DNA of 64,000 nt. Origin: Octopus bimaculoides. Taxonomy: Eukaryota. The position numbers and the translations under genes are program-made. The notes beneath the pieces are model-generated. The model saw only the letters and a program-made list of their open reading frames with translations. It ran no database searches and was not told the origin of the DNA. Each line of letters starts with the position of its first letter. Position 1 is the first letter of the stretch. Below are positions 1 to 64,000 of the stretch, one piece after another. The stretch is taken from the NCBI RefSeq assembly GCF_001194135.2, contig NC_068994.1, positions 17,786,766 to 17,850,765 of the forward strand, read 5' to 3'.

Positions 1-557
1 AAAAAATCCAAGTCATTTAAGAATTACAATTGTAACAAGTGCCGTAGAGTGAAGTTCAGGCAACCCAAGTCTAAAATCATTTCATTCATGTCTCATGCAC
101 TTACAAAAAGCATGGACATCAAAATATATTTTTCCAATCTACTGCAAAATTGAAGCCTTGTGCCTATGTAAGAGACCAAAATTGAATTGGTAAGTTTATT
201 TTATGAACATCCCCTACTTTGCTATGATGAACAAAATATTTCATTATTTCAAGTACATATGTTTATTTCAAAATATTAAAAATTGAATTAACAGTATCCA
301 TTATAGCTAAGGAATTTATAAATAAATAAATTGGTAAAAGATGTCAACTATCAAATTCATTTGTTTTATTTTTTTTCTCAACCTATTTACAATTTTTTTC
401 CGTATCAGATATTTATCCTGTTTTGGTGATTACATCTGTAGTCAACTTTTGCTCAACAGCTATCAAAAGAGGTTGGCTATGAAAGTGAAGGAGGGAAAGT
501 TAAAGCTATCCTCACAAGTTTTTGGCCAGGTTGCTATAGAGTACATTAATAATTCCA

Positions 558-982
558 TCATTTTGGTCCAAGCATATTTTCGGGTCGAACTATTTCATCA
601 AATTGTTCTTCCTTCAAAAAATTTAATTTTAGCGCTGCCTCTTTTAATGTAGTACCTTCTTGGTGAGCTAGTTTGGCTATTTTTGCTGCTCTGTCATAAC
701 CAATGTGGGGATTTAGGGCAGTGACTAGCATAAGGGATTCATTAAGATTGGATTGCAAGCGTTTCCTGTTTGGTTGGATATCTTTAACACAATGGTCAGT
801 AAAAGAAATGCATGCATCTCCAATGAGTCTAATTGATTGTAGAACATTACGTGCAATGAGAGGTTTGAAGACATTCAGTTCAAAATGGCCGTTTGAGCCA
901 CCAACAGTAACTGCAACCTGGTTACCCATAACTTGGGCAGCCACCATTGTGATGGCTTCACACTGCGTAGGGTTAATTTTAC
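558..982 (-). CDS. FH: Fumarate hydratase, last coding exon (exon 9 in my numbering): (G)KINPTQCEA...ENMLGPK*
   Basis: Translation matches the class II fumarase C-terminus. Acceptor ttttcAG ends at 983, phase 1 (G+GT = Gly); TGA stop at 560-558. Confidence 0.97.
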
Positions 983-1639
983 CTGAAAATAGAAAACACA
1001 GCATCAATAGGTGGGTACATGGTGGTGGTGGTGTGCTTAAAAAGTTTGCTTTGTTTTGCTACAACTTCGTTTTGGGTTCAATCCCACTGCATGGCACCTT
1101 GAGCAAGTGTTACCTACATAGCTCCAGGTGTATGTCCATAAAGAAAAGTTTACTAACTCAGTGATTCAAAATGCAAAGATGTGGAATAAAATTCCTTACT
1201 TGAAGAAGGAAATGTTGGCATCAGGAACAACATTTGGCCATAGAATACTGCCTCAAGCCCATCCAACCTATGCAGCATGAAAGAAAAGTGAATGTAAAAA
1301 CAACAATGATGACTATTTTTACATATTCTTCCATGCCTGCAGGTTTTTGACAGCTTTTCAAAACAGCATTTTAACACTTGTGTCCCCTTTTAAGGTTTAA
1401 TTATCTTGCAACTCCCTTTTCACCACTTTTCCCCATATCTTTTCCTTCTACAGCAGTAGTTCTTAACCTTGGGGTTTGGGGGTGTCACGGAAGGTTTGGA
1501 AGAAAGTAATTTATTTCATGTAATTACAGTATTGCATTGTAGTTGCTAGTGGTATCATGACTATGTGCTTTGCTCCTGCTCTGTAACTCCCATGGCACTT
1601 TGTGTTCCAAGACCATTACAAAATTTATTATGAGAGGCT

Positions 1640-2620
1640 TGGCAGGGTAAGACGATGAAAAAGGTTAAGTACCACTGTTCTACAGGATCCCCCATATGTA
1701 TCACATACCACCATAGTCTTCTCTCTTGCACATCACATCTTAATCCTCTTATATCCAATTTTTTTTAAAGCTTATTTGTGCTCCATTGTTCATTCACACT
1801 AACGTTACACATGCAATGGATGTGTCAAGTTTGTCTCATTTCTTTACAGCCTTCACACATACTCCAAATTGAATGCCTATGTTTTACTACCATGCAACAT
1901 CACACAAGCATCATACAATTTGCTTTGGAAAGAGAATCCCTTTGTTGCCAGTAGAGGTAATAACTCCCTGAATTTTTTGTTACCCGATTCTTTCTCTGGC
2001 CCTATGCTTTTGGAACACCCTCCTCTGTTACTAATTAGGTCCCCTACGTAACAGAAGCTACCAACTAAACTTCAAAGCAACCTTTTAAACATTTGAAAGG
2101 AGTTATTTCATTGGTTCTCTAACTGCTAACCATTATTGTGCATTTGCTACAAAGTTTTTCTCTTTCAGCTTGCCTGTGATTCCACTGCACCCATAGTTTA
2201 CAGTGGGTATGCTATATATGGAATCCCTATCAACTTTTCAGCATTTTGCATTTTATATTTCCATTATAAATCTTCAACTATGAAAACTAGGCAGAGGAGT
2301 TCTCAAACTTTTCTGTTATAGTCTGGAGAACTATACTAAACAAGGTCCAAGAGTTGAGAAACACCTACCTGCATGCTAATCTCCTCACTAAACCAATTAC
2401 TAAATCTCACCATGTCAACAGCATTTCTGTACATGGCTTTTCCTAGCCATCCATTTATTCTAGATATTTTTTGCAATCATCAGACCATACAGCATGGTAC
2501 TGTATTAAAGGCCTTCCCTAGGGTATTAAATGTTAAGCATAATGGCTTGCTCTATGCAATCAGTGATGCACAAAGCTGAACTACTCCTCATCCAAGCTAG
2601 TTTTCTTCCTAATCTAGAGT
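1640..2620 (-). mobile_element. Decayed RTE-clade LINE, RT and C-terminal region
   Basis: Broken frames give FCYVGDLIS..GGCS and LDIRGLRCDVQERRLWWY..VIHM, similar to the RTE ORF at 25471-25800. Confidence 0.65.
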
Positions 2621-3368
2621 ATCACCACTGTCTTTGTAGCATTCGATGCAGCAACAATTATTGGGTGTAACACCACATACTACTGAAATGATGTTGTGAG
2701 CTTTCCTTGGTGGTTTATTTGCACGTTCAACCTTATACTAACCAATCATAATGATTAAATTGGCATAAGCAGACCTAGTTGAAAAGGTTGGCATGTCATA
2801 TAATTTTTGAAAGTTACTAAACCTATCTAGTTCAAGGTTGGTACTGCATGTGGTTTTGTTCATTGTTTGTTAGTTTGCAGTGCAGTTCAATTTTGTGCCA
2901 TATATATTTATTTCACTTGTTTTACTTTACTGAAACCAGAATAGACAATCAGCTCTATAGACCTTTGTGACGTGGGAGAAATTGGATAGTGAGCTATAGG
3001 GTAAGATACTGTCCTAGTCTGTCATCAAAATCTAACTTGCTCAATTTAGTACTTAATTTCACTTGTTCTATTCTTAGAATATAACTAGGACACCAACAAA
3101 ATAGATCACAGCCCCAAAACTAAGATAATATTTAGGGTATAAAACATCAAAAACAATTCAGAATAACCCTCTTGAAACTTATTTTGCAGAACTATTAGTA
3201 TTCTTTGTGATATTTACTTATGTCCCTCTACATTTAAAGTTAAAATTCTACCAGGACTGATTTTTGTGTTTCAACCTTGCAAAACTTATGTACCATTCAT
3301 AGGAGGTGCATGGTTTAGTGGTTAAGGTGTTGGACTCTAGATTGTAAGATTGTGGTTTTGATTCCTGG

Positions 3369-3979
3369 ACTGGTCCTTTAAATGGTTCTAAGTACTTAGT
3401 GGTAGTTGACAGTTTCTCGAAATGGCCAGAAATTTGTAAGTGTAAAAAAACCAACCTCCTCGACTGTGATAATTTTTTTACACAATTTCTTTGCGAGATT
3501 TGGCATCCAAGATGAGATAGTGTCTGACAATGAAATGATATTTGTGTCTAGTGAATTAAAAAAATTTTGTGAAATGTTCGTGGTAGAACATATAACTACA
3601 GTGCCATAGACAGGCAGAATGCTTTGTTGATACCTTCAAAAGAGCCTTTAGAAAATCGAATAAGGAAGTCACGGATGAGGTAGCTCTACAATAATTTTAA
3701 AGAGTGTACTGTGTGACATCAAATCTGAATACATTTGCAGAGATGATGCTTGCAAGGAAAGTAAAATATGTCCTTGATAAATTGCTATCTGGCAAGAAAA
3801 GAAAAAGTGCCAGGGAAGACATAGCAAGATTCTTTAAAGTTGGTGAAAAGGTGTATATGAGGGTATACAAGAATGAAAAGCAGAGTTGGGAAGATGGCGT
3901 GATTACCAAATGCATAGGTAAAATGATGTATTGAGTAAAAAATAGAAAAGGTATACAAAAGAAACACAGGAACCAACTG

Positions 3980-4012
<33 letters not shown>

Positions 4013-4589
4013 TTTGTGGAGAGTGAGCCCAAGAAGTTGAAGGAACTGATGGAATGGTTGTACAATACATTCCAAGTACCAACACCACTACAGGTGATTG
4101 AACCCAGGTGTACAAGTGAGAGGAAAAGAAAACATACAGAGTTCTTGAGAATAGATGCCAATCATAAAAAATATTAAACAGTAGAGAAAAAAAAAAGACT
4201 CAAAAGGAGGAGGTAGGGGTGAATAAAAAATATTGTTAAATAAAATGATACTTCCTAAGAAAAACTTAAAAGGGGAGATGTAGGGAATTAGTAATAATGG
4301 TACACCCCTCTCATGTGATGAATGGAATAACCTAGTCACTGCAAGTAAAGAGAAGTATGTGAAGTACCAGCGTATGTAGTAGGCACTCAGAAATAGTCGT
4401 ATAAGTATACTGTATACTGAAGTGGGTATTATAGCAATTTAACATTTTAAGGATATAACAAAAACTATAATTGGGAACTTAAAACCATCAGTTGTTGGCA
4501 CCAGGCGTCATAATCCCTGTTAGCATAGAACCAGTCACAATCATATGAAAGCCTTGTTTAAAGCTACTATATAATAACTGCAATGAACA
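3369..4589 (+). mobile_element. Ty3/Gypsy 3' remnant in FH intron 8: integrase, polypurine tract and putative 3' LTR
   Basis: YLVVVDSFSKWPE...FARFGIQDEIVSDNE integrase core; FKVGEKVY..W..GVI C-terminal module. PPT AAAAGGGGAGA at 4268-4278 followed by TG at 4279. LTR end near 4589 is approximate; 31-nt poly(A) at 3980-4010. Confidence 0.85.
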
Positions 4590-4678
4590 ACTAGTGAGCT
4601 TGTGTCACCTAATAAAATCAACTCACAGAATTCAAAAAGATAAATCTAATATAAAAATTCAATATACATTTCACTCAC

Positions 4679-4882
4679 CTGGCATGATACTACTTCCAGG
4701 CTCATTTTCGGGAAGAATTAATTCTCCAAAACCACACCGAGGACCAGAAGCAAGGAAGCGTAGGTCATTACCAATTTTCATTAAACTGCATGCCACAACA
4801 TTTAAAGCTCCATGTACTTCCACAAGTGCATCATGAGCTGCAAGTGCTTCAAATTTATTAGGAGCAGATTGGAAAGGAAGCC
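4679..4882 (-). CDS. FH: FH exon 8: (G)[67 protein letters not shown](G)
   Basis: Carries the fumarate lyase signature GSSIMPGKxNP, split by the next intron. Acceptor ttttAG, donor GTGAGT, 204 bp, phase 1/1. Confidence 0.97.
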
Positions 4883-5392
4883 CTAAAAGGATAATATAAA
4901 GAGAGAACCTGTAACACACAGAGTTGTTGTGAAAGGAAAAGTTAAGAGTACAGTACATTTAAATAAAGAATATTTAGCAAATTTCTTTTTATCAATACAT
5001 GTCATTCTTTACACATTTATTTTCTATCTAAATAGTGAAAATGTTTGTGTTGTAACACCTGTCATTTCTACAACAAAATTGTAGCAACATGTAAACAAAA
5101 AGAATGTTTTCGTACTGGGAGATTTTGTTTTAACACAAACCACTGCCTGTGTATCCTGATCGGCTTGGAATCACTGACAAATATCGAAAAGCACACTAGT
5201 AGATTCATACAAAATTGTCCTTTCAAATATTGCCTAAATGTAACACTTGGTTGAAATCTCCAGTTGAGAAGCTTATATCTTACTTGAGACAGTCAATACA
5301 TTTCTAAAAATTACAATGCTCACAAAATTGAAAATATATTTTAGTAGACAAATTTCATGAAAACAAATGGAAAATAAGGAATCAAACTTTAC

Positions 5393-5473
5393 CTGTAATT
5401 TCAGCAATGTTAGAAGAAATTTTTTCTGCAAATCCAATTCTTGTGTTTATTCCAGTACCAACGGCTGTGCCAC
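5393..5473 (-). CDS. FH: FH exon 7: (G)[26 protein letters not shown](G)
   Basis: Not in the ORF track; translated by hand. Conserved GGTAVGTG motif, acceptor aacaAG, donor GTAAAG, 81 bp, phase 1/1. Confidence 0.95.
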
Positions 5474-6091
5474 CTTGTTAAAATAATAAATTGCAGGTTA
5501 AAAAATGCTTATTGGATGAAATCAAAGCAAAGGTAGGTTAAGCTGTTACTTCTCCATATTCAGAAGTCACAGCTCCAGGACTTTGGACATGTTATTAGAA
5601 TGCAGCAGGAAAAAATCACAAGACAGATCATTCAAATTGAACCAACCAGCAGGAGACCTTGGGGTAGACCAAGAATGAAATGGTTGGATTATATTCATAG
5701 TCTCAGTTGGTCATACTTGGGAATCTAGCTGGAAAGTCTAATGATGATTGCTTCTGAGAGGACCCTATGGAGGAAGTGCCTGAAGACTACCCCAACAACT
5801 CTCCCAGGAATAGTGGACAGAGAAAATGGATCAATGTTTGCTTTAACCTCCAGTTCACATGAAGATAGATCTTTAAAAAAATCATTTGGAATATGCTAGA
5901 AATGGAAAAGACATACTAGAACATAAATGTGTGCAGTAACTTTTGTAGGATATTGATAATGTATGCAATGTATCATGTTAAGTAGAAGGTTGAAGAGCAA
6001 GAAGAAATCTCCAGTATCTGAATTACCTGTACTAACTTGGGGGAAAAATAGAGAAGCTTACTTAATTGAGATAAGCTACTCGTAAGTTTAG

Positions 6092-6311
6092 CCCTTTCGT
6101 TACTGTATTTATTTTGAGATGCTCTGTGTTTCTTTCAATTACTTTAAATATAACAAAGAATTTAGTAAAACAACTTAGTTATCATTCAGCTAGTGTTAGG
6201 AACATAAATTGTGACGAAAGTTTGGTGGAAAATTTTAATTGAAAACTTATGAAAACAAGACATTTGTATTCAGAACAAGAGCTAGTTTCAGCTGGGTTGG
6301 TAATGAAAGGG
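6092..6311 (-). mobile_element. piggyBac-type MITE, family 2
   Basis: CCCTTTC...GAAAGGG termini with TTAG (decayed TTAA) flanks; reverse complement of 45490-45712. Confidence 0.7.
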
Positions 6312-6399
6312 TTAGTCTGTAAGTAATTCTTGGTTGTACAGATTTCCCTTATATCACTAGTACCCTTCAGAAAAACAACAAATACTATCTTTGAGTATT

Positions 6400-8260
6400 T
6401 CACTTATGTAGGGTGAGCATTAGTTGCCTGGAGTCACTAAGAAGTTGATCTGGCTAGAAAGGCTAAATGGCTTGTCTCACTGCCACTGTATCTTTTGCAA
6501 AGGCACTTAACTTTCAATTTCTTTAGTGTGATACAGATAATAATTGAAAATGACGAAAACATTGAGTGTTTTCGTGAATTTAAATCACCTATGAACTGTC
6601 ATTGCTATCCATTTAGCACTGGCTGTTTCTAGATGCATGCACCATCACAAGAATCTGGTGAAATTATGATCAAATTATATTTAATGGCGTTTACATAATA
6701 CCCTGAGATTACTCTATCAATATCTTACATATTTCCCCATCCTTCATTGAACAACTTAATCCTAACTTTAGGAAAAAATGGTTGTGCCCATGAGAAAGCT
6801 TCTATCTTTATTTGATAAATCTGCTAAGAGTAGCAGCAAAGGTAAGTAAAATTGGAAATAAAAATATACCTATTGGCCTTCGTGCCGGTGACACGTAAAA
6901 GAACCCACTACACTCTCGGAGTGGTTGGTGTTAGGAAGGGCATCCAGCTGTAGAAACCCTGCCAAATCAGATTGGAGCCTGGTGTAGCCATTGGGTTTCA
7001 CCAGTCCTCAGTCAAATCATCCAACCCATGCTAGCATGGAAAGTAGATGTTAAACGATGATGATGATATTCTAATATCAGCATCAGTGTTGCTACTACTA
7101 ATAATAATTCTAATTATAATAACTATAGAATATAGTCCTAGATAAGTTGTGTTGGAACATAAGACAAGATGGTCACAGCAAAACTTCCTTCAATGATATG
7201 TATGCTTGATCAGAGCTGATCTGGATCTTAACCTTTTAATAAGTAGATAATTTTTTAAAACCCTTGTGACATAGGTAAATAATTTTTAGAAAATGTGTTC
7301 TAGTACTGCTCTATGGAGTGTGTTTTATGTATGAGTCACCATATTCAAAAATCAAACTGACAAATGCTCATAGTTTTTCAAGTGTCAACGGTTGCCAAAG
7401 AATTCTGGGATATTTTTGAAGTGGTCCTACATATCATATACAAGTGATTCCCAACATGGGGCATGAAATCCAAACTTTTTTACTTTTTCTTTTCTTATTT
7501 ATTTTTAATGGAACATGGAATTGTGAAAAATCTTTTTTTCACAGGTAACATATTACACTTATACTCAGCCTAGCCAAACCAATCCCTCCAGCCAAGCATA
7601 CTGTGTGAAGATTGTTTGCTACAGTATAGTGCTGTTCTAATGCCCTAGGGTGGATATTTCTTTAAGGAAAATACATAATTAGAAATATTTAAAATAAGGT
7701 TATTTTTTTTACTCACTACTAGTGGGGCATACATTTTTCTGGAAAGTTACAGCAGAGTGTTTTTGTGAAAATAGGTTGGGAAACGCTATATACAGCAGGT
7801 GAAATATATTTTTGGTTTCCTTCACAAGATAATCCCAAAGTAAAAACCCAGCACCAACAGAAGCCAAAAAGAATTATGAAAATAATCAACAGACGTAGTT
7901 TTAGTTAGTGTCTATCTAGGTCCACCATGGCTAACAAAATCATTTATAAGATGTGGGGTTTATCAGTTTTCAAGTCACATGTATCCAGCATCTGCATTGT
8001 CAGAAGTATCATCATCATGTAACTCCTTTCTACTACTAGATTCAGCTCTATTGTCTGCATACATACTCTCGTTATCTACATTACTTGCTCATGCATCATA
8101 TTTGCTATCTGAATCTTAAACATAGAACAAATTAAGATCATTTCCATTACCTAGGCTGTCATTGTTACTGTCCGACTCCTTGGAGATATCAAACATTTTC
8201 CTCTACACTGATTGAAGACCTCCTTTTAGCAAACAAACAATATGAACCACTGAGTACTAT
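6400..8260 (-). mobile_element. Possible highly decayed piggyBac-like transposase
   Basis: Minus strand at ~8200-7880 gives an acidic N-terminus-like stretch then GGP...TSVDYFHNSF, like the PGBD N-terminal motif. The rest is too degraded to align. Confidence 0.3.
6879..7067 (+). mobile_element. RTE LINE 3' tail with (GAT)n end
   Basis: Family sequence cacccactacactctcggagtggttgg...ccaacccatgctagcatggaaag..gttaaacgatgatgat; about ten copies in the window. Confidence 0.8.
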
Positions 8261-8655
8261 CATGTTGCTTTTGAGCATTTAAAGCTATAAATTATATAAC
8301 ATAATGATGTGAAAATCACTGGAATTCTATAGGAATGCATGGCTGCTTCAACAAATTAACATGCAATATTTGGTGGTGCCCCAGCATGGCCACAGTCAAA
8401 TTACTGAAACAAGTAAAAAGAAAAAAAAAATCAACCAGTAGGAGAATGCTTGACAATGAGCTATGAAAAAATGACCAAAATGTCCCTCTGTGTACCATTG
8501 GTGAATGAAATGTTCTACCTGCAAGAGAGTTAACAACAGAAAGAAGATACAAACTACTAAATGTTCAGTTATTACTGAATGATGATATTAATAAAAAATT
8601 TTTTTTTAAAGAGACTAACTTGAGCTATTGGAATTTATAAAGATATCTAACAAAC

Positions 8656-8767
8656 CTATGGCTAGCTGATATAATCTTGGCATAGTTGATTTGATGCGTT
8701 CAATTCCATTAGCTAACTGGGCTACATATCCACTAAACTCTTGTCCAAGTGTTAAGGGCACTGCATC
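8656..8767 (-). CDS. FH: FH exon 6: [37 protein letters not shown](G)
   Basis: Not in the ORF track; translated by hand. Conserved [14 protein letters not shown], acceptor ttttgcAG, donor GTTTGT, 112 bp, phase 0/1. Confidence 0.95.
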
Positions 8768-8967
8768 CTGCAAAATAGCATTTGAACAATAAAAACATCA
8801 TCATACAGCAAAATGTGTGTGTGTGTGTGCCTTCCTCCCTTTGATAAGGAGGGAGGAAAATAGGTGTAAAACAGTAAAGAAAGAAAAGATGTGTGAAAAT
8901 ACAAAAATGCTCAGCTCAAAATTAGTTGCAGTGAAATAGAGTGTGTGTATCAGCTTTATGTTTGGGG

Positions 8968-10085
8968 ATCCTTTCTGTTTGGCTTTCACTTTTCAATTCT
9001 TTTAATTTTGTTCCAATTGATTTCAAATTTTGTGTATTGATGTAGTTTTGTATGTTAATTATGGAAATGACATTTGTTTTTGCCATAAATTAATAAATAA
9101 AAAGTTAATAGATTTTTAAAGTGTGCAAATTTTGGGTAATTTTAGCCAATCGTAAGCCACAGACACATTGGTGCCTGTTTCCATAATAACAAGCCAAGAT
9201 GTTGTCTGCTTAAAGCTACTGTATCTATATTCTGAACTTTCATTTTTGAATTTTCACTACAAAAAAAGAGGATTGTTTTTTTCAAATTTGGTATATTGAT
9301 GTAATTTTTCATGCTGAATCCGATTTTGTTAATCATTTGTCGCAGAAAACTTTTTTTAGAAAAATGTTACCAATTGATTAACCCCAGATCATCCACTGGT
9401 CAAACTGACTCTAAACTCCAACCCTAAATCCTAACTCTAGTCCTAGAGTATCTCAAACTTTCGCTGTTAAATGTTTGCATGAACTAAGCTACAGTAGTGT
9501 AATGTGCAGTTTGTTTTTTAATTTTTTTGAAAAAAAAATTCATTGATCATTTTCCCTTTTTATATTTCCTGTTCCAACATTTTACTTGACTTTATTTAAA
9601 CTTATCAAAACTTCAAAACATATTACAACTTTCGTCATTGTAATTTATTGCTTCCCTGGCCGTTGCCAGTACTGTGGCATGTAAAACACCCACTACACTC
9701 TCAGAGTGGTTGGCATTAGGAAGAGCATCCAGCTGTAGAAACACTGCCAGATCAGATTAGAGCCTGGTGCAGCCATCCGGTTCACCAGTCCTCAGTCAAA
9801 TCGTCCAACCCATGCTAGCATGGAAAGTGGACGTTAAACGATGATGATGATGATTTTGTTTAATAAAAGTTATCTTGCAGAAAATGACTGCTTCTAAATG
9901 CTATTTTCTGATTGGGTAAAAATAATCAAACTTTAAACTGCTGTAACTTTTTTCAAAAATTTTTTCTGGAACAAGTGAATAACAACATCAGATTCAGTGT
10001 GAAAAAGTACATCAATGTACTAAATTAAAATTTTTTTTATTTAATTTTAAAATTTGAAAAAGTGAAAGCCAAATAGAAAAGAGTC
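8968..10085. mobile_element. Old DNA element with long imperfect terminal inverted repeats, containing telomere-like repeats and an RTE tail insertion
   Basis: 8968-9050 (ttggctttcacttttc...attgatgta) is the reverse complement of 10005-10085. Degenerate TAACCC-like units at ~9405-9445; RTE tail at 9660-9853. Confidence 0.45.
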
Positions 10086-10668
10086 ATGCTAAGGTGTTAG
10101 AGAATGAGAGAAGTGGCTGGAGCAGGGCAAGTTTCATGCTACAGAGGGGCTACATGGCACTCACATTTTGGAAGAGAGGTTGGGGGTGATCAGGTGGAGC
10201 TGGGAAGAGATAAAAAAAGCAGTGATAAGGTGTCTTTGTGGACCCTCAAAGTACAAAATGACTAAAAGTGAATGGGACAAAAGAACTGGAAGTATGGATG
10301 GGTAAAGGATGCATGAATGTTTGGGAGAATCAGAGATAGGGAATGGGTGAAGTGGTGACTATAATAAACAACAAATGTTGAGTGGATAAGTAGGAAAGGT
10401 GGAGAAGAGTAGGCTAGGGTTGAAAGGTGAATAAAAATGTGGAGTGATAAGTTCCAGAACAGATACAGGAGATATAGTAGACAGAGGAAGGATGAGAGAG
10501 AGATGATGAGTGGTTGGGTAGGTTGTGAGAGTGTGGGGCAGAAAGGGGCAGGTGTAACACATAGGGAGAGTGAGAAACATATAGTGGTAGAGAGGATGTG
10601 AGAATGGAGGACAGTATTAAGGATGAGGAACATATATCAAGGGAAACATTTCAGGGTAGTGGTATTAA

Positions 10669-11536
10669 CCCTTTCGTGTTCGGACAGGCCGAAAATAATT
10701 TCCCTTTATCTGTTTGAACCAGCTAAATCCCGCTGTATCTGATTCCTCTACAAAATCACTAAAAAATTAAACAAATCATGTTATTGAATTCTCGTTGTTT
10801 TGAGATAATGTGAGATAAAGCCTTTACCACCTTTATTCAAGTAAAAATACCCTGAAATTTTTGAGACTTCTTGATTTTTTTCAACATTTGAAGAGAAGTG
10901 TATATCTTAATTTTCAACGATATGGCATCAGCAAGTAGCAATTCTGACTTTGAAGGTTTTACTCTTAATGATGTACAAAATATAAATGCAAACAACTGTG
11001 ATTTGTCTTTGGACAAATCTGATATTGATATTTATGAATCTTCATTGGACGAGGAAAATTTTGATAATAAAAGTGATGAAAATTATATTGAAAACATTAC
11101 AGCAACATTATTGAAGATTATCACATCAACCACAGTTCCTGATTTCACAGAAAAGACTAGACCACAACACACTCTACCTCCCAATGTTCAACCATTGGAC
11201 TATTTATTTTTACTGAAGTTTTTTTTTTTTAACTACTGGAATCTTGATGTAAGGTATGGTGATCCATATATCTCCAGCATTATGCCTAACTATAGTCGAT
11301 TCATATACTGTTTATGTAAAAAGCCACCAAAAGACTACGACCATTTAAAATTTTGGGTTGACATCGCATCTCAGTTACGTGAGGGCTTTTCTTCCAGAAA
11401 ATACAGAACTGGGAGAAAAGCAAGATTAACTGAGGTGAACGTTAACAGAGAAAATATTGACTTCCATAAAGTGGAAAAAATAAATGGAATGAAAAAATTT
11501 TGTAGACTGTGTTTGCAAAACTGCAAAAAGATATAA
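10669..11536 (+). mobile_element. Internally deleted piggyBac element: left end plus truncated transposase ORF (ATG 10922)
   Basis: TTAA|CCCTTTCG left end. Acidic N-terminus and F.....P...LP....PLDY motif join directly to the C-terminal DHLKF.VDIASQL and CRLC segment. No DDD catalytic core. Confidence 0.75.
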
Positions 11537-11599
11537 GGTCAAGAACTCATAGTGCTTTCTGTGGTCCGACTCCATATTAAAATTTGTTTGAAATTTTAA

Positions 11600-11628
11600 G
11601 GTGTTTCCATTATTTTATCCAACCCCTG
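11600..11628 (-). mobile_element. Tc1-like terminal inverted repeat at a TA site next to an assembly gap
   Basis: Reverse complement reads TA|CAGGGGTTGGATAAAATAATGGAAACACC, a typical Tc1 terminus. Confidence 0.6.
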
Positions 11629-11784
11629 TATATNNNNNNNNNNNNNNNNNNNNNNNNNNNNNNNNNNNNNNNNNNNNNNNNNNNNNNNNNNNNNNNNNNN
11701 NNNNNNNNNNNNNNNNNNNNNNNNNNNNNNNNNNNNNNNNNNNNNNNNNNNNNNNNNNNNNNNNNNNNNNNNNNNNNNNNNNNN

Positions 11785-11816
<32 letters not shown>

Positions 11817-12072
11817 GTGTAATTGTCAAATATCACAAAACTTGCTAAACAATATCTGGACTTAAAAGACATATGCTAGTTCATAAAAACATTCCTTCAG
11901 ATTCAGATTCTAAAGGGCAAAGATGAATAATATCTGTCACTTGTGTCTTAAACCCTGTCAGTCAGGAGCTAGTCTTAAAAGCCATCTGAGGGCTCATCAA
12001 CAGAGGGATTGTGTTGTGCTGATGGGAAGGCTATCATCTGTCAAGATGAAGCAATCATCATATATATATATA

Positions 12073-12243
12073 TGATAGATCGCTGACCACTACACATATT
12101 TTTTTTCTCTCCTTGTTTCTTTCTGTTGAAGAGCGTAAGCTCGAAACATTAAAGACTTTCTCTATTCCTGAGCGTTATACTAATACATCCATTTGTTGTT
12201 TACACCACCTGTCTTCGTCTGTTGTTTTTTCGTGAATTCTCCT
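12073..12243 (+). mobile_element. Penelope-like pseudo-LTR fragment in a (TA)n tract, with a minimal type I hammerhead-like motif (12118-12155)
   Basis: TCTTT-CTGTTGAA-GAGC GTAA GCTC-GAAA-CATT-AAAGA: helix I, variant core, 4-bp helix II, very short helix III. Confidence 0.55.
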
Positions 12244-12299
12244 ATATATATATAACAGAGTATTGTAGTTTGCTTGAAGCATTGTGTATTGTTTGTAAA

Positions 12300-12495
12300 G
12301 AATAAAACGTTTTGAATGGTACAACAATGCACTATAATACAAAAAAATGGATTATATAATTGTTGTAATTTAGTTATCTATAGTCCGATGATCTGAAGAA
12401 GGAATTGTATTTCGAAATAGATAACTAAATTACAAGTATATAGTCCATTTTTTTGTATTATAGTGCATTGTTGTACCATTCAAAACTTTTTATTC
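12300..12495 (+). ncRNA. Type III hammerhead-like core (12371-12427) closed by an ~80-bp inverted repeat
   Basis: Arms 12300-12381 and 12417-12495 are reverse complements (3 mismatches, one 3-nt indel). Between them: AUA | GTC CGAT GAT | CTGAAGAA | GGAA TTGTA TTTC | GAAA. Confidence 0.6.
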
Positions 12496-12548
12496 TTTAT
12501 ATATATATATGCAATGTACATGGATAAAATTATTGGTATATAACTTAC

Positions 12549-12704
12549 TTGCGTGTGTGTACGTCCTACTTTGATAATGTCCATAAACTCATTAGATTTG
12601 TTTTTGAGAGATTCATGTAATTTATGAAGGGCAGGTAATAAATGCTGGTGGATTTCAGCAGCAACAGCTATGTGCATTGCAGTCGGAAATGTATCATTGG
12701 AACT
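12549..12704 (-). CDS. FH: FH exon 5: [52 protein letters not shown]
   Basis: Conserved SSNDTFPT and GRTH (catalytic His). Acceptor ttacAG, donor GTAAGT, 156 bp, phase 0/0. Confidence 0.97.
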
Positions 12705-12875
12705 CTGTAATACATGAATAAACAATTAATTGTCACAATGTAAGATATAGAAAGGACAATAAACATGCTTGATCACAAAACATAAGCGAATGACCCCAAT
12801 ATCAAAGCTCTTGAGTTGTTTTTCTCAGAGTGACATGTAACATGTAAACACATTGAAGACCGGTGTGGCATTTAA

Positions 12876-13094
12876 CACTTTAGCATTCAGATTATCCAGT
12901 CAAACGTAATGCTTTTACATTCACATTGCTTTCAATTAATCAGGCATTATTTTGTGACTTCGAAATTTTGATGATATGGTTGTATATTTTACAATTGCAT
13001 TAAAGAGTAAGTGTGATAGGCTGGATCTGGTTGGTTGGAGTATAACACAGGTAGAACATTTGGGACAGATATAGCCAGTTTAAATGCTAAAGGG
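12876..13094 (+). mobile_element. piggyBac-type MITE, family 1
   Basis: (C)CCTTTAGCATT...AATGCTAAAGGG termini with TTAA flanks; other copies at 16266, 24625, 25940, 45346 and 49583. Confidence 0.75.
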
Positions 13095-13273
13095 TTAAGC
13101 AAATAAATAAGAATATAAAAAATATGGAAGTCTCTTCTTGACCGGTTTTCTTGTATTTAGTACCTTATACAGGAACACTTGATTAAAAGATATTTTTCTT
13201 TTTGTTAGATTATGAGAAAATTACATCAATTAGAAAAAGAATGGTTAAATTGTTGGTTGGTTATTGTATAGAT

Positions 13274-13517
13274 CAGCAGTTCTCAATCATTTTTTACCAA
13301 TGGACTCCTTTGATTCCTATTTTACTCGGGTGGACTCTCCCAGCAATTCAATGTTTAAAAAATGATATTTTTATAATTAAATATTATTAGGAATTGTTTA
13401 AAAAAAAAAAATATTTTGTGAATTGTGAAAGTATAACAAATTTATTGCAAATAAATTTAACAAAATCTTATATGGACCCCACCCAAGGGCCATATGGACC
13501 CTGGTTGAAAACCACTG
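13274..13517. mobile_element. hAT (Charlie-like) MITE
   Basis: TIRs CAGCAGTTCTCAA / TTGAAAACCACTG and a perfect 8-bp TSD GTATAGAT; an inverted relative lies at 48792-49030. Confidence 0.85.
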
Positions 13518-13558
13518 GTATAGATTATGAATTCATATTTTCAAATTTTTTTTTTATT

Positions 13559-14010
13559 CCATCATCATCATTTAACATCCACCTTCCATGCTAGCAAGGG
13601 TTGGACGATTTGACTGAGGACTGGCGAACCAGGCTCCAATTTGATCTGGCAGAGTTTCTACAGCTGGATGCCCTACCTAACGCCAACCACTCCAAGAGTC
13701 TAGTGGGTGCTTTTACGTTCCACCGGCACGAGGGCCAGTCAGGCGGTACTGGCAACGGCCACGCTCAAAATGGTGTTTTTTACGTGCCACCTGCATAAGA
13801 GCCAGTCCAGCGGCACTGACAACAACCTCGCACGAATGTCTTTTCACGTTCCACCGGCACAAGTGCCAGGAAGGCAACGCTGGTAACGATCACGCTCAAA
13901 TGGTGCTATTTACGTGCCACTGGCATGGAAGCCAGACAGCTGCTCTGGCAATGATCACGCTCGGACAGTGCTCTTAGCGCGCTCCTCTGGCACAGGTGCC
14001 AGTCATCGAA
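13559..14010 (-). mobile_element. RTE LINE 3' end with ~65-bp internal tandem repeats
   Basis: (CAT)n start on plus, the family tail, then 4-5 diverged units of ggtgc(t)tttacgtgccaccggcac... Confidence 0.75.
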
Positions 14011-14594
14011 TTTGGTTCAATCATGATTTCGAAAAAAACATTTTCTATGTCTGTTCTAGATAGAGCTGTGAGTCCTCATTGCTGGTATTTAATTGAGTTT
14101 TAAACATTACTCTATAAAGGTATAGTCTTGACTGTGTGATTAAGAAGCTTACTTTACAACCACATGGTTTTAGATTCAGTCCTGCTACACAGCACCTCTT
14201 CTAATATAGACACAAACCAACCAATGACATGTGGAAGAATTTAGTAGATGGTAACTGTGTGGAAGTCTGTTGTGTGTGTGTGCTGAGTGGTTTTCAGTTC
14301 ATGATCATAAGGACATGAGTTCAATTCCAGTGGCACGTTATGTCCTCCAGTAAGACACTTTATTTCACGTTACCCCAGTCCACTCAGTTGACAAAAATGA
14401 GTTGTACTTGTAATTCAAAGAGCCAGCTTTGTCACTTTCTGTGTCACGCTGAATCTCCCTGGAAATACGTGAAGGGTATACATGTCTGTAGAGTGCTCAA
14501 CTATTTGCACGTTAATTTCATGAGCAAACTGTTCCGTTGATTGGATCAACTGGAACCCTCATTGTCATAACCACTGGAGTGCCAGTTTATATAT

Positions 14595-14910
14595 CATCAT
14601 CATCATTTAACATCCGTTTTTTCATGCTGGCATGGGTTGGATAGTTTGACTGAGGACTGGAAAGTCAGCGGCTGCACCAGTCTCCAACCTGATCTGGCAA
14701 TGTTTCGACAGTTGGATGCCCTTCCTAGTGCCAATCACTCTGAGAGTATAGTGGATGCTTTTTATGTGCCTTCGGCACAGGAGCCGGTCAGGTGGGCCTG
14801 GCATTGGCCATGTTCGGATGGTGCTTTTTATGTGTCACCGCCATGGGAACCAGTCAGGCGACCCTGGCATCAATCACATTTGGATGGTGCTTTTAACATG
14901 CCACCAGCAC
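14595..14910 (-). mobile_element. RTE LINE 3' end
   Basis: Same family as 13559-14010; (CAT)n terminus. Confidence 0.7.
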
Positions 14911-14913
14911 ACG

Positions 14914-14961
<48 letters not shown>

Positions 14962-16265
14962 TACACACACAAATACATACACTGTATTGAGACCCCTCTA
15001 GCAAGTAGTGTGGAGCAACTCTTTGGACCTTGTACTGTATTTTGCCCAGATGCTCAAGAGCACAGGGAGAAGGCTAATACAAGTGGAGACATGACAGGGC
15101 ATTGCAGAAATCACAAAGTGGACTTAACTGCAAAGGGTGAGGACCAGACTATTAGATGTTGTTATGCACCACTGGTCACAGTGTGCTTCCTTACACTGTT
15201 TTGTCTTTTGAAGATGGTTTATTACACTGACTTCAGTACAAGACTGGTACTTTATCAATGCCAAAAGGATGAAAAACAAAATCAGCCCTGAATATAGAGA
15301 GCCAGAACAAATATTGGTTTCAATTTTGGCACAGGGCCAGTAATTTTAGGGGACATTTTGCTACCATCTCTATCCTGCTGTCTCTCACTCACTCTCTCCT
15401 TCTCCTGCACTTTCCTCAGGTTGGGTAACCATGTATCTCCTTTGTGGAAGCACACCTGTTTCTGTCTTTATTCCTGATATCTCTACAGCAAGACACCTCT
15501 ACACCTTCCTCTACAGCAAGGCACCTGTGTCTGTCTCTCTGTCTCACTATAACCTTTCATCATCCAACACAAAACCACCTCCTCCAATAACCCCTCCCCT
15601 CTTGAAAGTTTTATTTTTTTTTTTGTCTTGCAAGTAATTGGTGACCCTGTCAGTGTAGGTGCCACTTAAAAGCATCCAGTCCACACTGTAAATTGGTTGG
15701 TGTTTGGAAAGGCATCCAGCTGTAAAAACCTTGCCAAAACTGACCTCACCAGTGCTTGTGCCACGTAAAATGATGTACTAAGTCCACTCTGCTGAGTCGT
15801 TAGTGTTAGGAAGGGCACCCAACTGTAAAAATCCTGCCAAAATAGTCACAGAAGTCTGGTGCAGGCTTCTCCCTAGCTGGCTCTTGTCAAACCATCCCAC
15901 TCAAGCTAGCATGGAAGGCAGATTTTAAATGATGATGATGAGGAGGAATGTCTATTTATAACCAAAGTAATTGCCTATTGTATTTCCAAAACAGATAATT
16001 CTCAACAGTTTGATGGCTGCCAAAAAAGTGTTGCCTGTCACAACATATACCTACAATAAAGTGCTTACTTGTGGATGATGAAAGTGAATCTCAAAGTAAT
16101 AATAGGTTTTAATCAGGGAAACAAGTGGAGGACCATACAAAAAGCCTGCACTTAAAACATGTGTGTGTGTGTGTGTGTGTGTACTGTTTATTTATTATTC
16201 ATTATATAAAAGCATTGGAAATAAGGTTAGATGCCATCATCTAATTAGAAAAAAAAAAGATTTGA

Positions 16266-16484
16266 CCCTTGAGCATTCAGATTATTCTGCCAAATGTAAT
16301 GCTTATTTATTCACATTAAAAAAAAATTAATAATGCATTATCTTGCAGCTTTGAGATTTCAATGATGTGACTATATTTTTACAATGACATTGTTAGGTAT
16401 TGTGGGGAGCCAGATCTGACCACTTTAAACATAAAACATGTAGAAAATTTTGGGCCAGATACGGCCAGTTTAAATACTAAAGGG
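16266..16484 (+). mobile_element. piggyBac-type MITE, family 1
   Basis: Similar to 12876-13094; right end AAAGGG|TTAA. Confidence 0.7.
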
Positions 16485-16745
16485 TTAATTTACTGCAAGA
16501 TTAATTTATTTCAAGATGTTTTAATTTGATTCAAGTTTACTTTAACTTCCTTTAAGTTTATTTTAATTTGTACTTGAAAAAGGTGTCAATGCTTTAAATT
16601 ATCCTGTTTATATTTATATTTCTGCATGGAAAAATAATGTGAGGATATCTTATTTTTTGTTCTTCTGGAAGGTCAATAGGTACCAGTAAAAGACAAACTC
16701 TTGCTCCAACTCTCTTCACAAAAAAAAAAAAAAAAAATCTACCTA

Positions 16746-17152
16746 GGCGCAGGAGTGGCTGTGTGGTAAGTAGCTTGCTTATCAAACACATGGTTCCGGG
16801 TTCAGTCCCACTGCGTGGCACCTTGGGCAAGTGTCTTCTACTATAGCCTTGGGCCGACCAAAGCCTTGTGAGTGGATTTGGTAGACGGAAACTGAAAGAA
16901 GCCCGTCGTATATATGTATATATATATATGCGTATGTGTGTCTGTGTTTGTCCCCCCAACATCGCTTGACAACGGATGCTGGTGTGTTTACGTCCCCGTC
17001 ACTTAGCGGTTTCACAAAAGAGACCGATAGAATAAGTACTAGGCTTACAAAGAATAAGTCCTGGGGTCGATTTGCTCGAGTAAAGGCGGTGCTCCAGCAT
17101 GGCCGCAGTCAAATTATTGAAACAAGTAAAAGAATAAAAGAGAGTAAAGAGA
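16746..17152 (+). mobile_element. tRNA-derived SINE, family A (young copy), abutting the FH exon 4 donor
   Basis: Pol III A-box-like TGGCTGTGTGGT and B-box-like GGTTCAGTCCC, central (TA)/(TG) microsatellite, (GTAAAAGA)-type tail; near-identical to 51039-51488 and 63742-64000. Confidence 0.85.
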
Positions 17153-17173
17153 GATAAGATAAATGACACTTAC

Positions 17174-17350
17174 TTGGCTCATATTTACATGATCATTTGG
17201 ATGCACAGGGTCCTTGCTGCCAAGCTGACCACCAAGTAACTGAATGGCTCGGTTGCTAATCACTTCATTGACATTCATATTTGTCTGTGTGCCAGAACCT
17301 GTCTGCCACACGACAAGAGGGAAATGGTCCATAAGTTCACCAGAACTCAC
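17174..17350 (-). CDS. FH: FH exon 4: [59 protein letters not shown]
   Basis: Conserved [17 protein letters not shown] and HPNDHVN. Acceptor ttcAG, donor GTAAGT, 177 bp, phase 0/0. Confidence 0.97.
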
Positions 17351-18139
17351 CTGAACAGAAATAAAGAAAAATGAAATCAAACATTAGATTAACTAAAAAA
17401 AATGGCCTATTGTATGTGTGTGTGTCTACGCATGCAAGTGCAAGTAAATATGGCTAAATGGAGAAACCTTGGATTGGATTGGACTGCCCATGTTCAGTCC
17501 ACTGCAAGATGAGGGCCTCAGCATGTTCTCTCCATCAATCATGGTCTGATGTAGAGGCCATGAATTTTAGCTTGAGATCATACTGGTTTGATGAGCCTAC
17601 CCTGCCACACTGGCTTGACAGAGAGATGCAGTTTTTTTCTTTTATTCATATACAGGGGTAGTTAAGTCAATTACATCCACCCCAGTGCTCAACTGGTATT
17701 TATTTTATTGACTCTGAATAGAAGAAAGGCAAAGTCAATCTCAATAGAATTTGAACTCATAATGTAAAGATGGTCAAAATGCTACTAAGCATTTCACCTG
17801 GCATGCTAACGATTCTGCCAGCTCGTTGCCTTACAGCCTTACATATACATAACTATGACTAGTGTAGTTAGACTGAGAAATATTTGTTGTTTTTTTACCT
17901 TCCTTCCTAGTGTCATGTTAAAGGTAGATTATTGTTGGAGATCCAATCCCTGGGTATTCCTTATTAAACTTCTCATGACAAGATATGATATAGATATTAA
18001 CAATGAAGAAGATGACAAACACATAATTAATATTCATGACACAGTTTTTGAAAAGATGAGGTACTCTGTTTTAATTTTGTAATGTGAAGAAACATGTATT
18101 ATATTGCTAACTGCACTTAAGTAGTAAAAGTAATAATAA

Positions 18140-18635
18140 TAATAATAATAATCCTTTCTACCATAAGTACAAGGCCTGAAATTTTGGGGATGGGGGCTAG
18201 TCGATTACATCAATTCCAGTGTGTAACTGGAAGTCAATTACATCGACCCCAGTGTTTCACTGGTACTTATTTTATTGACACTGAAAGGAAGAAAGGCAAA
18301 GTCAACGTCGGCAGGATTTGAACTCAAAATGTGAAGATAGATGAAATGCTGTTAAGCATTTTGCCCAGTGTGGTAACGATTCTTCCAGCCCGCCACCATA
18401 ATAATAATAATAATAATAACAATCCTTTCTACTAAAGGCACAAGGCCTGAAATATTGAGGGTGGGGGATTGTCGTTCACATTGACCCTAGTGATTCACTG
18501 GTACTTAATTTATCAACCCTGAAAGGATGAAAGGCAAAGTTGACCATGGCAGTATTTGAACTCAGAACATAGTGATGAGCAAAATGCCGCTAAGCATTTT
18601 GCCCAGCATGTTAATAATTCTGCCAGCTCGCTGCC

Positions 18636-18680
<45 letters not shown>
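18140..18680 (-). mobile_element. Tandem tRNA-derived SINEs, family B, separated by (TAA)n
   Basis: Repeated unit aatcctttcta...aggcctgaaa...gaaaggcaaagtc...atttgaactc...ctgccagctcg; minus strand carries the tRNA-like head and (ATT)n tail. Confidence 0.8.
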
Positions 18681-19313
18681 GATAAAAGATTTTAAAAAAT
18701 GAAGGCAAGTTGAATTTTAGTCACATGTAAAAGAGAATATTTTAAAGAATGAATAAATTAGTTTTGATAAGTTTCATGCCCATTTAACCATTCAGAGAAA
18801 TATCAAAACTTAAAAAAACACACACACTTTTAACAGTTACTTTCAATTGTGGTAGACTCACCTGTCATAGATGACAGATTAGGGCTTTGCAATTTCTTGC
18901 TGAACAATTTGTTCCACAGATGATTTGTTTCTGTTGATTAAATGTTTGTGTTGTACATTAGCTCACTTCTGTCATCAAATCAACATTGCCCAATACAAGT
19001 GTATAGTAATGCCACATGTCAAATGTTAAAGTGATCGCAGAGCAAGATGAAAAGAAGTGTTTTGCTCAAGAATACAATGCACTACCCAGTCCAGTCTGGG
19101 AATCAAAACCACAATCTTGCAATCATGAGTGCAACACCTCAACCACCAGGCCATGCATTTTCACAACTTTCAATTTGAGAATAGAAAATTCTTGATTCTA
19201 TTCAAGAATTATATCTTTTGCACTATTTTCAAATGTATATAATTGGTTACATGGTGTCATCACTAGGTAAATAAACTATGTCCTAATGACCAAATACAAC
19301 AAAGCTAACATAC

Positions 19314-19424
19314 TTCCATGGCAGCAGATTTTATTACTTCAGCTATTTTGGGATCCAGGTCATACTCTTGATTCACTTGGGCTGCTGCAGCCTTCAGAAT
19401 ACCAAAAGCTTTGATAAGTGGAAC
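19314..19424 (-). CDS. FH: FH exon 3: [37 protein letters not shown]
   Basis: Not in the ORF track; translated by hand. Matches fumarase [12 protein letters not shown]. Acceptor ttgcAG, donor GTATGT, 111 bp, phase 0/0. Confidence 0.95.
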
Positions 19425-20656
19425 CTGCAAGTATAAAATCAATCACTCAGCATATCTCATAATAATGTGGATAAGATAATCATTTTAGAAAATAATACTT
19501 TGACATTACAAAATAAGAAAAAGAAATATAAAATATATTTGGCTCTGTTTTTCTATGTATATCGCTAGCACAGCAGTAACTGCTATTTCCAGTGCCAAAG
19601 TATCTGCCACTGACAAGGCCCAAAAAAAAAGGCTGAAATCATGTGATCTGGTGGTCCTGGAAGCAGAAGTAGCAGTGATTGTCTGCCACTGGCAATAGCT
19701 ATGTGCTTTTATGCACAAAAAAACCCCCACATGAAAATTTTTTTCTCTCTTGGTAAATGTAGTATTTGTGTATACTAACACATCTACTTTTAAGTGGTGA
19801 ATATTTTATCTTTTGGTATTAATACTGCTTCTGTTGCTCTCTTTATTTTTCATAAAATATATACTACTATTAGCAATCTGTGTATCATATTTTATATAAA
19901 TACGTCACAGAAGGCTGAATTAACTACAGTGTTCAGTTGGAGATACTATAGATAATATCTTTTATGGACTTGCTGTATTGAATAACACAAAATTAAATTG
20001 GTAGCAGAAGAAAATTGTTGAGTAGTGGTAGTGGAAATGCTAGAAGCACATAGCATTCTTGTCATCACTGGTGGACAATTTTCATCTGCTACCAATATAA
20101 TTTTGTATTTTTTTAACACAGTATGTCCAGAACAGATATTACCTCCAGACAAAAATTGCAGTTAATTAAGCTTTCCATGATATATTTGCATTAAGTATGA
20201 TGCACAAATTACTAATTTAATCTAGTACTGCTTCTGCTGTACATAACAAATATTACTATTACTTTAGCTATAAATTGTAATTTAACTTGAGCAGAATTGG
20301 TTATAAAGTCAGTTCCAGTCTTTATTTATGAGAACTGTTAACTGGCCAACCCATAAGGAAGCTGCACAAAGTCAATTACTTTAACATTCACTAGCTGAGA
20401 TCATGTTGTAAATAGTGTACAGTTCAATGCTGTAAGAAATTCTTTTAGTCCAGGATCACTCTCAAAGGTTTTAGTCAGTCATATCCCCCCCACCCTCACA
20501 ATATCTTGTCAGGTACTGAAAGCTAAGATTTCAAGCTTCCTATTGATGTGTGACATAATAGATGTCTCAAGCTTTCTATGGATGTGAGACACAATAGATA
20601 TAGTCATGCCCGTTTGTGTAATTTAGTGATCACCAAGCCAAAGTGGACTGTATATA

Positions 20657-21030
20657 CAAGGGTCAGCTGAAAAATTCATAGGCTGACCGTAATATTCTCA
20701 CAGAATGTGACCAAATGAGGTTTATTTTTCAATATAGTGTCCCTTGTGGAACTATGCTGCAGTGCTCGGATCCCACTGGTGAGGAAGCTTTCATCCTGTT
20801 GCTCAAAAGAGTCAACAGCAGATATGACATCATCACTGATGCTGATTCCCAGCCAAGTGTTTTCACATGTGGGGAACAGAAGATAGGAGTAAAATCAGGA
20901 AAATAGAGAGGGCAATCAACCAAGGACTTGTGGGATCAATACAGTGTCAGGTGAAAGGCCCATGCCTTTTCAACACATCTAAACAATACGAGAAACCCGG
21001 TATAGTAATCTCCTACCATACAGTGGCTTC
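20657..21030. mobile_element. mariner-like end fragment
   Basis: TA|CAAGGG..GCTGAAAA(G)TTC start, resembling 59650-59790; right boundary uncertain. Confidence 0.4.
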
Positions 21031-22652
21031 ATGAAAATTCATGATCAGTTATTCTTTACTGTTTTAAATAATGTACTTAAACAATCAACATAGTATCCAA
21101 TGTTGTTATGCCAGGAAAACAAATTATGCTGTTACTTTTACTACAACTACTATTAGTAGTTCTGTACCAAGGAATAATGAATAAAAATTGCCTTTGTTAC
21201 TAACATTGCTGCTATGAGCCCTCGAGTGTCAATCGTTTGCCAACTTTCATTAATTATTATTTTGCTACATAGAGTCAATGATGGTATGTCTAGGCAGTCA
21301 ATGAATCTGCTAGAAATAACAGCTAAATCTTCCTTAAATTAACTCCAACTTTCTCAATAGGGGAAGAACACGTTATATAATGTTGTCCTGCATGACACTA
21401 CTTGAAAAGATGTCATGGTACTCTTGGTAGGATGATCACAAAACTGCTCGACCAAGACTGACTTGAAACTAAACAACTTTTCTATTTGGTTTAGTTTTTC
21501 TGGTTGCATCTGTTTTCTTCAATGATGTTATTAACAATGTTGAGAAAGGATTGACTGTCATACAATCTGTTTTTGACGCTTACTACTAACATAAATTTTT
21601 TTTTTTAAATCAGCATTATTATTGTCATTACTCCCCAGACAAAATAAAATACAAACCAAGTTTTATTTCAAGACTTCTTTCCTTACATTTTCTTATTAAA
21701 AAGCTATTTCATTTCACTTTGGGAAAATAATAAGTTCATCACTTATTACCACTCTCTACCTCCTTGGTTCTTTATTAATTTAACCTTATTTTATTCATTA
21801 ACATTACTTCAGAATAGACTTCTAGAATAGACAAAATAATAAAAACAAAAGCAATAAATGTCAAAAGGACATACACTATGAATGTATTAGGTTGATAGTT
21901 TAAGATAGAAAAAAAAAAAGAGGTTGAAGATGACATTTTGAATATGGCTCTTCATTAGAAAGAGGAAGGCTCTGGAGAGAAAGAAAAGAATAGTCCAAGA
22001 AAAGCATGTGTGTCATTATGTGGCTGAAGCGATTGGATCCAACATTGATTTGGAGTACCTATTTCTTGGATTTCTTCATACTTAATTACCTTATCCTTGG
22101 ATTATGTTACACCATTGAATTCGCTCAGAGTACGTCATTTTTGTACCATCTAGAATAGAAATGGATAAGATGGGTGGGCAAAAGAGTTATACACTAAAAT
22201 GGTGAGAGGAAAATGCTGATAATCGATTCAATATGGTTTAATAGTCAGCATCGAGAAAGTTGATGGCTTGTTCCCTGTCACTGGCTTCAATGACTATAAG
22301 AGTAAACTCTCAAGTACTGCAGCCTACCTAGTTGTAAACAGATACTGAAGGTTAGGAACAACTCACTGCTGTATGCAACAAGAGTGCTGCAAAATTGAAG
22401 AGCATTTCAGTAGCTGTACATTAAATTCAATTTCTAGAGAAAGGATAGAATATAAAGTGTTTACAGGTGCCCCTATAACAGATTGTTGTATCTATTTTAT
22501 TTCTCATTCTTTCATTTTTCCAACTGCTTGTTCCTGGATTTATTCTTAATCCTTTTGTTAGTCTTCAGAATCACAACTAAATTATATGTAAAGAAGTTCA
22601 CAGTTAATTAAAAAAATAAAATGCCTTATTTCTTCTATTACATTTTATACCA

Positions 22653-22655
<3 letters not shown>

Positions 22656-22703
<48 letters not shown>
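22656..22703 (+). repeat. 48-nt poly(A) homopolymer in FH intron 2
   Basis: Read directly from the sequence. Confidence 0.9.
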
Positions 22704-22705
<2 letters not shown>

Positions 22706-23602
22706 CCAAAAGATTAAAACAAAAACCAAGTAATTTTCTTTAAAAGTTTATAGTAAAATTCAACTGACTAAAATATTTTACCTTTTCATAGTTATATTTC
22801 TAATAAGAATAGAATGTTTATGTGTCTCAATTTACAAAATAACCAAGCAAGGATTTCACAAGAAAAAAAAAAAATACTTAACTTTCTTTGTGTATTGACA
22901 TAATTATTTGGAATACTACTCAAAAATATACGCATGCACACTACACAATGATGCTCCAGCTTGACCATGACATCTAAAACTAAAGAACACACACAAATAG
23001 ACACTTTGAAATCTCTCATCATTCAAGTCACAAAAATGACCTTTTTCATTTAAATTTAAATCCTCATTTAACTTCTGTTTTTCCTGCTGGAATGAGTTGG
23101 ATGGTTTAACAGGAGCTGGTAAGGCCAGGGACCACACCAGGCTCCACTGTTTGCTCTGGCAGCAACCACTTTACAGAGTGTACTGGTTATTTTTTATGTG
23201 GCATCAACACCAGTATCAATTCTGCTAATGTGGGTAGATCTTCTTGAGTATAGCAAGGTACCCACCAGATACCTCAGCCCTTTGTCATCTCATTTGTAAG
23301 GCTCAGTGTCTTGAGATTGGCCTTCAATACTTTGTACCATGTCTTCTTGGGTTTCCCTCTTCTACAAATTCCGTCCACTTTAAGTGATCGGCACTTCTGT
23401 ATGCAACTGTCTACATCCATACACATCACTTCAAATGGGTGCAGGTGCAGTCTCAGACAGACTGATAATGAAAGAATTTACAGAAATAAAGGCTTCTTTA
23501 TTATGTGACATCTTATCAAGTAAGGATACCCAAGGATTTTGTTTTCCCATACATCTTAAAGCATTGCATTGAAGAAAGACTGAATACTAGAATTCTACAT
23601 AC

Positions 23603-23731
23603 CGGCATTTTTTCAGTTTCACCACCAATGTTGAAATTGATCAAAGTGCGTGCCGTGACAGCTCCATAGAGTTTGTCATTTGGGACTGGCACAGGCCCCA
23701 AACTGTCAGTCTCCAATCTTGAAGCTCCAGG
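23603..23731 (-). CDS. FH: FH exon 2: PGASRLETDSLGPVPVPNDKLYGAVTARTLINFNIGGETEKMP
   Basis: Matches the mature fumarase N-terminus (R.E.D..G...VP.DK.YGA.T.R...NF.IGG..E.MP). Acceptor ttttcAG, donor GTATGT, 129 bp, phase 0/0. Confidence 0.95.
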
Positions 23732-24624
23732 CTGAAAAGAGAAGCGATAGTTAATTTAGATATTTATGATACAAGAAGACATCTGAAAATTATTTCAGAA
23801 CCATCTTGAAACAAATTTTTTTTTTATATATATATATATATATCTGTAAAATATGTGACACTTAATCGGTAGCCATGATAAAACTCTGAGTTTCGGATGC
23901 TGGGGTGGGGACCCATGCCAACATCTCTTCAGTTATCCGGTCATTGAAAGTGTCACATATTTTTACAGATAAATTCTTCTATTTACATAATATCAAGGTC
24001 TCTTTCTTTCTTTTGTTGTCCTTCCAATCAATATATATATATTTAGCATCAGTTGTTGTATTAATGGAAATTTAGTTATTTTTGCATAAATTGCAGTAGT
24101 TGGATAGTCTAATTGGCAATTGTAATTGTTTTTTTTACTTTAGTTTGATCAATTGTAGCACAAAAACTAATGTGCCGACTAATGGGGCTTGAATAATATG
24201 AGTCAATATGCCACTCAGTAAGTCAGTATGTGTCAATAGGCCATGCAATCCATCCAAACAATTCCACTTCTTCATGAATGCTAAATCTTTATTCAAACAA
24301 TTTTTTTAGAATAGTTTCATTGTTATTTCAAGCTGTGGCTGGACAGGTTAAAAGTATTGGTAAACCAACCAAAGTGTCAATAGTTTATTGCAGTTATGAG
24401 CAAACTGCAGTCCATGGGGCTTTCTTAATGGCATGCCTAACAAAAAATTACTTTCAATTAATTTTAGTTGTCCATGCCTTGTGTATTGTTTAGCCTTAAC
24501 CAAGAAGGCCTATTACCAAAATCCTTCCAACCATGAGCAGCCCAGCCTACTCTCATGGCATTGCATATCTCAGACTACATCATCTAATGTGACCTTTCTT
24601 TTTTCAGACAGCAAGTAATTTGAA

Positions 24625-25863
24625 CTCTCAGCATTCAGATTCTCTGTGGAATGTAATGCTTATTTATCCACATTGTTTTGAATTAATCCTGCATTATCAG
24701 CATTTGAATATCTGCATTATCTCATAGCAATGAGATTTTACTCATGTGATTGAATGTCTGCATTATTTCATAGCTATGAAATTTTGCTTATGTGATTGTT
24801 TACTTTTAGATTAGCATTGTAGGGTAGGTGTGAAAGGTTGGATCTGGCCAGTTTTAGCATAAAACAAGCAGAATATTTTGGCAGGATATCATCATCATCA
24901 TCGTTTAAATGTCTGTTTTCCATGCTGGCATGGGTTGGACGGTTTGACCGAGGTCTGGAGAGCCAGCAGCTGCACCAAGTTCCAATCTGATCTGGCAATG
25001 TTTCTACAGCTGGATGCCTTTCGTAATGCCAACCACTCTGAGAGTGTAGTGGGTGCCTTTTACGTGCCACCGGCACAGGAGCCAGTCAAGTGGCCCTGGC
25101 ATTGATCACATCTGGATAGTGCATTTTACTTGCCACCGGCACTGGCATTGACCACGTACAGATGGTGCCTTTTACGTGCCACTGGCACGGGAGCCAGTCA
25201 GATGGACCTGACATCGATCACGTTTGGCTGGTGCTTTTTACGTGCTACAGCTATGAATTTGGTTTTACTTGACTCAACAGGTCTTCTCAAGCATATCATA
25301 TTGCCTGACGCATCAAGGGTACTTTTTAAATGGGCTTGACATGCAACACTGGCATCGGCCATGACTGTGATCTCACTTCAGTTGCCAGATCTTCTCAATC
25401 ACAGCATATCTCCAAAGGTCTCGGTCTCCTGTCATTGCCTCTGTGAGGCCCAACATTTGAAGGTCATGCTTCACCACTTCATCCCATGTCTTTCTGGGTC
25501 TACCTCTTCCACAGTTAGGGTGTGACACCTTCTCACACAGCTGTCCTCATCCATATGTAACACATGACCATACCAATGCAGTTGTCTCTCTTGCACACTA
25601 CATTTGATGTTTCTAATGTCCAACTTTTCTCTCAGGGCGCGCACACTCTGTCGTGTATGCACACTGACATTACACATCTGACAGATCATACTAGCTTCAT
25701 TCATTTCAAGCCTACACATGTCCTCAGCAGTCATGGCCCATGTTTCACTGCCGTGGAGCATGGTAGTTCGTACACATGCATCATACAGTCTATCTTTCAT
25801 CCTGAGTGAGAGGCCCTTAGGTGCCAGCAGAGGCCAGATATGGCCAGTCTAAATGCTAGAGGG
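24625..25863 (+). mobile_element. piggyBac MITE family 1 split by a minus-strand RTE LINE 3' fragment (~24888-25830)
   Basis: MITE body stops at ...ttttggcaggat and resumes as aggccagatatggccag...GGG. The insert encodes the RTE C-terminus (MLHGSETW..., QLHWYGHVLHM) and ends in (CAT)n. Confidence 0.8.
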
Positions 25864-25939
25864 TTAGAGGTGATTTTGCTACTATTTCTAACATGTTGAC
25901 TGACTATGTAAATTACTACTAAGGGCTACTTTTATTTAA

Positions 25940-26154
25940 TCCTTTAGCTTTTAAAGTAGCCATACCAGGCCAAAATATTCTACCTGTTTTATGTTCAAAC
26001 CTGCCAGATCTAGCCTCTCACACCCACCCTGCAAAGTCATTCTAAAAATCAACGATGACGTCAAAATTTCAAAGCTACAAGAGAATGCATGGTTAATTTT
26101 TAAAAATGTGAATAAATAAGCATTAAATTTGACAGAGTAATCTGAAAGCTAGAG
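25940..26154 (-). mobile_element. piggyBac-type MITE family 1, inverted relative to the adjacent copy
   Basis: Reverse complement of 12876-13094; TTAA at 25936-25939. Confidence 0.7.
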
Positions 26155-27943
26155 TCAAATGAATTTTCTCACTGCTCTACCACCAGACTTTAGAAAAGTT
26201 GAACTATTCAATAAATCAATTCTATTAACTAAAGAAAACTCATTTTCTCACTTGGAAGGTATCTTTAACTGATTAACACTATGCAACAAAATTTTAATTT
26301 TTTTTGTCTTTGGCCAGCAAGTGCTATTTCCTATTTGGCTTCTACCTAGAAACCAAAGAAAATGACTGCTATTCCCTACAAACCTTGCTCTAGTGACCTG
26401 AACATCAATGTTTTGAAACTGATCTATTTTCCATTACATTTCAGACAGATTCAGTGCTGAGTTGCTGAAGCAGAAATATCGTTATAACAATTCTATTGGT
26501 ATTCTACTCAATACCACAGATTTGCTTGTCAGTTGCTTGACCGTAACCACTTGAGCATATCCCTTAGTTACTGACAATATGTGCATTTCTGATCAGGATC
26601 AGTGGGGGAGCATCACAGCCATGTGTTGAGAGGGATTCTTTGGAGTATGAATAAATGTAAGAAAAGCAAAGTTTTGAAGGAAATATTAGCCATTTTACAT
26701 AGTTTCTAGGGGTAAGCAAATAGGAAATAACAGTTGCCTAGGACAAAAATCGTATTAACAGTGTAATTGTATGTAACTAGTGGTCAGGGTGTTGCACTCA
26801 TGATCATGGTTCAATACCTGGACCAGGCAGTGCATTGTGTTCTTGAGCAAAACACTTCATCTCACATTGCTCATATGCAGCACAAGCATTTGAATTACTA
26901 TACACAAATCATCTGTGCAGGTTCAGTAACTTCTGACTGAAGTTGCACAACTATCTTTCTCAAGTTTGAGAGACTATCATTAAATCCATAAAGTTATAAC
27001 TGGATATCAGATATTGTCTTTATGGACCCTAAAGAGGGTCTGCAGATTGTGAATTGGAAGCAACTGATGTATAGCCTCCTTCATTGATTTCTTGATAGAT
27101 TGTGTTTGCCAGTGAGATAACATTATACAAGCATACTGAAGTGTTTAAATCTTAGAGTTGGCAGAAAATATGTAACACAAAAAAGGTTCAGCTTACAGGT
27201 CCTTTATCTGAACACAAGGAAAAGCAATGAAAATAAGGTTATTCAATACTTTGGATTTATTTTTTGTAAGCCTGGTACTTATTCTATCAGTTTCTTATGC
27301 CAAAAAGCTAAGTTACAGGGATGTAAACACACCAACATCAGTTGTCAAGTGATGGGGGAAGGAACAAACACAAAGACACACACATAAACATATACATATA
27401 TAATGACAGGCTTCTTTCAGTTTCTGTCTACCAAATCCACTCACAAAACTTTGGTCGACCCGAGACTATCGTAGACGACACTTGCCCAAGGTGCCACACA
27501 GCCACGCCTACCCAACCATAATTTTAAAAGGCTTTAATTTAGATCGTTTTAAACATGAAGTTTGTATCATAGAAGCAGAGGTGGTTTTGAGTGGGTTGGT
27601 ATCAAAAAGGTTAAATAAGAATGTAGAAAGTGTACAATAAGTGTACATTTGGAGAGGTAGGATGCTGACATACCCCATGAAACCTAATTGCAGTTAAAGG
27701 ATAGCATGGAAGAGAATTAACTGGAACTTTTTCTAGAAAAAGAGTAAAAGAGAATTCACAGAACCAACTCTAAACACAATAGGCTATTTCTTTATGATAA
27801 AAGCAATAGGAAACCACAAATCAAATCTTAAGATATTTCTGTAAATGTATGTATATATATTGTATGTTGTGAGGATTCCTGTCATGACTGCAAGAGATGG
27901 GGAGTTCATGTTTCACAGGTAGTCATCGATTTTCTATTCAAGC

Positions 27944-28270
27944 CAAGTGCAGCTGTGAGGTAAGAAGCTTGCTTCCCAACCACATGATTCTGGTTCAGTC
28001 CCACTGCATGGCATTTTGAGCAAGTATTTTCTACTATAGCCTTGGGCCAACCCAAACCTTGTGAGTGAATATGGTGTGTGTATGCATACATATGTGTGTG
28101 TCTGTCCTCCACTACACAGCTTGCCAATCGGTGTTGGTGTGTTTACGCCCCCATAACAACTTAGTGGTTCGGTGCCAAGCTTAATAACAAAAAAAAGTAC
28201 TGGGGTCGATTCATTCAACTAAAAGTGGTGCTCCAGTATGGCCACAGTCTAATGACTGCAACAAGTAAAA
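27944..28270 (+). mobile_element. SINE family A, diverged and CpG-decayed
   Basis: Collinear with 16746-17152; another diverged copy is on the minus strand at ~27276-27502. Confidence 0.75.
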
Positions 28271-28855
28271 GATGGATGGATCTCTATTGATTTCAATGCT
28301 GAGAATTCAGTTATTCAATCAAGTGGATTTTCTGCTCAAAGAATCAGTAAGTGGTTGAGCACTCCACAGACAAGTGTACCCTTAATGTAATTCTCATGCA
28401 GAATCAGAGTGACACATTTGACAAGGTTGTACCTTTGAATTACAGGTACAATTCATTGGATGACTTTCTTTCCAGTTTCCATCTCTCCATTTTCATTCAT
28501 AAGATATAATTGGTCAACCCAAAGCTATAGAAAATGGCAACTGCTTAAGATGCCACATAGTGATTGCAAAACAAACTTCTTGACCATTCAACCATACTGC
28601 ACCTAAATACAAACATACACACACTCACACATAGGCATATAGATATTTCTGTATAGAAAAGTTTCTCCTCCTGTGTCAAATTTAAAGCAAAAACCTATAA
28701 GATTCTGTGTTGAGAAACAAAACAAAATAAAAGTCATCTAAATCAAAAACTTCACCAACACATTCCTTCCCGCTTTTTCATTCTCTTGCATTTGTGAAGA
28801 GAGTAAGAACCTACAATGAAATGTTTATTTTCGTTTGTTGATGATAATATTATGA

Positions 28856-28897
<42 letters not shown>

Positions 28898-30576
28898 ATA
28901 TGGTAGAGCAGAAAACAATGAGTAGTGGATGTTGAGGCAACAGAAAACTGGACTAAATGCATTACACAGTTTAGTGGTTATTTCTTATGTTTTGAGTTCA
29001 AATTCCTGGGGAAACAATTTTTGCCTTTCACCTCTACAAGGTTAAGAAAATAAGCATGAGTCATGTACAGGGATTGGTTCACTAGACTACACAGTTCCCC
29101 TGCAAATTTCTGGCCTTGTGCCAATGTAAGAAATCAATATTCTGAAGAGATATCCAATATTAACATAAATCAATAAATATGCTAAAATAATGCCAAATAG
29201 GATTTGGCATGGTACCAAATTTCTCTCATGCTGGCAGAACCCCAAATTTTCTCTGCAGCAAACTCATATGAATTAAGGCTGGGTTCATTCTCTGTTATTT
29301 CATATTGACAAAAGGATTTAGTTAAAATAGTGATATGTAGTAGTCAGACTAAGTGCTTTCAACAACTCAAGACTGCAAAAGGATTGACTCACTGTAAATA
29401 GCATTTATGGTTAGAACAGTTAAATGTAAATAATCATTACACAGCAACCAGCAACTGTGGTCTATCAAAGGGTTACTTTATATTAATATTGAGTATAGTT
29501 AGGTGTACTTTTTGAAAAGTATAATGAAAAACATACACACACATACATCTTACACCTTTTCCTTTTTACTACAACCTGTTTATAACTTATAAAATTCCCC
29601 AAGTTAGAGCCTGCCATTCTGCATTTTTAAAAATTCTATTTTAATGATTTGGTCTGTGTTATATATGGTGTGTGTACACTCACACACACACACACACATT
29701 CTCTGGCTTCAGTCATTGGATTGTCGCCAGGCTTGACCACCACTTCAAGGATTTAGTCAATATTATGAATTCCAATACTTATTTTTATCTCTATTTATTG
29801 AACCATAAGTTACAGGACATAAATACTGACAATGAGCTCCAGTACAATTTCTATCCATCAGATTTCACTCAAGAGGTGGTTTTAATCAACCAAAAATTGC
29901 ATGACAAGACACTTGATGCCCGAAAGTGACACACAGTGTGACTGTGCCTAAAAACATGATTCTGTAAAAATATTATAAGCACAAATAAACGAAACGTGTG
30001 TGTGTGTGTATGTAGGCACATGTGTGTCTGTAAATACTTGAATGTAAACACTAATAGAGTATTCAATAGTGAAAGTAGAGTGGTAAAAAATTTTTTCAAT
30101 TAAAAGCTGAAATTTTCAAGTGTCATTTTTCATGTATAACATATATTATACACACACACACATATATATATACATATTATATATTATACACATACACACA
30201 GATACCTATATATAAACACACAGACACACCATATACATATATTTACAAACAACATACATGCGCTCATGTGTAAAACTGGAATCAAATGAGTAGAGTCAAT
30301 TCTGTAATGGCTAAGAAACTTTAGAGCATTTATTCCAGCGTTCAAATCCTGCCAAGGTCAACTTTGCTTTTCATTCTTTCAGAGTCAATAAATAAAAGTA
30401 CCAGTCTAAGGTGATGATTAAATACAGCATAGGACAAGACGCTTTTGGTGCAGCTGCTTTTGCCTCTGTGCGTTCTGAACTCAAATAGTGCCACCTGTAA
30501 CCCAGGCTAAAAAATATACTAGTGTACTTACTTAAGTACACTAGTACCTAAGTATTTTAGCCGATTTCTTATATAC

Positions 30577-30642
30577 CAGGTGACATGAAAGAATGCAGAG
30601 GGCCTTTCGAGCCCTGTGCATTCGACGAACAACAAACAGCAT
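30577..30642 (-). CDS. FH: Candidate FH exon 1 encoding a mitochondrial-presequence-like peptide MLFVVRRMHRARKALCILSCHL
   Basis: Arg/Lys-rich with no acidic residues; phase-0 donor CTG|GTATAT fits exon 2; lies where CpG-poor sequence turns CpG-rich. No homology support, and it overlaps a hairpin, so tentative. Confidence 0.4.
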
Positions 30643-32197
30643 CACGCGCGCACTTTCTTTTTTATATATATACTATTATTTTTAACTAGCAGAAAGTTAC
30701 AAAAATGACTCAAAGCCTTGTAGTTTTATGATAATTAAAATGTACATATTTGCAAGTATTGAGTTCTATTTCTCCTGTTTGTTGTACCAAACTTGTGTGT
30801 GTGTGCGTATTTTTAAAGCAGCGGTGTTGTTAAGGAATATATACATGCGCGCGCGTGTATAGGAATGGTTTTGACTGGGAGAAGAAACCTGCGTCTGAAG
30901 TTTCATGTATTTCTAGGAATAGACCTATGCAAATCCCTGTTACAGGAATTGTTGGTTCTATCATTGTTTAGTGCTAGTATAAAAAAGTTTTTGATGCCCA
31001 AACAAATCTCGGATAAGAGTCATTCAGTCGGGAACCAAGACATGCTAAATCTAATAAATCTATAATAGCACAGTCTGATTTAGCAAACGTTTAGCTTCAA
31101 ATCAACCCTGATGAAGCAGGCAGATTTATAATTAAAATCATTCCAGCCGTAATTATTTTTATCCAACATATTTTTCAGACAGAGTGCACACAGGATCATA
31201 TTATTCCACCATTTTTAAAAAAATTTTTTGGTGTTACGGTGCGATTCGAGGGCGAAATGGTTGCTATTTCTAGCAGTTTGGGCGACTGCATAGGGCCTTC
31301 CTCACTGGCTCGATTTTGCATGCTACATGTAAAGATGACTCCACTGGCCTCGTGAAGGAAGGTAGTACTTGGAGAAAACATATCTGAGTTCCAAAGAGTT
31401 TGTTATTATTCAGGAAAATTCATTCAACAATGTTGATAATTGGATCAGATATCTGCTTTAAAATAATTTTAACTACCGACAGAAAATGTAAGCGGTTCTA
31501 TATAGGAAGAGAATATGTACATGTTTTTAAGAGCATTANNNNNNNNNNNNNNNNNNNNNNNNNNNNNNNNNNNNNNNNNNNNNNNNNNNNNNNNNNNNNN
31601 NNNNNNNNNNNNNNNNNNNNNNNNNNNNGTATATGTTATATATACATATATATATATATATCCACACACACGTAAATTACATTTAAAATACAAAGCAGCT
31701 TTCTTCATTATAAGGATATCCGTACTTCCATTTGAATATTTTAACTAAATGAAAAGAAAAAAAATCCAGAAAAAAAGTTTATAAACCCGGTCAAAATTGT
31801 TTGCCCGCAAATACAAACGTTTATCACCATTATTTAATCACCCAGTGTTCATGTTTAACTAACTGAACCGATGTCGACTCAAAAAGCAGACGAAATGAGG
31901 GTAGTTGTGGAAATCAATGAAAAAAAAAAAAAAAAAACAGATAAAGGTCTGATAAGCTGTGTTTACTTTTCGATTTTCCGATAAGGACACATTTTAGACA
32001 ATTCGTATTAATTGCTACACTATAAATATTCTGTAATTCTAATCGATAAAACATTCGGTTTTGTTACTAAATAAAACTGAGAAATTAAATTAGTCATATT
32101 TTTTAATCAGTTTTTTTAAAAAATTTTATTTGTTTATTTTTGTAGTTTGGTCTGGAGGAAGTTGTTGTCGTGCCCCATGACCTTCGCAGGCCCCTCC

Positions 32198-32229
<32 letters not shown>

Positions 32230-32577
32230 CAAGTATATATAAAAGTATATATATATATATATATATAATTTTTTTAAAATGAGTGGGTGTGTTGTAAAAA
32301 CGAAAGTACATGTAAACTAAGAGGACACCATACACAAACACATGTATCAGATAAGCACATGAGACTATTAATGTTTACTTTTGACGTTCGTAATTTGAAA
32401 AACGTCGTGGTTCATAAATACACGCATCTACCTTACCGGTTCATTATAAAGAAATTATTATACTCCAATATAAATTACTCGTGTCATTTATCATTATACT
32501 AACAGTAATAATCATTATTACTATATATATATATATATATTTTTTTTTCTTTTTTGTCTGGAAGTAAAGATGAATGT

Positions 32578-32835
32578 TTAAAAAGAAATAAAGAAAATAT
32601 ATACCAGAAGAACTAAATTTCGATCCCGTATCCTTCGTCGAAATCCGGCATTCATCTTACGATTTTGAACCGTGTCCGAAATCAAAGCTTCTTGAGATTT
32701 CCAGCGCCGAATATTTTTCCTATGTACACCACATTCCCTAGCAGTTTTAGCTACGTTTCCATTGTTTTCACGAAGCATTTTAAGGACACTGTTTTTAAAC
32801 ATCAACGGATAGCTTTTTCGTTTATCGTCAGCCAT
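32578..32835 (-). CDS. Intact short ORF encoding a Brinker/pogo-type helix-turn-helix DNA-binding domain (MADDKRKSYPLMFKNSVLKMLRENNGNVAKTARECGVHRKNIRRWKSQEALISDTVQN...)
   Basis: Pattern RKSY...FK..VL......N...TAR..GVHRKNIRRW resembles the Drosophila Brinker and POGK N-terminal DBD. No stop or frameshift. 85 aa if unspliced; possible phase-0 donor CTG|GTATAT after 32605. Confidence 0.75.
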   Translation of the reverse strand: MADDKRKSYPLMFKNSVLKMLRENNGNVAKTARECGVHRKNIRRWKSQEALISDTVQNRKMNAGFRRRIRDRNLVLLVYIFFISF

Positions 32836-32969
32836 GTTGAATAAATAAACAAATATATATATATATGTAGATACATACAAACATACACACACGCAGACGT
32901 ATATTAAATATATGTGTTTATGTTTGTGTCTCTACTGTGTATGCGTTAAACACAATATCGATCTCTCAG

Positions 32970-32978
32970 CTGATTGGC
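32970..32978 (-). promoter_or_regulatory. CCAAT box (GCCAATCAG) ~135 bp upstream of the Brinker-domain ATG
   Basis: Plus-strand CTGATTGGC is a good NF-Y consensus match, in CpG-rich sequence. Confidence 0.45.
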
Positions 32979-35900
32979 CGCTTAAAAGAAAGATTTCAAA
33001 TAGATTTATAGCAGAAAATAATCTTTACATTCAGAAATAGAAGTGTGGAGTTTATATTTTTTTCGTGTACAGAACAGTGAAAAACAAAGGAAAATAAACT
33101 GTTTAGTACTAATCACGATTACATAGTAGAAACAAGTTCGTGTCCAGCTTTCCACTTTAATTACATCGCTAATGCCCTTGAGAAAAGCATGACCGTCTTG
33201 CTAGCTTATTACCCGCACCTCTCTCTCGGGACTGTATCTGTTTGAGAAAACATTAAGACGAACAAAACATTCGTGCAATAGCTTCAGTGGTGAAAAAAAA
33301 ATTAAGACAATAAATTGTTTTCATCAAATAAGATATTCTTAATATGCATTTCTGATCTTCACATGGACGAGTCAAAAGGGTAGACATGGCCGAGCGCTCG
33401 GCTAAAATACCTTGTAGTATTTAGTTTCGACCCTTTACGTTCTGAATTCAAATCATTCAGGACATGACTGACTTTAATTCCCCTGTAGCAAATAAATAGC
33501 TTTACTGAGAATCGATTGAAGCGACTTTAAGCAATCCTTCTCTACCATCTCTGGCCTTGTGATAATGTTAGACATCACATATGACAAGTGTCGTTGCAGA
33601 GCGAGTTTTAAAAATCAGTCGCAGACCCGGTTTGGATTCTCAGATGACGTGACATAAGTAAAGTTCGCTTCAGTTGGTCCGTTTCGGGTGCTACTCACAC
33701 CTCCAAGTCTTAATGTTGGAGGGTGGTAAGTGTAGTTGAAACAGTGAAGTACCGTACTTCAGTTCAAATGCTGCTAAGACAAGGATCAAGAAAACAAGCA
33801 CATATAATAATAATAATATACTAGAGTAAATTAAATGACCAACTCTCTCCCTCTCTCTCTTACAAAGGTTAGCTTTGCGACCCAGTCCAAATGTATGTTT
33901 CATTCACCCAGGTCGGGCAACTTGCCCGGACCAATGTTAACTCTACCATGCCAAACGTCTCGATCGAGCCATGAAGCATGAATGTCTGCCTATCTAACTT
34001 CGGTTTCAGACACACTGGTCTTTCGCTAGCAGAAACATCTTATTTCCTCATGACACGACTATACATGCAAGCTGTAGTTCGCTAACTGAAATGGTTGATC
34101 CTGACTGTTGACAGTTTGTAGCCTGTTCATCCACTTAGTAATGTAGATAATATTCGCCATTGACACAACAAGTTCATTTGCCGAAATAGATAACAACCAC
34201 CTGGTAGTTTACGTGTTATATTTAACCCATAGCCAGGACTCTGGCAGGTGCTTCTAATCTGGGTCGGAATAGACCTGTGAATAATAGTGGCTCCACACGC
34301 CTCAAAACCCTGCAACTCCCGAACCAGGATCCCATTACTAGATACAGTTTAATGTCATCCCCATAACTTCTAAATTTGACAAAAAACATCGGTATCAATA
34401 ATCGGCCCATGAAATAATACGTATTAGGATATGAGGACTAAAGATGTATTACATAAGGAGGTTGTTCGAGGCCTTACTTTCTGAGTTCAAATCTTCACTA
34501 TGGCTAATGGTATAAGTGCCAATAACATATTGCTGTCGGTAATATTCCATTCTTCTACATAATAAATGAGTCTTGTGATACGGCAAAATAAGTTTTGTAA
34601 GGTCACCGATATTTATAAGGTGTAATAACAGACTAGATAAAGACATTTTTTTTTAAATGGAAAAAAAAAATACCTAAATAGGCAGTGGCAAATTAACCTC
34701 GCTTATGATTTTGGAATTCTCACATTTAAGGCAATCCCAAACCGAACATTAAAGGATTTCTGCGGCTATACACATACACAGCTGAAAATGAGTTCCAACC
34801 AAGTGCTGGTACATCTTTCCAATCACTAGCTGTCACATCCACGATGCTACGTCGGGTTAAGAGACTGAGGTCCGAGAAGGTGTATGTGTGACATGTAAAA
34901 AGGATCTCCGTCGCTTAACTAAGTGCTCACTGAATTAGATTCAAAGTGACTGAGTATTATTCAACAGACACGTGTAACTCAATGCAATCTTTAAGCAGAA
35001 CCAGCTTCACACAGTGTATGATAAAGCTGGACTCTTAAATTGCATGTGCAATCCATCTGGTAGGTCCTGCACAGTTTTTACCTGTATTCACTGTCATTTA
35101 CAAAGCTTGGTTCGATCCAAAGCTATGATGAAAGCGAACCTCTGAATCTTTTGAGCACCTACGTGCGTGCGTGCCTGCGCGCATATGTATGTATGTATGT
35201 ATGTATGCATGCATGTATGTATGCGCGTGTCGCATATATGTTAAAATAGTTATTTAAAAACGCTTTTAAGATCAACAACTGAACTTACGGTGTGATTCTT
35301 AAATGAGAGTTGAGCTAAATTTATTGTGAGGATCTGGGACTTCAAGTTATGCATATTGGTTTGTTCAACTAGTGGTTGAAGGAGCCGGTAGGCGAAACAG
35401 GAAGTGCCAGTCCCACTGCGTGATATCTTGGGCAAGTGTCTTCTATTATAGCCAGTGTTGATTTGTTGACATCCCCGTAACTAAACGGTTCGACAAGAAG
35501 TAACCAACAGAATAAGTACCAGGTTTTAAAAAAAGGTACTGGAGTCGATGTGTTCGACTAAACCCTTCAAGGCAGTGCCCCAGCATGGCCGCAGTCCAAT
35601 GACTGAAATATGTAAAAGATAAAAGATATGTGTGTGTACACATACATACACAACCACATATTTAACGGCGAATGTTTATATATGTTGGTTTCTTGAGTTA
35701 ATACCATTACGTGTCGTGGATAAGGCGGCGAGCAGGCAGAATCGTCAACACGNNNNNNNNNNNNNNNNNNNNNNNNNNNNNNNNNNNNNNNNNNNNNNNN
35801 NNNNNNNNNNNNNNNNNNNNNNNNNNNNNNNNNNNNNNNNNNNNNNNNNNNNNNNNNNNNNNNNNNNNNNNNNNNNNNNNNNNNNNNNNNNNNNNNNNNN

Positions 35901-38900
35901 NNNNNNNNNNNNNNNNNNNNNNNNNNNNNNNNNNNNNNNNNNNNNNNNNNNNNNNNNNNNNNNNNNNNNNNNNNCCCCTCCCACCAAATCTCGAGCCTTG
36001 TGCCTAGAGTAGAAAAGATTGCGTGTCATGGATGACAAATGTGAATATTTTTCTTTTGATAATTTGATTTTTGGTTTTAAAAATGCTTTCGCTGTTGAGC
36101 CGACGGAGGAATTTCAACCATGTTTCGTGGTCTGTTACCACAACAGCTCCTTTATAGGATCCAGTTAGCTCAAGACATCATCAGGAGGAACCACGTCCGG
36201 TTTCGGCCCCTACTCCTCTACCGTTTTGACGTGGCGGGGCCCCTCCTTTCGGAGGTGTCTTCAGCTCTGGTGTTGGGTGCATGTCTTCTTTCTTCTATTC
36301 CCTGGCCTCTTCGATGCAGCATCAACGAGTGTCAGCGTCCGACTGATCGTCATGTCAAGTTCCCCTTTTTATATCATGAAATTTCAAAAGCAGTGGGGGC
36401 GGTCACAAACACATTCACCATTTAGTTTTTATAACAGAGTCAGGCTTCTTAAGATACGCGTGGGGCATATTGAATGAAATAGAGGACTTTGATCACCTAT
36501 TTGAGACAGCTTTTAAAAATCTCATATTTTGCATGAGGTGAGCTTACCAAACAAGCAGTTTATATAAATATTATCAAACCCTCTATGTTCAAGTTTCTAA
36601 AACTGCTCATAGGACCGGGAATATCACTACATACGTATGAAACATTCAATTCAGAATTTAGCAAGTTCGATATTCTGGCCCTGCCACAAACGCCGAGAGT
36701 AGCAGATATTAAGTACCTCTTAAACTTCTGTCTGCTACTGACTAACTGCCTTTGAAGCACAGACGAAAACCATTGTCGATCACTTCATTTCTGTTGTCGG
36801 AGCATGAAACATAGACGATAAGTATCAACGAGTTCTATTCAACATTAGGTATTCCGACCCTCTCACAAATTGTGATTTATGCTTATACATATACACCACC
36901 GATTTCCAGGCAATTGGTGGTCCAATACTTCTTTTAATCCGGACACAACTCCGTGAGGACACTTAAATTTCTCGTGACTATCAACTAACAACTTTTTCGC
37001 AACACACCTTTGGGTATTATTTGATACTTTCACCCGCACGATTTCCACTAAGAAAGAAAAAAAAAAAAACCCTGATTTTTTGCGTGGTATCAAGTACCCG
37101 GACCTACTAATATGCTAGAAACCCCTTATTTTTGCTCAGCAAAAAANNNNNNNNNNNNNNNNNNNNNNNNNNNNNNNNNNNNNNNNNNNNNNNNNNNNNN
37201 NNNNNNNNNNNNNNNNNNNNNNNNNNNNNNNNNNNNNNNNNNNNNNNNNNNNNNNNNNNNNNNNNNNNNNNNNNNNNNNNNNNNNNNNNNNNNNNNNNNN
37301 NNNNNNNNNNNNNNNNNNNNNNNNNNNNNNNNNNNNNNNNNNNNNNNNNNNNNNNNNNNNNNNNNNNNNNNNNNNNNNNNNNNNNNNNNNNNNNNNNNNN
37401 NNNNNNNNNNNNNNNNNNNNNNNNNNNNNNNNNNNNNNNNNNNNNNNNNNNNNNNNNNNNNNNNNNNNNNNNNNNNNNNNNNNNNNNNNNNNNNNNNNNN
37501 NNNNNNNNNNNNNNNNNNNNNNNNNNNNNNNNNNNNNNNNNNNNNNNNNNNNNNNNNNNNNNNNNNNNNNNNNNNNNNNNNNNNNNNNNNNNNNNNNNNN
37601 NNNNNNNNNNNNNNNNNTATACATATATATACGACAGGCTTCTTTCAGTTTCCGTCTACCAAATCTACTCATAAGCCCGAGGCTATAGAAGACACTTGCC
37701 CAAGGTGCCACGCGGTGGGACTGAACCCGAAACCATGTGGTTGGTAAGCAACACAGCCACTCCTGTGCCTATGCATTGGATTTTTTTTTTTTTTTTTCGT
37801 TGAATGAATTCCGGTGACCCTTTTTGGGTCCGGAAAACAGGGTGGGGTGAAATGGAACCCTCGGAAATTTTACAGAAATACATTTTCCAGAGTGTGAATT
37901 ACATGGTTCGTTATTAAATATGGAAAAAGTAATGCCCTTTAGTTATGTTTCTAGATAGGGTACCGGTGGTTAGGAAGTTAGAGCACGGCATTAGACTTTG
38001 CTTTAAATAGTTGCACCTTCACATTATTACAGCTGAAGGATTGGAAGCATATTTCCACCTTTATAATGTTTTTCTAGTGAATAAAGAAACGGGTGCCGTG
38101 AAGATTCAGTAACGAAAAAAAAGAAAAGAAGTTTAACCTGGCAGCAGTCTACTAGTATTTTATTCCGGATTATTTTTATGTCTTCCGCTAATCCACTAAA
38201 AAACGGATAATCTGGCACAAGTCTGGAACCAAGGATACCATATAAATTGTAGCTGCAATTTACTGGAATTTTGACTGACAACATTGCCCACCTACATACA
38301 AACATGTCAACATCAAATGCTTCAGTACACGACACAATTCTTTATAGAAATACTTTTCTGTCTGGCCCAAGGAAATATGAAATGCACGAACAAGCTTTTG
38401 ATCTTATATATAAAAATCAGGCTGCAAAATGAATGAAACCTGCCTTAACTTCCACTACACTCCTACATAGCAACAGTCCAGACAGTCTGGATAACCCCCT
38501 AGTCTCCAGTCAGTCACTTCAGTACTATTTGCCATGCAACAAGGACAATTATTATTAGATTAAGTGAAGTGGCGCAAATGATTAATTAAATAACCAGACG
38601 AGCTATTTCCATACTATATATTTAGCTACATTAACATTTCCGAGTTAAAATCCTGAAATAAATATCCAACTGCAGCTGAATTGTTCAACCATATCATTCT
38701 TACAAAGACGCTTGCGTCCCGCCAGAAGAAATTAATGTGTATTCTAAATTTTAATGAATACTTTTTCTAAGAGAAATGAAAGTCATTACATAATGAACAC
38801 GAGTACACACAATGAATGCATTTTTTTTTACACGCAAACACTGCATTTTTAGACTCACAAAATGAAAACTAGAATTCAAATAGAATGATGACAGAGTATG

Positions 38901-39789
38901 AAACAAGCATGAAAAAGAAATGAAGATCATTAAATATTATTTTCACTAGCTTGATAAGATTTTGTCAATTTCTTTATTAATTTATTTAGCAGCGCTATTT
39001 TGATAGTTAGAATAAAAGATTGCTTTTCACGAACATTAAGTGATGCACAAGGAGAGTTCGATAACAATTTTTCTAGTATGAGATACTAATCTCCATTGAA
39101 CAGAATGCTGACCTATTGTAGATATTTTTATCCATCTCTGACTTGATTTTAAGAACTGATATAATATAAGACCGTCAAGCCGGCATTTATAAAAGGACAA
39201 GAGATGGGAAGTTAATAAGGAGGTGCTGAGAAATCTATAAAGCATCTCCCCCAAATATCGAATACCAAAATCCGATAAAGATTTGGTTGGTGAAACACAC
39301 TAGCATGGTTTTGCAGTCACTGAATAGTAATGAAAGTTGACTTTTCAGGATGTGTGCTTGTTTTTAGTATTTACGACCAAACCCTTTTGCTTTTCAGAAC
39401 GATCGATCAACTAACGATCGATTTTTAATACGAAAGTGATTTTGCGTCCATGAAAAAACAGTATTGGCATGCAATTTCACTTTAAGCGTAATCTTCAGCA
39501 AGGTTTTCAATCAATGTTTCCACAGACTGATTGTCGTTTTCCCTTTTCGTATTGTTTCTCGTTCGCAACTTTACAGAATATAATTTGCTTACATTTTTTC
39601 TCCTAATTTTCTGTTGATGATACAGTTGATATTTACTCTACAGGTTTAATAAATTATCTGGCTTGTCAAACGTCTACTCGATAATTTAATGTCTATCTGC
39701 ACACACACACACATGTATTTATATGTATGTGTATATGTGTGCGTATGTATATGTATATTATTATCATTACTACTACTAATAATGATTTT

Positions 39790-40165
39790 AAATTTTGGCA
39801 CAAGGCCAGCAATGAGAGGGACAGTCGATTACAACTGGTACTTATTTTATCGAACTAGGAAGGATGAAAGGCAAAGTCAACCTCGGCGGAATTTGAACTC
39901 AGAACGTAAAGACGGATGAAATGTTGCTAAGCTCACCACCTTGTTAATAATAATAATAATCCTTTCTACTATAGGCACGAGGCCTGAAATTTGGGGGAGG
40001 GGTGCAGTCGATTAAATCGACCTCAGTGCTGAACTGATACTTATTTCATCGACCCTGGAAGGATGAAAGGCAAAGTCGACCTTGGCGGAATTTGAACTGA
40101 GAACGTAGCAACGGGAGAAATACAGCGAAGCATTTCGCCCAGTGTGCTAACTCTGCTAGCTCGCC

Positions 40166-40167
<2 letters not shown>
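39790..40167 (-). mobile_element. Two tandem family B SINEs bounded by (TAA)n
   Basis: Same unit as 18140-18680. Confidence 0.8.
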
Positions 40168-40207
<40 letters not shown>

Positions 40208-40209
40208 TA

Positions 40210-40517
40210 AATCTGGAGACTTGAGAATTGAGATCGCCAAGAAGTGGCAGCTACGAGAGTCAAAGGTTGTCCATATTGTCATCGGAGCATTGGGTTCAAT
40301 ACCACCCAACCTGAAAAAAACATCTGAAAACTTCAGAAATACCCTACAATCTAGGTGTATTGCAAAAATCAGCATTACTTGGGACTGCATGCATATTGCG
40401 TAAAGTACTGTCTGTCTGAGGTCCTTGTTGTGGACTTGACAGACTGTACAAACCCCAGGTAGACACAATATCTTCAATCAACAACATCACGACATTGGAT
40501 ACTGTGCGACGTTTTAA
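40210..40517 (+). mobile_element. R4/Dong-like non-LTR retrotransposon, short 3' fragment
   Basis: LRIEIAKKWQLRESKVVHIVIGALG...LRKVLS is the C-terminus of the restriction-like endonuclease; (TAA)n on both sides. Confidence 0.7.
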
Positions 40518-40535
40518 GTAATAATAATAATAAAT

Positions 40536-41452
40536 ACCCAAAGAGAGCTAATAATGCTGATGTTGACAAAGCCCTTACCCATCAACGGTTAATGGCTTCT
40601 GGCTTAAAATCAGAAACAGAAGGGTTTATCATAGCAGTCCAAGATCAATGCCTACCTACAAGAAACTACCAGGCCAACATATTAAAGAACAGCAGCTGCC
40701 CAACATGTCGTGTATGTCAACAACAAAATGAAACCATTGATCATGTTGTCTCCATGTGCAGTCTTCTTGCACCTACAGAGTATCTCAACAGGCATGATAG
40801 AGCAGCATAATATATTCACTGGGTAATTTGCAAAAACCTGGACTTGCCCCATGATAAAAACTGGTTGGAACACAAACCACCTCCAGTGCTTGAAAATTAT
40901 CACATCTCACTCCTCTGGAACTTAACCATTCAAACTGACAGAAAGATAGATGCAAATAGGCCAGACATTATATTGAAAGACTTCAGACAAAAATCATACC
41001 TCTTCATTGATATGACTGTCCCAATCAATATAAATGTATCTGTCAAGACCTACCAAAAACTGAGCAAATATAAAGATCTTGAAATAGAAATTGGCAAAAT
41101 GTGGAACCTGAAGACTAAAACAATACCTGTTGTTATAGGTGTCCTAGCAAAAGGGACTGATTGCTATCTAGCTCAGATACCAGGAAACCCCAAAATGGCA
41201 GAAATTCAAAAGATAGTGCTCGTGGGAACTGCCCATATCCTATGTAAAATACTATCTATGCAATCTCAAATTTTTAAACAAACTCATAATTTTCTTGTTT
41301 TCTTAAACATTCTCGAGAACAATACTATATACAAAACCAAATATATGACACCCAAGGCATAACACCAACATGAACTTCTAACTTGTTGTCTCTTGAGGTC
41401 TCTGGGTGAGACTTGGAGCCGACTTGTACAAATGCAAAGCAAAAGTCAAACA
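40536..41452 (+). mobile_element. R4/Dong-like non-LTR retrotransposon, 5'-truncated
   Basis: CCHC knuckle CRVC...ETIDHVVSMC, RHD motif, RLE motif RPDIILKD...IDMTVP...KLSKYKDL; one in-frame stop; (TAA)n flanks, consistent with the known Dong preference for TAA repeats. Confidence 0.85.
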
Positions 41453-41464
41453 TATAATAATAAT

Positions 41465-42850
41465 AATGATTTCTTTTATGCCACCAGGGTGAAGGATGAG
41501 GGGGACAACACAAAGAGATATAAAGTATGGGAGTTTATATATAATAAAATGATAAAATAAATAAACAAATAAAAGTATACACGGTATACAATGAAAAGGA
41601 AGGGAAATATATATAGTATACAAAGCTCAACATAAAAGGGGGGGAGATGTAGTCCTCATGATATAGGATGACTTCTAGGAGTAACCGAGGAACCTCATTT
41701 CCAAGATCTCCCAGAATACCAAGGGTAAGTGCCCTCTCCAATTCACAGGTCTACACTTAGAGAGGTACCATCCACTCTTGCCATTTTTGCAACTTTCACT
41801 CACCTTTCAATAAACTCACTTGAGAATAGCAACTTCCCTTGCGCCCCCCCCCCAATTTCCTTTTCAAGTGAAATTTGAAGAAGTCAATGAGACCTCTACT
41901 AAAGAGGAATGTATTTGTTCTCATGCCTTTCAGCCTCGTCCACCAGACCTCTTTCACCACAGCTACCAGGCAAAGGAAAACTGCATTGCCTGCCCGATTA
42001 AAGGAGGGCAGCAGGGCAATCATCACTATGGACACGTGATAGCAGCTGTTGGACATAATCCTACAAGTCAGCAATGCCCAGACACGGAACAAGTGTGTGC
42101 AGAATGGTTTCGTCACTCCTCACGCATCTTGGACAAGCCTGTCTGACAGGACATCCATGCCTGTAAAGTTTATCTCGAATCAGTAATTCCCACCCTGGTA
42201 GCATTGCTGGAAGGTATCCATGATAGTTCCCGACCAGAAAGTCCTTTGGAACAGACTGGCCAATTTGATTTCGTCGATGTCTAGAGTCTCCCCAAGAATG
42301 TCGTTGCATTTCTCTGCCACTAATCCTCTATAAATTTCTAAAGTGGAACATTCACCGATCCCACTGACCAACTGGTAGGAAGCTGTGAGCACCTGACGAC
42401 TTTTTATGTGCCAAGCACCCAGTCTCGGTCTTCTCTTCACCCAGGACTGCAGCTCTGTCAAAGAGACGTACTACAGAAATACGTGCCTCCCAAACGGAGC
42501 TCACACACGCTTGCCATCCAGAAAGCATTGCAGGTGACGCAACTTAAGAGCATGTCTGCACATTAGAAGCTACGGCAAACCTAATCTGTCACTCAGAGGG
42601 TGCTGGCAACAGATTGACCACCTAACCATTGGAACGTGTCCCTTTCACAAGAATTTAATTAAGAGATGCTCCAACCTGGTCAAGTAGTAACCGGGACAAA
42701 GCACGATGCTCAGACAATAAATGATAACAGAGGTGATGTAGGCATTCGCCACCTTTGCCTGACTTTTTAGTGACAGCTTACTCTCAGCCCATTTCTAGGT
42801 AAGACTGGCCACCATGTTCACCATCTCATCGCAGTTCTTATCTTTATGGA
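41465..42850 (-). mobile_element. Tx1/L1-clade LINE, decayed 3' part
   Basis: LSL...KVANAYITSVIIY, FL.KGHVP.VRWSIC, zf-RVT-like CPRC...ETILHTLVPC, then a T-rich 3' UTR ending at the TAA tract. Confidence 0.75.
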
Positions 42851-42934
42851 GGTTGGGACCAAACCAGACCCTGAGCAGTTTAATTGGTCCATTGGTCCAG
42901 CGTCCAACGACACCACCTGATAGTATTGACCTGC

Positions 42935-43171
42935 ATCTCCAGGAGCCCAAACACAAACCCACAAGGGCAGCAATTTTGGGGGAGATGATGAGTCAATTAC
43001 ACTGACCCTAGTGTTCAACTGGTACTTATTTTATCGACCCCAGAAGGATGAAAGGCAAAGTTGACCTTGACGGAATTTAAACTCAGAATGTAGCGATGGG
43101 CAAAATACTGCTAAGCATTTTGTCCAGCGCGATAACGATTTTGTCAGCTTGCCAACTTATTAAAAATAATA

Positions 43172-43224
<53 letters not shown>

Positions 43225-43810
43225 TCTTTCTATTATAGGCATAAGGCCTGAAATTTTGTAGAGGGCATGAGTCGATTACATCGACCCCAGTGTTCAGCTG
43301 GTACTTATTTTATCGACCCCTAAAGGATGAAAGGCAAAGTCAATCCTTTTTACTGAAGGCTCAAGGCCTAAAATTTTGGGAGAGGGGACGAGTCGATTAC
43401 ATCGATCCCAGTGTTTCACTAGTACTTAATTTATCGATCCCAAAAGATGAAAGGCAAAGTCGACCTCGGCAGAATTTGAATTCAGAATGTTGTGATGGCC
43501 GAAATACCGCTAAGTATTTTGTCCAGCGTGCTAACAATTCTGCCAGCTCACCGCCTTAATAATAAAAATAATAATAATCCTTTGCACTATAAGCACAAGG
43601 CCTGAAATTTTTGGGGAAAGGGTAAGTTGATTATATCGACCCCAGTGCTCAACTGATACTTAATTTATTGACCCCAAAAGGATGAAAGACAAAGTTGACC
43701 TTGGCAGAATTTTAACTCAGAACATAGTGGCAGATGAAATACCACTAAGCATTTTTGCCCAGCATGCTAACGATTCTGCCAGCTTGCCATCTTAATAATA
43801 ATAATAATAA
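42935..43810 (-). mobile_element. Array of about four head-to-tail family B SINEs mostly separated by (TAA)n
   Basis: Units at ~42935-43150, 43225-43340 (truncated), 43345-43558 and 43578-43793. Confidence 0.85.
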
Positions 43811-45345
43811 AGGCACAAAGCCTGAAAAAACTATATCAGCTAAGCAAATAGCCTTCCCTAAATGCATTAAAAACATTATAACATAATCTGAACACTATTT
43901 CAGAAAATTATTGCCGTTCTCTTTGAGCATATAAAAGACAAATTTGGCGGGGGCAAAATGAGTAAGCCAAAGAAAGGTAAATTTGCCGCTTCAATTCTCC
44001 AGAATAACATTTGAAAACAGACTCATACACATCAATAGACATCAGAAATGCAAAATATTAAAAAGAAAAAAATTAAAATATCTAGGTCAAATGAAAGAGG
44101 TCAGGGAAAAATGACACAAGATATGAAATTAATGAAACTTGATGAAATATAAAAAAACCTCAGCATAAAATACTCTCTATAGCTTCTTCATGATGTGTTG
44201 GAGTGTCTGTTTGTGATATATTTACATACCATGCAGTTAAAGAGAAGAAATTATTCATTACTCATTTTACCCCATTTTAGACATTATTTTTTTGAACCTT
44301 AGGGAAAAATTGACTTGGAATCCAATAGAGAAACGAATATTGATTGTTAAACACCCCAAATTATCCAGATATTTTATTAGCAACCTCTATTACAATCAGG
44401 TCAAAGTTGAGGAAAAATTTCTTGAAAAAAAAAGTACCCGTCACTTCACTATGTTTCAGACTCCCTCAACTTCAACGACAGCAACTATGCTGACCAATTT
44501 TTACTCCTAAAGATGATGCAATACTTGTGATTTAATGATTTCAAACAGGTAGGGAGAAAATAACTAGAAACCAGAAATTACTCATTTTACCCTGGTTACT
44601 AATTTTGTCCCCTCCCCATACACACACACACACATATGAGAGAAGGCAAAGCTCATGACACTTTACAGCCCCGCCCCCAGAGGGGGAGAATAGTATCCTC
44701 AAACCTGACCCAAAAGCTTCCAACAGACTGGTCTCTGTTAACAGCACATAAGGTACCTGGTGCTGGTGTTACACCAAGCAAAGATTGTCTACCAGCGAGG
44801 AAAAGAGTGTGTGTTTGTGTACATGGTATATTTTCACACAAACTTTGTTTGAAAATATCTTCTATACAATGAAATAGTATAAGAACTGTATTAGAACTAA
44901 AATGAAAACCAAATGGAAGTAAAATATAAAATAAAAACCACTGCAGAGTTAGAAATTGTAGATCACAACATTTTGTTTTAATCTTAATAATGAATATACA
45001 TACTCACATACCGTAAAACTTTTTAAAAGAAGCAAGCTAAAACAGGTATTTGCTAAATGCATCAACATACCATACATTTCCATATATTTGTTAAAAAACA
45101 TACATAGCCAAGCTACGTTATGATCAAAGCTCATTTACCAAAAGTAGTGTATACTATCAATAATCAGTGTAGCATGCATTCCATACAAATATAATAAAAA
45201 CATCATTATGACATACATTTAATACATTACGACATACTTTAATACATTTAAAGATATTACAATGAAATATATATATACATCACAATACACATATTTTATT
45301 CAATATAGTTCACTGCACATACTTCCTATGGTTAATATGAGTTAA

Positions 45346-45712
45346 CCCTTTAGCATTCAGATTACTCTGTCATATGTGACGCTTATTTATTCACATTGTT
45401 TTTAATTATTCATGGGTTATATTGTAGCTTCTAAATTTCAATGACTTTATTTTGGCCAGATATAGGTGGTTTAAAAGCTAAAAGATTAACCCTTTTGAAA
45501 CCAACCCGACTGCAGCCACCTCTGGCTCTGTAGTACAAATGTCTTGTTTTCAAAAGTTCTGAATTAAAATCTTCCACCAAACCTTAGTCACAATTTATGT
45601 TCCTAGCCACTAGCTTAATGATAACTAAGTGATTTTACTAAATTCTTTGTTATATTTAAAATTGATTGAAAGAAACACAGAGCATCTCAACAGAAATATC
45701 ACAACAAAAGTA
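45346..45712 (+). mobile_element. Two different piggyBac MITEs (45346-45485 and 45490-45712) sharing one TTAA
   Basis: TTAA at 45342-45345, 45486-45489 and 45713-45716; family 1 followed by family 2. Confidence 0.75.
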
Positions 45713-46199
45713 TTAAGGCAAAGAGCTGGCAGAATCATTACTGTACAGGGCAAAATGCTTAGCAGCATTTTATCTGCCTTCACGTTCTGAGTTCAAATTC
45801 TGCCAAGGTCGACTTTGCCTTTCATCCTTTCACAGCTGATAAAGTAAGTCCCAGTAGAGCACTGGGGTCAATGTAATCAACTTATCCTCTGCCTGAACTT
45901 GCTAGCTTGGTGCCAAAATTTGAAATCAATATAAATGAGTTTCCATATAAAATATATTACAATTTTCATGTACTAAAATATACATAATTGTAATACGTAT
46001 CTTATCTATAAAAGGTAGATTTTCTCTCTGTGTGTGTGTGTGTGTGTATGTTTAAAATTCATACATTTACACAATTCCAAATTTCTGGCTTTTCCCAACA
46101 AATAAAATACATCACTAATACTAGGCTCAAACAACATATATCTCAAGTTATATCACCACGACATGCTAACCATCATAATTATAACAGACTATATGTGCA

Positions 46200-47330
46200 C
46201 TATACTAGAACCCTGGGAGAACACAGATTAAGACAACTTAGCACCCACACACATAACACTAATCAAAATCAAAAACAGCTAGCAATAATGGGCCCTATAA
46301 CCTGCCTCTAATATCTAAAAATATGGGCAACCAAAAAAAAAAAAAAAAAAAAGTGGTGGACGTTCTATTCTATGGTATACGTCTCTCTTCTCATTAAACG
46401 TTAAGAACTTAGCCAAATCCTTTTTTAATATATTAGACTCCAACTTCTCTTGGCAACATAAATATTACTCTATCTTTAATAGATCTACTTTAAAGCTATC
46501 CTACTTTTCCCTGCCCAATTTAGAGTCTATTATAACAGCCTCTAATAGACGAAAAGATTCTCTCTACTATCAAAATATACACCAAAACAACTCTTGAATA
46601 CACTAGCGCCTAACACATACATAGCTCCAGCATTGAACCCAATACTTTAGACCAGCGTTTCTCAACTGGGGTTTCCCCGGAATCCTAGGGTTCAACAAGA
46701 AAGAGTGAGATAAGCTAATGCTAATTTCATGATCGTAATATTACTATACATGCACAACATATTATTGGTTATTGTAATATAGACATCATCCTATCTAACC
46801 TATTATGTTATCAAAAAATATAACAACCATATATATATATACACACATATATATATATATTCATGATATTTACCACGTGAACTACAATGCAAAATATATG
46901 AGAGAGATATAGTATATAATTTCTTTGTGCAGGGGTTCCTTGAGACATATAATTTATTTTAAGGGTTACCAAGGGTGAAAAGGTTGAGAAACACTGCTTC
47001 AGACCATAACAAAGACCCAACCAATCGTACCGACACTATCCCGAATACTAGTATCCTGACCTCCACCACAAATACAGGTAAGATAAATAATAGAAATGAT
47101 AGAAATAATAATAATGTTACTAACATGGACCAATCTACCCCTATCTCTAACCTCTCCTTAGACAGTATTACTTCCTCCATTCCTGAGAATAATCCCCACA
47201 ATGCAGTACCATGTAACTGCCGCCCTGGGACCACATACCAAAAAAGAAAAAAAAAAAAAATTATTCGGTTAATCATTGTAATCTTGCTAACAGGTACAGC
47301 ACAAGCATCAGCTTCTACTCTACATATAAT
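46200..47330 (+). mobile_element. Decayed Penelope-like element 3' region (RT C-terminus to GIY-YIG linker), split by a hAT MITE
   Basis: ILWY...FSLNVKNLAKSFFNILDSNF..QHKYYSIFNRSTLKLSY...PNLESII and a downstream CNCR motif resemble Naiad-type PLEs. Clade call is from memory. Confidence 0.6.
46653..46996. mobile_element. hAT MITE
   Basis: TIRs CAGCGTTTCTCAAC / GTTGAGAAACACTG; 8-bp TSD CTTTAGAC / CTTCAGAC. Confidence 0.85.
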
Positions 47331-48100
47331 GTACTCATAAAACACTCAATTGTTTGAATTTATGTCTTATGCCAATTAGCTATTAATAACAATGTTATTG
47401 AAATATATATGGGATACTGCCAAAATACATGAATCACAATACACAACCCAAGTCATTTTCTAGATACTATTTCTATACAAAGGGATTTTCACCACATACA
47501 ACTCAAATATATCTCAATGCACATATCAGTTTAAGAGCCAAACATTAAAATGGGGCCACACACATCATGGCAACTGCTATGCTGATGACAGCTGTTGAGG
47601 AAGAAACATGTCAACAGTTGTTCTTTTGTCTCTGGATAATCAAACTGTCTTTTCCTTAGTATATCAACTTTCAGAGATTCTTGATTCCTGAGATTACTTC
47701 TTCTTGTTTTAGAGTTGGTTTCAATTACTGCCAAGCAATTAATTGTTCTACCTTCTTTGGAAGCAGAAAGTTTCAATAAATCAAGAATTTATCTTATTTG
47801 ATATTTCATTTACCCTTATTCATCTTTGTTGTTCAAATACATGCCATTGGCTACCTTGAATTATTACTCTTGGCTCGTGGCTGTGTGGTAAGAAGTTTGT
47901 TTTCCACTCACATGGTTCAGGTTTCAGTCCCACTGTGTGACACCATTTACTACAGTGTCGATCCAACCAAAGCCTTGGCAGTAGTTGTGGTAGGTAGTCA
48001 AACAAATCAACCCCAATACTTTCTTTGTATGTATAATTATACATATTAACAAGGTGATGCCTTTTAATCATACAATTGTTTTAATACATACTTGTATTTC

Positions 48101-48726
48101 GGATCTATTTCAAAACGGGGGCACCAGTTTTCATTTATGTTTTACGTAGTGTTTTTGGTACCGAAAGACTTTCAAACTTCGTATAATTATCTATTTTGTG
48201 TTATAGAACAGAAAAACATTTTTGCATTCAAATTTATTTCATGTAAAAAATTGTCTTATTTCGATAATTTCTACTAATCACTGACGTCTATTCAGTTGAA
48301 AACAGTTAGCGCTGTAACGGTGTATATCGTATTAATCCCCTAACTCTAACCCTAACTAGACTGTTAACCCTAACCCTAACTCTAGAATCTGAACTCTAAA
48401 ATTGTTACACACATAGATACGCACAGCGTAATTTATTATATAAACAATATATGCGTATAAATTACGATTAAACCGGATGAAATATGTCACAGGGAATAAC
48501 ATTTTTATGACCGCCCAGCAGTAACTCTATTCAGCTGAATAGACGTCAGTGATTGGTTGAAATTACAGAAATACGACAACTTTAACATGGAATAACTTGC
48601 GATGTACGTTTTTTTGTTAAGAAGACTAAGAGTAAAAGATGTTTTATATGACACGTTCTACCAGTGTCCCAAGTTTCAAAGTGTTTCGTTAAGAAAATAC
48701 TGGTGCCCCCGTTTTGAAATAGATCC
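48101..48726. mobile_element. Young non-autonomous DNA transposon, Merlin-like
   Basis: Perfect 28-bp TIR GGATCTATTTCAAAACGGGGGCACCAGT and perfect 8-bp TSD TGTATTTC. GG termini with an 8-bp TSD fit Merlin. Confidence 0.85.
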
Positions 48727-48791
48727 TGTATTTCTTCAAAGCCAAAGTGAACCAGAACAATATAGTGGATAACCAAATGATAGGTTAAGGG

Positions 48792-49030
48792 TAGTGGTTC
48801 TCGAGTGAAGTCCATATGACCCTTGAAGGTCCATATAAGATTTTGTTCATTAAAAATTATGTACAATAAACTGGTTCTATTTCTACAATACAGAAAATGT
48901 TTTAATTTCTTTTATACAATCTCTAATAATATTTAATCATAAAATATAATAATAGGGTATTTTAGAGTCCACCCCAATAAAATAGGAATCAAAGGGGTCC
49001 ATAGCTACAAAAAATGGTTGAGAACTACTG
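48792..49030. mobile_element. hAT (Charlie-like) MITE, inverted relative of 13274-13517
   Basis: TAGTGGTTCTC / GAGAACTACTG termini; TTAAGGG on both flanks. Confidence 0.75.
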
Positions 49031-49582
49031 TTAAGGGGAAAAGGGGTGGTCACTTTGTGTAGGAGCTTCAATGAGTTGTTCTCACTAGCAGTGGGTGTTG
49101 AATATAGCATATTGGCATCTGTTACTGCTTCCCTGTAGAAGGAAGGGATAGAGGGGGGGGTTGAGAGCTGGAAAAATAAGGAGTTGGGGAATGCCATTTG
49201 GGTCAATGTTTAGTAGTTGGAAGAAGTTTGAGTATGAATGGTTATAAACACACAGATGAGGTATTGTTTTGGGTTTTCGGGTCAGTGTATGTAGAATCTA
49301 GTTATTTCTATCATTAATGTTAAGAGAAAGAGTAGGTATCAATAATTTTAATTATACTAACAACAACAACAATAATAATGATAACAAGATTAATAATAAA
49401 GATGACAACAATAATAGCATGATAATAACAATATTAGTAATGAATATAATAATGATAAAATAGTAACACAAACAGCTATTATAATAATTCTAACAATCAT
49501 ATGTTAGTCCTCCATACTCATGAAGCGCAACAATGCAAAAATGTCTCTAGATATAGATATTGAAGAAAATGTGAAGCATTAA

Positions 49583-49794
49583 CCCATTAACATTTAAGCT
49601 GCATATATCTGGCCCAAATATTTTACTAGTTATATTTCAAACTGACCGGATCCAGGCTCTCACACCTATTTTACAGTGTCATTCTAAAAATAAACACTCA
49701 CATCATCAAAGTTTTAAAGTTATGAGATTTATTCATAACAATGGGGATAAAGAAACATTACATTTGACAGAGTAATAATGTAAATGCTAAAAGG
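49583..49794 (-). mobile_element. piggyBac-type MITE family 1
   Basis: TTAA on both sides; reverse complement of 12876-13094. Confidence 0.7.
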
Positions 49795-49914
49795 TTAAAT
49801 AAATTTAGATTATTGTAAACTAAAGGTGTAAAAAAAATTATCCCCCCCCCCCCCGATTCTTCACTACATTGGACACAGAAACATGGAACTACCTACTCAA
49901 ACACCTCTTTCTCA

Positions 49915-49946
<32 letters not shown>

Positions 49947-50385
49947 TACACACAAACAGTGACCTACAAAAGGTTTTTAGCTACCCTAGACTTTTTTTAA
50001 AATTAGAAATGTTTTCGCTTCTTTGTAGGTACATATATGAGTTTGTGCTATGCAAACTGGCACTCCGTCAGTTTCGACGACAAGGGCTCCAGTTGATCCA
50101 ATCAATGGAACAGCCTGCTCATAAAATTAACATGTATGTGGCTGAGCACTCCACAGACACATGAACCCTTAACATAGTTCTCAGAGAGATTCAGTGTGAC
50201 AAGACTGGCTAGCTGAGTGGACTGGAGCAACATGAAATAAAGTGCCTTGCTCAAGGACACAACATATCACCAGGAATTGAACTCATGAGCTTGCAATCAT
50301 GAGCCGAATAACCTAACCACTAAGCCACATGCCTTGACTCTGTGCTATGTATACTGTTTATATTAGTCAGACTGACACCCTCATC

Positions 50386-50547
50386 TTGATTGTTACTTTC
50401 ACTACATTTTGGCTGTTGTATGCTCCAGCCTTCTTCAGGTGTTCAGCGTTGAAGGCTTAGGTTTGAAATTCCGACACAACAACCAAGTTCAACACAAGAC
50501 ACCTGAAGAAGGCTGGCGTGTACAAATGTAGTGAAAGCAACAATCAA
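50386..50547. mobile_element. Palindromic Penelope-like remnant with two inverted, decayed hammerhead-like cores
   Basis: Arms 50386-50442 and 50499-50547 both read ACACCTGAAGAAGGCTGG...ATGTAGTGAAAG.AACAATCAA outward from the centre. Confidence 0.6.
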
Positions 50548-51038
50548 AATAAGGACACCACCACCATCAATATCATCTTTAAACATCCATGCTGGCATGA
50601 ATTGGACGGTTTGACCAGAGCTGCATTAGGTTCCAGTCTGAGTTGGCTTGGCTTCTACAGCTGGATGCCCTTCCTAATGCCAACCACCTTACAGAGTGTG
50701 CTGAGTGTGTTTTATTTATGTGACACTGGCATGGGTGCTCTCACATGACGCTGGTACAGGTGCTATTAAATGGCGCCAGCATGAATACATTTTACATAGC
50801 ATCAGCACAAGTGCCCTTATGTGGCACCACCACAAGTACTACTATGTGAAGCTGGCACGGGTGCTTTTTATGTGGTGCCAGCAGAGGGTTCTTATAGGTC
50901 AATCTTTATGAACAGTATACATTATATATAAATTCCTCATTTCAGAAATATAGAATTGAATTTGAGGTATTGGATTGTCATTTTAATTTGATAAAACACA
51001 ATTAAAGCCAGAGAGAAAAATTGTAGAAGAGTTTACAT

Positions 51039-51201
51039 GTGGCTGTGTGGTAAGTAGCTTGCTTAACAACCACATGGTTCTGGGTTCAGTCCCACTGCGT
51101 GGCACCTTGGGCAAGTATCTTCTACTATAGTCTTGGGCCGACCAAAGCCTTGTGAGTGGATTTGGTAGACGGAAACTGAAAAGAAGCCTGTCGTACATAT
51201 G

Positions 51202-51272
<71 letters not shown>

Positions 51273-51488
51273 ATATATGTTTGTGTGTCTGTGTTTGTCC
51301 CCCCAACGTCGCTTGACAACCGATGCTGGTGTGTTTACGTCCCCATAACTTAGTGGTTCGGCAAAAGAGACCGATAGAATAAGTACTAGGCTTACAAAGA
51401 ATAAGTCCTGGGGTCGATTTTCTTGACTAAAGGCGGTGCTCCAGCATGGCCGCTGTCAAATGACTGAAACAAATAAAAGAGTAAAGAG
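51039..51488 (+). mobile_element. SINE family A, young copy
   Basis: Near-identical to 16746-17152; a double-headed diverged copy follows at ~51695-52240. Confidence 0.85.
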
Positions 51489-53293
51489 TATGTAATTGTA
51501 GCCAGTATCAATTTCAAAAATCCAACTGAGAAATAGCTCAAGTTTTTAGTATTAATCATTAAACTGAGAATAAGGTTAGCATTAGAGTTAAATTTAGTGA
51601 TTATAAAAACATAGAATTTGTGTTTTTATTCTTTTTGCAGAATCATTATAATCTCCAGTGTTTAAAATATGGAAAGCCAAAGAACTTTTCTAAAGGTACA
51701 AGCATGACTGAGTGGCAAGAAGTTTGCTTTCCAATCACATGGTTCTGGGTTCAGACCCACTGCATGGAACCTTGGGCAAAAGTCTTCTACAATAGCCTCA
51801 GGACAACCAAAGCCTTGTAAGTGGATTTGGTAGATGGAAACTGAAAGAAGCCCATTGTGTGTGTGTGTGTGGGGGGGGCTGCATGGTAAAAAGCTTGCTT
51901 CCCAACCACATAGTTTCAGGTTCAGTCCCACTGCATGGCACCTTGGGCAAATGTCTTCTACTATAGCTTGAGGCCAACCAAAGTCATGTGAGTGAATTTG
52001 GTAGACAGAAACTGAAAGAAGCCCATCATATATATGTGTGTGTGTATCTGTCCCCCACCCACTGCTTGACAACCAGTGTTGGTGTGTTTACATACCTGTA
52101 AATTAGTGGTTTGTTAAAAGTGACTAATGGAATAAGTACCAAGCTTAAACAAGAAGCACTGGAGTCAATTGAACTAAAAATTCAAGGCATTTCCCCAGCA
52201 TGGCCAGTCAAATGACTGAAACAAGTAAAAGATAAAAGATAAAAAGAAATTTTCTAAAAAATTAAAAAGTAAAAAATTTATAGAATTTGGGGAAGAATTG
52301 TTATTGCACAACTCCATATATTTTATGGATGTACATGTATGTGGAACATGCATGTTCATATATTTGTCTTATGTTACGCACTTTGTGAGCTCTAGTATCA
52401 AAGAGTGAGAGTAAGAGAGGCAGAGTGTATGACGCCTGAATACAAAGTGTGATGCTGTATTGGAATGAGATATAGGCTGTGAATGTGGTACAGATGTTTT
52501 TGCTTTCCTGCTAATGTATTTACAAAATTGACAAAGATCAACACCCATTGTATAAATAGTTATTAGTAGAAACAAAAAGCAACTTCAAAAGAGAAGACAT
52601 TGGAAGTTAAGAGTGCCTTCAGCTGGTTGTAAATCCAGAGATTTTGTAGCTTATGACAGAAAAGAGGAGATAGAGATTTATAAAATGGAGCAAAACCGGA
52701 AATTTCTTTAAAGTAATCTGTTGAGGATTGCTGATCAAATCTGTGTTCAAAGAAAAGCCCCCAACCAAATTGAAAGTGATATGGTAGTGAAATAGTGAGG
52801 TAGAGTTATAATAGAGAAGAGACATGTTTAGAAAGACAAGACTGGAAGAGGGAAACAGAAAGTGACACCAAATAGCTACCAAAGAATACTAGAAACAGGA
52901 AGAGGACCAGAGGCATTCTAGATTACAAGACAGTGTGCTGGGGAAAATCAATGTCATTAGGGAGAGGTATGTACAGAGTGAAAGAGGCACATATGTACTG
53001 AACACTGATTAAGAGACAGAAACACTATTATAAAAGGTTGTTGAATGAGGAGTGTACATGAGAGAAAGAGGTCTTACTCCAAGTAGACTTGCAGCAGTAC
53101 AGTTGATAGAACAATTTAAGATATGAGAGTACAGTTGCTGAGATGATTGAAATGTTTGGCAAATTGGAACATGCACTAGTTACGAGCATAGTAAATCAGG
53201 AAGATTTTATTACAGTCACAGCCATGATTGGCATAGCTGTATCATCATCAATGGCTACAAAGCCAAAAGAAATTACAGAAGCATCAAGTTGAC

Positions 53294-56200
53294 TGTTATG
53301 GAAGAATTCTGAACACCCCCACATGACTGAAGTTGGACTAACCGATTACAATAAATAAGAGCTGAGTGAACTGTCAAGAGCATAGTTTGACAGTGTTAGT
53401 CCGACTGTATTGGTTTACCGTGTTAGTTTGACATATGTTGGCTTAACAGTCAGTAGTAGTACAGTGAATACTGAGTATAGTACCTACATTCAAGTAGTAT
53501 GGAGTGCGTTCTGTGTTAACATATATTTCTGAGATAGGTTATTTTTTAGATAACCACAACCAAGTATTTATTTGTGTAATGCTATTTCATACCAGACGTG
53601 TATACCCATGTTATAACACTTTTGGTGATGAGATTATTCGAAGCTCATACTGGACAGATTGTTGTTGGAACATGGAAGGTTTACTAGCTTCAGTAATTCA
53701 ATTACAGTAGCAACAACAACAGCAACAGTAACTGTTAGTACAATTGATACAGAAGGAAATAGAAAATACATCTAGTTTGTTAACCCTTGACATGGTTGCA
53801 AACTCCATCTTTCTTGCTTACTTTAGAAGGTATGAGGAAATTTTTAGTGAAGAATGCTCCAATTGCAAGACGAGGAAAAGAAAAATCGACTTTTGTTGAG
53901 AAAGTTGGCACCAGTCAAGCATGAGAAATATTGCAATTACATATTACCAAAGAAACCAGGTGAAGTCTGTTTTGAAGAAATGGTAAATATTCTATCAAAG
54001 GTTGCAGTGAAAAAGCTCTTTATCTAATACACGTTTGGCAATGCATGAATATTACAAAAAAAGAGGACGAAGATTTTATTACATACGCTGGAATCGTTAA
54101 TAGGGAATGCAAGAAATTAAAAATTAATGAACTAACAACAAATATGTTTAAATGCTTAATTTTCGTGCAAGGTTTAACAGCAAAGAAAGATGTGGAAATT
54201 TGTAACTGAATTCTGACTAAACTAGAACAGAATCAGAAGCTAACACTACAAGAAATATCTGAGGAATGCCAGAGAATAATAAACCTAAGGCATGATACGG
54301 TGCAAATTGAAATGAGAAACTTCTCTCATATAGTCAGTGTGACTGAAAGTAAGAAATGAAAAGCAGAAAATTAACTCTCATATACAAGCAGGGCAACCAA
54401 AAGTAAGAAATGAAAAGCAGAAAATTAACCCATGTTTTGGATGTGGAGAATTACACTACAGATTTGGCTGTCCTTATAAAAACCGAAAATGCTTCAAGTT
54501 TGGTAAGATAGGTCATAAAGAATCACACTGTAAAATAAAACCTAGGGAATGGTTCAACAGAAAAAATCGTGGAAACAGTTTAACAGCGACAAAAAATACA
54601 AACAAGACTCAAAGGAAATTTGTGTATGTAAAAATTAATAATACAAATGTAAAATTACAGTTAGATACAGGTAGTGACATTACCCTAATTAATAAAAACA
54701 CATGGAAAACAATTGGGAAACCTACAATACAGAAACTTTGAAGATTGCATGTGGAGTCTCAAGGAATAAATAAATTTTTAAAGGCAAAATTATCAGTAAT
54801 GTTACATTCCACAGTAAGACTATAAAAGCAAAAGCTTGTGTATTAAAAAATACAAGCAACCTTTTTGGAACTGACTGGATAGAGCTGTTTGACTTATGGG
54901 ATTTACATATAAATAATTTTGGTAAAAATGTAATGAGGTTGTGCACCAGTTCAAATACAGAGTCAGAAAATTTATAAACAGAAATGAAAAGGTTGTTCCC
55001 TGATGTGTTTTTTTTTCAGACGTGTTGGGTTAGTTGCAATAAATTGAAAGCAAAATTTCAGGTAAAAGAAAATTCATTACCAGTTTTCAAACTCAAATGC
55101 ACTGTACCGTTTGCAGCACTGGAATAAGTGAACAAAGAATTAGACAGAAGGGAAAAAATGGGAGTGATTGAAAAGATCAACTATTCAGATCTCCAACAGT
55201 GTATGTAAAAAAGAAGAACAATAAAATTCGTGTATGTGCAGATTTCTCAATGAGACTAAACAAATGTTTAAGACAATATAACTACACATTATCTAGCTCT
55301 GAGTAAATCTTCCCGAAACTAAATGGTGGTAAATTGTTCTCAAAATTAGATCTTTCTGATGCTTACTTACAAATAATAGTGAAAGATGAATGTACTAAGC
55401 TACTAACAATTAATACCCATAAAGGTCTGTACAAATTTAACCAGCTCCCGTTTGGCATAAAAGTTGCTCTGGTTATGTTCCAACAAGTGATGGATAAAAT
55501 GCTTGCAGAGAATGATTTTGCAGTGGCCTACCTGGATGATATATTAATTAAGAGTGAATCCTGAGATCAGCATGTTGAGCATGTGAAATATGTTTTTGAA
55601 AAAATAAGAGATTACAGTTTCAAACTGAGTGAAGAGAAGTGCAAATTTTTCTTGCCTAAAATTAAGTACTTAGGATAAATTATTGATAAGAATGATCATT
55701 GAACAGATCTGTCGAGGGCAGATATGATTAAAAATATGCCCCCTCCGACAAATAGGTCTACCTTACAAGATTTTTTTGGACTTACAAACTATTATCAGAT
55801 TTATATATCAAATATGCACAAGGTAAGAGCGCCACTAAATAATTTACTAAAAAAAGATTTAAAGTGGAATTGGTCTGAAAATTGTCAGAAGGCATTCGAC
55901 AAAATTAAAAAAAATATTAACATCAGATTTGTCTTTAGCACATTTCGATCCTGCATTGAGATTCTATTAGCTTCAGATGCCAGTGAGTTTGGTATCAGAG
56001 CAGTAATTCTACATAAATACGAGAATGGTTACATGAGGGCCATGGCCCATGCTTCATGTTCTCTGCTACCAGCAGAGAAAAATTACAACCAAATTGACAA
56101 AAATGGATCTAGCAATTATTTTTGCCATAAAAAAATTTCAGATTCTTACACAGTAGAAGTTTTCAACTACAGACTGACCATCATCCATTATTATATGTAT

Positions 56201-56807
56201 ATGGGTGGCACGTAAAAGCACCCACTACACTCTCGGAGTGGTTGGCGTTAGGAAGGGCATCCAGCCGTAGAAACTCTGCCAAATCAGATTGGAGCCTGAT
56301 GTAGCCATCTGGCTTACCAGTCCTCAGTCAAATCGTCCAACCCATGCTCGCATGGAAAGCGGACGTTAAACAATGATGATGATGATGGGTGGAAGAAAGG
56401 AATGCCTACCCATACTGCTAATAGATTGCAATGCTGGGGTACTATATAACTAAATTATGATTTTAAGATGCAGTTTATACCATCTAAGAAATTAGGACAT
56501 GCTGATTGTTTATCAAAATTGATGCAAAAAAAAATACTGAAGTGTTTGAGGATACCGTGATTGCAGCATTGTGAACAGAAAAAGAAATTAAAAATGTTTT
56601 ATGTAATGTTGTACAAGAATTACCAGTTACATTAGAAGAAATCAAACTAAAAGCAGAAAATGATGAATTTATTAAAAAATATGAAAGGAATTCTGAGTGC
56701 TGGAAAAAGAAATTTATTTTTAAGAAAGTTATTTTTAGATAACCACAGGCAAGTATTTATTTGTGTAATACCATTTTACACCAGACATGTATACCCACAT
56801 CATAACA
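53294..56807 (+). mobile_element. Ty3/Gypsy LTR retrotransposon, decayed, lacking integrase and most of the 3' LTR
   Basis: 5' LTR TG..CA at 53294-53618; PBS TGGTGATGAG; gag with CCHC-like knuckles; protease LDTGS; RT YLDD; RNase H DAS; 3' LTR tip 56733-56807 matches 53544-53618; 5-bp TSD TTGAC / CTGAC. Confidence 0.9.
56206..56387 (+). mobile_element. Young RTE 3' tail inserted in the Gypsy RNase H region
   Basis: CpG-retaining family tail; ATGGGTGG repeated at both junctions; the Gypsy frame resumes afterwards (GWKKGMPTHTANRLQ). Confidence 0.85.
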
Positions 56808-59802
56808 CTGACGGCCAAGTTTTGAAAATTATAGAGTTATAGCATAACTGATTAAGAAAAGAATTAGATGAGATGAGATGAAGTTTGGATTTCTACTGGG
56901 AAGAGGTACTACTGATACCCTCTTCATAGTGAGACAATTGTAAGAAAAATTCTTGGCTAGGAGTAAGCCAGTGCATCCAGCATTTGATAGGCCTGGAGAA
57001 GGTCTCTGTCACGGTTCCTCACTCTGGTGATTGTTGGGGAAACTAGTTGGAAAGAGAGTGCAAGCCACCATGTACAGAAGAGCAGCCAGGGAAGTGATAC
57101 GGACCAATGAGTACAGTGATGATTTAGTATGCATGTAAGGATCCATCAGGCCTGTTCTCAGTCCCCTATATACCATAGTAGTCTAAGTGATAACAAAGGA
57201 GTTTAAGATCAGTTGTCTTAAGAAAACTCCTACTTGATGATGACCTACTTCTTATAACTAAATCTGTAGAAGAATTAGGGAAGAAATTCCAGACTTGGAA
57301 GCAAAACCTAGAGTTGAGAGCTCTTCAATTAAACTTAACAAAAACTAAAGTATTAGTAAGTAGGAAAGAAAACAGGACTCTGCTACCACCAGAAAAGGCT
57401 GTACTTTATAAGTAGAAAAGGAGTGGTAGAAAATTCTATAGGGTATGCTAAGTGTAAACTGTAGATGCACAAGAGGTAAAGTGGAATTACAAGTAGTCTA
57501 ATGAAAAAAGTAGACATGTGGTGGCAGTAAGCATCAAGAACATGTAAAATAGATTCTTTGAAATGTTCTGATAGTCCCTCAGAAGTAGCTGATAACTTCT
57601 GTTACCAAGGTGACCCAATTTAGCAGTGTAGGTGGTAGGTATGCTTTGAAAGCATAAAAAGTTACAGTAGAGGTTGGACAAAATTTCAGGGACCTATTAA
57701 CTTTACTGGTAACAAATGTTTCTCTCTTGGGGAGGATAGATTGTATGATGTTTGTGGACAAATGTGATGCTACATCAAAATATGGCACAAGGCCTGATGC
57801 AGAGGGTTTGCAAAGGCTAGAACGAAAAGCAGCAAGCATGCTTTGCTGGATGCATAATATTAATATAAATAGACTGCAAATGATTTGAAAGAAAACCTGG
57901 ATATAAGAGGAATCAAATGGAGTGTAAAAGAGAAGATTGTGCTGGAATAGCTATGTGTTATGTATGGGGGATGACAGTTGAACAAGGAAGTGCCATGTTT
58001 TAAAAATAGATGGAAACTGTGGAAGAGGGAAACCTAAGAAGACATGAAATGAAGTAGTTAAATCTGATCTCAGGATGTTAAGCCTCAAAGAGATAACAAA
58101 GGACCCCAATGATGAGTGACATGCAGTCTTGGAAAGGACTCACCCACCCATGCAAGTATGGTGAAATGAGTATATTAAAATGTTGGTAATGAAGAAGGCT
58201 GGGAAGTACATCTACATTTAAGTCCTGCGTGTCTGTTAAATCTGTTTGCTGCCTAAACCCTCTCGTCAACTGTGTAGAGATGACAATGTCAAAGAAAAGA
58301 CCCAACGTTTCCTCTGCATGTTGTAAAAGGTGACAAAAAGAGGTTAAAGTAGGTTTTGCATTCTGACCTAGTAAAACCCTCATCAACAAATATGCAAACA
58401 GACCCAAGTGTTGGAAGGTTGGAGGGGTGCAAAAGTGTCATCTACCAGGAGTAGGAAAGCACCAACAAATGGTGGATGCAGCAACACATTGTTACAACAC
58501 ATGCCCCCATACTACTACTATTACCATCAACCATATCACTCTTTTCTCTATCACTAGGCCTATGCATTGCTTTCAGATCCATTTGTACTCAATTCACTAT
58601 CACCAGTCTTTCTGTAGTACCAGTCATCATTCCCACTTCTCAGATCACTTATTATTGATTTTAAACTTTCTTTTGCCAACGTTCATCTTTATGCATCCTT
58701 ATCCCACTGTTTCTACCATCATACTGCTGTTCCTTCACTCACTTATCTTGGTTTTCCTTGTCATTGCCCTAACCACTATCCACCACCTTGGTCCCTTTGC
58801 TTTCAGTGAACAGACACATCACCAAGTAAGGAGGTCTCTTTTGTTTTGTGTGATAGAAGGCAACCTTACTCATGCTAATGCCATGTACACTCTGTGCACC
58901 CAGTACACTCTGTGAAGTGATTAGTGACAGGAAAGGAATTCAATCATAGAAAACAAGCGAGAAATGAAATGCACAAGTGAGACATATCCATCTGACCCAT
59001 TTAAGAGGGTAGTAACAAATATGATTTTAAATTGCATCCAGTAATGGGACCCTGGTTTGAGAGCTCCAAGGTTTGGAGGAGTGTGGAACCACCTCTCAGC
59101 CACTATTGTTCCCAGGTCTACTCTGACCCAGAATAGCAGCAAATATCAGGTTTCCAGTTATGGGTTAATTAGCATGTCATGGAAGAAATTCCAAACATAA
59201 ACTCTCACAGCCTTGGGAAATGAAAGGTTAGGGGAGTCAACCACAGCAGTAAATCAGGGTGTAGAGTCCCTCAGGCAGTCTGGTGACATCTTTGATGCCC
59301 TTCTAGCAATTCCAAGGTAGGTGGAGTTCTCCAGCCCTGTAAAGTAATTCAACTAGGAGAAAGCCACTCCAATGTGAAACCTACAGCTTGCAGGTTACCA
59401 CAGCTGTCTTAGTCCACTGAGCAACTGTGGTCAGACCTCCAAGTCTAAAGAGTGAAATTAGATTGCATGAACTGATTCTCACTTTAAAACTACCAAGTGC
59501 AGGCAAGAAGGAAAAACCCTGCAACATCAAGGATTGTTGGGGAAACTAGTTGGAAAGAGAATGCAAGCCACCATGTACAGAAAAGCAGCCAGGGAAGTGA
59601 TACGGACCAATGAGTACAGTGATGATTTAGTATGCATGAAAGGATCCATTATGAGGAGTTGCTGAAAAGTTCCTGGCTTTTAAGGGTATTGTGAAAGGTC
59701 TGCTTGGAGGTCCAACCTTCCCAGTTCTTTTACAAAGCTTAGAAAAAACTGAAGGACTTCTACAATAAATGTGTGAATTTGGGAGTTGATATTACAAAAC
59801 AA

Positions 59803-60100
59803 TTATGATTCCATTTTATGTGAAGTTTAATTTAAATATTCTTGAACATAATTTTTAATTACAGATTTCCTGGGCTGTAATATCAAGTTTTACCCACTTC
59901 TACAGCAGCAAATCTTTGCATAACCTCAATTCATTTAATGTTATCACCTTAACTCATGCACTAAAAATTGGAACAAGAAGAGTGTTTTTTTTTTAATAAA
60001 CTGAATATTTATTATGTGCAATGTCATTGCATATCAATACCATTGTGCAGAACTTAAAATATCTAAACTCAGTATACAATCAGCACATTAAAATGTGAAT
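59803..60100. repeat. Unclassified ~290-bp interspersed repeat, CpG-decayed copy
   Basis: Collinear with 62145-62385 plus 62730-62770. Confidence 0.8.
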
Positions 60101-61559
60101 CTGAGAGGGGAATATGTTGAATAAGATCATAATTAACTGATCCTCCTGTATTTTGTTTTTTATCCAAAGCTAGAACTTTTCAACACCCCTTGTAACCACT
60201 TGAGGGCGTGCCTCTTTTTCCCATGATCTTCAGATATGAAAAAACTGCCATCACATCATCATCATCATCCTTTAATGTCTTTTCTCCATACAGGCATGGA
60301 CTGGATGGTTTGACCAAAGCTGGCAAGCAGGAGAGTTGCACCAAGTTCCAGTCTGATTTGGTTTGGCTCCTACAGTTGGATGCCCTTCTTAACATCAACT
60401 ACTATGTGTGCTGGGTGCTTTTAACATGGCACTAATGCCAAATAAAAACTGTCTTGGATTACACTGAGCTATCCAACCCATGCCAATATGGAAAGTAGAT
60501 ATAAAATGATGATACTACTATGTAGCGATGTGAATCAATAGGCTAGAATTCTCGAGTATGTAGTTTCAAGATATCATCAAGTAATAAAATAAATCTATCA
60601 GCATAAATGTTTGTCAATATCCACCAAATATTGTCAAACCTATATCTAACATTCTCTAAAAGCACGGCTATTTGATTAGGGTTCACTTTCCCAACACAGC
60701 ACTTTATGTTTCTTCTGCCATAGTTTTTGGTTCGCCAATGTATTGCGTGTGGAATTTGGTGGATGAAAACTGTGTGGAAGCCCTTCGTGTATAGTGTGTG
60801 CATATATGTGTACACGATGGGGTGGAGGAGAGATGTAGGCGCAAATACAGTAAAGGGTTTACGCCACCGAAGGGAGATAACTCTCTAAAAGTAACTCAAT
60901 AGGTGAACTCAACCAGTCAGTAAAGAGAAATCGTTAAAAACGGGAACCAGGTTAAGTTACTAGGGTAGATCCTGCTTGGTCGCAGTCTAATTACTAAAAC
61001 AATAAAATATATATTTACGCACGTAAGACTAGAACATTTGACTTTCATTTTAGTTTCAAGATAAAAACTATCAGTTTACTAAAATGTAGAATACCTTGAC
61101 ATAAAAAGATAAGGCATTTAACTTTTTAATGTTAAATTTTACACTATAGTTTCAAAAGTTTGTATACATCTGTTGTTTACCTTAAATATCTTTCCTTAAT
61201 ACATTCATCCTTTAGAGAATTATACGAAAAAAAAAGTTAAAACCAAATTTTGTTATTAAACATACATAAATACATACACACATACCTAAGACAAAAACTT
61301 GCACTTGACTATTCATAGATTTTCTGTAATAGTTGTAGATAATCTTTAGAAAGGACTACTTTACTTTAAAGCACATATTCTTGTCATTCACCGGTAACCT
61401 CAAAACAATCTTATGAATTATCTTTCGAAATATTTTCGGATATTAGATGAGTTTTTCTTCTGGTCAGTGAAATAAGCATTAGTTGTTCAATTTATTCAAA
61501 ATATGAGCAGGAATATATTTTACAAAAGAATAACTAGAAAAAAAGGGGGAGGGGAGAGA

Positions 61560-61830
61560 AAAAAAACAAACAAACAACAACAATGCAGCACCAAGTGCTT
61601 CAGTTGGCCGCACACCAAAAGATGCAACTGTCCCTACTGAAGCAAGCCAGCACGCTCGCATTACCATGGGCGTTGGCGAGGCTAAGACGTGGAAAAGCCA
61701 GGTACCCTCACGGACATCACCAGATACCTCGGTGAGGCGAGCTGCTAATGATGACAATAACTTCGCTGTTAGTGGCCCAGTCCCTCCAAACATCTCAGGC
61801 AAGAAGAGATAGTTCACTGTCAGCGATATA
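61560..61830 (-). mobile_element. CRE-like (RLE-type) non-LTR retrotransposon 3' end
   Basis: EMFGGTGPLTAKLLSSLAARLTEVSGDVREGTWLF, then a 1-nt frameshift to RLSLANAHGNASVLA, matching the CRE-like C-terminal motif WLFQRLSLA..RGNA. Confidence 0.65.
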
Positions 61831-62144
61831 CTTCAGGGGTTTTTCCCCCGTTCGGCAATGTTTTGATAATGCTTCGCTCAAAAATGTCTTAGAAATTATT
61901 GACATAAACTAAATTTATAAAATAAAATAAAAAATCTATATCCACCTAGGCTGTTTTTTAAGCCGTTATTCCGAGCAAATAATTTATGGAATACAATATA
62001 TGTATCGATTAAGTACCTATCAAACTTTTCATGTGATCAAAACGAATGTTCTATCATACGAGATGTTTCGATGAAGGAACTGTCAACATTATTGTAAACA
62101 ATTTCACTCCGTAACAGCTTGTTTTATATATTTTTATAAAACAG

Positions 62145-62770
62145 TAATGATTCCATTTTATGCGAAATTTAATTCAAATATTCTTGAACATAATTCTTGA
62201 TTACAGAATTCTCGACCTGTAATATCGAGTTTTACCCATTTCTAAAGCTGCAGATTTTTGCATATCCTCAATTCATTTACTGTTATTACTTTGACACAAG
62301 CACTAAAAATCTGAAGTATTTTTTTTAATAGACCGGATATTTATTATGTGCAATATCGTTGAATATCAACACCATTGCGCAGCACTATTCTGGCCATCGA
62401 CAAAAAGCAATGACGATTACTTGCTATATAAATTAGTCATCAATTATGATGGCATATTTATTTGTGTAAGAAAAATAGTATATTTAGTATTTGATATTTA
62501 AAATATTATAACAGCAAGAAACAATATGTTGCTACATATTCAATTTCAAAGCGTTTAGAGATGCAATGGCAGAGCGAATAAGGTATCAATCTCTCAACTG
62601 GAGTGTCGTGAGTTCGTGCTGCATCTCTGGCAAGGTAAAAAGCAGAGATGGATAGAGGAAATTATAACGAATAGTTTGTTGGGGAACCTGCAGAAAGCGA
62701 ATCCTTAAACACGAAATGAAAATGAAACTTAAAATCTAAACTCGGGTATATAATCAGCACATTAAAATTT
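62145..62770. repeat. Second copy of the ~290-bp repeat, CpG-intact, split by an ~340-bp insertion containing a tRNA-like SINE head
   Basis: Alignment to 59803-60100 breaks at ~62385 and resumes at ~62730; A/B-box-like TGGCAGAGCGAA and GAGTTCG at ~62566-62617. Confidence 0.75.
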
Positions 62771-63119
62771 CCTCTCCTGTATCACCATTACCTATTTACA
62801 AATTTTATTATTGTAATCAGCACGTGGTAAAGGACGGGGGCAACCATGTTAAACAAGATATTATGTAATTAATAATAACAGCTAGACTTTCATTTTCAAT
62901 GATTAAATATTGAGAGAAGTGAAAAGTTGAAAAAAAAAAAAGATGTGAATATACTGATTTTTTTTACCATATTTGAGTAAAATTTATCTCTCGAAAACCG
63001 TTGTAGACAAAAAAACGTCAGTCGAACTCCGATCGATTTTGTAGCAATTCGGTGTAACGTTGTACAATGAAACATTTCGGCAATTTCCGTTGAAACGTAA
63101 CGGCTTGAATAAGTTACTC

Positions 63120-63264
63120 CCCCTTACTAGGTCTTCTATCGTAGTGTGTCGCTAGTGACAGTTGTTTCCTGTAGCGGGAAATTTTGATTTTACGTTTCCT
63201 TCAAATTGCACATTTCTCGTTCAGGACTGATTATATTTTGCTTTTTTCCCCGGAGAATCGATAG
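63120..63264 (+). other. Candidate non-coding first exon of a plus-strand gene continuing beyond the window
   Basis: Perfect donor AG|GTAAGT at 63265-63270 in a CpG-rich island; no ATG seen in the preceding ~125 nt; 5' end is a guess. Confidence 0.4.
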
Positions 63265-63741
63265 GTAAGTCTCACGCTATATATATAACTCAAAGCAGTA
63301 TTAGTAAAATGAATTTTTTTCTTTGACAGTTCCTCACTAAATGACGCGACAGCTAAAATATATTTAATAAGAAATGAAAATTAAAACAAAAATACTCACA
63401 CCAGTCAAAAGATTCTGGAACGGATCATCATTAAATTGATATCACCACACGAATTCAATTAAGTAACTAATTAGGCTAGCAACTCTCGCCTCGGTCAAGC
63501 TGTCATACTTAAACGAAACGAAAAGCGGGCTGTCACGCTTAAACGAAAACATCTGGGCGAGATTGTGGTTTCAGCACCTCATATAACTTCTCATAACTTT
63601 TTACTTTTGGGGAATTTTTAGAAAAGTTTTGTGAATTTGTGTTCTTAATATGGGGATTCATTCATACGATTATGCAAAAAAAAAAAAAAAAAAATGTGTG
63701 CGATTCTGCTGTTGCTTTTAGCATATCAGTTTAATAAGTAT

Positions 63742-63923
63742 ACTCTTTTACTTGTTTCAGTCATTTGACTGCGGCCATGCTGGAGCACCGCCTTTAGTCG
63801 AGCAAATCGATCCCAGGAATTATTCTTGGGAAGCTTTCTTTTGCCGAACCGCTAAGTTACGGGACGTAAACACACCAGCATCGGTTGTCAAGCGATGTTG
63901 GGGGGACAAACACAGACACACAT

Positions 63924-63954
<31 letters not shown>

Positions 63955-64000
63955 CATATATACGACGGGCTTCTTTCAGTTTCCGTCTACCAAATCCACT
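63742..64000 (-). mobile_element. SINE family A, young copy cut by the window end
   Basis: Reverse complement of 16746-17152. Confidence 0.85.

What the first reader, a model, noticed from the sequence alone, without database searches (positions are those of the whole stretch)
32578..32980. Intact Brinker/pogo HTH ORF upstream of FH, possibly an alternative FH first exon or a domesticated mini-gene
Seen: an unbroken ORF with a Brinker-type HTH and a basic tail (RKMNAGFRRRIRDR), with a CCAAT box ~135 bp upstream, on the FH strand. I found no TIRs, CENP-B HTH or DDE domain nearby, whereas the other transposon ORF remnants in the window are broken or truncated. After 77 codons the sequence is CTG|GTATAT, a phase-0 donor identical to that of the candidate FH exon 1, and FH exon 2 starts in phase 0. 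Established: fumarase has a nuclear role in the DNA-damage response in yeast and mammals, and pogo DBDs are often domesticated. Inference (speculative): splicing 32605 to 23731 would give a DNA-binding fumarase of ~541 aa. Alternatives are an 85-aa unspliced protein, or a 97-aa protein using an AG at 32197 (EGPAKVMGHDNNFLQTKLQK*).
Basis: partly seen in the sequence, partly recalled or inferred. Interest (0 to 1): 0.7.

Follow-up and report, generated by a model that had tools for sequence, protein, structure and literature searches.

The report
Transposon-derived DNA-binding first exon of octopus fumarase
Inside the first intron of the octopus fumarase gene lies a small exon taken from an old "pogo" transposon; it has been kept intact in Octopus and Argonauta, and public gene models splice it onto fumarase in place of the mitochondrial signal, predicting a DNA-binding version of this metabolic enzyme.

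Summary
On the minus strand, ATG 32835 opens 77 codons followed by CTG|GTATAT, with a read-through stop at 32578. The ORF passes Pfam's BrkDBD cut-off, and a CCAAT box lies about 140 nt upstream.

The window is the Octopus bimaculoides FH locus. The ORF is not upstream of FH. The canonical targeting-signal exon is at 63075-62968, so the ORF lies in sense inside the roughly 39 kb intron 1.

The predicted 541-aa fusion already exists as RefSeq isoform X1 (XP_014786186.1). Identical-architecture models exist in O. sinensis and O. vulgaris.

New evidence here:
- The exon is syntenic and intact in O. vulgaris, O. sinensis and Argonauta hians, and absent from the cuttlefish locus.
- dN/dS against Argonauta is 0.07, and pN (0.052) equals that of the FH catalytic exons (0.050).
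- Conservation stops at the donor, and the read-through tails differ between species.
- A 23-nt CCAAT block is invariant.
- The nearest relatives are N-termini of pogo-type transposases. Homology ends where their second HTH starts, and no DDE domain or TIRs remain.

Verdict: a domesticated transposase DNA-binding exon used as an alternative FH first exon, and a new member of the host-transposase fusion class. Transcripts, nuclear localisation and DNA binding were not tested here.

The parts
32957..32979 (-). Conserved promoter-like block GGCCAATCAGCTGAGAGATCGAT. It contains the CCAAT box at 32977-32973, which fits the NF-Y consensus RRCCAATSR as I know it.
   Evidence: 23 of 23 nt are identical between O. 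bimaculoides, O. vulgaris and Argonauta hians, while the surrounding intron cannot be aligned with Argonauta. The AG just upstream (32982-32981) is CGG in Argonauta, so it is not a conserved acceptor.
32836..32956 (-). Leader between the CCAAT block and the ATG; the transcription start is not mapped. It contains (TG)n and (TA)n tracts and the conserved pre-ATG motif TATTTGTTTATTTATTCAAC.
   Evidence: Over 32980-32836 there is 1 substitution and a 2-nt indel in 145 nt between O. bimaculoides and O. vulgaris. Argonauta has about 100 nt more here but keeps the roughly 25 nt before the ATG, and has an in-frame stop (TAA) three codons before the ATG.
32605..32835 (-). Coding part of the alternative first exon, 77 codons. 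It holds a BrkDBD/psq-type three-helix HTH (helices 11-23, 28-35, 39-47) and a basic helical linker (49-76, RKMNAGFRRRIRDR). It derives from the N-terminus of a pogo-type transposase.
   Evidence: Pfam BrkDBD 29.3 bits. AF2 mean pLDDT 89, with the best PDB fold match 2GLO Brinker (TM 0.80 normalised to the target, rmsd 1.7 A) and then CENP-B 1HLV. Identity to transposase N-termini carrying HTH_Tnp_Tc5 is 45-55%. The amino-acid sequence is 100% identical in O. vulgaris and O. sinensis and 89.6% identical in Argonauta, with dN/dS 0.068.
32599..32604 (-). 5' splice donor GTATAT, phase 0.
   Evidence: GTAT is conserved in Argonauta (ATG|GTATTT), and conservation ends here. This junction is used in the RefSeq X1 models, because the protein reads ...NLVLL|PGASR.
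32578..32604 (-). Read-through tail VYIFFISF plus stop. It is intronic and not conserved.
   Evidence: The tails are 8 aa in O. bimaculoides, 43 aa in O. vulgaris and O. sinensis (a 1-nt indel) and 26 aa in Argonauta.
62968..63075 (-). Canonical FH exon 1 (coding part), MFHCTTLHRIATKSIGVRLTFFCLQRFSRDKFYSNM. By position it is the presumed mitochondrial targeting signal of isoform X2. Isoform X1 uses the HTH exon in its place.
   Evidence: 100% tblastn match of the N-terminus of XP_014786187.1. It is a collinear conserved island in Argonauta.
23603..23731 (-). FH exon 2 (PGASRLETD...EKMP), the common acceptor for both first exons, in phase 0.
   Evidence: The acceptor and phase are conserved in Argonauta (tttcag|CCTGGT).
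558..19424 (-). FH exons 3-9: 19424-19314, 17350-17174, 12704-12549, 8767-8656, 5473-5393, 4882-4679, 982-558 (the last includes the stop).
   Evidence: All junctions are AG/GT and the translation is identical to the FH part of P0161 and P0162.

Best explanation
The ORF is the coding part of an octopod-conserved alternative first exon of the fumarate hydratase gene. It was exapted from the 5' end of a pogo-type DNA transposon that landed in sense orientation in FH intron 1. Only the first HTH and the basic inter-HTH linker of the transposase survive.

The exon appears to have its own promoter, marked by an invariant CCAAT block, and its own ATG. Its phase-0 donor (32604) joins the phase-0 acceptor of FH exon 2 (23731). 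The 77-aa HTH module therefore replaces the 36-aa targeting-signal exon, giving a 541-aa protein: HTH, linker, then the complete catalytic fumarase.

Shown here:
- the exon anatomy;
- the transposase ancestry of the domain;
- synteny in four octopod genomes;
- protein-level purifying selection as strong as on the enzyme itself;
- conservation of the donor, acceptor and phase;
- the existence of the fusion in public gene models.

Inferred, not shown: the isoform lacks a mitochondrial signal and so stays in the cytosol or nucleus. The HTH and basic linker then tether the fumarase tetramer to DNA. That would be a hard-wired version of the nuclear fumarase 'echoform', which in yeast and human is recruited to DNA breaks and acts through local fumarate (review PMC6068284).
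For: (1) The fusion is already modelled. P0162 = XP_014786186.1 (O. bimaculoides isoform X1, 541 aa) reads MADDKRK...NLVLL|PGASRLETD..., and P0281 = XP_029644594.1 / CAI9733076.1 (O. sinensis / O. vulgaris) has the same architecture.

(2) Synteny. The HTH exon lies between FH exon 1 and exon 2 in L003 (35666-35896), L004 and L005 (Argonauta, 16036-16266). It is absent from the cuttlefish FH locus L006.

(3) Selection.
- O. bimaculoides against O. vulgaris: 2 substitutions in the 376-nt exon against 101 in 1556 nt of flank, Fisher p = 6e-8.
- Against Argonauta: 34 nt differences but only 8 amino-acid differences, dN 0.054, dS 0.80, dN/dS 0.068. None of 100,000 random placements of 34 substitutions gave 8 or fewer changes without a stop.
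- pN is 0.052, against 0.050 for FH exons 2-9.
- All 8 amino-acid changes lie outside helices 2-3.

(4) The only collinear conserved islands between O. bimaculoides and Argonauta are FH exons 1-9 and this exon.

(5) Conservation ends at the GT donor, and the read-through tails differ in every lineage. The exon 2 acceptor and phase are conserved.

(6) The CCAAT block is invariant, while the upstream AG is not conserved. In Argonauta a stop lies 3 codons before the ATG. The exon is therefore a first exon, not a cassette exon.

(7) Ancestry. The best relatives carry BrkDBD + HTH_Tnp_Tc5. L001 and L002 hold frameshifted copies that are homologous to P0086 from the first HTH through its last residues, a stretch Pfam does not recognise as DDE. 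Homology of the octopus exon stops at residue 72, where HTH2 begins in the relatives.
Against: - No transcript, junction read or peptide was examined here. RefSeq X models are predictions, and chimeric transposon-FH models do occur: the Alligator sinensis FH model P0272 carries RT_RNaseH domains.
- The Argonauta hians annotation does not include the fusion; its longest product is 465 aa.
- The O. vulgaris protein is identical to the O. sinensis one and may not be an independent prediction.
- The AlphaFold model of the whole fusion left residues 1-78 below pLDDT 50, probably because of a poor mixed alignment. It says nothing about how the HTH sits on the enzyme. The FH core starts only about 3 residues after the junction.
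- DNA binding, nuclear localisation and any role in DNA repair or chromatin are inference only.
- A single psq-type HTH usually binds DNA weakly on its own. Brinker is the known exception (my knowledge).
Confidence: 0.75

Rival explanations
1. The conserved ORF is a stand-alone mini-gene. It would encode a small HTH protein of about 77 aa plus a variable tail, from an intronic transcript that is not spliced to FH or is spliced to something else. The FH fusion models would then be annotation artefacts.
For: The ORF has its own ATG and a promoter-like CCAAT block. A stop follows the donor within 8-43 codons in every species. The Argonauta annotation lacks the fusion. Many database relatives are short HTH-only ORFs.
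Against: Amino-acid and nucleotide conservation stop exactly at a conserved GT, and the tails differ in length and sequence even between close Octopus species. No other conserved island exists between this exon and FH exon 2 in Argonauta. The in-frame, phase-0 compatibility with exon 2 is kept in Argonauta. The gene models of O. bimaculoides and O. sinensis both join it to exon 2.
Confidence: 0.13
2. The exon is conserved for a non-coding reason. It would act as an internal promoter and 5' leader that produces a fumarase mRNA without the targeting signal, or as an intronic enhancer, with the HTH reading frame incidental.
For: The non-coding part of the exon and the CCAAT block are also highly conserved. 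Synonymous sites in the exon are less diverged than in the FH exons (pS 0.49 against 0.75, p = 6e-4), which hints at extra nucleotide-level constraint. In human, dual localisation of FH uses alternative transcription initiation (Dik et al. 2016, cited in PMC6068284).
Against: Of the 34 differences from Argonauta, 24.5 are synonymous and 9.5 non-synonymous, on 50 and 181 sites respectively. There is no stop and no indel in 231 nt. That pattern is protein-level constraint, which a purely regulatory element does not produce. In the fusion no downstream in-frame ATG would be used first: exon 2 starts PGAS, and the M that precedes it belongs to exon 1.
Confidence: 0.07
3. It is a neutral transposon relic that happens to keep an open frame.
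For: It is a short ORF in AT-rich, repeat-rich intron DNA. Other transposon fragments in the window are decayed, for example the ORFs at 25373-25800, which from memory resemble a LINE ORF2 tail (Pfam gave no support).
Against: Fisher p = 6e-8 for exon against flank divergence. dN/dS is 0.07 at a distance where the FH synonymous sites are saturated and the intron cannot be aligned.
Confidence: 0.02

Closest known systems
Host-transposase fusion genes formed by capture of a transposase DNA-binding domain through alternative splicing (Cosby et al., bioRxiv 10.1101/2020.05.07.082677; examples include KRABINER, SETMAR and POGK)
   Same: A DNA-transposon DNA-binding domain is used as an exon of a host gene. 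It is joined in frame through the host's own splice acceptor and coexists with the ancestral isoform. It is under purifying selection and syntenic across species.
   Different: The host partner is a TCA-cycle enzyme (class II fumarase), not a KRAB, SCAN, BTB or other regulatory domain. The captured piece supplies the first exon, promoter and ATG rather than a 3' exon. Only HTH1 and the linker of the bipartite pogo DNA-binding domain are kept. The lineage is octopods, not tetrapods.
Brinker / Pipsqueak-type HTH (Pfam BrkDBD PF09607; PDB 2GLO) and the CENP-B N-terminal domain (PDB 1HLV)
   Same: The score is above Pfam's cut-off. The predicted three-helix fold superposes on 2GLO (rmsd 1.7 A) and on CENP-B domain 1 (rmsd 1.4 A). 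The motif T-A-R-x(5)-[HD]-R-x-x-[IV]-x-x-W is conserved.
   Different: It is not an orthologue of Brinker. Identity to Brinker-like proteins is 30-40%, against 45-55% to transposase N-termini. It is a single copy of the domain fused to an enzyme.
pogo/Tigger-type (Tc1/mariner superfamily) transposases
   Same: The N-terminal HTH1 and the basic linker align with proteins that continue into HTH_Tnp_Tc5. For P0086, L001 and L002 the homology continues further, into what I take from memory to be the start of the DDE domain; Pfam does not confirm this.
   Different: There is no HTH2, no DDE domain and no TIRs. It is single-copy per locus, fixed and syntenic. It is a derivative, not a mobile element.
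[quoted passage not shown]
   Same: One FH gene gives one product with the mitochondrial signal and one without. In human this is achieved by alternative transcription initiation.
   Different: In octopods the isoform without the signal would carry an added DNA-binding module. In yeast and human, recruitment to DNA is by phosphorylation and protein contacts, not by an intrinsic DNA-binding domain. The function in octopus is untested.

Membership tests
BrkDBD / psq-type HTH domain (Pfam PF09607) | Sequence scores above the curated Pfam gathering threshold | tested here: met
   29.3 bits against 23.4 for the 85-aa ORF, and 25.4 bits within the 541-aa fusion. PDB sequence search: Brinker 2GLO, E = 0.0017.
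BrkDBD / psq-type HTH domain (Pfam PF09607) | Three-helix HTH fold superposable on a solved member | tested here: met
   AF2 mean pLDDT 89.1. The top Foldseek hit is 2GLO: prob 1.00, TM (normalised to the target) 0.80, rmsd 1.7 A over 56 columns. 1HLV CENP-B gives rmsd 1.4 A. This rests on a predicted model, and the Foldseek E-values are weak (0.04) because the domain is short.
BrkDBD / psq-type HTH domain (Pfam PF09607) | Binds DNA | not testable with these tools
   Needs EMSA, DAP-seq or ChIP.
pogo/Tigger-type transposon (autonomous element) | Second HTH (HTH_Tnp_Tc5 / CENP-B domain 2) after HTH1 | tested here: not met
   No PF03221 match in the three minus-strand frames of 28900-33500. Homology to relatives stops at residue 72, where their HTH2 begins.
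pogo/Tigger-type transposon (autonomous element) | DDE_1 catalytic domain | tested here: not met
   No Pfam match. tblastn of 150 relatives, including P0086 which runs on past its second HTH, hits only 32931-32599.
pogo/Tigger-type transposon (autonomous element) | Terminal inverted repeats and TA target-site duplication | tested here: not met
   Only (TA)n self-complementarity within 31650-34200. Given the age of the insertion, decayed TIRs would not be recognisable.
pogo/Tigger-type transposon (autonomous element) | Multiple dispersed copies in the genome | not testable with these tools
   There is one copy in the 64-kb window and one per FH locus in L003-L005. No whole octopus genome could be searched.
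Host-transposase fusion gene | Transposase-derived domain and host domain in one open reading frame of a gene model | tested here: met
   P0162 and P0281 carry BrkDBD + Lyase_1 + FumaraseC_C. The window reproduces the 541-aa ORF exactly.
Host-transposase fusion gene | Purifying selection on the transposase-derived part, and syntenic orthologues | tested here: met
   dN/dS 0.068 against Argonauta. pN equals that of the FH exons. Syntenic in 4 octopod genomes.
Host-transposase fusion gene | Fusion transcript and protein observed | not testable with these tools
   No RNA-seq, Iso-Seq or proteome data could be reached. The only evidence is the existence of isoform models in public annotations.
Class II fumarase (FH) | Lyase_1 and FumaraseC_C domains, with orthology to metazoan FH | tested here: met
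   Lyase_1 387 bits and FumaraseC_C 93 bits. Identity to metazoan FH is 70-80%.

The most novel reading that the evidence does not exclude
Octopods have turned fumarase into a sequence-specific chromatin factor. The isoform lacks the mitochondrial signal, and as a homotetramer it would display four pogo-derived HTH modules. It would bind dispersed sites, possibly relics of the cognate pogo family's terminal repeats. There it would set the local fumarate/malate ratio and so modulate 2-oxoglutarate-dependent histone or DNA demethylases, or DNA-break repair, at defined loci. That would be a metabolic enzyme recruited to DNA by a domesticated transposase domain rather than by signalling.
Probability: 0.25. 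Interest if true: 0.85.

Novelty: new member of a known kind. Interest (0 to 1): 0.62.

Why it matters
Fumarase is the textbook case of a mitochondrial enzyme with a second role in the nucleus, in the DNA-damage response and as a tumour suppressor. How it gets to DNA, and what it does there, is still debated.

An isoform in which evolution bolted a DNA-binding domain onto the complete enzyme, and then kept it under selection as tight as on the catalytic core across a deep octopod split, is a natural experiment. It argues that placing fumarase on DNA is itself advantageous.

It also extends transposase capture in two ways: from tetrapod transcription factors to a lophotrochozoan, and from regulatory host domains to a core metabolic enzyme. 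It shows a route in which the transposon supplies the promoter, the ATG and the donor site of a new first exon.

In practice it is easy to test, because the junction, the junction peptide and the domain boundaries are now defined.

Tried and rejected
- Word-indexed protein search with the 85-aa ORF found nothing, because the query was too short for the index. The exhaustive phmmer search was needed instead.
- Translating the region through the Pfam tool failed on stop codons. I redid it with stops masked.
It is not used in RefSeq X2, there is no conserved island in Argonauta, and a 4-nt deletion shifts the frame in O. vulgaris.
It lies in the most diverged bin of the flank and is not conserved in Argonauta.
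- The cassette-exon idea (acceptor ttttaag|C at 32981) is rejected. The AG is CGG in Argonauta, the exon-1 frame would hit TGA after 4 codons, and Argonauta has a stop 3 codons before the ATG.
- A Pfam scan of the three frames of L001 (the closest relative's locus) gave no hits. Homology of its downstream part to P0086 was shown by tblastn instead. A DDE_1 assignment for that family therefore rests on that similarity and on my reading of the MDE(T/V)P.YFD motif, not on Pfam.
- AlphaFold of the whole 541-aa fusion left the N-terminus unmodelled, with pLDDT about 30. It is uninformative.
- The organism of L001 and L002 could not be identified. They share no repeats with the cephalopod loci.
- I found no divergence date for Argonauta and Octopus in the argonaut genome paper, so I give none.
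- Literature searches for the accessions or for an FH-transposase fusion found nothing.
Full report
**1. What is at the coordinates**

- On the minus strand an ATG at 32835 opens an 85-codon ORF that ends with the stop at 32578.
- The first 77 codons (32835-32605) are followed by GTATAT. Read-through then adds VYIFFISF and a stop.
- Pfam places residues 6-50 in BrkDBD (29.3 bits, cut-off 23.4) and also in HTH_Tnp_1 (27.9 bits, cut-off 24.1).
- A CCAAT lies at 32977-32973.
- The ORF is unique in the window.
- No second HTH or DDE domain is detectable in the three minus-strand frames of 28900-33500. tblastn of 150 relatives against the whole window also finds none.
- The only inverted repeats nearby are (TA)n tracts.

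**2. Where it really lies**

I located the FH exons with a remembered human FH sequence as a tblastn probe and then read the splice sites. This gives exons 2-9 on the minus strand from 23731 to 558.

A database search with the assembled protein identified the window as Octopus bimaculoides. It returned two RefSeq isoforms:
- X2 (XP_014786187.1, 500 aa) begins MFHCTTLHRIATKSIGVRLTFFCLQRFSRDKFYSNM. That exon is at 63075-62968 in the window.
- X1 (XP_014786186.1, 541 aa) begins with the 77 residues of the HTH ORF joined directly to PGASRLETD... of exon 2.

So the ORF is not upstream of FH. It sits in sense orientation inside the roughly 39-kb first intron, about 30 kb downstream of the canonical first exon and 9 kb upstream of exon 2.

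O. sinensis (XP_029644594.1) and O. vulgaris (CAI9733076.1) have a 541-aa model with the same architecture.

It is frameshifted by a 4-nt deletion in O. vulgaris.

**3. Is it a real, selected exon or a modelling artefact?**

I fetched four FH loci: O. vulgaris (L003), O. sinensis (L004), Argonauta hians (L005) and the cuttlefish Acanthosepion pharaonis (L006).

The HTH ORF is present between exon 1 and exon 2 in all three octopods and absent from the cuttlefish locus.

*O. bimaculoides against O. vulgaris*
- Introns are about 88-93% identical.
- The interval 32980-32605 has 2 substitutions in 376 nt, against 101 in 1556 nt of immediate flank (Fisher p = 6e-8).
- The 231 coding nucleotides differ at one synonymous site.

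*O. bimaculoides against Argonauta*
- The intron is no longer alignable.
- The only collinear islands are FH exons 1-9 and this exon (324 nt, 84% identity, the second-highest bit score after the last exon).
- The 77 codons have 34 nucleotide differences but only 8 amino-acid differences, with no stop and no indel. dN is 0.054, dS 0.80 and dN/dS 0.068.
- None of 100,000 random placements of 34 substitutions did as well.
- The non-synonymous divergence (pN 0.052) is the same as that of the catalytic FH exons 2-9 (pN 0.050).
- The eight replacements (positions 5, 12, 20, 25, 59, 60, 76, 77) all lie outside helices 2 and 3 of the HTH.

This is protein-level purifying selection. A neutral relic is excluded.

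**4. What the exon is joined to**

- Conservation ends exactly at the GT (CTG|GTATAT in Octopus, ATG|GTATTT in Argonauta).
- The read-through tails are 8, 43 and 26 residues in the three lineages and are unrelated in sequence.
- The exon-2 acceptor and its phase 0 are conserved in Argonauta.
- There is no other conserved island between the HTH exon and exon 2.

The only conserved partner is therefore FH exon 2, as in the RefSeq models. I could not inspect RNA-seq, so the junction itself rests on those models plus the evolutionary footprint.

From my own knowledge, alternative isoforms in NCBI's Gnomon pipeline, and in the original genome annotation behind UniProt A0A0L8FWU6, normally derive from transcript alignments. 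I could not verify that here. One caution is that transposon-FH chimeras do appear among RefSeq models, for example an Alligator sinensis FH with RT_RNaseH domains.

**5. First exon or cassette exon?**

In Octopus a pyrimidine tract and an AG precede 32980. In Argonauta that AG is CGG. By contrast, the adjacent 23-nt block GGCCAATCAGCTGAGAGATCGAT is identical in all species. From my own knowledge, GGCCAATCAG fits the NF-Y consensus (RRCCAATSR).

In Argonauta an in-frame stop lies three codons before the ATG. In Octopus, reading in from exon 1 would hit TGA after four codons.

The exon therefore behaves as an alternative first exon with its own promoter and start codon. The transcription start was not mapped.

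**6. Origin**

Exhaustive phmmer against 1.84 billion representatives gave 178 hits.
- The closest hits (45-55% identity) are short ORFs and N-termini that continue, in the same frame, into HTH_Tnp_Tc5 (P0019, P0086, P0098, P0151, P0152).
- The loci of P0003 and P0151 (L001, L002) contain frameshifted copies that match P0086 from HTH1 through HTH2 to its last residues, across frameshifts and stops.
- Pfam does not call a DDE domain in P0086 or in the L001 frames. My reading of the MDE(T/V)P.YFD stretch as the start of a DDE domain is from memory.
- Brinker-like proteins with several BrkDBD copies are more distant (30-40% identity).
- Homology of the octopus exon ends at residue 72 (…RRRIRDRN), exactly where the relatives begin their second HTH (YP.LE…).

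The "basic tail" is therefore the inter-HTH linker of a pogo-type transposase. What was captured is HTH1 plus that linker.

AlphaFold models the 77 residues with pLDDT 89 as three short helices plus a long helix (49-76). The best structural match in the PDB is the Brinker DNA-binding domain bound to DNA (2GLO; TM 0.80 normalised to the target, rmsd 1.7 A), followed among the close matches by CENP-B domain 1 (1HLV, rmsd 1.4 A).

**7. Likely mode of action**

Shown: the fusion replaces only the 36-aa exon-1 peptide and keeps the whole enzyme. In the model the first beta-strand of FH starts 3-4 residues after the junction.

Inferred, in three steps:
- Without the presequence the isoform is not imported into mitochondria.
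- The KRK and RRRIRDR clusters may act as nuclear localisation signals.
- The HTH tethers the fumarase tetramer to DNA.

This would hard-wire what yeast and human cells achieve by recruiting the fumarase echoform that lacks the targeting signal to DNA breaks, where fumarate acts on KDM2B or Sae2 (review PMC6068284). None of this was tested.

The AlphaFold model of the full fusion was uninformative for the N-terminus.

**8. Comparison with the known, and novelty**

Mechanistically this is a host-transposase fusion of the kind catalogued in tetrapods. Cosby et al. (bioRxiv 10.1101/2020.05.07.082677) found at least 94 independent captures, mostly through alternative splicing and mostly onto KRAB-type regulatory domains.

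It differs in three respects:
- the host is a TCA-cycle enzyme;
- the transposon supplies the 5' exon, the promoter and the ATG;
- the lineage is octopods.

It is not a transposon, because HTH2, the DDE domain and TIRs are absent.

A survey of transposon-derived transcription factors that included O. bimaculoides does not list this protein in its supplements (PMC10027918). Full-text searches for the accessions or for an FH-transposase fusion returned nothing.

The protein model is public, but the domestication, its conservation and its meaning appear undescribed. I rate it a new member of a known kind, with interest of about 0.6. It would rate higher if DNA binding and a nuclear function are confirmed.

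Noticed in passing
L005:9890-10003 (Argonauta hians FH exon 1): The exon homologous to the Octopus targeting-signal exon has an in-frame TGA (…FHRIA*KSIG…) and a frameshift before …FSRDKFYSNM. The Argonauta annotation starts FH at the last M (465 aa, no presequence). This is either an assembly error or a real change in how Argonauta makes mitochondrial FH.
   Followed up: partly
window 30577-30642 (-): The ORF MLFVVRRMHRARKALCILSCHL followed by CTG|GTATAT looks like a presequence exon, but it is frameshifted by a 4-nt deletion in O. vulgaris and is not conserved in Argonauta. It is a chance ORF, and the shared 9-mer with the HTH donor is not significant (14 of 100 shuffles).
   Followed up: yes
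window 32981-33579 (-): The 600 nt upstream of the HTH exon are less diverged between O. bimaculoides and O. vulgaris (3.8%) than the 1 kb downstream (8.1%). This may reflect promoter or enhancer constraint around the alternative first exon.
   Followed up: partly
window 32605-32835 vs L005:16036-16266: Synonymous sites of the HTH exon are less diverged from Argonauta (pS 0.49) than those of FH exons 2-9 (pS 0.75, saturated; p = 6e-4). FH GC3 rose from 0.30 in Octopus to 0.57 in Argonauta, but in the HTH exon it rose only from 0.34 to 0.42. This could mean extra nucleotide-level constraint or a different mutational context.
   Followed up: partly
window 25373-25800 (-): Two adjacent ORFs (…LHGSETWAMT…RQLHWYGHVLHMDED… and …GRGRPRKTWDEVVKHDL…) resemble, from memory, the C-terminal tail of a non-LTR retrotransposon ORF2. 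Pfam gave no significant match. The orthologous region in O. vulgaris is about 86% identical, consistent with neutral evolution.
   Followed up: partly
window 56204-56387, 9674-9854, 6882-7067; L005:16848-16997 and 17662-17811: A dispersed repeat of about 180 nt (SINE-like) has many copies in the Octopus loci and recognisable copies (70-75% identity) in the Argonauta FH intron 1. No tRNA-like head was found by ARAGORN in the window.
   Followed up: no
window 42960-43810, 39830-40190, 18130-18660, 17664-17835: Another repeat family occurs in short tandem clusters (units of about 230 nt) in several FH introns. It is also present in L003 and L004.
   Followed up: no
window 11634-11784, 31539-31628, 35753-35974, 37147-37617: Four assembly gaps (runs of N). 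One of them (31539-31628) is about 1 kb downstream of the HTH exon.
   Followed up: no
P0272 (Alligator sinensis FH, 623 aa): This RefSeq FH model carries RT_RNaseH domains, so it is another transposon-FH chimera among gene models. It shows that such models can arise without being functional, and it was not examined further.
   Followed up: no
L003-L006, downstream of FH: A convergently oriented SET-domain gene (with zf-MYND in the cuttlefish, SMYD-like) follows FH in all four cephalopod loci, so synteny is conserved.
   Followed up: no
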